A DNA stretch of 64,000 nt. Source: Eledone cirrhosa (taxonomy: Eukaryota). Positions 1 through 64,000 of the stretch are shown here, piece by piece; the first letter of the stretch is position 1, and each line of letters begins with the position of its first letter. The DNA is taken from the NCBI GenBank assembly GCA_964016885.1, contig OZ024743.1:181970001-182034000 (forward strand), given 5' to 3'. The translations under genes and the position numbers were made by a program. The notes under the pieces are model-generated. The model had not been told where the DNA came from and did not search any database. It saw nothing but the letters and a program-made list of their open reading frames with translations.

Positions 1-3000
1 TAGTCGGCTGTGGTTGGACTTCGTGTACTTTTACATGTCGCTTGAGCCCTCCTGCTGATTTACATTCTCTACCACATGTTTGGCAAGCATGATGAGTAGC
101 ATCTCTAACAGCAGCCTGGTAGTCAACCACTGGTCTTACTTTATGACTGCGAAGATGACTTTCGAATCCAGCTTTGCTTAGGCAGTCTCGCACATACGCT
201 GCATGTCAGCACCATAGGAGGACCCTCGCCGTCTGGAAGTGCAACAGCAATGCCCTTCCTCACATCCCGCTTTACTTTCTCGTATGCGATTCGAGATGCC
301 TCAAAGGCAACTTTTCCCTCATATACAGTCTTTCTCCATTTATTACGATCAGCAGCAATATTTTCCCATGTATCAGCAGAGATGTTAGCGTCTTTCAAAG
401 AGGCTTTCAAAGAATCCTTATACCTCTTTTTTTGTTTATGTGGCAGTCGTTTTCCTTTAACCAACTCTCCATAAAAGAGTTGTTTTGGTATTCTAGAATC
501 CTTCATACTGGCAAGGTGACCACTCCAACGGAGTCGTTGCTTAAGCACAAGAGCTTCTATACTGTCACACATAGAGATTTCCAAAATCTCGACATCACTG
601 ATGTGGTCCCTCCAGTGAACGCCATGGATCCGTCTGAGACACATCTGATGGAAACGCTCCAATTGCCTAAGGTGGTGGCGATATGTGACCCAGGTCTCGC
701 AGGCATAAAGAAGACAAGAGAGCACACATGCCCTGTACAACTTTACCTTTGTCCTCCTGCATATGTCTCGCCGACCCCAGAGTCGCCTTTCTAGCTTTCC
801 GAAAGCATCACTTGCTTTCCTAATCCTAAGTGAGATTTCACTGTCAAGGTTGCTGTATCGATTGACAGTGCTTCCCAGGTAGACAAACTAATCAACCACT
901 CCAAGGCGTTTACCATACACATAGATATTTGGTTCAGTGTACTGCTTACCAGGGGCAGGTTGGTACATGACGACGGTTTTCTTGAGACTGACAGTCAATC
1001 TTAGGGCAGTGCAAGCATCAGAAAATGCATTCAAAATGTGCTGCATATCACTCTCTGTGTGCACTACAAGATCGCAATCATCTGCATACAAGAGGTCTCT
1101 TATGATTGATGTAAATACTTTTGTCTTTGCAGCAAAGCGCCTAATGTTAAATGTGCTGCCTGAGGTTCGATATCGGATGTAAACACCATGCTCGCAATTC
1201 CTGAATGCAATACAGAAAACCATTGCAAAGTATATGGCAAACAGGGTCGGTGCTGGAATATCCCCCTGTTTCACTCCATTTTTTACTGAGATAGGCTCCG
1301 ACATGTTACCTCCGACATTAACCCAAACCTTCATGTCGTCATGGAAAGATCTAACTAAAGCAAGGGACTTATCAGGGCAACCAAGTTTCTGGAGAACCTT
1401 CCATAATACATCTCTGTTAACAGTATCGAAAGCTTTTGTCAGATCGACAAAAACCTGATACAGATCCAAACCTTGTTCCATGCACTTCCCTGGAGCTGTC
1501 TAGCTGAGAAGATCATAACAGTAGTGCCGCGTCCAGCACGAAAACCAGATTGACTTTCAGGAAGAACACAATCTGCAATGTGTGTCAGCAGACGGTCCAG
1601 AAGCACCCTACATAAAACTTTCCCTACGACAGAAAGCAATGATATACCTCTGTAGTTCCCACAATCATTCCTGTTACCCTTTCCCTTGTACAAGACCACC
1701 ATTACTGCATCTCTCCAGTCCTCAGGTACGGATTAATTAGCCCATATCCTGCCAAACAAAGAGTGAAGATGTTGCAGGAGTCTCTCACCACCATATTGTA
1801 GGAGCTCAGCATGTATGCCATCAATACCTGGAGACCTTCCACTGTTCAGCTTCGAGATAGCCATTGCAACCTCCACAAGCGTCGGAGGTTCTGTGAGAGC
1901 TACTTTCACAGGACTTTCTGGAATGAGATTGAGGAAATCTTCACTGACGACAGACGGCTGATTCAAAAGATCATCAAAGTGCTCTCGCCACCTTCGTAGA
2001 ATTCCTTGTGAGTCACGAAGAAGTTATTTGCCATCTCTGCTGCGAAGCGGTGTCACCAGAGAAGAAGACGGTCCATAAACCTCACGCAAGAGACTGTACA
2101 ACAGCTTTGTGTTATTGGAATCTGACGCAGTTTGTATCTCATCAGCCTTCTCACTCCACCACTGATCCTTCATCTGCGAAAAACTCCGCCTAACACGTGA
2201 TTTTACATCCTTGAGTTCCTCATGCAACGTATTCCTCTCCTGTGGTTTTGCCGTCAAGTAGCGTGACAGAGCACGCCTCTTATCAGCCAACAAGTCTTCT
2301 ATATGTACATCATTCTCATTAAACCAGTCCTGATGTTTTCTCTGCACCAATCCCAGAACACGCCTGCCTACATCATAAACCGACTTTTTAAGGGTCGGCC
2401 AATCCTCACCAAGATCTGCATCCTGCATCTCTTCTTCCAATGTCCTCTTCACATTTTTATCCTTAAGACGAGCAGCATTCAATCTTTTGGGCAGGGCAAC
2501 ACCAGGAGCCCGGATTTTACGTTTAGTGATTAGTTTCACTTTTGCGCGTACCAGGCAGTGGTCCGTCCAGCACTCAGCTCCACGAAGAGCACGAACACAC
2601 TGCACATCCTGTCTGTCACGCATCCTGACTAGGACGTAGTCCAGAAGATGCCATTCCTTAGATGCAGGATGCATCCATGTGGTCTTGAATTTGTTCTTTT
2701 GTTGGAACATGGTGTTGGTAACACACAGATCCAGCTCCTCACACATCTGCAGCAGGAGCATACCATTGTTGTTACACTTTCCCACCCCATGCTTTTCGAT
2801 TACATTCCATGTGTTAAAATCCCTACCCACTCTAGCATTAAAGTCACCAAGCACGATTACTTTATCTGCCTGAGGGATATTTCTTAAAACACCTTTCAAG
2901 GCATGGTAAAAGGACACTTTTTCTTCATCGACAGAATTCATAGTTGGAGCATACACACTCACCAGGGTCGCATATCTTCCTTTGTCCAGCGGAATTCTCA

Positions 3001-3400
3001 TGGACATAAGACGCTCACTAATCCCTACTGGGAATTCGTCTAATTTATTCACAAGAACAGTCTTAACAGCAAATCCTACCCCAGCCTCTCTTCTGGTTCC
3101 TTCATCTCTTCCTTTCCAGAAGAATGTATATTCTCCACAAAATTCTGTAAGATGACCATCTCCAGCTAACCTCGTCTCAGATAAAGCCACGATGTCAAGA
3201 TCGTAACAAGAGCGGTCCTTCGTTCAGGACGCCCCAAGGAATCCCTGTCAAGCAGCGTCCGTACGTTCCAACAGCCAAGACTAAATGCCTTGTTTGGCTC
3301 TATTACAATGGCACGATGACGAGCGGGCCCAGGCTGTGATAACCTGGGGCCCCTGCCCTTATCGCCAATTATCTTTTTTGTTCCAGAACCTAAATTGCCA
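1..3400 (-). mobile_element. RTE-clade LINE, near-full ORF (APE + RT + C-terminal C2H2 fingers), frameshifted; 3' end lies outside the window
   Basis: ORF pieces on -: GCWNVRTL / ALSETR / VSVYAPT / LGDFNARVG / WHLLDY / TDH (APE); YRGISLLS, QSGFR, FVDLTKAFDTV, GVKQG, LLYADD (RT); LYACETW, LRWSGH, RIPKQLFYGEL. Several frameshifts and stops between the pieces. Confidence 0.95.
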
Positions 3401-3507
3401 ATTATCTCTTTTATATTGTTCTGGAACATCATTGAATTGGAAAAAGAAAAAGAAAAAAAAAAAAAAGAAGTAATAATAATAGTAACAATAATAATAATAA
3501 TAATAAT

Positions 3508-3812
3508 AGGAGAGGGAGAAAATTAACCGATACCAGGACCTAAAGTGGGAGGTGAAAAGGATTTGGAACTGCCATGAAGTCAAAGTGATCCCGATTGTCA
3601 TAGGCGCACTGGGGACTATCTCCAAAAGTTTCCAGGGATGGTTAAAGAAAATCGGCCCCTTCACGCTTTTTGGAACGCTTCAAAAGGCATGCTTGCTTGG
3701 AACAGCAAGAACCCTCCGATACGTCCTGAATATCTGAGGCTGCAGGTAGTGGCTTGATATTCAATCCAACGGACTTTCCAGTTAACCAACATCAATGACT
3801 GAGATTCAAGGA
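3508..3812 (+). mobile_element. 5'-truncated R4/Dong-like non-LTR retrotransposon (C-terminus of restriction-like endonuclease + 3' UTR)
   Basis: Translates EKINRYQDLKWEVKRIWNCHEVKVIPIVIGALG...LQKACLLGTARTLRYVLNI*, typical of RLE elements; (TAA)n-type repeats on both sides. Confidence 0.8.
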
Positions 3813-3849
3813 ATAACAACAACAATAATAATAATAATAATAATAATAC

Positions 3850-4150
3850 ACTATTAATAATTATTAATGCACTCGTGCAATGCCTGTGCGTGACGAATAT
3901 TTTTAAAGTGAGGAAAGACTGTGCATTGAGCCAATCCCACTCTCTGAGCGACAGTAGCTATAACCCGAAAAGAAGAAAAGATCAACATCATAGGTAACTA
4001 CTGAGCCGCAGGTTTTATGTCGGAGTTAACCCAGTTTCCTGAGATGCCTTCTCCTAGAAGAATTCCCTGACAAGGGCTAGGGGTTCTTCATTCCCAGTGA
4101 TTTAACTGCGCGATCGGGCATCCAGCACGATTATTTCTATGTCCCCGCGC
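3850..4150 (-). mobile_element. Short non-autonomous element resembling an RTE 5' UTR; second copy at 34982-35285 (+)
   Basis: Two highly similar ~300-bp copies with the same ends; homologous to 4740-4915; contains CTAGGAGAAGGCA. Confidence 0.7.
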
Positions 4151-4449
4151 TAAAAAAAAAAAAAAACTCACTTTTTGACACTTATACGTACGACATACAC
4201 ACACGCGCATACATACGCGCACACACATACACGCATACATACGCGCGCACACAGCAACACTCATACATACAAACAAACACACACACGCTACTCACATACA
4301 CACACACACATATATATATATATATATTACCGTCATTACTGATACAAGATTACAAGATTATGTCAACTGTTGACTTTCAAGAGTTTGTATAGTACTATAC
4401 AAACATACATACATACATACATACATACATACATACATACATACATACA

Positions 4450-4483
<34 letters not shown>

Positions 4484-4497
4484 CATACATATATACA

Positions 4498-4915
4498 TGG
4501 TGGCTGCCAACTCGTTTTCGAGTACGGCCACTACTTTATACCCATGTAGGAGAACTCCTACCGATGCGCTGAACGAGTGTGACTTTTTAGTCCAGCCAGC
4601 GACTTGAAAACTCTGGTACAAACACTACACTTGTGACAATTACTGACACATAGTGCTGGGCCCATGGTACCATGTGACGACAAGTGCAGAGAGATCTCCA
4701 GATATAAAGCAATACCTGTGCCGTGAAGCTTTTATAGTGAGCAAAGGCACTGCACAAAGCCATTCCCACTCTCTTAACCAAGATGATATTTACCAAAAAG
4801 AAGAACAAGTCAACATCATTGGATACCATCAGGGTTGCAGGTGTTATATCAGAGTTTTCCTTCTCCTAGAATTCTGCCTTGACAAAGGCTAAGGGGTCAT
4901 CTCTCCCGGTGATTT
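4498..4915 (-). mobile_element. Bipartite internally deleted RTE derivative (5' UTR-like part + terminal C2H2 finger + 3' UTR, (TGTA)n tail); partial copy at 33091-33398 (+)
   Basis: The - strand encodes CSVCTRVFKSLAGLKSHTRSAHR*; the upstream part is homologous to the 3850-4150 element; tail at 4400-4497. Confidence 0.7.
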
Positions 4916-4964
4916 TGGATAGCCATTGATTCATACATACATACATACATATCACCACGATCAT

Positions 4965-5625
4965 TATCTACTTCTTTCTTCTTCACCCACTTATTCCTGA
5001 GAGGGTTGGTGGGACAGAGTCCTCAAACACTCTTTCCAACAGGTCCTGTCAGAAGCAACCGTCTCCAACTGATCTGGCTGGATCCCCAAGCGAGACCAGC
5101 CGAGCTCATGGATGTTATCAAACCATGTTGCTCAGGGTCTACCCCTTGGTCTCCTGATAGTTGGTTTTGCCCCATAAAATCTGTCCAATGATTCTTTCCT
5201 GAGACATTCTATCCACATGTCCATAGTATCGGAGCTGTGGTCTTTCAATTCGGTGAAGTAACGGCTCTACCTGGAGTGACTCTCTGATCTCTGAGCAACA
5301 CACTATCGTGTAACATTATTCCAAAGACCCTTCGCAGGGACCCCATATCGACCGCTTGTATTCGCGATCGTATTCTTTCGGTGATTACCCAAGATTCATG
5401 ACCATAGGCATGAATACCGAATTGAGGATAGCGAGTTTGGATTTTACACCCTTCTTCTGATTACTTAATGCTAAAGCTGGCGCATTACTGCACCATCACC
5501 AGCAATTCTTGCACTTAATTCAACCTCCTGCCTTCCATCACTTGTGAACACGACCCCGAAATACTTGAACTTCTCTACCTGCTTCAGTGGAACTCCATTC
5601 ACATATATTCGCAAATTTTCCAGTT
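4965..5625 (-). mobile_element. 3' fragment of a second RTE (Expander/Rex3-like) LINE; shorter 3' ends at ~16678-16775, 21495-21600, 24425-24640
   Basis: The - strand reads KFKYFGVVFTSDGRQEVELSARIA...; shared end sequence CTTATTCCTGAGAGGG...GGTCCTGTCAGAAG recurs in the other copies. Confidence 0.7.
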
Positions 5626-5771
5626 TCCAGAATCCAAAAATTAAATACATTCACCGCTATTGCTGTCATTAACGGCAATAGCCCACTAGTATATAATATC
5701 AATCCTTTAAAATGTTTCTCATGAGAAGGAATTACTTCGTGCGAAAAAGGATTCTTAGTGAATTCAAAGTA

Positions 5772-6019
5772 CAGTGGAACCTAGGTTCACGAACTTAATT
5801 TGTTTTTGAAGGCCGTTCGTCACCCGAAATGTTCGTAAGCCGAAGCTATTTTCCCATAGGAAATGTTGAGTGAGAAATATAGTGAAGAGAGAGACAGTGT
5901 GAAAGACAGATATCACCATAGTAACTAACTACACCGCAAGTGACGCTTTCCCACCGCTACCCCCAGCTTGTCGCCAACTGTTGTCGGCTTGCGTGTTCGT
6001 TACTCGAGGTACTACATTG
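5772..6019. mobile_element. Tigger/pogo-type MITE
   Basis: Imperfect TIRs CAGTGGAACCTAGGTTCACGAAC / GTTCGTTACTCGAGGTACTACATTG with TA on both sides. Confidence 0.6.
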
Positions 6020-6094
6020 TAATAGACAAAAAAAAATACTTATCCCCCAGTATTGATATTTGAAAATATCTCATACTATATATATATATATATA

Positions 6095-6835
6095 TATTGT
6101 TATACTTTGGGAGGGTCATGTTGCCAATAAGAAACACACGCACCAGTTGCTTTCACTCCAATTTATTATAAATTAAATTATAAATTTAAAAAATTTATAA
6201 ATTTCCGGTTGGTTGGTTGGTTGGTTGGTTGGTTGGTTGGTTGGTTGGCTCCACAACCGGACGGTTGTTCATATATTGTCAAAGTTCTTTCGTCACACAT
6301 TCTGTGACCTCTTCAGTGACTGGGGATTCTTTTCTTTGTTTTGTGCCTCTTCTTTGTTCTGTCCTACGCAATCTTGTTTTTGTGTGTGTTGTATGCTTAG
6401 TTTGCGCATGTGTTACATCCGGGTGTCTGTGTGTGTTTTTATTTGTTTATTTATTTATTTGTTTATTTACATGTTACTGGTTGGTTGCTTGTTCTATGTG
6501 TGTGTGTTTTCATTTTGTCCTTAATTGTAAGTTGTGATGTTGCTCTTCCATTCATGTTTTCTATTTAATTTTGGTTGGAGTTCATTTATGTTTATTGCCT
6601 CTGTGATTTGTCTAAACATTGCATCTTTTCTGTGTGTAGATTTTATTTTTATTTCTATGTTCTCTAATTTGCCCTTATGTTCTATTTTAGCATGTTGGTG
6701 GAGTACTGATGACTCTTTTCTATCTTGAAGCTCTCGCCAGTGTTCATTTAATTGTTCGCCTATACTACGAGCTGCCTCACCTATGTACACCATATTCTTA
6801 TCTTTACATTGTCCTTCAGTACATCTTATGCTATT
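6095..6835 (-). mobile_element. PLE 3' fragment (GIY-YIG C-terminus + pLTR), same family as 41710-46210
   Basis: ORF 6521-6793 VYIGEAARSIGEQLNEH...RQITEAININELQPKLN aligns with the end of the 1081-aa ORF; same pLTR and HHR. Confidence 0.9.
6278..6320 (-). ncRNA. Minimal type-I hammerhead ribozyme
   Basis: gtca-CTGAAGA-g-gtcac/gtgac-GAAA-g aa c-TT-tgac on the - strand. Confidence 0.8.
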
Positions 6836-7004
6836 AGTACACCTTATGCTATTAGTACATCTTGTGCTATTAGAAAGTGAGGTTTTTTTTACAAAATGAA
6901 AAATAACCGAGGTGTCCTACACGAGTGAAAGTATAAGGAAAAAAGATGAAATCGAAAATGCAACTGGAGTCTTTTTTTTTTAAATATATATATTTATTTG
7001 GTTC

Positions 7005-7040
7005 CTTTACCGGTTTCGCAGTTCTTCTGCTTTTCAAAAG
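7005..7040 (-). ncRNA. HHR, U3-A8 core variant
   Basis: ctt-TTGAAAA-gcag/ctgc-GAAA-CCGG-TA-aag. Confidence 0.65.
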
Positions 7041-9869
7041 TAGAGTTGAGATGGAGGGTCTGTGGTTTTCCTCACATCTGGTTGGTCTTTGAATGTTACT
7101 TGTTTTATATCGAGAAAAGTGACTCGAAATGCCAGGTTTTTAGAAAAGTAATTTGATTGGCTGGTGAGTAAGTATAATTAATATCGCGCCAGTTCGCGTT
7201 AGAAAGTTCTTCAAACAAAGGGGGGTGGGGATCAGGTTGTTTTTTTCATATATGAGTGAAGTTTGGTTGGTTGATGCAGTCACCTGAATAAGCACATCAA
7301 CTTTCACGCCAGTTTGTTTGAATTTCTTTTTACTTACAGAGGAATTTTTTGACAAGGAGAATAACGACCAATCAATTGTACGGAATAAAAGCAGCTACAA
7401 CCCAACAAAAGGTAGAAACAGAGTTCTGGACAAATTTTGTGACCACATAGCAACTTTCCCATACCATGAACTACCGCAACCTAAACCCAAACCCAACACG
7501 AGTCGAAGGGAATGGGAGATTATCCATGAACTAAAAAACAATGCCGACATTATAATTAAGGAAGCGGACAAGGGAAGTACTGATGTCATTATGGATGGTG
7601 AACAATATAAAAATTCTATGTTCTCTCTCTTACAAAATACTAACTTCTATGAAAGAGTAAAAAACTACCAGCAATCAAAAGCGATGACCAGATTAAACAC
7701 ACTCATTTGTTGATACCAGGAAGACTTAACTAAAAAGGAACGCGATTATTTAACTCATTTTGAATACAAAACCAGCAACCTTTACGGATTTCCGAAGATC
7801 TACAAGTGTAAAATAATTAACGATGCCTGTAAACAATCCACCTCAACCTGCATGAACACACAATACCCCACTGACCTTAAATTAAGACCAATTGTAGCGG
7901 GCCTACAATGTGAAACTCAGACTAAGCAACTTTATAGACATACTACTAAAACCAATTTTCAAACACATACTAAGCCTTGTAAGAGACGATCTGGACCTCT
8001 TAAAACACCTCCCCAAACATGTCAACAACGACACTATTATTGTGTCTTTCGATGTAGTGAATCTCTACACAACAATCTCACACCAATACGGACTAGAAAC
8101 AATAGGATTCTGGCTAGAGAAATATCCCAATGAGATACCTGACAGAATAGAAAAAAGCTTCATCACCGAGGGATTAAAATTTATTTTACAGAACAACTTT
8201 TTTGATTTCGATGGCAGTACTTACAAGCAAATATCGGGGACTGTGATGGGTACAAAAGCCGCTCCAACTTATGCCAACTTAGTCATGGCATACTTAGAAG
8301 TCCAGATATATGAACAGTCCAAATCAAAATGCGGATTGAACTTCCACAAATATTTATCAGAGAATTGGAAACGCTACTTGGATCATTGTCTCATAATTTG
8401 GTCCTACACACTCGACCAACTATATGATTTAAAAAATTTAATTAACGGCATCAATAACCACATCCAATTCACAATGGAATACAGCCAAGATCAACTCCCA
8501 TTTCTGGACATCTTAATCTTTAAAAAAGACACAAATATTGAAACTGACATACACTACAAACCAACAGATTCCAAACAATACCTGCTATTCACCTCCAACC
8601 ATCCAAAGCACACGAAGACGAACATTCCTGTTAACCTAGCAAGAAGAATTTGCACAATTGCCTCTAATTATGAAACGGGAAATAAAAGACTTCAAGAATT
8701 AAAGGAAATTCTACTTGAAAGCAGTACCCACCATTACTAATAAATAATGGAATAGAAAGGGCTAAAGCAATAGGCATTGTGGAATTACGAAAACAGAAAC
8801 AAATTCAAGGTACATCCAATATTCTATCATATATCTCAACACACAACCCAAGAAATGCGGAAGCTTACAACACTATTCACAAGAACATCCCACTATTGAA
8901 ACAAGACCCAAGAATGAAAAAAGCCCTTGAAACACAAAATAATCAAAAGCAAAAGACAACCGAAATCACTAAAAACATTACTCACCAATGCCAAATTACC
9001 TACCACAAACCCACAACCAACTGTCAAAAAATGTGGTCGCTCTAATTGTGGAACCTGCTCTCACCTCATTGAAGGCAACACGTATACATTTCAATCAGGA
9101 CAAAATTTGCTGTAAAAAATCACTTCACTTGCTCATCAAAAAATCTACTTTATGCCATTAAATGTAAAGGATGCAATAAAGATTATATAGGACAAACTAA
9201 ACTCACACTCAGAAACAGAATGACAGTTCATCGCCAACAATTACGAGATCCATCCACGAGACAGATACCACTAAGTGAACATCTAGACATATGCGCAAGT
9301 AATAAGACACCCAAATTCCAAGTCTTCCCATTTTACCTTTGCGCTGACAATAGTACAGAACAAATACGAATAAATAAGGAAAATATGTTTATTCAAAAAT
9401 ATAGACCAGCATTAAATATAGTTTAATATACATTATGTTAACACCATAACATGCTAACCATCCAAACAGACACATACATACACACACACATAACACCTTC
9501 TACTTTAGAAAATAAAAACCAGAACTAAATAAACCTTAATATACGTTAATACTCTAACACCTTAACATGCTAACTGCCCCCCCAGACACACACACACATA
9601 AGACCTTCTACTTTAGAAAATAAAAACTAGAACTAAATAAACCTTAATATACGTTAATACTCTAACACCTTAACATGCTAACTGCCCCCCCCCCCACACA
9701 CACATAACTCCCTCCCCCCATTTCTACTAATAGAATCACTTTCCTACACACACACACACAAACTATATATATTCTCTCCATCTTACCATGCTAACCATAC
9801 TCCCACACACACATACACACATACACACACACAACTCCCTCTCCCATTTCTACTAATAGAATCATCTTG

Positions 9870-9933
<64 letters not shown>

Positions 9934-10521
9934 GCACACAAATAAACATACATATCTCTACTTTTTTTTATTTCAATAGAAAGTCTGAATTCTGACACCC
10001 CAGCGAACCAGCCATATTCACTGAACCAGAACAATTCTCCCCATCCCATTTCTCTTGACCATTATCTTTTGTTTGGCACAAAATTCTCTAAAAGCTACAA
10101 AATAAATTCCCAAATGCGGGTGCGAAATTTAATGAACTTGTTCACGTGACAATCATAATTTCATTTATAACCAATCAAATTACATTTATTTAAAAAAAGC
10201 CTCTGTGAGCCACTTTGTTTAAGTAAAAAGAAATTCAAACAAAGTGGCGCGAAAGCTGATGTGCTTATTCACGTGATTGCATCAACCAACCAAACTTCAC
10301 TCATATGTGAAAAAACAGCCTGAAGCCCCCTCCCCACCCCCCTTGTTTGAAGAACTTTGTAATGCGAACTGGCGCGAAATTTATTATACTTACTCACCAA
10401 CCAATCAAATTACTTCTCTAAAAACCTGGTATTTCGAGCCTCTTTTTTTCCATATAAAACAAGTAACATTCAAAGACCAACCAGATGTGAGAAAAACCAC
10501 AGACCCTCCATCTCAACTCTA

Positions 10522-10557
10522 CTTTTGAAAAGCAGAAGACCTGCGAAACTGGTAAAG
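10522..10557 (+). ncRNA. HHR, U3-A8 core variant (right arm copy)
   Basis: ctt-TTGAAAA-gcag aagac ctgc-GAAA-CTGG-TA-aag. Confidence 0.65.
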
Positions 10558-10631
10558 GAACCAAATAAATATATATATATTTTTAAAAAAAGACTCCAGT
10601 TGCATTTTCGCTTTCATCTTTTTTCCTTATA

Positions 10632-10679
<48 letters not shown>

Positions 10680-10682
<3 letters not shown>

Positions 10683-10919
10683 GATTTTGAGTTTATGTTG
10701 GTTGTATGACTCCAGTTCCCCAGTGAATTAACAACCCAACAAGGAACTGGGCATATCAGAGTATTGACAATATCATACACCTAAACAACATATGTACTTG
10801 TCTATACCATACTAATTCAAACTGCCTGAAGAGGTCACAGCCAAAGATGGCTGTCACTGAAATATATATAGCAGTAATAAACGAAGCTAAATTTTAATCA
10901 TTTGACTTTTATTTAACTT

Positions 10920-10925
<6 letters not shown>
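10680..10925 (+). mobile_element. Solo pLTR-like unit between (TA)n runs with HHR at 10821-10875
   Basis: actgc-CTGAAGA-g-(gtcacagcca aaga tggctgtcac)-t-GAAA-TATATATA-gcagt, followed by AATAAA. Confidence 0.7.
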
Positions 10926-10970
<45 letters not shown>

Positions 10971-10973
<3 letters not shown>

Positions 10974-12545
10974 GTGGGAAAGTAAAAAATCGGAGAATAG
11001 ACCGTTAAAACATGTTTATTTAAAATATCACCTACGTACGTTTCGCCCAGTTGGGCTTCTCAAGGGCATAAATAATCACAAGTGTTCCTTATATAGTTCG
11101 GAAAGAGTTTTGGGGGTTAAATCTACATCAAGATTCATTGCTCGCAAAAATATCTTGTTTTGATTTTGCAGCAGGTCAAGGGAGGTAACTCTGGCCGGTG
11201 TTAGGGCAGTCTTTCCCGGATAATTTTTTTTTTTCTTTTTTTTTTTCCCCCTTTGTCTGAGGCTGGGTCTGGTATGCAAGGATTGTTTTCTGGGTGTTAT
11301 TTTGCTGCGCCTGCCCGCCGGGGTGTTAAGACTTGTTGCAGGGAGATCCAGTGTACTATTTCACTCTTCATTCTTAACCCATCTAAAGAAGGATATTTTT
11401 AAGCGATGTGTACAACTTATCGCTGTTTCAGTTCTGCTGTTGATGAGCTCGTGGGGTGCAGTTATGATGTGGTAGAGCTCCATGAGGCAAAGATCGCATT
11501 TCCTCTTGAAGTTGTACGGTGCAGCCCTGCCGACAATCTCCCAGTGCGTGGAGAAGCTAATGTTTAAGTCCTTTAGTGATGTGATGTAGTCCGCGAGCGA
11601 AGTGGAGTGCCTTAGTTTTCTATTTGTGAAAGAGTGGAGATGTGTTCGAAACCTAATTTTGAACGGGCCGGAGGTGGCCCCTATATAATGTTTAACGCTA
11701 TTGTGGCTAGTAATAGTGCATCTATATATAACCCTATCAGTCAAGCAGTATCCTCTAAGGGGGCATCGTCCTCTGTCGCGGCAGTTGCAATTTCTGTCGC
11801 GGTTCCGTCGATTTCCCACGGTAAGGCTATCATTGTTGCTGCCTACGTTGTTACCTACGCTACCGCAACTGTCGTTAGCACAATTACAACCCACAGCACG
11901 CGGGATGGTGCGATTGTTATTCCGCACGTCATGTTCTGCATGTTCCCCAGTCACTTCGCGGTCATTCTGGTTGCGTCTGCGGATGCCGTTGCCAACACTA
12001 TTGGATGCTGTCAGGGAGTTGTTAAGGCCGATACAGTTATTGTCAGGTGTAGGTGCGTCTGCGTCGAGGTGCTGTGTCTTGGTCATCTTACTGTGGTTCG
12101 TTGTTCCTATGATGTCTGCTAGGTTATGAGTAGTAGAGAAGGATATTTTTATATTGTTCCTATTAAGAAAAAAAAAAAAAAAATTATCCGGGAAAGACTG
12201 CCCTAACACCGGCCAGAGTTACCTCCCTTGACCTGCTGCAAAATCAAAACAAGATATTTTTGCGAGCAATGAATCTTGATGTAGATTTAACCCCCAAAAC
12301 TCTTTCCGAACTATATAAGGAACACTTGTGATTATTTATGCCCTTGAGAAGCCCAACTGGGCGAAACGTACGTAGGTGATATTTTAAATAAACATGTTTT
12401 AACGGTCTATTCTCCGATTTTTTACTTTCCCACGTGCTTACGCTCTGCTAACTCTCTAGCCCACTAAATATTAACACTTCGAATATTTAATACTGCCGGC
12501 ACTAGTATCGAGCACCTTTGGCATACGCTACTTGGCAAATAACTA
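10971..12545 (-). mobile_element. Nematis-like PLE 3' fragment with GIY-YIG endonuclease and inverted arms (10971-11245 / 12165-12435)
   Basis: ORF 11361-12209: NRNNIKISFS, CNCRDRGRCPLRGYCL, VIYRC...YIGAT..FKIRF..H..SF, CDLCLME, LINSRTE...CTH; arms appear near-identical. Confidence 0.9.
12339..12378 (+). ncRNA. HHR, U3-A8 core variant (mirror copy at 11029-11068, -)
   Basis: tgccc-TTGAGAA-gccca ac tgggc-GAAA-CGTACG-TA-ggtg. Confidence 0.7.
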
Positions 12546-12591
12546 TATGTATCACCTATCCCTCCTTTTTCTCTCTTTCTCGATACGTAAA

Positions 12592-12626
<35 letters not shown>

Positions 12627-12684
12627 CTCTTTTTCTATCACTCTTCATTACAAATAGATCATATCTAAGTTCTACTATCAGTAC

Positions 12685-13015
12685 TGCGACTTGTGGGCTC
12701 GATTCCTGGACTGGGTTCTGTATTGTGTTCTTGAGCAAAACACTTCATTTTACGTTGCTCCAATATATTCAGCTAAAAATGAGTACCAGTAATATTTGCG
12801 GGTTTAAATCTGCGATGGACTGGCGTCCTGTCTAAGAAGGAGTCTTGTACTCTCTGTCACTTCCCGCCACAAAAACTAAAATAATCATCGACCTGATGAT
12901 CCCCCTGGTTTGAGACAAACGTTAAACTACGAAGGGCTGGCGTCCTATCCAGGGGGTAAGTCATGTACTTTCAGTCTCTTTACAACACCGAAACCATGAT
13001 AAGCAGACTTTAGAC
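12685..13015 (+). mobile_element. tRNA-derived SINE family A fragments; other copies at ~30455-30580, 30890-31140, 31190-31455, 33510-33595, 39930-40160, 56330-56560
   Basis: B-box-like GGTTCGATTCC followed by TTGTGTTCTTGAGCAAAACACTT...CAGCTGAAAATGAGTACC, shared among copies. Confidence 0.8.
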
Positions 13016-13312
13016 TTTTAAACTGTGACGGCTGCTCATCAAAGTGACACTTCATACACCGTAAAATCAGTTAGTCAGATACTTATAACTACTAATACTA
13101 CTATTAATACTAATACTACTCTATGAAATCTCAAAAACACTCCTCTAGCCATAATGTTTTATCAGATTTGTTTGTTTGCATACTTTTGTTGTTGATTATT
13201 GGTGGTGGGGGATCAGGAGTTCCCCACACTCCCATCAAACTACATTCCTTCGTTACTCCGCTGTGTACAATGAAAATATAAATATTGAAATATTGAATTG
13301 TTGCCAAACTAG

Positions 13313-13382
<70 letters not shown>

Positions 13383-13613
13383 GAATAATCGAGTATCGAA
13401 AAATCGGCGCACGAGTTCACGATAAACAAAATTCGAGATGAGCGGCAGAGGGCTCTATAATTCAAATAAATCAGAGCTATAACTATCGTTAAAATACCGT
13501 CACACGTAGAATATGTCTACAATCAACCAAATAACCGAAAAGTTCGATATGGAAGATTCGGGACACTCAGATAAATTATCAATAAATCAATAAATGAAAT
13601 GAATGTAAAAAGC

Positions 13614-13644
<31 letters not shown>

Positions 13645-13647
<3 letters not shown>

Positions 13648-13993
13648 CGCTGAATGTTAATATCGGTAGGGTTCTTTTATATCAATATTGTTGGGCATCC
13701 ACTGATGATTTATAAGTACCCACCTGCATATATTCCTATGGACTATGTGTAGGCTTCTACATAACCTGGACATTATTTTCCCAACTTGTAGAAAACTTAT
13801 AATGAAACGATCGTTTGGAAAGAGGGATGTATTTAATTATGTCTCATATAAAATAATACAACTGGCTATCCGCGCAAAATACGTATAGTTAGCACCCCAA
13901 ACGTATAATTGGGATTATACTAAGGTATATCCTAATGTTTGTTGAGTGAGACGGAAGTCGGAGTATTGCTTAAAGCTTTCTCTGTTAATGTAT

Positions 13994-14000
<7 letters not shown>
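13645..14000 (+). mobile_element. pLTR-like unit between (TA)n runs with branched-stem-II HHR at 13698-13819
   Basis: tcca-CTGATGA-t-ttataagt...acttataa-t-GAAA-CGATCG-TT-tgga. Confidence 0.7.
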
Positions 14001-14039
<39 letters not shown>

Positions 14040-14045
<6 letters not shown>

Positions 14046-14331
14046 AAGAATGAAGAGTAACATGGTTGGCTGTTACAACAAGGGGCTTTATTTCAGGTAT
14101 TAACAATTGTTTCATTGTTGTACATTGGCCCTTGTTGTACAGCCAACCATGTGACTCTTCATTCTTTCACTATTATTACTCCAAGTATAACCTACATAGG
14201 AATTCCCGCGAACTCGCTGCCTAACTATAGAAACATCTTGTTGAGTCAAACAAAGCCGTACGTTAAAACTATCCACGATGTAGAGTACTCACAACCTCTA
14301 ACTGGATTACCTATAGCGATAACTTGTTACC

Positions 14332-14335
<4 letters not shown>
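14040..14335. repeat. Fold-back (arms 14040-14085 / 14128-14172) with 3' extension; truncated PLE-type insertion
   Basis: ~45-bp inverted arms; the loop holds the 3' half of an HHR on - (GAAACAATTGTT...AATAAA); (TA)n on both sides. Confidence 0.65.
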
Positions 14336-14406
<71 letters not shown>

Positions 14407-14413
<7 letters not shown>

Positions 14414-15022
14414 CACGTGCTTATGCCGTATTTGACTAAATAGAATTAGTCTCTTAGTTTGAAATTTTTAAAAAACCCTCTGAATGGGAAAAAAAAGGAT
14501 GAGTACTGACGTACATGGGACACGAACCCACACCTTTGGTTTGCCGGACCGTTGTGTAACCATTAGACCAACACGACATCCATGTTTCCTTCCATTCAAT
14601 TAGAAGCTACATAACGATGGCAGGTATATATATTTATATAAATAGGGAGACACAAAGCAGGCTCTGTTTAGAAATGGCTAGCGAATTTGAAAATTAGGAA
14701 ATAACATGTGGTTATGCCGTATTTGACTAAATAGAATTAGTCTGTTGGTTTGGATTTAAAAAGAACTCTCTGAATGGAAAAAAAAGAATGAGTATTGACG
14801 TACAAGGGACACGAACCAACATCTTTAGTTTGCCGAAGCATTGAGCTACCATTACACCAACACGTCACCCATGCTTCCTTCCATTCAATTAGAAGCTATA
14901 TAACTATAGCAGGTAAATATATGTATATAAACAAATCCCAACGTACGGCGTAAGCACATGTTACTACCTAATTTCTAAATTCGATAGCTGTTTCTAAATA
15001 AAGCCTGCTTCGTGTCTCCCTA
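14407..15022 (-). mobile_element. Tandem (~291-bp period) plus inverted-arm element with tRNA-like core
   Basis: 14407-14700 repeats at 14698-14932; 14944-15022 is the reverse complement of ~14643-14721; (TA)n flanks. Confidence 0.75.
14507..14577 (-). pseudogene. tRNA-like cloverleaf (second copy at 14796-14866); apparent anticodon GGC, degenerate
   Basis: Acceptor GACGTGT/GTACGTC, A-box TGGTGTAATGG, T-arm GTGGG TTCGTGT CCCAT, discriminator A, T-run about 10 nt downstream; anticodon stem mismatched. Confidence 0.65.
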
Positions 15023-15069
15023 TATATACATATATATATGTGTGTGTGTGTGTATGTGTGTGTGTGTGT

Positions 15070-15295
15070 GTAAAAGGTAAACAGAAATAACAACACAATC
15101 GGTACACTATATGGAAGGGTTATATTAGGTTAACGCTTGATATAGCAGGAAGAGGGTCTTAATGTTTCGGACGCTAGTCCTTCATCAGAAGAAAGAATGA
15201 GAAATAAGATAGATTGACGGGACGAGTGGGATGGAATTGGAAAAAAATGTCTTTAGATCAAAAATAACAGGTCCACTCATGTTGACATCTCTTGC
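15070..15295 (-). mobile_element. pLTR-like unit with HHR at 15157-15192; related copy at 38120-38265
   Basis: tctt-CTGATGA-a-ggac tagc gtcc-GAAA-CA-TT-aaga. Confidence 0.7.
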
Positions 15296-15479
15296 AATAT
15301 ATATATATATATATAAGTATTTATATATATATATATATATATATATAGTTTTTATTTATTTTACTTTACATGGGTTTCCAATTTTACAAAGTTTATGTAA
15401 AAACAAAATAAACTATTAAAGGACCCAAAAAAGAAAAAAGAAAAAGAAAAAAAAGGAAAGGAAAAAATAATCAAGCAAC

Positions 15480-15880
15480 GAAAGAAAGGGGGGGGGGCGA
15501 TACCACGTCCCAGTCTGGGTGGTGCCTCAGCCGCGGCCCGTAGACAAAATGACAGAAAAACTTTACCGCAGAGACTGGCCATCCCCACCTCACGGGCTCC
15601 CTCCTCAAGTGGGCCGCCGTCTCCGATTTTAAGGAGTGCGGGTATCAAGGACACCAGAGCTCTCGACGGAGACCAGTACAAGCGAGAAGCGGTCGATCAG
15701 GCCCCGGTACGTGACTATCTCCCTCTCCCCTGTGGGGACCAAAGACGTCAAAGGACTCGACAGACTGGTACAAAGATGTAGAGGTCGGTCAGGCCCTGGT
15801 ATTTGACTATCTCCTTCTCCTCTGCATTGCGGGCAGCGGAGCCCGGGTTTGTTGCCAAAGCAACAAGCTTGTTGGTTATG
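15480..15880 (-). mobile_element. CRE-like non-LTR retrotransposon RLE C-terminal fragment with internal duplication
   Basis: ATNPGSAARNAEEKEIVKYQGLTDLYIFVPV..., repeated as EREIVTYRGLIDRFSLVLVSVESSGVL; similar to 56100-56250. Confidence 0.6.
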
Positions 15881-17151
15881 AGAGTTACCTGGCATCATCG
15901 ACCACAGAATTAGAAATTAAAAATAAAACAGGAGTTGAATATTGTTACATTGGCTGAATTATATGAAACATGGTGGGAACATTACGTTCGCTCTCACCAA
16001 AAATAGGTCAAAATTGACAAAAACAATCTAAAAGAAAAATGAGTAAATAGGACAAAAACAAAATATAACAAAAGAAAAGAGGGGTGCTGTTAAAACAGTA
16101 AAGCCAGTGGGACCAGGCCTTCAGATTAACAATAATTTAAATTGATCAATTTGTTTAAGCTTCGGGGAAAACTCTGTATGTATACAAAAATTAAGTAGTT
16201 ATTTCCCTGTCAGTGGGAAGTTTGTAACGTCAGAAGACTGTTTTATTGTTCCCACGCCATTTTAATTCACGTGACCAGGATAATTTGCCTCGCTTTGATG
16301 AATAAGAAATAAATAAATACATTATATATACACTGACTGCACTATTTTGTTTTTTAAAAAAATTTTGTTTGTTTTGGGGGGTTTTTTTCGGATTGCGAAA
16401 CAGTTTTATTTTAACCCCGTTTGACCTTTCTCTTGTAAAGCAGTAATTTAGACAGTTGGCTTTACTTATATATCATTAACTAGTAATGCAACTCTGGCGC
16501 TATCCAGGAAAATTTCTTCTTTCTTTCTTTCTTTTTTTTTCTTTCCGTCCTTCTTTCTTTCTTTTTATATTTTTATTTATTCTATATATTGATTTATTTT
16601 ATTTATTTATTTATTTGCCTTTGCTTTTCAGAAATCGAAATATTGTCGTTACTATTCAATATCCTACCTATTTTGTTCCTCTTCTTCTCCCACTTATTCC
16701 TGAGAGGGTCGTAGGGTCAGAGCCCTCAAACACCCCTTCCAGCGGGTCCTGTCAGAAGCAACCGTCTCCAACCTATTGTTGTTGTTTTTTATAGATCATT
16801 TTTTCTTTTGTTCTTTTTCACTGCAACTTCTCTCAATCTGCTGACAATAAACCAGCCCTACTTATGTTTCTTCCGTAACCTCTCCCCTACACACGTCAAC
16901 CATAATGTCTGACTCCCTAAACATTTACTACCCATCTTTCTTTTTCTTTTTTTTTTTTTGAACTCTATCCTTACTTTTTGTTCCTCTCAAGACAGAGTTC
17001 TCATGAAACGGAACATTAACAGCGTCAGCCGTAAACGGCAACAGTAACAGACCTTCGCTCCAACAACAACAGTCTCTTACCCCAACTACCACAGTTAGGT
17101 GTTCCTCTCATATACATATATACATATGTCACATACACACATTCTCTCTAA

Positions 17152-17747
<596 letters not shown>

Positions 17748-17748
<1 letters not shown>

Positions 17749-18130
17749 GTTTGTTTTGCAAGGTTTTTTTATATGAAATGGTGTGTCGAAACAAATATTG
17801 TTATACTTGGGGAGGGTCATATTGTTGTAATAATATTGTGCCAGAAATAATAACAGAACACACTCACTGTTTGGTTGGTTATCGCTTCTGTATATTTTAT
17901 ATCTCCATAGTTAATTCATTTGGCCATCAATGTTTATCACTGACTGACTAAGGGTCAAAAATACAGATATAAATACATATATATAGTCTAACAAACTTCT
18001 TTCGTTGCATATCTGCAACATCATCAGTGGTACTATTATGTTTCCTCCTGTTGTCACAGTGGTGGTGTACTGTTTGTGGATATGTGGTAGGATGCCTTCA
18101 TTAATCAGTAAACTAATTCAGAGAGGGAAG
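17748..18130 (-). mobile_element. pLTR remnant of a Naiad-related family with degenerate HHR (17989-18032)
   Basis: Terminal motif ATATTGTTATACTTGGGGAGGGTCAT; CTGATGA-t-gttgca gata tgcaac-GAAA on -. Confidence 0.7.
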
Positions 18131-18280
18131 TGCACAAGAGGCTGATACTGTCATTCTACAATTCTTTAAATAAAATTATTTCTATTTAAAAAAAAGGTGT
18201 GGGGGGGGGGGGGGTTAAATGGCAGAAATTGTTTTAGTTTCAAAACAAGATCTCAGATCAAGTCACTCGTCTGGCAAGTA

Positions 18281-18861
18281 CTCTCGGGTCTCCAATAATC
18301 TCTCCCCCCCCCACACACACACTTATTAATATTTCAAATTTTTTTCGACCCCCCCCCCCCCCCTTTCTGCTTATTAAATATTGCTAATCTATCTCCAGCG
18401 AAATGTTATTTTAAGTGGTAGCATTCCTGCGACAATTAATTTTCTTTACACATAAAAAAATACATTAAAAAAAAAATACATGCCAAAAAAAAAAAAATAC
18501 CGTATTTCCCGGCGTCGAAGATGGTACTTTTTTCCTAAAATAAGTCTCAAAATTCTACCATGCGTCCTGGAGGCCGAAGGTTGCATTTTGCATTTTTTTT
18601 TTTTTTTTTTTTTTTTTTTTGGTTGTCAAAATTAGGGTGCGTCTTCAGCGCCGGGAAATATAGTAAATTACTAGAAATACCAAACGTTATAAAATAAATA
18701 GGATAGGTTGTGGTCTCAATATGTAAACTAAACGACTAATTCTAGTTTTTTTTTAAATCAACGGAGACAACTTAGAAAAATTACCGATCCCCACTACTTA
18801 TTCCACCCTTATTCCACCTCCATTTTGTCCCACCTCACACCTATTATTTGGGACCCGAGAG
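18281..18861. mobile_element. Tc1/mariner-pogo-type MITE
   Basis: TIRs CTCTCGGGTCTCCAATAAT / ATTATTTGGGACCCGAGAG, TA target duplication. Confidence 0.75.
18500..18663. mobile_element. Nested pogo-type MITE
   Basis: TIRs CCGTATTTCCCGGCGTCGAAGA / TCTTCAGCGCCGGGAAATATAG, TA flanks. Confidence 0.75.
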
Positions 18862-19985
18862 TACAACTTCAAAATAACGTTACATGTATGGCAACACTAC
18901 CCCAAATTTCAACACTAATTCTACAGCCATGTTGACGCCAACACTGCGGTATCAATCAGAACTTCAAAGGGGTAAAAATACTCGGTTAATTTCCGCTAAG
19001 TTATCGAATTACGACAAACCAGGGAGTCCTTTTAGATCTATTCGCGCTCATTTGAATACTTGTCACCCCACCATAATATACACAGGATGTTTCTATGTGA
19101 TCACTTGGTCTGCTAGAAATATCAGCTAAATCTGCCTCCAAATCATACCCTGCCATCTTAAAAACGGCAAGAATATATTGTATAATGCAATCCGAGATAC
19201 ACAATGTATGAAATATCAGATGTTATATCCATTACTGAAATACCTTTTTTATTATAAGTCTGTTGAAAGAGGGTTAATTAAGAGTTAAACAACAATACGC
19301 GGATACTTTATCAAACCATATGTTAAGGGTTTTTTTAAAGATTAAGGCTTGCTAAGAACTTCTTAAGCGTCTTGTCGTGTACTTTTAGCTTCTGGACATT
19401 TAAAAAGCGTCTTATGTCAGTACATATATATTCATTAGGGATATGAAATCAAACAAAATAATAATAATAATTGTTTCTACTTTAGGCACAAGGCCAGCAA
19501 TATGAAGGGGAGAGGAAAATCGATTAAATCGACCCCAGTACATTACTGGTACTTTATTTTATCAATCCCGTGAGGATGAAAGGCAAAGCTAACCTCGGTG
19601 GAAGTTGACCTCAGAATGTAAAGAGACGTAACTATATATCGCAAAGCATGGTGTCCGACACTCTACCGATACTGCATGTGCAATGTAATCTGTTGAATGG
19701 ATAGTCCTTAATATAAGACGTTACAGTAAGGAGCAGGGCACGCATTACTCGTTCGTAATATAGAAGAATATTGGCGGAATAATCATATAAAATTTCAGTA
19801 AATTGTAGTTATAGCAGGCCATACATAACGACCAGGGATAGAAAATAGAAAGTATGTGCAGTAGAGAAGGACAGTTACCCAGCTGATGTTAACATTATGG
19901 TAAAGATAAATGATAAAGAAAAGATATCTAGCAATTAGAATTTGTTTTTTCGTTCTACCATAGCGGATACGCAAATGTATTCGTG

Positions 19986-20140
19986 ATAATATTCGATTCT
20001 TTTCCAAGCAAACAACCCCATTACGCTATGTTTGTTTAGATGACCAATGTCATCCTTTTGTTCTAGAGGAAGGATGGCGATGGTCATCTGAAAAACATAG
20101 CGTAATGAGGCAGTTTGCTTGCAAACGAATCGAATATTAT
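19986..20140. repeat. Imperfect ~155-bp palindrome (MITE-like)
   Basis: ATAATATTCGATTC...CATTACGCTATGTTT...AGATGACCA pairs with TGGTCATCT...AAACATAGCGTAATG...GAATCGAATATTAT. Confidence 0.75.
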
Positions 20141-20159
20141 TATTATTATTCGATATAAA

Positions 20160-20385
20160 AAGGGCGGTGGATTGGCAGTATCGGTAGTGGGTCGGACGCC
20201 ATGTTTTGCAGCAGAGAGTTACGGCCCTTTATGATCTGAGTTCAAATCCCGCCGAGGTTAACTTTGCCTTTCATCCTTACGGGGTCGATAGAGTAAAGTA
20301 CCAGTCACGCACTGATTTCGATTTAATCGACTTTCACCTCCCCCAAAATTGATGGCCTTGTGCCTATATAAGAAACCATTATTAT
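20160..20385 (+). mobile_element. tRNA-derived SINE family B (Meta-domain-like); other copies at ~19470-19670, 22540-22700, 22760-23190, 38745-38935, 38948-39255, 53805-54440
   Basis: GGCGGTG(A/G)ATTGGC head, GAGTTCAAATCC B-box, AACTTTGCCTTTCATCCTTACGGGGTCGATA...AAGTACCAG core. Confidence 0.85.
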
Positions 20386-20629
20386 TCGATATAAAACTCA
20401 CGAATATATCTCTAGCAATGTAATATGAAATCTGCAGGTACTCTACCTGGATTATAGATTTATAACTTATTACTTCAGCTCCACTTTTGAGAAAGTGGGA
20501 TTCACATAAAAAAAAATAGGAAGGTAAAGTAATAACAGCGCCCCCTATTAAAAACTTTTACCTAAACTTATTAACGGCCCCTTGTAATGGTAAATTGGAA
20601 TACCGTTGATAGCAAACAGTATAACAAGC

Positions 20630-21020
20630 ACATACATACACAAACACACACTAGTCACCAAAGATAGAATATAAACACATAAACACACAGAGACTCAGAC
20701 ACGAGCAAACGAGCACACACCAAATAGAACACACGCACATAAACGCATGCGCAAACAGAGATAACAAAAACAAAACGTTATAGAAACACATGTGGAAAAA
20801 CAGCGATAATCGCTGAAGATGTCATAGAAATGTGTGATGAAAGAACTTTGAGAAATTATATTTATATTTATATTTTCAACTATTGGTCAATCAATGATAA
20901 ACATCGATTGCCATCTAAATTATTTATAAAAATATAAAAATATACTGAAGCGAAAATCAAACCAAATAGTGAGTGTATTTTACTATTAGGACAACATGAC
21001 CCTCCCCAAATATAACAAAA
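20630..21020 (+). mobile_element. Old pLTR remnant (Naiad-related) with degenerate HHR at 20809-20852
   Basis: CTGAAGA-t-gtcat...gtgat-GAAAGAACTT-tga; terminal CATGACCCTCCCCAAATATAAC. Confidence 0.65.
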
Positions 21021-24000
21021 GATGGGTAAGTCTGTTCTATTGAATATATAAAATAATGTTAATACAGTATAGAAATGTCGTAAATGTAAACTAAGAAATA
21101 TACATAAATCTACTCTAATTGATTGTAATATATCTGTAAAACAGTCCGGCAAACTCTAATAAAATTTCCAGCATATTTACGAAAGTTAGTAACAAAAATA
21201 GAGAAATGACAAAATTAGAGACAAAATGTAATTTATATGTTACTATAGTATTTGATCGCTCAACCATGGAATTGATCAAATAGCAAGTTACAGTAAAGAT
21301 CGTGCAGGTGAAATGGTCAAGTTACAGCGAACAAAACTCATGGGTCAAATCAAGAGAGTTATTGCTCTGTTTTTCTACAAGAAGTTAGTTAAATTAAAAA
21401 GGTCAACATACTAGTTATAAAAACTAATGTCCTTGTGTGAGAGGTAATTTTACTGCACGGCTCAAAGGTTGCAAACGTTCTTTCTTTCCTTCTTCTTCTT
21501 CTTATTATTCTTCTTCTTCTTCTTTGCTCATTTATTCCTGAGAGGGTCGTGGGAGCAGAGTCCTCAAACATTCCTTCCATCGGGTCCTGTCAGAAGCATC
21601 GGTTACTATCCTCACTGGAAGCCAAATAAAGATACAGTATACATTCCTCTAATAACATTTCACGTATGGTGTACCATAGGGATTGGTATTTTCAACTAAT
21701 ATTTTCACTGTCTTTTCACGCCTTAAAAATATACAGACAGCCTTATATGAAGATATCACATTCTTATCTTTCCACTATTTTCCAGACACAGCTGCATAAC
21801 TATTCCAATGAATGTCATACAAATCAGTTCCACAGCATCAGACTTAATGTAACAACAGCAGAACTATTGTCTCCTTTCTTAACAGAGACACCAGAGAAAT
21901 GTGGTACCAACAAAAACTATTGTTTCCTTTTTGCCAGTGACCAGAGAGATGTGGTAATCAACGATGCCACCGTTTATCACACACACACACACACACGCAT
22001 GTGTGTGTGTGTGTATGTCACAAACGGTGACATCGTGTGTGTGTGTGTGTGTATGCGCACGTGTGTGTTCTGCTGTTTCTGGTCGTAAAACCTTATATAT
22101 TTTTCCTTCTTCGCACAAATGTATGAGTTTTATTTTCTTGTTTTATATTTACATTCAAAAGAATTCTTTGTTGATATTTATAAAAAGGTATAGGCATGAA
22201 ATAGGAGAGAATCATTTATTATAATGGAACTGTGGAAAATGTATTGTAGATGGTTGTCGTCTGATTACTAGCAAATATTAAACTAGCTAATCTACAACAC
22301 ATTTAACTTTATTGTGTTGATCAAGGGAAACATTTTAAAAAGAACATTAAAAGATGTGAGAATGCTTTATTTAATATGTGAGACGAAAAAGAGGTTTGCA
22401 GAATGTTATGCGAGTAACACATTGTAAAATCGCATGTATCTGCTTTAACAGAGCTTTATCTGACATTGAAACCGCCAACGTTTAAACAGAAGATGAACCC
22501 AGTCAAAGCCACTGCCTATGTATGGCTTTGGCTTGTTAATAATTTTTGCCAATTTAGGCAGAGGGCCGGAAATGTTTTGGGTAGGGGAAGCCGATTAAAT
22601 CAACCCACTACTTAACTGATAGTTTATATTGTCAACCCCGGAAGGATAAAAGGGAGACCTGAGCAATATTAGCACTGGAAGATCTATTAAGTACCGTTAA
22701 GCAATGTCATGCTAAGAGGATATGGTGAGGGTGATAAACTCTTTAGTACAATCATTAATATAGGCGGTGAATTGGCGGAGTCGTTAAAACGTCGGATAGA
22801 ATGATTTGTGGTATTCATTTCGGCTATCTGTTCTCAGAGTTCAAACCCTGCCGAGGTCAACTTTCCCTTTCACCCATTCAAGGTCGATTAAAAAGTACCA
22901 GTCAAGTACTGGGGTCTATTCTTCCTCTATATCTCGCACTGCCATTCTCTCTATATATATATCCTTCTCTGGAAGATGCGCTCCGCTAGGTGTCAAAAGT
23001 GCCCTATAAACGCCATATGTCAATATAAGGACCCTACGACTCCCTCAGCATAGAATTAAGTCCCTTTACGGTTTGAGTTCAAATCCTGCCGAGGTTAACT
23101 TTGCCTTTCATCCTTACAGGGTCGATAAAATAAAGTACCAGTAATGCACTGGTCTAATTGCTGGCCTTGTGCCAAAAATAGAAACAGTTATTAGAAACAG
23201 TTATTAGCTATAAGATTTTTCGATATATTGTATTTACCGGTATTAGAGATATGAATATATTTTCATGTTCTTATAGTTACTAAAAGTTATATTATCAGCT
23301 AGATGACAATGTTGTTGAATTGGTAAAGTCTTACAATTACATTCGTCTCGCGTTGGAAATTAAATGAGTTCTTGCTTGTTTTTTTTTGTTTAATGTTTTC
23401 AATGAAACTGGCCTCCAGTCGGAAAGTAAGGATAAAATGGAAGGTGTAAGATCATGTACAATATATATGTATATTCGGCTATCTCAGCACATACATATAA
23501 ATATTGGTGTATGCATAGATGCATATATGCATATATATATATGTCAGTGTTGAACAAACGAGCAACGATGGTTTGCTGGACACTACGGCTTAATACGGGA
23601 TGTTTGTTTACAAGCACACCGAGCATTATAATAAATGTTCGGTGAATCCATACGTACATATATATATGTGTGCATGTATGTATATATATATACATACTAC
23701 TGTACGTCTGTATACATATATGTATGTACGTGTACATACTTATATTTAAGTAACAGCCGTACTAAGAGTGGGAAATGAAATTTCGTTTCATTTTTTCCGT
23801 TTATATATATATGTATATACATATATAAATACCACATAACAATCACTTTTTGTTCAATGAATCTGTGGATATGAGGAACCGCAAGCGACACTAAGGTAGA
23901 CCCTACATACATCAATATAGTCATGGGTTGTTCAATAGATCTGTTGATATCAGGAACCGCAATAGGCATTAAAGTAGCCCTTACATACACTGATATAGTC

Positions 24001-24149
24001 ATGGGATTCTATGAACAAAATATTTACAGTCAATGTCTTTTCCCCAAACTTGACTGATTTAGTAAGTATCGCTACAATGACACTCCTGGCTAAGTGGTGG
24101 CGTGATTTAGATAAAGACTTACAGACATTGACACACGGACATGAACACA

Positions 24150-24328
24150 AAGAAGAAGAAGAAGAAGAAGAAGAAGAAGAAGAAGAAGAAGAAGAAGAAG
24201 AAGAAGAAGAAGAAGAAGAAGAAGAAGAAGAAGAAGAAGAAGAAGAAGAAGAAGAAGAAGAAGAAGAAGAAGAAGAAGAAGAAGAAGAAGAAGAAGAAGA
24301 AGAAGAAGAAGAAGAAGAAGAAGAAGAA
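24150..24328. repeat. (GAA)~60 microsatellite
   Basis: Directly visible. Confidence 0.98.
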
Positions 24329-25019
24329 GGGTGGCGAGGTGGTGGTGGTGATGCTGATGATGATGGTGATGTTGACCATAATGTTGTTGTATTTGATATT
24401 TGTTGTGTTTTTTTTTCTTCTTTTTCTTTCTTCTTCCAGCAGGTCCTGTCAGAAGAAACCCTCACCAACTGATCCAGCTAGATTCCCAAAGCGAGACCCG
24501 CCATACACATGGATGTTATCCAACCATCTTTCTCGGGGTATACACCTGGTTTATCCCGTAAGATTTGTCCATCGTTTTTTTTTTCCCCGAGACATTCTAA
24601 CCACATGCCATAGTATCGGAGCTGTGATCTCTCAATACAAGTTTATTTTTTCCGTTTGTCAAATTGTCTTGTTTGTCTGTTTGTCTGTCAGTCTGTCTGT
24701 TTGTCTGTCTGTCTGTCTATCAGTCTGTCTGTTTGTCTGTCTGTTTGTCCTCTGTGTAGATATCTTGGTTGTGTCTGTCTGCCGGTCCTGTGTAGATATC
24801 TTGTTTGTCTGTATGTCTTGTGTGTAGATGTCTTGCCTGCCTGCCTGCCTGTCTGGCCTCTCTGTAGATGACGATGTTGGAACATGAATCGGAAGGAAAA
24901 GCTTGATGTTATTATGATGTGTAAAAATAGGAGTGGAAGGACAGACGAAACATTGTGTATAACAGACCTTGTCTGTGTATGGTAGAGGGTTGGTGTTAAT
25001 GCACTATCACACACACACA

Positions 25020-25565
25020 CAATCTAGGACATGCAATCTAGTAAACACCACACAAACACACACACATACATACACACATACACAGGCACATATTTATACA
25101 CACATGTATACACACACACATTCACATACACACTATCTATGACATGCAATCTAGTAAACATACACACACATGCATACACACATACACATACACACACAGG
25201 CTCACACACACACAAACAAGGAGATGCAATCTAATAAACATACACACACACACGCATACACGCATACACAGGCACACATTTACACACACACACACACACA
25301 CATACACATACAATCTAGGACATGCAATCTAATAAACATACACAAACACATACATACACACATACACAGGCACACATTTACACACACATGTATACACACA
25401 CACATATATACAATCTAGGACATGCAATCTAGTAAACATACACACACACACACGCATACACACATACATACACAGGCACACATATACACACACAGGCACA
25501 CACACACACGTACAGGCTTACACACACATGCACACACACACACACATGGAGGCACATACACACAC
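25020..25565. repeat. Five-unit irregular tandem repeat: conserved anchor CAATCTAGGACATGCAATCTAGTAAACA + variable CA-rich spacers
   Basis: Anchors at ~25020, 25135, 25222, 25311, 25411. Confidence 0.8.
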
Positions 25566-26363
25566 ATAATTTCACTCAAAAGGCAAGGGTTGACTGCGAG
25601 TCTGTGGGATATGACATTGGCCCTAGTTGCCACACAGTGGGATTGAACCTGGTCCTTAAGGTATGTGAAGGGAACTTCTTAACTCTTTGGTCATACATGT
25701 ACTTACACATACAGTGTGGGGGGAGTGGGGGTGAATGTGTGTGAGGGAGTGTGTGTGTGCATGTGTATGTGTTTGCGTGTGTGTATGTGTATGTGTGTGC
25801 TGGCCTTGTGCCAAAAAAGAAACAATTACTTTACATTTACTATTATATTTTCATGGTAAATACCTTACTTCACATAATATGGAATCTATGAGATTTTGAT
25901 ATTATTTATTTTGAGAACAAGTGTGTGTGTGTGCGTGTGCATGTCTCTGTATTTCTGTATATGTGAGTGTGCGTGCGCGTGGTTATGTGTGTGTGTGTGT
26001 GTAATATTTGTGAATGTAAGCGAGAGCGCATGTACATGCGTGCGTGTATGTGCGTGTACGTTCGTGTGTGCATGTGCATGTGTGTGCGTGCGTATATGTG
26101 TCGGTGTGTGTGTGTGCGTGTCTGTGTGTGTGTGCGCGTGTATGTGTGTGTGTGCGCGCGTGTCTGTGTGTGTGTGCGCGCGTGTCTGTGTGTGTGTGCG
26201 CGCGTGCATGTCTCTCTGTATTTGTGTATACGTGCGTGTGCGTGCGTATGGTTGTGTGCGTGTGTGAGTGCGTGTCTGTGATTATGTGTGTGCGTGTCGT
26301 TGTGTGTGTGTGTGTATGTGGTTGTGTGCGCACGTGTGTGTGTGTTTATGTGCGTGGTCGTGT

Positions 26364-26433
<70 letters not shown>

Positions 26434-27076
26434 GTGTGTGTGTGTGCGTATGATTTGAGACGACAAACGGAAAAAGAACATACGATAACAATAAAAGGTG
26501 GAGGAGGGGACACAAGAAACCATTGAAGTTGTGTTGACATTTCATATTTGCCTCTATGTGAGAGGAGTGTTGTGAGGTTTAGAGTAGATGTTAGAAATAG
26601 TTGTTGGTTCAGAAGGGAAGTAACACCCTTTGTTTGTAGCCAGAACGTCGGTCTTGTGTCCAGAAGTTCATCAGGCTGGTGTTTATCTCGGCTTCTGTGG
26701 TGTTAAAGTATTTAGACTACTAGAGGCTCTCCTGGACAGGACACCAGTCCATCACATGGTTAAATCCTGTCTCGAGCTAGAAGAAGAAGAAGAAGAAGAT
26801 AGTTGTGTATGCCAACCTCCGTCTAACATCTCATGGACCTTCAAGATAGGTGTAAGTCTACAAACTGGGATGACGATAGGACAAAAAGCTTGTTTCTACA
26901 TATTTATCTCACTACAATAACTATCACACACTTACATATATATATATATATAGAGAGAGAGAGGGGGGGAGTGGGAGAAAGAGTGAGAGAGTGAGTGAGA
27001 GAGAGAGAAAGAGTCTGCAGTGCTGAGATCGAAAAGACCACTAATCATGGGAATACTTGATGCATGGGGAGATGCA

Positions 27077-27164
<88 letters not shown>

Positions 27165-27964
27165 ATAAATAATTAGAATTTTATTTCTCACCCTAGCACA
27201 GCTGATACATAAATGTAAGTATGCATGCACACACACACACACACATATATATATATGGAGAATAGAAATAGCTGTGCAGTTGCTATTTAAGGTAACTTAA
27301 AATGCAGTGGGAATACGAAGAAAGCAAGAACGGGGGGGGGGGGATTTTTCCTCATCAGTTGTCTACTGAGGGTTCAGATATTTCTACGCTTTAAAGACAA
27401 TATATCTCGCCCCAGGGCGTCAATAACTGGATAAGTTATTGGGAAAACGTAGAAGGGAAGGAAGGAAAGCAAAAGGGAAGAAAATATTAAACAGTAAAAA
27501 AAAACAGCGAAAAAAAACAACAAATCAGGCAATGTGTGAGCAACTTAAGGTAAGGAAATCCAAGACCACTCGATAAGAGAACTTAAGTTCAAGACTGAGT
27601 GGTCGAGAGAAAAAAGACACACGTCTGATCGCCGCAATTGTAAGTGAGAAGAGAACTGCTAAACGGTCAGGCGAGGGGGTGAAAGTGAGATAGATAGATA
27701 TATATGTATATACATATATATACATATACCAAAGTTAGATTAAAGATGTCATGTCTGAGAATATCAGAATCATGCGCCATACCACCTGTGGAATATGCTC
27801 AAAGATTCCAAGTAGTAAATCCGAGCATTTATATTAAATCAAAAGTAGGCTGATATATATATAAAATAAACACATGAAATAATTACAGGAGATAATTTGT
27901 AAAGAGTGTAACCACAAATAGTTACGGGGGTAACATATCAAAAATTAACCTTGCCATAATACAC

Positions 27965-27995
<31 letters not shown>

Positions 27996-29049
27996 CGTAT
28001 TGGTTATATCGAACATTAATAACAATATTCGATTCGTTTGTGTATAAATATATATATATATATAAGACGAAGAATTTCCTTGTGTACCGTTTTGTACCAC
28101 AGATGCGATCTCACCCTGCCTCGTTAATGTTCTATCGACACCAAAGTTCTACGTTCGGGGCAATAGAATTGAATCCAACCACCAACAACATAGCTGGATG
28201 ACCGATAATCACACCAAACCGGAGTACTGTGATCCTGGTGATTTCGAGATATACAACCACTGACACTGTTACGAAGACCAGAAAACCATACTCCATAATA
28301 TTGAACCAAGTGATTGATTTGTGCGACCAAAATAACACCACACACATATTGAACTAGGAATATTGGATCCTCAATCAATGTCCGGGTGAGCAAAAATAGA
28401 TTTCTACCTGCATTGGAATTTACGAATTTGTGCATCTGCTGTGGTGTCAAAAATAAACGCGCATGACCGCACAGATAAACAATGGACTATGACACGTGGC
28501 TTGAACCTGTAAGTGAATTGAAGGTTCTGTAACTCTGATACACAGATTATTTATTATTAAGATGTATAAACTTGACATAACTATTATCATCTTATATTCT
28601 CTCAACTAATCACATTTGATCATATTTCTCTATCCCGTTTTCTCCCCCCATAATTATAATATTTTTATTTTTATTTGAAAAAATCGGTTTTTTTACATTG
28701 TGTTTTCCCCTCCAAATACTCGCTTATATTTCTTTATATATTCTCTATATATTTTTTACATATATATTTTTTATCTTTATTATTTCCACTTTTATCCTCC
28801 TTTATATTTTACCTTTTTATACCTTATTATAGTGTAATCTTCCCCATGCTTTATTATACATTATTAATTATAGATTATTATTATTACTCTTTTTCCATTT
28901 CTAATTACCTCATGTACTTTCTCCTCCGCTATATATATATATATATTGTATGCCCTTTGTGTTTGTGTAGCCTCTGCACACCCTCTGCACCATACTATCG
29001 ACGCCACCCCATCTATGGTTCAGCTAACCACTCGACTACCGGGAATGAA

Positions 29050-29389
29050 TATGACCGCAGCTAGTAAACAAGGACCCACACCCCACCCTCCCGCACCAAA
29101 TTTAGACTTATAGTCCTCTACTTTTTCTCTTTACTCTCTTTACTCTTTATTCTTGAATGTTTGGTTGGTAGAGTCCATAACACCAATCAAACCCCTTTTA
29201 TAGCTCTGACGAATCCTACGGTTACGTAAGGAAGAAACATTGTAAGCCAATAAAAATCTTTTGATGTTGTAGACGCTCTTGTGTTCTTTATCATATATAC
29301 GGCTCTGCTCCAAAGCATAGAGCTAATTATTATGCTGCCAATACCTTAATGGGACACGGGTATACAATACCTAACTCCTATTAACCTAA

Positions 29390-29390
<1 letters not shown>
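29050..29390 (+). mobile_element. pLTR-like unit with HHR at 29203-29247
   Basis: gct-CTGACGA-a-tcctacg gtta cgtaagga-a-GAAA-CATTG-TA-agc, then AATAAA; ends in (TA)n. Left boundary uncertain. Confidence 0.7.
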
Positions 29391-29429
<39 letters not shown>

Positions 29430-29433
<4 letters not shown>

Positions 29434-29965
29434 GAACTATGCCTGTAAATAACATTCTTTTTTCTTTCACATTGACTTATTATGCTCCACATTACGTCCC
29501 TTTTTTTCTTTTTTCTTTTTTCTTTTTTCTTTTTTCTTTTTTCTTTTTTCTTTTTTCTTTTTTTCTTTTTTCTTTTTTCTTTTTTCTTTTTTCTTTTTTC
29601 TTTTTTCTTTTTTCTTTTTTCTTTTTTCTTTTGTCTTTTCACTTCATAAACCTTGTTTGTAAATAACATTATTCTTTCTGCACCATTTCTTTAACATGTC
29701 CAACACTACCATTCTACACCAATACATATTATTATCATTTGATAATGCATAAAAATGCTGAAACCGGTAATAGACAATTATTAAATATATAAATAAACAA
29801 ATAAATGCCATTGTTAATTAATAAATAAATAAACTAATACCTTAACACTTCAGACAAAGTAAAATATTTCGTTTTAATCATTTTCTAACCCAGAAAAAAG
29901 AGAGAAATAAATAAAAAGGGAAAAAGATATATTTTTCTTCCTAATAAACGTCTTTTTCTCCCTGT

Positions 29966-29972
<7 letters not shown>
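29430..29972 (+). mobile_element. pLTR-like unit with U3-A8 HHR at 29735-29773; diverged inverted copy at 32069-32790
   Basis: tcat-TTGATAA-t-gcat aaaa atgc-t-GAAA-CCGG-TA-atag; reverse-complement homology to 32069-32530. Confidence 0.7.
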
Positions 29973-30000
<28 letters not shown>

Positions 30001-30229
30001 TACATGCATAAACACTCACATATACCTACCTGCATACATACGTACGTACATACATACACATATACATACATACATACATACATACATACATACATACATA
30101 CATACATACATACATACATACATACATACATACATACATACATACACATTGCTCTGGAACTGGACTACATAGATATGGAACGAAGAAAACGAAGGTGAGA
30201 TTTCCCACCTGCTCATAGATAACCGTGTG

Positions 30230-30340
<111 letters not shown>

Positions 30341-31780
30341 ATACATACAAACACACATACTTACAAAAATACCAACAAGACTGAATGCCTTAGATGGTTG
30401 GTTCTGACTAATGGTAGTTTATACTAAGTCTCTATATTCCTTCAATGTAATTATTGGCGGCGCGGGGCCTAGTGGTAAGGGTGTTGGACTTATGATCATA
30501 AAATCGTGGGTTCGATTCCTAGGCTGGTTTGCGTGTTGTGTTCTTGAGCAAAACACTTCAGCTGAGTACCAGCAATATCTGAGGGCCTCGCCCAGCAGTA
30601 TAATTGTTGTGTCTCGGTGCGTGGTAAGGGGCTTTCGTAGCATTCAAAAGATTCAGAGTTCAATATCAGACATGTCGGAGCGACCTCAACTAGCTCGTAT
30701 ATTTAATATTTGGTACAGTTTCTACGGGTGGATGCTCATCCAACCACCAACCAATTCAACCAATTTACCCGGGTTGTACTGGGTACATTTTCTTTTTTTT
30801 TTTTTCATGTAACCAAAAGTTTTCAGTCCATTGATGTGATTAAAGTTATATCTCTTGCTTACAGTTTTTAGAGTTTCAAAACTCTTACTCGGTCAACGGA
30901 AGACCCTACTCATGAAATTAACGTGTAAGTGGCTGAGCATTCCACAGACACGTGTACCTATAATATACTTTTCATGGAGATTCATCGTGACAATATGTGT
31001 GACAAAGCTGGCCCTTGTGCAGTCCATCTGACGGGCTTCCGAACAGTTTCCGTCATCACAAGGCAAGGGTTGACCCAAAACTACAAGAAATGACACAACA
31101 TGTTTTGCAGTGGAAATCCGGGATCTAATGATTGCGAAACGAACATTGCAGCATCTACATTAAATAAATAATAACAAACACCTTCAAAATCTAAAGTCTG
31201 TCTCGAGCCTCGTGGCTCATCGGGTTTCCGTGGCGTGATGCGACTGAGAGTACAAGACTTTCTGGGCAGGACGCCAGTCCATCTCAGGGTTAAATCGCCA
31301 GCTATTACTGGTACTCTTTTCAGCTGAGTATATTGGAGCAACGTAAAATAAGTGTTTTGATTTCGAACACAACTCACAACCCAGTTCAGGAATCGAACCC
31401 ACGCCATTATGATCGTAAGTCCAACACCCTCACCACTAGGCCATGCGCCTCCACTTGACCGTTCTGTGTTTGTATATAGTATACAGAGCGCCCCCCTGGA
31501 CATGACGCCAGCCCAACGTAGAGATAAAGTCCCAGCTATTGCCACTAGGCCATGTGTCTCCACTAAACCCTTCGGTATTAGTATATAGTAAAGAGAGCGC
31601 TCCGTTGAGCTATATTCTGTCAGTCATATTTTCTTACGTGTAAACCTACAGAGAATTCTACAAACTATGTCTGCTTAGTTACTCACATATTTACCGTGAT
31701 ACGAATTCTGAATTTTATAGCATGAAAAATAATTTGTCGTGAGTCATCGACCAACCGACATAACCAGTTACTTTTACTAA

Positions 31781-31832
<52 letters not shown>

Positions 31833-31860
31833 TGGGGGGGGGGGGGGCTATAAATATGTG

Positions 31861-31920
<60 letters not shown>

Positions 31921-32003
31921 TGTGTACTTATATATATATATACACACACACACACATATATATTGTGTGTGTGTGTATATCAATATATGATATATACATA
32001 TAC

Positions 32004-32062
<59 letters not shown>

Positions 32063-32809
32063 TATATATATGAAAACAGGGAGAAAGAGACGATTATTAG
32101 GAAGAAAAATATTTTTTTTTCCTTTTTTGTTTCTCTCTATCTTTTTTCTGGGTTAGAAAATGATTAAAACGAAATGTTTTACTTTGTGTGAAGTGTTAAG
32201 GTATTAGTTGATTTATTTATTATTAAACAATGGCATTTATTTATCTATTTATATATTTAATAATTGTCTATTGCCGGTTTCAGCATTTTATGCATTATCA
32301 AATGATAGTGAAATGTATTAGTGTGGTGTCACACATGTTAAAGAGAAGGTGCAGAAAGAATTTACAAACAAGGTTTATGAAGTGAAAAGAAAAAAGAAAA
32401 AAGAAAAAAGAAAAAAGAAAAAAGAAAAAAGAAAATAGAAAAAAGAAAAAAAAACGGTCATAATGTAGAGCATAAAAAGTCAATGTGGAAGAAAAATAAT
32501 GTTATTTACAAGCATAGTCATTGAAGTTAAGCAGATCAAAATGTGTTAATATAGCAAGAGTGGTTAGTTGATCCATGATTCCATGATGGAGGCAAATGGT
32601 GGACTGGGGTTTGATATGATTTCCCTTTATAGAGAGTTAATATGCAGGGGGAAGCAATTCTTGCTGGATGATATTTAATTATTTAAGAAAAAGTATTAGG
32701 TAGGGTGTGAGGGAGGTAACTCTTGTAAATGTTTGATTGTTTGTTGCAGTTTTAGATTTGTCCGACTTTTAGAGCATCAAGTAGGGTTGTTAATAATATA
32801 TATATATAT

Positions 32810-32978
32810 ATTTCCTGTCAGCATGACTTGGCAAGCTATTTAGAACACTGGTTTAACCGCGCTTTATTTCCCTCCGAAGAAGAGATATTATCTCGAAAAT
32901 TAAGGACATTTAAATAAATCTAAGGTAAAAAACTAATTGTCAACAATATCTTTTGCATTTGCATTTTTTATTCTATGT

Positions 32979-32980
<2 letters not shown>
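32810..32980 (+). mobile_element. ~170-bp pLTR-like unit with HHR-like motif at 32871-32905 (U4C)
   Basis: cct-CCGAAGA-a-gagat att atctc-GAAA-AT-TA-agg; (TA)n on both sides. Confidence 0.6.
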
Positions 32981-33021
<41 letters not shown>

Positions 33022-33046
33022 GGGGGGGGGTATATATATATATGTG

Positions 33047-33094
<48 letters not shown>

Positions 33095-33395
33095 CTTCTT
33101 TTTGGTAAATATCATCTTGGTTAAGAGAGTGGGACTGGCTTTGTGCAGTGCCTTTGCTCACTATAAAAGCTTCACGGCACAGGCATTGCTTTATATCTGG
33201 AGATCTCTCTGCACTTGTCGTCACATGGTACCATGGGCCTAGCACTATGGGTCAATAATTGTCACAAGTGTAGTGTTTGTACCAGAGTTTTCAAGTCGCT
33301 GGCTGGACTAAAGTCACATTCGTTCAGCGCATCGGTAGGAGTTCTCCTACATGGATATAAAGTAGTGGCCATACTCGAAAACGAGTTGGCAGCCA

Positions 33396-33435
<40 letters not shown>

Positions 33436-33914
33436 GGAACGATCGACTTTTGTCAAATCGGACTGAGGAAACAATGTTTCCGTTGGTTTTTCCAATTGCT
33501 AATACTATCTATCGGTCGCAACTCCAGGTAGAAGTGTCTTGTTCAAGGATATAACGCATCGCCTGGTCCAGGAATCGAACTCACAACCTCACAACCTCAT
33601 ATATATATATATATGCGTATATGTATATATATGTGTGTGTGTGTGTGTGTACAGCTTTCTTTATTCTCTACTTTATATCTCTTTATCTATTCTTACTTTG
33701 ATTTTTAATCTATTAAGCTACATGTCACCACACACGTAGCACTATAGCCCAGACTTCTCCAGAGCAGAGATTAACTTTTAAACAGTCCACACTTATACAC
33801 AAACACATACACACAATTTCACGCACACATGCTTATATATATACATATGTTATCTCTCACTCTCTCTCTTTATATATATATATATATATAAAGAGAGAGA
33901 GAGAGAGAGATAAC

Positions 33915-33960
<46 letters not shown>

Positions 33961-33972
33961 TATGTATATATA

Positions 33973-34008
<36 letters not shown>

Positions 34009-34037
34009 GCGTGCATGTGTGTGTGTGTGTGTGTGTG

Positions 34038-34163
<126 letters not shown>

Positions 34164-34370
34164 TGAGTGTGGTTATATTGGAGTTTACCAATATATATCC
34201 TGGTAAAGATTATAGAAGCTCAATGCTAATCAGTATCCTTGGTCAACCAGTAACCCAAAAAGGCTTAATGGGAGTCCAACCTCCGTAGATTACATTATAC
34301 ACTGTTATGGCACAAACTGCAGGGCTCAAAATTCAATAAATTAAGGACGAATAACCAGTTTACACTTATA

Positions 34371-34459
34371 ACCCTACGAACCTTTCAATATATAACAGCC
34401 GGCTATACCTCAATATATATACTGGGCATTAGTCAGCTGGTCTACATATCTTCAGGAAT
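34371..34459 (-). ncRNA. HHR-like motif with ~65-nt stem II, probably decayed
   Basis: attc-CTGAAGA-(tatgtag..cagctg..cagtata/tatattg..cggctg..ttatata)-GAAA-GGTTCG-TA-gggt; G-G mismatch in stem III. Confidence 0.55.
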
Positions 34460-35573
34460 ATAAATATTGTTACAAGTATCAAGATACGAACATGCAAAAA
34501 GTGACATCATATTACAGATTAGAGTTATATCATATAAAAAAATAAGCATGCCAAGCGTTATTATATTTAAAAGCAACAGATGGTGTAATCAAAAGCAGAT
34601 TTAGAAGCAGTAACATAAAAATTCAGTAGTTTTTTGCATTAATTCAATTACAAATGTATGTTATATTTATAAACCCAGTACAACCTATCACTTGGTTGGG
34701 TCGTCGGGGACTAAACCGGCAACCCCACCAAGTAAACTTGGTGAGGAGGGTGATTTTGGACACCTTACAGAACAAAAAACAAAACCTGACAAAGGGCGGA
34801 AGAACTCATAAGAGTCAAAGGCCATCCAAAAATGTGTAAATATGTATATACATATGTACATATGTATGTATATGTATGTATATATGTATGTATGTATATG
34901 TATGTATATGTATGTATATGTATGTATATATGTATGTATGTATGTATATATGTATATGAATGTGTGCATATGTATGTATATGCGCGGGGACATGAAAATA
35001 ATCGGGCTGGATACCCGATCGCGCGGTTAAACCACTCGGAGTGAAGGACCCCTAGCCTTTGTCAGGGCATTCTTCTAGGAGAAGGCAACTCAGGAAACTG
35101 GGATAACTCCGACATAAAACCTGCGGCTCAGTAGTTACCGATGATGTTGATCTTTTCTTCTTTTCGGGTTATAGCTACTGTCGCTCAGAGAGTGGGATTG
35201 GCTCAGTGCACAGTCTTTCCACACTTTTTAAAAAATCTCCACGCACAGGCATTGGCATAGAATTAATTAATAATTATTAATAATGTTATATTGTGCAATG
35301 GCCATACTGGCGAGGGGGGCAGCTATCATGTATGCATGTATGCATATACACTCAAATCTATAAATTGATCTGCACGTACACATATATTCATAATACGTAT
35401 ACAAGCATACATAAGTACATATATACGTAGTTACAAATACGTCCATAGAAGCATCTACAAATGACAGTCGTGATTTTAAAGCCTAACAGGAAATCTTTAA
35501 GTACGTCACTTGAAAGTAATTCACTTTATTTACAATAACTCTAACTGATATCTCTGCGGGAAATTCGGTTGCT

Positions 35574-35680
<107 letters not shown>

Positions 35681-36174
35681 TTTTTTTTTTTTTTTTTTTT
35701 TTCTTCTTTAAAGGAAAAGAATGACTTCACTTGTAGTTCGAAACAATTTAATTTAATTTCATAATATTATAATTAGTAACATGACCCTCCCAAAGTATAA
35801 CAATATCGGTTTCAACACACGATTTCAGATAAAGAATCTTGCTAAACAAATTCAGAAACGAAATATAATTAGTAAGTTCTTTGTTAATTTCAGTGGGGAA
35901 ATATTTTAAAGATTCCTGAGCTTAACTTTCTCGCATTCATCAGTGACGATTGTAAAACTGGTCTCAGGTTGTGTTGTGATGTGTGACTCTATATATAAGA
36001 TATTCGGGCATGTCTGGGGGTAGGGTGTTAATGAGTGTGGGAGTGAAGGAGTGTTGATGAAGATTTAAAGGAATTAAAACATTTAGGAGTGGAGTTGGGT
36101 GGTGTTGGGGTATTTATATATATATATATATATATATGAGTAGTAGTAGAACATTCAGTCCATGGGACGGGTTT

Positions 36175-36309
36175 GGTAGTAATTCCACAACAGTTAATTC
36201 ACCATTTCCGAGAACAATGTGTTTCACCTTAAACGGATCATCAGCTGGTGATCCGTTTTAGGTGAAACAAATTGTTCACGGAAATGGTGAATTAACTGTT
36301 GTGGAACTA

Positions 36310-36311
<2 letters not shown>
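36175..36311. repeat. Near-perfect palindrome centred on an HHR core
   Basis: Centre TCAGCTGG at ~36244; each arm reads CTG(A/G)TGA-tcc..gg-t-GAAACA..TTGTTC outward. Confidence 0.8.
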
Positions 36312-36339
<28 letters not shown>

Positions 36340-36347
<8 letters not shown>

Positions 36348-37735
36348 CATATACACCCACCTGCATATATATACACGCACTCACACTATCCACACACCCT
36401 ACTACCACTACTAACCCTCTCCCACACATCCACTCCAACCACCCCACAACTGATACCACTAACATCCCCGACCCCATGCACACGAACACACGCCTTCCCA
36501 CACACACACACCCACACCTACATACACCACCCACTCTACACACCCAACCACCACTAACCCGCACTAACACACCCGCATTCAACCTTTTCTCCACCACCAG
36601 TATACTAACACCCACTAACACTCCCTTTACCACACGCACTCATCCAAACACGCACACACACACCAGTACACTACACTCCCTCCATCGTCCCTCACACCTT
36701 TTCTCTCCCTCTCCCCGCTCCACCCACACCCCTTCACACAGACACACATCCCACCAACACCTCTACTAATACACACTCCATCCCCCACATGACCCCCCTC
36801 CCCACTCCACCTTTCACACCTACCCATCCTCTCCCCTGTCCACCGCACCTCACACACACAGGCACACAGTCCTAACCACCACACACTGACTTTCTCCACC
36901 TGTCTTTCTCCTCTACTGCTATGCCTTCATCCTGCCTTGACCCTCTGACCACTTCATGTTGCGCGCACACCCCACATCTCCCCAATTCCGACCACCACAA
37001 CCAACGGATTACACACCACCGGTCATCGTTCCAGCTATCCACTCCATAACATGAAAAATATCCGGCCTCCCATCCCACACTCCACGAAACTACCTTAGGA
37101 ACTTACCTACGGACATACACCCACAATTCTTTTTCGAACTACGCCACATACATCCACACCACGTATAAACACCAACACACACGTGCGTACTCCCACATAT
37201 ACACACTCAACCTCCGGAATCCTCACACCACCCTTCCCTCACCCCTCTGACCAGTCCCCATCCACACGCCCGCACACACCGACCTACACCCCACCCCACA
37301 CGCACCTTTTCCTGAACATGGAACCTCGTTCTTTCCCCAACTCTCACATTCACATACACACACACACACACCTACACCTACACACATACACAAACGCCAC
37401 CTTCAGCCCTCCCCGCTCACCCCCCCCCCCGCTCGGACCCCCCCCCCCCCTCTCCCTAGTCCACCCTCCACCACCCCTACACACCCTACACACTTCCACC
37501 AATTGTTTATCTTTATGTTTATTTTTATTTCTATTTGTACCCCTTCCACCGTTTTTCCTCCCTTTTCTCTCATCCCCTTTTTTCTAAATGTCACTCCACC
37601 ACTCCCCCACATACCCTCGGAACTCTCTTCCCACCCACTTTTCTCCTGAAGAAGGGCTTATGCCCGAAACGTCATTTCCCCTCCCCTCACTCTCAAGAGC
37701 GTGAAACTAATAAACCTTTGTTTGTACTGCCTCTC

Positions 37736-37740
<5 letters not shown>
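36340..37740 (+). mobile_element. Decayed CA-rich PLE 3' region with HHR core at 37646-37674
   Basis: CTGAAGA-a-gggc ttat gccc-GAAAC-GTC, followed by AATAAA; faint GIY-YIG-like remnant (NQRITHHRS...ILFEL) near 37000-37170. Stem I is not evident. Confidence 0.5.
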
Positions 37741-37785
<45 letters not shown>

Positions 37786-37803
37786 TGTATATATATATAT
37801 ATA

Positions 37804-37846
<43 letters not shown>

Positions 37847-37904
37847 GAAATACTGTTGGCTTCACGCTCACAATAATTTCTATACTTTCATTTATATATA
37901 TATA

Positions 37905-37951
<47 letters not shown>

Positions 37952-39714
37952 TGTATATATATATATATATATATACTGTATATATATATATATATATATA
38001 TACTGTATATATATATACAGTATATATATATATACTGTGCGTGCGTGCGTGCGTGCGTGTGTGTGTGTGTGCGTGTGCGTGTGCGTGTGCGTATGTGTGT
38101 GTGTGTGTGTACAGTATATATATTAGGTTATATAAGGTTAACGCTCGAAACAGCAGGAAGATGGTCTTAACATTTCAGAAACTAGTCCTTCATCAGAAGA
38201 AAGAAAATAGAAAGATTGAAGGGACTGGCGGAAAAAATGTTTTTAGAGAAAAATAACGGGTCCAATATATATATATATTTCTTCGTAACGTGTTATAATT
38301 GAAGATTCAACTCAGTTAGCCAAACTTAGATACCAATTCATTTGTTTTAAACTAACATTGTCGCCTTTAGATTTACGGCCTTTGTTTAAAAGGAAAATCC
38401 ATCTATTTAATGTTTCTGGGGACCTAGCCATTATATATATACAAGAAATGTTGACCCCAGAAAAACAGACTGCCTCTTCGCTTCTAAGCTGGCCAGGCAA
38501 CTCCGACCTATGTAGTTGACTGTTCTGGCCGAGCGTATCCACTTTAACAAAGGGTTAGTTAAATTCACTACTTATAAATTCTACATTCACACACACACAC
38601 ACACACGATCCAACCAACTTAACACACCGCAATTATCTGTGTACCTTTTTCCATTGTTTATTGCTACTGTAAATGTTTAGAGAGTAAATCATGCAACAAT
38701 AAAAACATACATAAATTAGCGGTGTCTTGTTCATTTGTAAATTCATATCATAGAATGCTTTCGGGTATTTGTTCCAGCTCTATGCTCTCTGAATTCAAAT
38801 CCCGGCGAAGTCAATTTTGCCTTTCGTATTTTCAGGGTTAATAGAATAAAGTACCAGCAATCCACTGAGGTCGATTTAATCGACTGTCTCCTCCCCACAA
38901 AAATTACTGGCCTTGTGCCTAAAATAGAAATCATATCTTTATATTATAGGCGGCGAATTGACAGAGTCGTTAGAACGTCGAATACAATATTTTGTTATTA
39001 GTTCTGGCTCTCTGCTCCCTGAGTTCAAATCCCGCCCCATGTCAACTTTGCCTTTCAAAGTCGATAAAAAAAGTACCAGTCTAGTACTGGGGTCGATTCT
39101 TCCTTTATATCTCTTGCTCACTTCCTCTCCTTTACTTTCTACCAATTACTGGAAGAAATGTGCTGTGTTCTGACCTGGAGAGGGCTAGGCTCCACCAGGC
39201 TTAAAATGCCCAACAAACGCCGTTATGCCACTAAGGAGCCCCTCTGATTCCATTGGGAGTTACAATTACAGTATCACAGCACCACAGCAAGCGACTACAA
39301 CTAATGGTTTCATTGACCATAGAGAGACTTCACAGTAACAATTCTCTCGACTCACTGAAACAATACTTCACTCACTTGTCATGGACTCGAACAACCAACC
39401 ACTCATTCAACTATTTCATCTACTCCTCTCACAAGTCCTAGAGCGAGAGAGGCGGACGTAGGGACTATACCAGTATTACTGAAGTATTTTGCAGTTAACT
39501 TAAATGTTAAGTGATTTCCTTTGTAATTGGAGTTCTTATTGTTGTTTTTGTTGTTTGTTATTGTTGTTGTTTAGTCCACGGTGAGTCAAGTTTGAGCCGA
39601 CCTATGACCAAAAATGTGTAATATTCAATTTTCTAAACAAAACAAAAATGTAATCAATTCATACCACAATAGATGTGTGCTAAGCCTCACATGTATGTCT
39701 ATATATATATATAC

Positions 39715-39887
39715 TAGCCCCGGGTCCAATTGGGGTGTGGTAATAATATATTGAGTACGGTACTCAGTATATTAGTAGAGGGTAAACATCATGTTTAATA
39801 TAGAAATGGCTTCTACAGGAAAGCCCTGACGATTTCTTTTGAATGAAACAGTTCTAGTCCTGTAGAAGCCATTTCTATATTAAACAT
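39715..39887. repeat. Fold-back (arms 39791-39820 / 39858-39887) with HHR core in the loop
   Basis: Loop CTGACGA-t-ttc tttt gaa-t-GAAAC...GTC; (TA)n flanks. Confidence 0.65.
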
Positions 39888-40363
39888 TATATATATATAT
39901 ATATGTGTGTTTGTGTGTGTCTAAAGTCTGTCTTAAGCCAGAACGTTGATTTATCCGGTGCTTATCCCGCTGGCCAGACAGGAGGCCAGTCAATCGCAGG
40001 GTTAAACCCCCAGCTATTGCTGGTATTCATTTTCAGCTGAGTATACTGCAGCAACGTGAAATGAAGTGTTTTTCTCAAGAACACAACACGCAACCCAGGA
40101 ATCGAACCCACGACGTTATGATCGTAAGTCCAACACCCTTACCACTAGGCCACGTGCCTCTACAGTGTATGTGTATGTATGTGTATATATATATATGTGT
40201 GTGTGTGTGTGAGTGTGTGTGTGTGCTATACACACACTCACACACACACATATATGGGTATGTATGTATATATATTTATATATATATAATGTATATTTAT
40301 ATATATATAATGTATATATATAATGTATGTATATATATCTATATATACATATATATATGTGTG

Positions 40364-40407
<44 letters not shown>

Positions 40408-40728
40408 GCACTGGGTGTGGAGAAGCAGTAGAGCGGATATGATTTTGTCTGCCCTGGAACAGACATCTGGAGGACATAAATATAAAGTTAAAAGTTACAT
40501 CTGGACAGCTGAAACATTCTCATGTCTTCACTGTTTTACTTCTTATTTCTCTTAACTTCATCTTTAAAACAACCAATATCTCTATCTCTCTCTCTTTCTC
40601 TCTTTCTCTCCCTCTCTCTCTTTCTCTTTCTCTCTCTCTCTATCTTTCCTTTTCTCTATCTCTCTCTCCTTCCTCTCTCTTTCTCCCTCTCTCACTCTCT
40701 CACTCTCTCTCTCTTTCTCCTTCTCTCA

Positions 40729-40768
<40 letters not shown>

Positions 40769-40907
40769 TTCTCTTTCTCTCCCACTCTCTCTCTCTCTAT
40801 TATATATATATATTTCTTTCTCTTTCTCTCTCTCTCTCTCACATTCTCTCTCTATCATTCTACCTCTCATTCTCTCTTTCTCGTTCTCCCTCTTTCTCTC
40901 TCTCTCT

Positions 40908-40955
<48 letters not shown>

Positions 40956-41313
40956 GTTTTTCTATTCTTTGTTTTTTATCATATTCTCCCCACGAAATGT
41001 TTCTTTAATTTGATATCTTAATGTTTATCTTTTTCTTTTATGTTTTTATTGTTTGTTTTGTTGTTTTTGTTGTTTTATTTGTTCTTCAGAGAAGGGAGTC
41101 GATGAAGTAAGTTTAGCTTTTAGGCAAAATAAAATACTTCTGTTGTCAAGTATTACAACTTAAGAGCGCTAGAGTAAGGTTCACTGATCCCCCCCTCTCT
41201 CCTTAGCTTTCATTCTTTCTGATTCTCTATGTTGTATTTACTGTGATGTCTCTCTATCTATCTATCTATCTCCCTCGCTTTCACGCTTTCTGTTTCTCTC
41301 TGTTGTATTTTCT

Positions 41314-41387
<74 letters not shown>

Positions 41388-41390
<3 letters not shown>

Positions 41391-41668
41391 CTGTATGGGA
41401 GCATCCCAAAAGTCAGCTCAAAAGTGACACAGAGGTGACTGTGGTTAGCTGGACATGCTCACCGACATCCAGAGTTGACATTGCACTCAGTGCTCCTGTG
41501 GGAGCCCCTACATGGACACACTAGAAGAGGAAGACCAAGGTTAACGTATGTTGATGCCCTAAGGACAGACAACTGGTCTATTGGAGACGCAGGATATGGC
41601 AGCGATAATGAGGGACAGAGACCGCTGGAGAGAACTCGTCCATGGATCTCGGGAATTTTACCCGCCTT

Positions 41669-41670
<2 letters not shown>
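41388..41670 (+). mobile_element. RTE LINE 3' fragment
   Basis: LWLAGHAHRHPELTLHSVLLWEPLHGHTRRGRPRLTYVDALR. Confidence 0.7.
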
Positions 41671-41712
<42 letters not shown>

Positions 41713-42668
41713 CGTTTCTGAATTTGTTTAGCAAGATTCTTTATCTGAAATCGTGTGTTGAAACTGATATTGTTATACTTTGGGAGGGTCATGTTGCCAA
41801 TAAGAAACACACGCACCAGTTGCTTTCACTTCAATTTATTATTATAATAAATTTATAATAAATTTATAAATTTATAAATTTCTGGTTGGTTGGTTCCACA
41901 ACCAGATAGTTGTTTATATATTGTCATAGTTCTTTCATCACACACTCTGTGACCTCTTCAGTGACTGGGGATTCCTTTCTTTGTTTCTGTGCCTCTCCTT
42001 TGTTCTGTCCTACGCCATTTTGTTTCTGTGTGTGTGTTGTGTGCTCAGTCTGCGCATGCGCCACATCCGGGTGTCTGTGTGTGTTTATGTTCATTTATTT
42101 ATTTGTGTATTTACATGTTACTGGTTGGTTGTTTGTTCTATGTGTGTGTGTGTTTTCATTTTGTCCTTAATTGTAAGTTGTGATGTTGCTGTTCCACTCA
42201 TATTTTCTATTTAATTTTGGTTGTAATTCTTTTATGTTTATTGCCTCTGTAATTTGTCTAAACATTGCGTCTTTTCTGTGTGTAGATTCTATTTTTATTT
42301 CTATGTTCTCTAATTTACCCTTGTGTTCTATTTTAGCATGTTGATAGAGTACAGATGATTCTTTACTATCTTGAAGGTCTCGCCAGTGTTCATTTATCCG
42401 TTCCCCTACACTACGAGCTGTCTCACCTATGTACACTATATTTTTGTCTCTCCATTGTCCTTCAGTACATCTTATGCTATACACTACGTTTCTAGTTTTA
42501 CAGTTAATATGGGGGCTTATTTTACAGGTTATACATTTCTTATCTATACATGAGGGTCTTTGAAAAGGGTATGTCTTGCTAATAAGTGTTTTTACGGAGG
42601 TACCTGGTCTTTCTACTATCTTAATATTGAGTTTATATTTATTTAGGGCCAAAATTGACGGTATAAAT

Positions 42669-45600
42669 ATGGCCGACACCTCATTAACAGATGAGTTCAA
42701 CAACAACAACAACAACACAAATATATACGGCAACACAATGATAGATAACGATGAATTATCTGCATTACAACTTCCACCTAAGTATGCGACATTCAAGAAG
42801 GTAAATATGATTAGTTGTCTGTCAGAAATAGAAAAATCATTTACAAAACTACGCTGGAGCCTCAAAAACAAAAACAAAAACAAAAGCAACAATATACGCA
42901 CACACATATACAACACACATCCCAACAACAACAGACACACAGCCACAAACAACAATAACAACAACACACACACCAACAACAACAACAATAATAACATACC
43001 CAGAAACAACAACAGACACGCAGACACAAACAACAATAACAACACACACAACAATAATAACACACACGGAGACAACAACAACAAACATCAACAACAGCAC
43101 ACATCAACAACAACAACACACACACATTCAATGCCTCTCACCACCACCACAATCTTAATAAACACACAGACACAGAGAACAAGTAATGACAGTAGCACAG
43201 AAATCACAGAAATAAGGGAAAGTAATAGGATTAAAAGGAGAAGGGAGACTAAGGACAAAGAAAATAACCAAGACGAACACACAGGCACACGAAATAGGGT
43301 AGATAACAACAATGAGCCAGTGGAAAGAGACAGGAGTAATTATGAGAGACATAGAAACAACCATGAAGCTGTTGGTGGAAATAGAAACAACACAACTAAC
43401 AATAACAATAGCACTAGTACACATAAAGCAGCAGCCTGGAACTCTAGTTTTTATAATCCCTCCGATAAATCGTTCGACCTGCGACGAGTCCACGCCACGA
43501 CTTTACCATTTAACAAACGCACGCAATTGCCGTCGCAGGTCGATGAACAAACTGAAGCACAATTTAGTATAGCTAGATCCGAACTTAGAAATATTATAGA
43601 ACAGTATAGCAAGAAGCATAATAGAATGGAGGCCCAGCAACTGGGAGAAAAATCTGCAAATGGCTTGCGTAAGCTCATGCAGCGCTCGCGTAATGGAGAG
43701 ATAGCATGCTTTCCAACAGACAAGTCTGGCAGAATGTCGGTTGACAGCCTGCCAAACTACATCCAGGCAATGCAACCCCACATCACTAACACAAGAGAGG
43801 TAACACCACAGGAGCATGAGGATAGAGAAAAAGCCCTCAATGCCCATATGGTGATGTGGACGAATATAATGCAGCCCAACAAAAGGACTGTCAACAACTT
43901 CCAGACCTGGAACAATGACGTGCCGGCGTTGTATGGGCTTCGAAAAGACCATAAAACGGGCTGTGACACTGTCGCGGGACCACCAACACGGCCAGTCTGT
44001 GGAGCTAACATTGCTAGTAACTACAGACTGTCCTACTTCCTCTCCCTGATCATACGCCCCATCATCGAAATGTCCCCAGATGTATGTGACAGCACAGAGG
44101 ACCTCCTCAGCAGAATCGGCGTGAGTAACCGATCTAGGGACCTAACAAACTGCATAATAGGTAGTATGGATGTTGTGTCCCTGTATCCATCTATTGACGT
44201 GGATTTTGCTGTGGAGAAATGCGTAGAAATGATCAGTGAGAGCAATGTTGAGTTCCGTGGGATTGATACCAGTGAGCTGGGACTCCTACTTAAACTTACC
44301 TATAGTAATAATTACCTAGACACATATGACCTTAGCAACATGTGCCCTACAAGACCAGCAAGAGGCAGACCACCTACCATTACCTCAATGGCCAAGAAAA
44401 CCCACACAGATAGATGGAACGGGTGGACCAGAGCCATACGGACACCCGAAAACCACGATGAACTGAAGAAAATGATTGCACATGCGGTAGGGGCCAGCAT
44501 AAAACTAACCCTTAAGGAACATATGTTCAAATTTAATGGAAAAACATATGCCCAAGAGGAAGGAGCAGCCATTACTGTTAGCATTGCAGGCGACATAGCT
44601 AACTTATTCATGGTATGGTGGGACAGTAGACTTAAACTTAAGCTTAAAGAACAATTAGAAGACCCCTTAACCCTGATAATGTACTCCCGCTACGTTGATG
44701 ATATAAACATCGTAGTTAAGACACCCCCACTAGAGAACAGTCAGGAACTAGAGAAAAACACAGTGGAAAGCATCCAGCAAATAGCTAACTCCATCCACCA
44801 GAGCATTAGAGTTACTATAGACTACCCAAGTAAACACCCCAACCATCGATTACCTGTACTAGACACAGAGCTCTGGTTAGATACCATTAATAACAAAAAA
44901 CAAATCCTCCATTCCCATTATGCCAAACCCATGACTTCCAAACATCTGATCCACCGAAACTCGGCCGTTTCGGACCATACCAAAATCAACATACTGATTG
45001 CGGATTTGGTACGGGTGATAAGAAACGTGTCCCACATGTGCAACCCCGAAGAACTAGAGAGACACATACAACACTTCATCCACCGTATGCAGTTCTCTGG
45101 CTACAATCAGAGAGATAAAATCAGAGTGTATAGAGGAGCCAGAACCAAATGGGAAAAAATGGTAAATAATAACATAAATGGGACCTGCCCCTTGTATAGG
45201 AGCAAATTTTGGAATAGAATAGAAAGAACTAGGAACAAGGCTAATAGAATAAACTCATGGTATGATAGCAATAAATACCAGAGTGTAATGTTCATCGATA
45301 CAACCCCTAGAGGTGAATTAGCTTACAAATTTAGAAGGGCCCTAAATAAACATAAACTCAATATTAAGATAGTAGAAAGACCAGGTACCTCCGTAAAAAC
45401 ACTTATTAGCAAGACATACCCTTTTCAAAGACCCTCATGTATAGATAAGAAATGTATAACCTGTAAAATAAGCCCCCATATTAACTGTAAAACTAGAAAC
45501 GTAGTGTATAGCATAAGATGTACTGAAGGACAATGGAGAGACAAAAATATAGTGTACATAGGTGAGACAGCTCGTATTGTAGGGGAACGGATAAATGAAC

Positions 45601-45821
45601 ACTGGCGAGACCTTCAAGATAGTAAAGAATCATCTGTACTCTACCAACATGCTAAAATAGAACACAAGGGTAAATTAGAGAACATAGAAATAAAAATAGA
45701 ATCTACACACAGAAAAGACGCAATGTTTAGACAAATTACAGAGGCAATAAACATAAAAGAATTACAACCAAAATTAAATAGAAAATATGAGTGGAACAGC
45801 AACATCACAACTTACAATTAA
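42669..45821 (+). CDS. PLE polyprotein: reverse transcriptase + GIY-YIG endonuclease (1050 aa from the first ATG outside the inverted arm)
   Basis: LPPKYA..EIEK..KLRW, TDKSG, YGLRKDHK, TRPVCGA, SMDVVSLYPSID, RYVDD, VLDTELW, MQFSGY, C-x4-C-x2-C, VVYSIRC..IVYIGET..ER..EH..TEA..LN. The ORF-track start at 42576 lies inside the antisense arm. Confidence 0.92.
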   Translation: MADTSLTDEFNNNNNNTNIYGNTMIDNDELSALQLPPKYATFKKVNMISCLSEIEKSFTKLRWSLKNKNKNKSNNIRTHIYNTHPNNNRHTATNNNNNNTHTNNNNNNNIPRNNNRHADTNNNNNTHNNNNTHGDNNNKHQQQHTSTTTTHTHSMPLTTTTILINTQTQRTSNDSSTEITEIRESNRIKRRRETKDKENNQDEHTGTRNRVDNNNEPVERDRSNYERHRNNHEAVGGNRNNTTNNNNSTSTHKAAAWNSSFYNPSDKSFDLRRVHATTLPFNKRTQLPSQVDEQTEAQFSIARSELRNIIEQYSKKHNRMEAQQLGEKSANGLRKLMQRSRNGEIACFPTDKSGRMSVDSLPNYIQAMQPHITNTREVTPQEHEDREKALNAHMVMWTNIMQPNKRTVNNFQTWNNDVPALYGLRKDHKTGCDTVAGPPTRPVCGANIASNYRLSYFLSLIIRPIIEMSPDVCDSTEDLLSRIGVSNRSRDLTNCIIGSMDVVSLYPSIDVDFAVEKCVEMISESNVEFRGIDTSELGLLLKLTYSNNYLDTYDLSNMCPTRPARGRPPTITSMAKKTHTDRWNGWTRAIRTPENHDELKKMIAHAVGASIKLTLKEHMFKFNGKTYAQEEGAAITVSIAGDIANLFMVWWDSRLKLKLKEQLEDPLTLIMYSRYVDDINIVVKTPPLENSQELEKNTVESIQQIANSIHQSIRVTIDYPSKHPNHRLPVLDTELWLDTINNKKQILHSHYAKPMTSKHLIHRNSAVSDHTKINILIADLVRVIRNVSHMCNPEELERHIQHFIHRMQFSGYNQRDKIRVYRGARTKWEKMVNNNINGTCPLYRSKFWNRIERTRNKANRINSWYDSNKYQSVMFIDTTPRGELAYKFRRALNKHKLNIKIVERPGTSVKTLISKTYPFQRPSCIDKKCITCKISPHINCKTRNVVYSIRCTEGQWRDKNIVYIGETARIVGERINEHWRDLQDSKESSVLYQHAKIEHKGKLENIEIKIESTHRKDAMFRQITEAINIKELQPKLNRKYEWNSNITTYN

Positions 45822-46022
45822 GGACAAAATGAAAACACACACACACATAGAACAAACAACCAACCAGTAACATGTAAATACACAAATAAATAAATGAACA
45901 TAAACACACACAGACACCCGGATGTGGCGCATGCGCAGACTGAGCACACAACACACACACAGAAACAAAATGGCGTAGGACAGAACAAAGGAGAGGCACA
46001 GAAACAAAGAAAGGAATCCCCA

Positions 46023-46065
46023 GTCACTGAAGAGGTCACAGAGTGTGTGACGAAAGAACTATGAC
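46023..46065 (+). ncRNA. Minimal type-I HHR in pLTR (mirror copy at 41923-41965, -)
   Basis: gtca-CTGAAGA-g-gtcac agagtgt gtgac-GAAA-g aa c-TA-tgac. Confidence 0.85.
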
Positions 46066-46202
46066 AATACATAAACAACTATCTGGTTGTGGAACCAACC
46101 AACCAGAAATTTATAAATTTATAAATTTATTATAATAATAAATTGAAGTGAAAGCAACTGGTGCGTGTGTTTCTTATTGGCAACATGACCCTCCCAAAGT
46201 AT

Positions 46203-46261
<59 letters not shown>

Positions 46262-46262
<1 letters not shown>

Positions 46263-46975
46263 GAGGTGTGTCAGAAAAGTTCCAGGACTGATGTCACAAA
46301 AGATTTATTTCAAACCCAAACTTCACACTAAGAATTTTCTCCTTCAAAGTAATCCCCCTGGAGTCTAATGCACTTTTCCATCCTTTTCTGCCACGCTTGC
46401 ATGCACTCCTGGAAGGATTCTTCCTCGATCCTCCGCAGTTCCGTCGTCACGGCCCTTTTGATGTCGTCCACGTCTTCAAAACGGGTCCCCTCCGGGTCGC
46501 ACTCGAAGATCCATGACTCATCACCGGTGATGACTGTCCCTAGCAAGTCTGGTTCGGTTTCAAGACGCTCGAGGATGTCCTGGCACACTTGCATGCGTCG
46601 ACCCTTCTGGTCATCGTTCAGCAGTTTTGGCACCATCTTCGCGCAAACTTTCCGCATGTCCAAATCTTCAGTGAGAATCTTCCAGACGCTGTCCCGATTC
46701 ATGCCCAGCTCATTTGCCATCAGTTGAACAGTCAGCCGACGATCGCTACGCACCATCTGCCTGACGCGCTCAACGTTGACCTCAGTCCTGGTTGTTGAGG
46801 GCCTTCCGCTCCTGGGGTCATCTTCCACGTCCTCGCGTCCTTCTTTAAACCTCTTGCACCACTCAAAAATACGTGAGCGTGACATCGTCTCATCTCCATA
46901 CACTTGCTGCAGCGGAGTTTTCTCCAACCGTACCAGAAACAAGTTTGTTTGTTGCTCTGTGCTCCTTGCTTGACG
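46262..46975 (-). mobile_element. Mariner transposon remnant, internally deleted, one TIR
   Basis: HTH region, DDPRSGRP, MVPKLL, ITGDESW, then a direct jump to GTRFEDVDDIK...WQKRMEKCI..GDYFE; TIR CGAGGTGTGTCAGAAAAGTTCC next to TA. Confidence 0.92.
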
Positions 46976-47124
46976 ACTTGAAACAGAGGAAATGTATATA
47001 AAATTATGAAGAAAAAAGTTTGATCGCTACAGAGAGCTAAGATTACAGTTACATACTCCAGGGGGGATTACAATTGCTTAAAGGCGGTTACAATTTGCAG
47101 GACATTGCTGTAGAAAGTAAGCTG

Positions 47125-47565
47125 GAAGTTATACACAAGTTACTATTGTGGGAACTAATTCACGGGAGACGCAGTAGAGGAAGTTATACACAAGTTACTA
47201 TTGTGGGAACTAACACACAGGAGACGCAGTAGAGGAAGTTATACACAAGTTACTATTGTGGGAACTAACTCACGGGATACACAGTAGAGGAAGTTATACA
47301 CAAGTTAGTATTGTGGGAACCAACTCATGGGAGACAGTAGAGGAAGTTATACACAAGTTACTATTGTGGGAACCAGTTCATGGGAGACAGTAGAGGAAGT
47401 TATACACAAGCTACTATTGTGGGAACCAGTTCATGGGAGACACAATAGAGGACGTTATACTCAAGTTACTATTGTGAGAACCAATTCACGGGAGACGCAG
47501 TAGAGGAAGTTATACACAAGCTACTATTGTGGGAACCAATTCATGGGAGATGCTGTAGAGGAAGA
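47125..47565. repeat. Minisatellite, 8 units of 53-55 bp
   Basis: GAAGTTATACACAAGTTACTATTGTGGGAAC... starts at 47125, 47180, 47235, 47290, 47343, 47396, 47451, 47506. Confidence 0.95.
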
Positions 47566-48784
47566 CCTGCTTGAACCTTCATCAATCAATTCTCAGAGGA
47601 TACAAACTTCAGTGGGGAACAGTTGCCAGGAGCAATGGAAAATCAGGAATTGGGGAGAGACTTTGTCAGGAATGTTCGACTGCAGTCACAATGATGATGA
47701 TGATTAAAGCTTTAAATAATATTTAGCTCTCCGGTGACAAGAAAAGTCAAATGTGGCTACTTTTAAACGATTGAACTGAATGACCTCAAATGTTTCTTTT
47801 TTATATAGTCTTTTTTTTTCTTTCTATTATTAAGGTGGGTGATATTGGCTTTGTTTCTCTGCTTTGTGTTACAGCCTGAGCCAACTTGTAAGTCAACAAA
47901 AAAATTCCTATTAAAATTAGTTTTAAGAACAGAACAATAAGAATTTATTACGAAGACGACAATAATGTAAGATAAACAGGCTTGTGTGTTGATGTGTGCT
48001 TCTATATTACATCTCTGACTGTTGGAGTCGGTGTTTTATCAGGTGGTGAAGTAACTATGTAGGTATTTCGGCACATTCCACTTCTACACCAGAGCTAATC
48101 AAGGCCACTGACCAATGTCAGTGAGGAAACTCCTGTACCACAACTCAAAGTTAGACGTGTCCGATGTTGTTCGGACCAGACATCTTTGTCCACTACATTC
48201 GCACCTTAGATGTAATGACTTTCTCACCAGTCTCTTATAATATCCTCCAAATGTGTTTCCTTTCTGTTACAGCTACTCCAATTCTTAGGAGCAGTGGGGT
48301 TGAGGGTGATAGATTCTTACGAAAGGCATCGGATCCGTCTTCATCGCATTTTTCGGGATTGTTTTTTTTTTTTTGTGACACCCCTGGTTCAGACAAATCA
48401 CCTGACAGTTATTTCAATAAGGGAGCATTAAGAACAGGATGAGGAATAGAAAGATGAATAAGAAGATGTTGGATGGGAGGTGTAGTGGTTATTACAGATG
48501 AAGGAATTGGTGTTGGGTTGGGAAATGAAGCTGGGAATAAAAACGTAGTTTTTAATAACGAAACAAACTGTTAAAGCCTCATATAAACGATATTAGACAT
48601 TTAAAGTAGCAATTTGCATACATACATGTTTTGCATTCGTATGTATATATTATATTATATTTATTTGTATGTAAAAATGACATTCAGGTTTATGTCTTTT
48701 GCTTCGACTTTTGTTATCGTTTTTTGTGTTTTTCATCTTGGATTCATTTCGCTTATTTCTTTAATGGGTTGGGTATTTTCTTCA

Positions 48785-48844
<60 letters not shown>

Positions 48845-48850
<6 letters not shown>

Positions 48851-49490
48851 GGAAAACGAAGAATCAGTGATGCATCAGAACACAATTTATTACGTATTAC
48901 AATTGTTTCTCCGGCGAACAGCTCGAGGTGCGATCTGTTTGTGGATCGAACCTGACTCTCGATTCGCAAGTTCCTCAGATACGTCTAGTGATTTCGAAGC
49001 AAATTTTCTTTCTGCTGGACTCTGACCCTTCGAATTTTTATCACCTGCCATCATCCTGTTTGCGTGGCACTTAGATTGGTTGATAGTTCGCGACGTCATC
49101 ATAGTGCTTGACCATTGAAATCTGCCCACTGGCAGTAATTTATCGCGACGGGATTGGAGTGAGTGACAGCTCACGCCTGAATGGAGATAGCCAATGGGCA
49201 GATTTCAATGGTCAAGCTAAAAATTCGAAGGGTCGGAGTCCAGCAGAAAGAGAATTTGCTTCGAAATCACTAGACGTATCTGAGGGACTTGCGAATCCAG
49301 ATTCAGGTTCAATCCACAAACAGATCGCACCTCGAGCTGTTCGCTGGAGAAACAATTGTAATACGTAATAAATTGTGTTATGATGCATCACTGATTCTTC
49401 GTTTTCCATATTATCATACTCTGCTCCGAAGGAGCATAGAGTGCTCAACCGGCATACCGCCTATAGACGCATCCTAGCAACCTTACTATA
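48845..49490. mobile_element. Fold-back pLTR element (arms 48845-49035 / 49220-49413) with extended-stem-II HHRs (48892-48984 -, 49274-49366 +)
   Basis: acgtat-CTGAGGA-(~70-nt hairpin)-GAAA-CAATTG-TA-atacgt; nested inner inverted repeat at 49110-49213. Confidence 0.8.
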
Positions 49491-49773
49491 TATATATATA
49501 TATATCATAAAACATGTCTATAGAATCACAAGATAAAATATATACTATTTCCTCTCCCAATTACATAATTAACTATATAAAAAATCGAATAGACCAGGCT
49601 ATAAGAATGAGGCTTCTATGAAGGAATCTCCGACAAATAACCGAAACTAGCGCTTCGCGTCGGCCGTAGCGGAATATTTATCGAATATTTCGACAGCGTA
49701 ATCGCCTAGATATAGTCAATTAAAGAGAATTAGGTGTAAAATAAACTAGGAGAAAATAGAATACATTTAAATA

Positions 49774-49858
49774 CCTCTACCATGGTTTCGTCCGTGTTTT
49801 GAGTTTTCCAATAATTATGTAATAATTATGTAAACTCGAGCGCCGGATTCTTCAGAAA
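49774..49858 (-). ncRNA. HHR-like motif with extended stem II
   Basis: CTGAAGA-a-tccg..gagttt...aaactc..cgga-c-GAAA-CCATGG-TA; weak stem I. Confidence 0.55.
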
Positions 49859-49873
49859 CCTCGCTCATATCTA

Positions 49874-49942
<69 letters not shown>

Positions 49943-50606
49943 GAGAGGTATAGAGATTGTTTTAGCAAGAAGCTAACGGCATTCTATAACATATATGCGA
50001 CTATAACGTCAAGATGGGAAAAGTAGTTAACGAAAGATTTAGGAAAAATAACTCAAACTCATCTCAAAAGAGAATCAGGATATAAATTCATCCACAGAAT
50101 TTAGTAAAATCCAGGGAAAAATCTATAGACCTTTAACTCATGATAAAATAAAGTTTGAAACACTTATCCTTCAATTTGGAATAACATCAAATGCTCTGTA
50201 TAGTCTTAAAAGACTATATATATATATATAATATGTATATATGTTTCGCAAGGTTTTTGATATGAAATCGTGTGTCGAAACAAATATTGTTATACTTTGG
50301 GAGGGTCATATTGCCAGAAATAATAACAGAACACACTCACTGTTTGGTTGGTTTTCGTTTCTGTACGGTTTGTTTGGTAGGAGTCATGGGTACAGTATGG
50401 CGTTCGGATTAGGGTATTTGCTGAGTGTTTATGGACAGATTGGTGCAATGATAGTCTTATTTACGTATACATATATACTTACATGCATACATATATACGT
50501 ATACATATATACTTACATGCATAAATACATACATACGTACATACATACGTACATACATACATACATTCATAAATACATACGTATATACATGCATACACAA
50601 ATACGT

Positions 50607-50660
<54 letters not shown>

Positions 50661-50746
50661 ATAAATTAACGGAACCGTAGACTCTCACCATTCCCTGTAA
50701 ATAATGTGCTCAAAGGAGAAGAAATCCTGAGCTCTTTAAAATACAA

Positions 50747-50987
50747 TATGTTGAAAAGGTAACACAATAGAGAGAGATATACAGTGCTCTATCAATAAAA
50801 CAGGGAAAAACCACCAGTGTATGGAATCTATAACCTATGAAAGGCAGGCGAAAGACACGATAATTAAATTTAATTATCGTGTCTATAGCCTGCCTTTCAT
50901 AGGTTATAGATTCCATACACTGGTGGTTTTTCCCTGTTTTATTGATAGCGCACTGTATATCTCTCTCTATTGTGTTACCTTTTCAAC

Positions 50988-50990
<3 letters not shown>
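50747..50990. repeat. Near-perfect 244-bp palindrome with left extension (50655-50746), in (TA)n
   Basis: Arms match except for a few positions; centre GACACGATAATTAAATTTAATTATCGTGTC. Confidence 0.9.
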
Positions 50991-51019
<29 letters not shown>

Positions 51020-51023
<4 letters not shown>

Positions 51024-52487
51024 CAATGTTCAAGCATTTTTATATTTCGCTGGTATGTGGCCCAAGTTTCACATGCTTAAAACAATGAAGACAATACACG
51101 TTAAACTTTGTATCAATGGAAATCTCACGTCGATACCTGAGACGCCCATCTAATTTACTAAAACAATCTCTTGCCTTTTTCATTCATAAATATATTTCAT
51201 CATCAAGGGTGTTTCTCATGTTAACTGTGGTGCCTAAATACACAAATTTATCCACAACCTTAAATGCTTTGCCATAAACATAAATGCTAGGTTCAGCGAA
51301 ATATTTGCCCGGAGCAGGTGGATACATGACAGCTGTCTTGGCTAGACTGTCAGATCCAATGCACTGCATCCTTCTAAAGCAGAATCCATCAGGTGATGCA
51401 TGACACAGAGTGAGCAACAAGATCACAATAATCTGTATACACAAATTCACGTATTAATGAAGTGAACACCTTTGTTTTGGCAGCAAACTGTTTGATGGTA
51501 AACAACTTACCTGTCGAACGATACTTAATATAAATTCCATGTGTCAAGTCTTCAAATGCCACAAGGAAAACCATAGAGAAATATAATGCAAACAGTGTAG
51601 GTGCTGGTATAACCCCTTGTTTTACCTCATGTTCAACAAAAATGGTTTCTGGTACCTGTTCACTTATATTGACACATGCTGGCATACCATTATGAAAACC
51701 TCTCAGAACTAATACGAACTTCTTGGAATAACTGATCTTAAGAATCTACCATAAGTCAGTCCTATCCACAGTATCAAAAGCCTTTGTAAAGTCAATAAAT
51801 ATGTGATACAAATCCATTCCATGTTCAATATACTTCTCCTGTAGTTGCCTCTCAGAGAAGATCATGAATGTTGTCTCTCTGCCACATCTAAAGCCACACT
51901 GTGCTTCAAAAGGAACATTGCCAGCGATGTTATCAAGTAATCTGTCCAGCATGATCTTACACAACACTTTTCCCACAACTGACATAAGGGCTCTCCCACA
52001 ATAATTGCTACAATCATCCTTTGCACCATTTTCTTTATAAAGCACCACCATCAATGCATCTTTCCAGTCTTAGGGAACTCTTCCTCCCTCCCAAACCTTA
52101 CATATGAGATTTGTAAGAAATTGAAGAATGTTTCGACTTCCACATTTCATTAACTCAGCACAATTACCATCCCTGGGGATTTTCCATTATTCAGTTGTTT
52201 TACAGCCACTTCCACTCCTTCCAAGGTAGGGCTTTCTGTTATTACATCATTTGAAGGCCAACTAGGATTTAAGTCAATAAACTCCCCATTGTCATAAGAT
52301 GGCCTATTCAAAAGTTCGTTGAACTATTCCCTCCATCGTAAAAGGATGTCCTTTGGGTCTCTAAACAATCTGTTACCATTTTGAGATTTCAGAGGTGCAA
52401 CTGGGAGTAATGACCTGGCTTCTCGTAATAAGCTGTAAAGTAACTTTGTATTGTTGGTATCAGATGTAGCCTGAATAATTCCCCACC
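51020..52487 (-). mobile_element. Old degenerate RTE LINE fragment (RT region), related to 1-3400
   Basis: TKLLYSLLRE, VVLYKENG..NYCG, FIDFTKAFDTV, VKQG, FVYTDYCDL, KFVYLG; many stops. Confidence 0.9.
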
Positions 52488-52527
52488 ATACATACATACA
52501 TACATACATACATACATACATACATAC

Positions 52528-52852
52528 ATGGTACTCCGTCGGTTACGACGATGAGTGTTCCAGTTGATCCGATCAACGAAACAGCCTGCTCGTGAAATTA
52601 ACATGCAAGTGGCTGAGCATTCCACAGACACGCGTACCCTTAACATAATTCTCAGGGAGATTCAGTGAGACACAGAATGTGACAAGGTTGACCCTTCGAA
52701 TTACAGGTAAAACTCATTTTTGCCAGCTGAGCTGACTGGAGCAACGTGAAATAAAGTGTCTTGCTCAAGGACACAACGCATCCCTGAGAATCGAACTCAC
52801 AACCTTACAACTGTGAGCCGAATATCCTAACCACAAAGCCACGTGTCTTCAC
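52528..52852 (-). mobile_element. Full-length SINE family A copy with (TATG)n tail
   Basis: tRNA head (GTGGCTTTGTGG...GAGTTCGATTC), TGTGTCCTTGAGCAAGACACTT core, tail at 52488-52527. Confidence 0.85.
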
Positions 52853-52943
52853 ATACATACATACACATGCTAAAGAAAATGTAATTTATATTCCAATCTA
52901 TATTTAGAAAGTTTTATTTACGGCAACTTATGAGAGCGTTTTG

Positions 52944-53060
<117 letters not shown>

Positions 53061-53208
53061 GTGTGTGTGTGTGTGTGCATGTATATATTATTTCCTGTAA
53101 TCAGTGTTACTTGATCATATGTATGTATGTTTATATGTATGTATATATGTATGTACATATATTTGTATATATGTATGTATGCATATATACACACTCGCGT
53201 GCGCGCAC

Positions 53209-53272
<64 letters not shown>

Positions 53273-53624
53273 TAGACTTTATCGCTATTTTAGTAAATTT
53301 ATTGCTCACCTTTACAAGATTTACATTCAATGATAAAGAAGAAAAGCCTATACGGTACACCTGTGGCCTATATAGACTAATCTTAATGACATTCGGAGTA
53401 ACAACAACAACAACAACAGTAATACAGCAGCAACAATCAAAACAACAGTAACAACAACAACAGTAATACAGCAACAATAAAAAAAAACTAACAACAACAA
53501 TAGCAACAAGAACAACAGTAACAACAACAGTATGAACAACAATAGTAACTGCAACAACAGTAACAACAACAACAGTATCAATAACAATAGTAACAACAAC
53601 AATAATAACGATTTCTAACTTAAA

Positions 53625-53695
<71 letters not shown>

Positions 53696-54619
53696 TACAC
53701 ACACACACACACATATACACCCTCTCCAGGTTTGAATACAGCAGATTTCTTCCGGAGAGGGACAGACAGTGAGAGAATGGAAGTGAGAAAAAGATATAGA
53801 AGAATCAACCCCAGTATTTGACTGGTATTTGTTATCGACCTTGAAAGGATGAAAGGCAAAGTTGACCTCGACGGGATTTGAACTCAGAGAGCAAATACTG
53901 CAAAGTTTTCTATCCGACGTTCTAATGAATCTACCAATTCATCGTCTATATTCCAATTTAGGCAGAATTTCAGCTATTTCGCATGAGGGGAAATTAGATT
54001 ACATCGACCCCAGTATTTGACTGGTAATTTATTTATCGACCCTGGCAGGATTGGAAATCAGAATGTAAATAACAAGGCCAGTTATTTGGGAAGAAGGCTT
54101 AGTCGATTATTAAATTAAGCCCAGTACTTGACTGGTGCCATATTTTATCAACCCTGTAAGAATGAAAGACAAAGCTAGCCTCGGCGGCATTTGAACTCAA
54201 AACGTAAACGGCCATAACTCTATGCTACAAAGCATGTTGCCCGACGCTCCACCGATTACATGCCAATCCACAGTCCTGCCTGAGACAAATAATAAGAGTA
54301 AGAATGCTAATGAGTTACCTAGACTACGACAACCACCACAACCACATGTCAAAGTTAACCTGTGTATGAGTTGAACTCAGAAAGCAAAGAGCCGGAACAA
54401 ATACCGCAAGGCATTTTGTCTGACATTTTGACGATTCTTCCAATCCAATATGTTCTAGATTACAACTGGGGTCACAGTGATTACCAGTGCCATGAAATGT
54501 TGCTATCGACACATCTTAGTAGAATGGTTAAGAGGTTGGCTTTGAAATATTATCCCGAGCTCGATCCCACTGTGTGGCATCTTCCAGAAAAATCAAAATA
54601 TCTTTCTTCGGAGCATCTG

Positions 54620-56095
54620 TTGAGTCAGTGTTGTTGTGTGGATCAAGTACATAGATCTTGACACAAGCACTTGAGTCAGTGTTGTTGTATAGATCAGGTA
54701 CATAGACACTGACACAAGCACTTGAGTCAGTGTTATTGTATGGATCAGGTACATAGACCCTGACACAAGCACTTGAGTCAGTGTTGTTCTATGGATCAGG
54801 GACATAGACCCTGACACAAGCACTTGAGTCAGTGTTGTTGTATGGATCAGGGATATAGACCCTGACACAAGCACTTGAGTCAGTGTTATTGTATGGATCA
54901 GGGACATAGACCCTGACACAAGCACTTGAGTCAGTGTTGTTGTATGGATCAGGGATATAGACCCTGACACAAGCACTTGAGTTAGTGTTATTGTATGGAT
55001 CAGGTACATAGATCCTGACACAAGCACTTGAGTCAGTGTTGTTGTATGGATCAGGGATATAGACCCTGACACAAGCACTTGAGTCAGTGTTGTTGTATGG
55101 ATCAGGGACATAGACCCTGACACAAGCACTTGAGTCAGTGTTGTTGTATGGATCAGGGATATAGACCCTGACACAAGCACTTGAGTCAGTGTTATTGTAT
55201 GGATCAGGGACATAGACCCCGACACAAGCACTTGAGTCAGTGTTGTTGTATGGATCAGGGATATAGACCCTGACACAAGCACTTGAGTCAGTGTTATTGT
55301 ATGGATCAGGTACATAGACCCTGACACAAGCACTTGAGTCAGTGTTGTTGTATGGATCAGGGACATAGACCCTGACACAAGCACTTGAGTCAGTGTTGTT
55401 GTATGGATCAGGGATATAGACCCTGACACAAGCACTTGAGTCAGTGTTATTGTATGGATCAGGGACATAGACCCTGACACAAGCACTTGAGTCAGTGTTG
55501 TTGTATGGATCAGGGATATAGACCCTGACACAAGCACTTGAGTTAGTGTTATTGTATGGATCAGGTACATAGATCCTGACACAAGCACTTGAGTCAGTGT
55601 TGTTGTATGGATCAGGGATATAGACCCTGACACAAGCACTTGAGTCAGTGTTGTTGTATGGATCAGGGACATAGACCCTGACACAAGCACTTGAGTCAGT
55701 GTTGTTGTATGGATCAGGGATATAGACCCTGACACAAGCACTTGAGTCAGTGTTATTGTATGGATCAGGGACATAGACCCCGACACAAGCACTTGAGTCA
55801 GTGTTGTTGTATGGATCAGGGATATAGACCCTGACACAAGCACTTGAGTCAGTGTTATTGTATGGATCAGGTACATAGACCCTGACACAAGCACTTGAGT
55901 CAGTGTTGTTGTATGGATCAGGGACATAGACCCTGACACAAGCACTTGAGCCAGTGTTGTTGTATGGATCAGAAACATTGACCCTGTTACAAGTACTTGA
56001 GTCAGTGTTGTATGGATCAGGTATATGGACACTGTTACAAGCACTTGAGTCAGTGTTGTGTGGATCAGGGTCCCTGATTGAAGCACTTGAACCAG
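54620..56095. repeat. 51-bp minisatellite, ~29 units, with a 561-bp higher-order duplication
   Basis: Unit CTTGAGTCAGTGTTGTTGTATGGATCAGGGACATAGACCCTGACACAAGCA; diagnostic variants recur 561 bp (11 units) apart. Confidence 0.97.
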
Positions 56096-56250
56096 AGTTC
56101 GTGTATGGTAGGGAGATAGTCCTAGGGCCAAGGATACCAGAAGTCTCCACTGCTACGGGTTCGACCGCAAATCTGTCGGAGAGCGATCGATATTTGGAGA
56201 GTCTACCTTCCTCGGCCTGAAGTGCAGCAGAGCCTGGATTAGTCATAGAC
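56095..56250 (-). mobile_element. CRE-like RLE C-terminal fragment abutting the 51-bp array
   Basis: TNPGSAALQAEEGRLSKYRSLSDRFAVEPVAVETSGILGPRT. Confidence 0.65.
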
Positions 56251-56669
56251 TGCCTCTTAACATTGCCCTAAATATTGGGTGTCATGGATATCTTGGGTGT
56301 CATTGATATCTTGGGTGTCGACCCCCGGCAGTGAGTGGAATTTGGTAGACGGAAACTATTTGGAAGCCTTATCACATGAACTGTACCTATAATTCAAAAG
56401 GTCAGTCTTGTCACACACTGTCACACTGAATCTCCCTGAGAATTATGCTGAAGATACACTTGTCTGTGGAATACTCAGCCACTTACACATTAATTTCATG
56501 AGCAAGCTGTTCTGTTGATCAAACAACTGGAACACTCATCGTCGAAACCGACTGAGGTCCATTCTTATTCAGCTTTAGACAAGATAGTTTTCATACTACG
56601 ACACGTTTCGTCAGAGTTGGGAAGACTTTAATCTCAGAGCATCTCATCCAAGACCGGCCTAGGGCTAAA

Positions 56670-59600
56670 ACATAACAATAACTACAGTAGTAGCAACAAC
56701 AGTAACAATAACAAAAACAACCACAGCAGCTACAACAACAACTACAACAACACTAACAACACCACCATCAACAACAGTAACAACTACAACAGCAACAACA
56801 ACTACAACTACAACAGCTACAACAACACAAACATTAACAACACCAACGACAACAACAACAGCAGCAACAACAACTACAACAACTACAACAACAACACCAA
56901 CAACAACAACAGCAGCAATAACAACAACAACAATAACAGCAACAACAGCTACTACAACTACAACTACAACAACACCAACAACACAACCATCAACAACAAC
57001 AACAACAGCTACTACAACTACAACTACAACACCAACACCACCATCAACAACAACACCAGCTACTACAACTACAACTACAACACCAACAACACCACCATCA
57101 ACAACAACACCAGCTACTACAACTACAACACCAACACCACCATCAACAACAACACCAGCTACTACAACTGCAACAACAACACCAACACCACCATCAACAA
57201 CAACACCAGCTACTACAACTACAACTACAACACCAACACCACCATCAACAACAACACCAGCTACTACAACTACAACTACAACACCAACACCACCACCATC
57301 AACAACAACACCAGCTACTACAACTACAACTACAACTACAACACCAACACCACCATCAACAACAACACCAGCTACTACAACTACAACTACAACTACAACA
57401 CCAACACCACCATCAACAACAACACCAGCTACTACAACTACAACTACAACACCAACAACACCACCATCAACAACAACACCAGCTACTACAACTACAACAC
57501 CAACAACACCACCATCAACAACAACAACAACAGCTACTACAACTACAACTACAACACCAACAACACCACCATCACAACACCAGCTACTACAACTACAACT
57601 ACAACTACAACTACAACACCAACAACACCAACAACACCACCATCAACAACAACACCAGCTACTACAACTACAACTACAACACCAACAACACCACCACCAA
57701 CAACAACAACAGCTACTACAACTACAACTACAACACCAACAACACCACCATCAACAACAACAACAGCTACTACAACTACAACTACAACAACACCAACACC
57801 ACCATCAACAACAACACCAGCTACTACAACTACAACTACAACTACAACAACACCAACACCACCATCAACAACAACACCAGCTACTACAACTACAACTACA
57901 ACAACACCAACACCACCATCAACAACAACACCAGCTACTACAACTACAACTACAACACCAACAACACCACCATCAACAACAACACCAGCTACTACAACTA
58001 CAACTACAACAACACCAACACCACCATCAACAACAACACCAGCTACTACAACTACAACTACAACAACACCAACACCACCATCAACAACAACAACAGCTAC
58101 TACAACTACAACTACAACTACAACACCAACAACACCACCATCAACAACAACACCAGCTACTACAACTACAACTACAACTACAACACCAACAACACCACCA
58201 TCAACAACAACACCAGCTACTACAACTCAACTACAACTACAACAACACCAACAACTCCATCAACAACAACAACAGCTACTACAACTACAACTACAACACC
58301 AACAACACCACCATCAACAACAACACCAGCTACTACAACTACAACTACAACTACAACAACACCAACACCACCATCAACAACAACACCAGCTACTACAACT
58401 ACAACTACAACTACAACAACAACACCACCATCAACAACAACACCTAGCTACTACAACTACAACTACAACACCAACAACACCACCATCAACAACAACACCA
58501 GCTACTACAACTACAACTACAACTACAACAACACCAACACCACCATCAACAACAACACCAGCTACTACAACTACAACTACAACACCAACACCACCATCAA
58601 CAACAACACCAGCTACTACAACTACAACTACAACAACACCAACACCACCACCAACAACAACAACAGCTACTACAACTACAACTACAACACCAACAACACC
58701 ACCATCAACAACAACACCAGCTACTACAACTACAACTACAACAACACCAACACCACCATCAACAACAACACCAGCTACTACAACTACAACACCAACAACA
58801 CCACCATCAACAACAACACCAGCTACTACAACTACAACTACAACAACACCAACACCACCATCAACAACAACACCAGCTACTACAACTACAACTACAACAA
58901 CACCAACACCACCATCAACAACAACACCAGCTACTACAACTACAACTACTACAACACCAACACCACCATCAACAACAACAACAGCTACTACAACTACAAC
59001 TACAACTACAACACCAACAACACCACCATCAACAACAACACCAGCTACTACAACTACTACAACACCAACACCACCATCAACAACAACACCAGCTACTACA
59101 ACTACAACTACAACAACACCAACAACTCCATCAACAACAACAACAGCTACTACAACTACAACTACAACAACACCAACACCACCATCAACAACAACACCAG
59201 CTACTACAACTACAACTACAACACCAACAACTCCATCAACAACAACAACAGCTACTACAACTACAACACCAACAACACCACCATCAACAACAACACCAGC
59301 TACTACAACTACAACTACAACAACACCAACACCACCATCAACAACAACACCAGCTACTACAACTACAACTACAACACCAACAACTCCATCAACAACAACA
59401 ACAGCTACTACAACTACAACTACAACACCAACAACACCACCATCAACAACAACACCAGCTACTACAACTACTACAACACCAACACCACCATCAACAACAA
59501 CACCAGCTACTACAACTACAACTACAACAACACCAACAACTCCATCAACAACAACAACAGCTACTACAACTACAACTACAACAACACCAACACCACCATC

Positions 59601-62600
59601 AACAACAACACCAGCTACTACAACTACAACTACAACACCAACAACTCCATCAACAACAACAACAGCTACTACAACTACAACTACAACACCAACAACACCA
59701 CCATCAACAACAACACCAGCTACTACAACTACAACTACAACAACACCAACACCACCATCAACAACAACACCAGCTACTACAACTACAACTACTACAACAC
59801 CAACACCACCATCAACAACAACACCAGCTACTACAACTACAACTACAACAACACCAACACCACCATCAACAACAACACCAGCTACTACAACTACAACAAC
59901 AACACCAACACCACCATCAACAACAACACCAGCTACTACAACTACAACTACAACTACAACACCAACACCACCATCAACAACAACACCAGCTACTACAACT
60001 ACAACTACAACTACAACACCACCAACACCACCATCAACAACAACAACAGCTACTACAACTACAACTACAACACCAACAACACCACCATCAACAACAACAC
60101 CAGCTACTACAACTACAACTACAACAACACCAACACCACCATTAACAACAACAACAGCTACTACAACTACAACTACAACACCAACAACACCACCATCAAC
60201 AACAACACCAGCTACTACAACTACAACTACAACAACACCAACACCACCATCAACAACAACACCAGCTACTACAACTACAACTACAACAACACCAACAACA
60301 CCACCATCAACAACAACAACAGCTACTACAACTACAACTATAACTACAACACCAACAACACCACCATCAACAACAACACCAGCTACTACAACTACAACTA
60401 CTACAACACCAACACCACCACCAACAACAACACCAGCTACTACAACTACAACTACTACAACACCAACACCACCATCAACAACAACAACAGCTACTACAAC
60501 TACAACTACAACAACACCAACAACACCACCATCAACAACAACAACAGCTACTACAACTACAACTATAACTACAACACCAACAACACCACCATCAACAACA
60601 ACACCAGCTACTACAACTACAACTACTACAACACCAACACCACCATCAACAACAACACCAGCTACTACAACTACAACTACAACAACACCAACAACACCAC
60701 CATCAACAACAACAACAGCTACTACAACTACAACTATAACTACAACACCAACAACACCACCATCAACAACAACACCAGCTACTACAACTACAACTACTAC
60801 AACACCAACACCACCATCAACAACAACACCAGCTACTACAACTACAACTACAACTACAACAACACCAACAACTCCATCAACAACAACAACAGCTACTACA
60901 ACTACAACTACAACACCAACAACACCACCATCAACAACAACACCAGCTACTACAACTACAACTACAACTACAACAACACCAACACCACCATCAACAACAA
61001 CACCAGCTACTACAACTAAAACTACAACACCAACACCACCATCAACAACAACACCAGCTACTACAACTACAACTACAACTACAACAACACCAACAACACC
61101 ACCATCAACAACAACAATAGCTACTACAACTACAACTACAACACCAACAACACCACCATCAACAACAACACCAGCTACTACAACTACAACTACAACTACA
61201 ACAACACCAACACCACCATCAACAACAACACCAGCTACTACAACTACAACTACTACAACACCAACACCACCATCAACAACAACAACAGCTACTACAACTA
61301 CAACACCAACAACACCAACACCACCATCAACAACAACACCAGCTACTACAACTACAACTACAACACCAACACCACCATCAACAACAACACCAGCTACTAC
61401 AACTACAACTACAACTACAACACCAACACCACCATCAACAACAACACCAGCTACTACAACTACAACTACAACACCAACACCACCATCAACAACAACACCA
61501 GCTACTACAACTACAACTACAACACCAACACCACCATCAACAACAACACCAGCTACTACAACTACAACTACAACTACAACAACACCACCATCAACAACAA
61601 CACCAGCTACTACAACTACAACTACAACACCAACACCACCATCAACAACAACACCAGCTACTACAACTACAACTACAACACCAACACCACCACCATCAAC
61701 AACAACACCAGCTACTACAACTACAACTACAACAACACCAACACCACCATCAACAACAACACCAGCTACTACAACTACAACTACAACAACACCAACACCA
61801 CCATCAACAACAACACCAGCTACTACAACTACAACTACAACTACAACACCAACAACACCACCATCAACAACAACACCAGCTACTACAACTACAACTACAA
61901 CACCAACACCACCATCAACAACAACACCAGCTACTACAACTACAACTACAACACCAACAACACCACCATCAACAACAACAACAGCTACTACAACTACAAC
62001 TACAACAACACCACCATCAACAACAACACCAGCTACTACAACTACAACAACACCAACACCACCATCAACAACAACAACAGCTACTACAACTACAACTACA
62101 ACACCAACAACACCACCATCAACAACAACACCAGCTACTACAACTACAACTACAACTACAACAACACCAACACCACCATCAACAACAACACCAGCTACTA
62201 CAACTACAACTACAACAACACCAACACCACCATCAACAACAACACCAGCTACTACAACTACAACTACAACAACACCAACACCACCATCAACAACAACACC
62301 AGCTACTACAACTACAACTACAACACCAACACCACCACCATCAACAACAACACCAGCTACTACAACTACAACTACAACAACACCAACACCACCATCAACA
62401 ACAACACCAGCTACTACAACTACAACTACAACAACACCAACAACACCACCATCAACAACAACAACAGCTACTACAACTACAACTACAACTACAACACCAA
62501 CAACACCACCATCAACAACAACACCAGCTACTACAACTACAACTACAACTACAACACCAACAACACCACCATCAACAACAACACCAGCTACTACAACTAC

Positions 62601-63975
62601 AACTACAACAACAACACCACCATCAACAACAACACCAGCTACTACAACTACAACTACAACTACAACAACACCATCAACAACAACACCAGCTACTACAACT
62701 ACAACTACAACAACACCAACACCACCATCAACAACAACACCAGCTACTACAACTACAACTACTACAACACCAACACCACCATTAACAACAACAACAGCTA
62801 CTACAACTGCAACAACAACACCAACACCACCATCAACAACAACACCAGCTACTACAACTACAACTACAACACCAACACCACCATCAACAACAACACCAGC
62901 TACTACAACTACAACTACAACACCAACAACACCACCATCAACAACAACAACAGCTACTACAACTACAACTGCAACAACACCAACACCACCATCAACAACA
63001 ACACCAGCTACTACAACTACAACTACAACACCAACACCACCACCATCAACAACAACACCAGCTACTACAACTACAACTACAACACCAACACCACCATCAA
63101 CAACAACACCAGCTACTACAACTACAACTACAACACCAACACCACCACCATCAACAACAACACCAGCTACTACAACTACAACTACAACACCAACACCACC
63201 ACCATCAACAACAACACCAGCTACTACAACTACAACTACAACACCAACACCACCATCAACAACAACACCAGCTACTACAACTACAACTACAACAACACCA
63301 ACACCACCATCAACAACAACAACACCAGCTACTACAACTACAACTACAACAACACCAACACCACCATCAACAACAACACCAGCTACTACAACTACAACTA
63401 CAACACCAACACCACCATCAACAACAACACCAGCTACTACAACTACAACTACAACTACAACACCACCAACACCACCATCAACAACAACAACAGCTACTAC
63501 AACTACAACACCAACAACACCAACAACACCAACAACACCAACAACACCACCATCAACAACAACACCAGCTACTACAACTACAACTACAACTACAACTACA
63601 ATACCAACACCACCATCAACAACAACACCAGCTACTACAACTACAACTACAACTACAACTACAACACCAACACCACCATCAACAACAACACCAGCTACTA
63701 CAACTACAACTACAACTACAACTACAACACCAACACCACCATCAACAACAACACCAGCTACTACAACTACAACTACAACACCAACAACACCACCATCAAC
63801 AACAACACCAGCTACTACAACTACAACTACAACAACACCAACACCACCATCAACAACAACAACACCAGCTACTACAACTACAACTACAACAACACCAACA
63901 CCACCATCAACAACAACACCAGCTACTACAACTACAACTACAACACCAACAACAACAATAACAACAACATTACCT
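56670..63975 (+). repeat. 7.3-kb triplet-structured tandem array encoding Thr/Pro/Ser mucin-like repeats (possible exon)
   Basis: Units of ~45-63 bp reading TTTPATTTTTTTPTPPS; length variation is in whole codons except at three sites; the frame continues as TLPSNNYSGLL to the window end. Confidence 0.9.
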
Positions 63976-64000
63976 TCTAACAATTATTCTGGTCTTTTAC

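Follow-up and report, generated by a model that had tools for sequence, protein, structure and literature searches.

A dispersed family with Penelope-type insertion geometry and a tRNA-like module, in its lineage a likely Pol III promoter, in Eledone cirrhosa

SINEs of tRNA origin are generally regarded as dependent on LINEs, some elements that rely on LTR retrotransposons also have tRNA promoters, and tRNA folds are cut by RNase P and RNase Z. A short locus at positions 14407–15022 of the window (the whole 64,000-nucleotide stretch of Eledone cirrhosa DNA that was analysed) raises the question whether a tRNA-like sequence may also be carried by Penelope-like elements (PLEs) and, if so, what it does there. 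The initial annotation had suggested a non-autonomous PLE partner in which a tRNA cloverleaf stands in place of the hammerhead and acts either as a Pol III promoter or as a processing signal.

The locus and its families

Read on the minus strand, the locus consists of an inverted arm with the tail, a 12-nt filler, a complete unit and a second unit that runs to about position 230, and both of its ends are embedded in microsatellite. The features are as follows.

14334..14406, no strand: (TA)36 microsatellite, the target, bordering the short 3' end of the insertion (sequence and TRF)
14407..14642, minus strand: 3'-most copy of the unit (unit about 1–230), ending at the short 3' end of the family, without the tail
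14489..14496, minus strand: T8 run in the trailer; pairing with the purine-rich leader (about 14578–14597) is predicted
14507..14577, minus strand: decayed tRNA-like cloverleaf with C33, GGC at the anticodon position and U58 (Rfam RF00005, 26.3 bits)
14643..14931, minus strand: complete unit of 289 nt, whose tail joins the start of the next unit (partial tandem)
14643..14692, minus strand: optional tail of about 50 nt between the short and long 3' ends (approximate boundary, from end distributions)
14778..14785, minus strand: T8 run in the trailer of the complete unit
14796..14866, minus strand: second decayed tRNA-like cloverleaf (Rfam RF00005, 17.5 bits)
14932..14943, no strand: filler at the head-to-head junction, resembling unit about 172–181 on the plus strand (by eye)
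14944..15022, plus strand: inverted, 5'-truncated, tail-bearing and outward-facing arm (unit 208–286)
15023..15071, no strand: TA/TG microsatellite bordering the tailed end of the inverted arm

The tandem unit with a short tail-bearing inverted arm in (TA)n, as initially described, is borne out by TRF (14408–14931, period 289 bp, 1.8 copies, 86% match), by the arm at 14944–15022, which repeats the last ~80 nt of the unit with the tail included, and by the TA flanks. The description of a cloverleaf with a downstream T-run in each unit also holds: a T8 run lies ~10 nt past each cloverleaf, both of which score below the Rfam tRNA cut-off of 29 bits, and ARAGORN found no tRNA at default settings and both copies at a relaxed threshold. 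As had been noted, a hammerhead core, strict or relaxed, was found on neither strand of the doubled unit, no ribozyme family was among the Rfam matches to E 10, and no LINE-type tail was found at the family ends. A hammerhead-bearing short repeat at 15073–15296 (minus strand), either retrozyme-like or a PLE end, shares a microsatellite with the locus and also occurs at 38126–38264 and beside several family copies.

The locus is a member of a non-coding family of ~286 bp (F1) that is dispersed in the genome. Searches of the genome (G000, 3.0 Gb) gave 2,255, 1,676, 850 and 1,779 first-look candidates, of which in each search the best 40 were scored and 30 fetched, so that the samples are best matches and not random draws. 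In the first search 40 of 40 scored candidates matched, which together with the 2,255 candidates means that the locus is neither a chance structure nor a local duplication, and the possibility of a single-copy locus is refuted. As the first query spanned the tandem junction and hence selected for it, the architecture was counted on later F1 samples.

The 52 F1 units have a mean identity of 93.5% to the column majority. Their 3' ends are fixed (about 231–247 or 285–286), their 5' ends are variable, and 16 of 30 core-picked copies reach the unit start. The tRNA occupies unit positions 66–136 with all four stems paired, C33 and U58, the B box therefore being without A58, and the sense strand contains three T-runs of 4 or more (T6+T6+T4). 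In fold predictions the purine-rich leader pairs with the trailer that holds the T-run, lengthening the acceptor helix (fold z of -4.9 in L173 and of -3.0 and -1.7 in the window copies). A search for a parent tRNA gene with RF00005 gave 16 matches, none of which resembles this tRNA (63 of ~552,000 candidates scored).

The younger sister family, F2, is 271 bp long with 98% identity to its own majority and 1,349–1,396 candidates. A further sister family, F2b (28 candidates), was fetched after the T-arm contrast between F2 and F1 described below, and it retained A58, as predicted. Both sister families have the insertion geometry of F1. The A and B boxes characteristic of SINEs are intact in both F2 and F2b, with A58 and a perfect B box; U33 is kept in F2 and variable in F2b. 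The F2 sense strand has a single T-run of 4 or more (T5) in a unit of 63% AT. The tRNA scores reach 43.8–49.7 bits, five of five tested family copies being above the cut-off. At three of the four stem positions that differ between F1 and F2, wobble maintains the pairing, and two-sided compensatory changes were not seen in the cloverleaf between these two families. The invariant U33, purine 37 and A58 and the score of a functional tRNA gene are not all present: F1 has C33 and U58, F2 has U37 and a 27:43 mismatch, and the window copies score below the cut-off.

F2 also forms an array of 38 units over 10.3 kb (L167–L171 joined, 15110–25373; G000:C4 near 264.916–264.926 Mb), which has a partial tail at its start, stops at the short end and lies inside (TA)n. 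This array is a satellite grown from a single PLE-type insertion, and variant patterns common to distant units suggest DNA-level expansion. Separately, one insertion (L127, 1146–1678 in the minus-strand frame) contains six tandem repeats of the tRNA portion (F2 unit 59–116), and these end at the T-arm position where F2 copies usually stop.

Insertion geometry and comparison with known elements

Head-to-head insertions were found in 14/29, 16/29 and 14/28 F1 loci (three partly overlapping samples) and in 13/28 and 14/28 F2 loci, and the tandem and inverted structure is thereby recurrent, with about half of the loci head-to-head in all five samples. The arms overlap in unit coordinates in 13 of 14, 11 of 16 and 13 of 14 F1 pairs and in all F2 pairs (13/13 and 14/14), so that a pair represents two separate copies rather than a single piece that was inverted. 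One short and one tailed end were combined in 13 of 16 F1 pairs (core-picked) and in 14 of 14 F2 pairs (not tail-picked). The tail-to-start junction, that is, the partial tandem or pseudo-LTR, occurred in 3/29, 7/29 and 11/28 F1 loci and in 6/28 and 8/28 F2 loci. A microsatellite lay at the 3' flank in 23/29, 19/29 and 20/28 F1 loci, where at tailed ends the TA-rich start of the unit itself can mimic such a flank, and in 28/28 and 27/28 F2 loci. The 3' ends directly abut the target with no poly(A), simple-repeat or LINE-type tail. Flanking duplications of 9–14 bp were present in 5 of 86 F1 loci (samples overlap) and in 0 of 56 F2 loci, and ordinary SINE structure with duplications, which would have refuted the initial reading, was not the rule. 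Helitron or MITE origin was rejected on geometry, namely the fixed 3' and variable 5' ends and the overlapping head-to-head arms.

The same geometry (two ends, inverted arm, TA flanks) is found in an autonomous PLE at window 41711–46210, PLE-A, with a 1,085-codon open frame, GIY-YIG and CxxxxCxxC linker motifs recognised by eye, a hammerhead core at 46027, a 57-nt tail and an inverted arm of 98% identity. A very young PLE-A subfamily, with 38 of 40 scored candidates at ~100% identity, has this geometry too, and its tail continues into the 5' start of the element; judging from the many nearly identical copies it looks recently active. Pfam gave no family for the PLE-A frame or for the PLE-C fragment and a sub-threshold RVT_1 match for PLE-B, so the PLE identity of all three relies on the by-eye motifs (GIY-YIG, CxxxxCxxC), the hammerhead-like cores and the geometry. 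Other PLE-type insertions with inverted arms in (TA)n lie at window 6932–10631, 10972–12595, 48844–49490, 14042–14333, 50657–50996 and 36179–36310; some carry hammerhead-like cores, and the one at 48844–49490 has an unusually long stem II region with a B-box-like motif.

The head-to-head arrangement with a tail at one end is described as typical of PLEs (PMC8557442), and the tail is placed between two internal reverse transcription start sites (PMC11167929). Hammerhead mutants leave insertion in vitro unaffected, cleavage not being needed (PMC11167929), and Naiads and most Chlamys are described without a hammerhead (PMC8557442); consequently the absence of a hammerhead here needs no substitute. 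The PLE characters seen are the pseudo-LTR partial tandems, the inverted 5'-truncated arm, the optional tail at one end and the microsatellite target, while the hammerhead usual in the PLE pseudo-LTR is absent from the F1 unit. Since the family-wide insertion geometry matches that of autonomous PLE-A, the proposal of a non-autonomous PLE passenger is well supported, and F1 is very probably a real, high-copy, non-autonomous element with PLE insertion signatures.

Among known systems the non-autonomous Chlamys PLEs such as MRC1 are described as likewise non-coding, with pseudo-LTRs, head-to-tail multimers and microsatellite targets; however, their 3' ends are generally similar to that of an autonomous family, whereas this similarity is weak or absent in F1 and F2, and the tRNA module central to F1 and F2 is not mentioned for them in the available part of the source (PMC8557442). 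Animal non-LTR retrozymes are also short non-coding tandem units proposed to be moved by PLEs, but they are defined by a type I hammerhead in each unit, and none was found in the F1 unit (PMC7761336; bioRxiv 10.64898/2026.07.22.740005); the term "tRNA" occurs 0 times in the searchable text of the latter preprint. In TRIMp3 elements (Helenus, Ajax and Cassandra) an internal tRNA- or 5S-derived Pol III promoter in the terminal repeat and a non-LINE partner are shared features, yet these elements depend on LTR retrotransposons, as indicated by the primer-binding site and 5-bp duplications, and F1 and F2 have PLE geometry (PMC10886601). Like SINEs of tRNA origin, the families carry A and B boxes derived from a tRNA, and F2 shows a start immediately upstream of it; unlike them, F1 and F2 use either of two 3' ends without a LINE-type tail, form head-to-head arms, retain the whole cloverleaf and mostly lack target duplications. 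SINE tail and target-site duplication were looked for at the family ends in the sampled loci and were not found as a rule of the family. The SINE-like hammerhead repeats of Schistosoma are the Sm-alpha repeats, whose promoter is of tRNA origin. In them, as proposed for the lineage of F1 and F2, each tandem unit contains a Pol III promoter from which the following unit is transcribed. They carry an active hammerhead, and PLE-type tails and head-to-head arms are not described for them in the accessible text of PMC6765202.

The family thus works like a SINE with a Penelope carrier, lacking the tail and duplication of the former class and the hammerhead of retrozymes. No tRNA-derived, PLE-mobilised element was found in the searched literature outside subscription journals. 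These sequences may already stand in Repbase, Dfam or published repeat libraries under a different name; PMC13282606, for one, gives 893 unclassified SINE families as recently active.

The role of the tRNA module

The 5' ends of genomic copies bear on this role, each sample being the best-scoring 30 of ~1,000–2,000 candidates and the arms of one insertion being counted separately. Arms that cross the tRNA start at -5..+1 in 21 of 42 F2 cases, a cluster that comes mostly from a query beginning near the start site (2 of 8 in a sample picked by the 3' part), and in 0 of 43 F1 cases, with two F1 arms at -6; in F1 the tRNA is therefore internal, as first described, and not at a SINE-type 5' end. 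In F2 18 of the 21 clustered starts lie upstream of +1, five junctions fall exactly on G after C at -4, and few starts occur in the 10 nt upstream. Starts upstream of +1 fit Pol III initiation and not RNase P cleavage. Arms starting at nt 74 are 2 of 44 in F2, and the copies run through the tRNA. With no sign of RNase P or RNase Z ends, the genomic 5' ends suggest that this lineage likely uses the tRNA as a Pol III promoter and not as a hammerhead substitute. The promoter role initially proposed is consequently supported for the F2 lineage, with its perfect B box, one T5 run and 5' ends at -4..-1, and is not supported for F1, which has lost A58, has three T-runs of at least 4 and shows no starts at -5..+1.

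A second signature lies on the other side of the module. Arms that reach the tRNA from the 3' side stop within nt 55–74, the T-arm, in 31 of 44 F2, 22 of 43 F2b and 3 of 34 F1 cases (Fisher test against F1, p 4e-8 for F2 and 7e-5 for F2b; both arms of each insertion counted, with the array locus L164 and two loci of the F2b sample left out). Most stops lie 5–6 nt on the 3' side of A58, where a palindromic CATG provides microhomology. This CATG by itself does not account for the peak, since F1 shares the T stem and CATG of F2, differs in the T loop and has no peak; microhomology alone is thus insufficient. m1A58 blocks reverse transcription. This modification is the preferred candidate for the T-arm barrier, but changes at A58 in read-through copies are 3 of 70, with no clear misincorporation; a T-loop cut or a bound protein would leave the same signature. 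F1, with no start cluster or T-arm stops and with more than half of its core-picked copies reaching the unit start, was probably copied from longer read-through RNA, as far as its genomic ends indicate.

Three other explanations were weighed against this. That the family is PLE-mobilised and its tRNA is a processing signal in place of the hammerhead, with RNase P and/or RNase Z cutting tandems to monomers that are possibly circularised as in retrozymes, would be consistent with the pairing of all four stems in the F1 majority and the wobble-kept stem differences, with the 38-unit F2 array and its PLE-type ends, and with units circularly permuted across the tail-to-start junction. This half of the initial proposal was not upheld and is quite unlikely: the clustered F2 starts upstream of +1 are impossible for an RNase P product, hardly any arm starts at nt 74, F1 has no starts at the 5' boundary, the array variant patterns suggest DNA-level expansion, and two-sided compensatory change is not seen. 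A passive tRNA-like piece, taken up between PLE 3' ends from a tRNA gene or the head of a SINE and moved with read-through transcripts of the host, fits present-day F1 with its broken B box, T6+T6+T4 runs, absent start cluster and copies running to the unit start, and PLEs are reported to move host sequences in trans (PMC8557442). It is nevertheless an improbable account of the whole lineage, as it leaves unexplained why the 5' boundary of F2 is so sharp at -4, why an AT-rich F2 unit has just one T-run of at least 4 and why the T-arm barrier goes together with A58.

It is very improbable that the family is a conventional tRNA-SINE mobilised by a LINE that targets microsatellites, with its inversions made by twin priming. 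The F2 copies that begin at the start site do look like SINEs headed by a tRNA, microsatellites are the targets of some R4-clade LINEs, and the few F1 loci with 9–14-bp duplications point the same way; but twin priming gives non-overlapping pieces of one RNA, and here the arms overlap in unit coordinates, each with its own 3' end and one of them tailed, with no poly(A) or simple-repeat tail and no F2 locus with duplications. A non-autonomous PLE passenger whose lineage likely uses its tRNA as a Pol III promoter is accordingly the probable reading.

For such a passenger the following course may be proposed. Transcription of F2 and F2b by Pol III would begin ~4 nt ahead of the tRNA and would in part continue past the single T5 run, to the tail or into the next unit. 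The PLE protein would then start reverse transcription at either internal site (short end or tail end), and the two initiation sites would yield two cDNAs joined 5'-to-5'. The RNA likely folds as a tRNA, and reverse transcription would mostly halt at the T-arm, owing to m1A58, a T-loop cut or the fold, with cDNA joining at the nearby CATG microhomology. F1 would have lost A58, and hence the B box and the T-arm barrier, and its longer read-through RNA would likely span unit junctions. The further view that these are true SINEs with a PLE partner, in which host m1A58 blocks PLE reverse transcription and F1 escaped by losing A58 at the cost of its promoter, is tentative and rather doubtful; if true, the 5' ends of the copies in the genome preserve the record of a contest between host and retroelement. 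Comparing F1 with F2 allows a direct test of whether tRNA modification restricts retrotransposition.

The candidate autonomous partner and other observations

At one locus (L129) a young PLE-A arm is joined 5'-to-5' to an F2 arm through a 14-nt AT-rich filler, with both 3' ends in (TA)n. A single insertion that drew on two RNAs would be expected to produce such an arrangement, of which this is the only case. Searching with the L129 junction gave no second PLE/F2 chimera among 40 scored candidates, and PLE-A also stands beside these families in other orientations via TA tracts, that is, as co-occurring independent insertions. At another locus (L090) an F1 arm is directly joined to a different PLE-like end (family D), which later insertion explains equally well.

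The identity of the tail with that of an autonomous PLE, which the initial annotation had proposed as a check, was not found for F1: there was no resemblance to 6 PLE ends, no match to the tail profile and no partner in 201 loci. The F2 tail against the PLE-A tail gave z 2.0 and p 0.046, in 1 of 12 comparisons. A five-sequence tail profile of the PLE-A clade matched one F2b tail in register (3.3 bits, 1/300 shuffles) and had no match in F1 or F2. An nhmmer search of 201 masked loci (666 kb) found no non-family sequence with this 3' end, the matches being to the family and tRNA-like sequences, and no foreign upstream sequence was seen in 29 tail-picked loci. PLE-A or a relative is the best candidate partner of F2 within the small part of the genome sampled.

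If the preferred reading is true, Penelope-like elements are a third carrier of such sequences, beside LINEs and LTR retrotransposons. An RNA of 270–290 nt with two reverse transcription start sites and little or no similarity to its partner would be a minimal substrate for recognition by a PLE protein, and it lets one ask how head-to-head, one-tailed insertions arise. Thousands of copies would be mis-annotated as tRNA pseudogenes or unclassified SINEs.

The tRNA search also returned a separate dispersed element (L093 and L095–L103, around 1500–1573), which has a fixed 5' end with a short hairpin, often after (TA)n, and an internal tRNA-like sequence of 53–72 bits with variable anticodons, mostly of GGC type. 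Ten of the 16 matches come from this element, and counts of tRNA genes would be inflated by it. Two further loci (L092 and L094) hold high-scoring tRNA genes in apparent tandem clusters with decayed neighbours and shared spacers.

Elsewhere in the window a broken LINE with endonuclease and reverse transcriptase motifs recognised by eye lies at 144–3223 (minus strand), and a mariner-like transposase fragment at 46262–47026 (minus strand) interrupts the TA tract that follows PLE-A. A minisatellite with a 51-bp unit in 28 copies occupies 54620–56070. Over 56632–63999 extends a 7.3-kb tandem array, imperfect and (CAA)-rich, whose long open frames include one that is Thr/Pro-rich.
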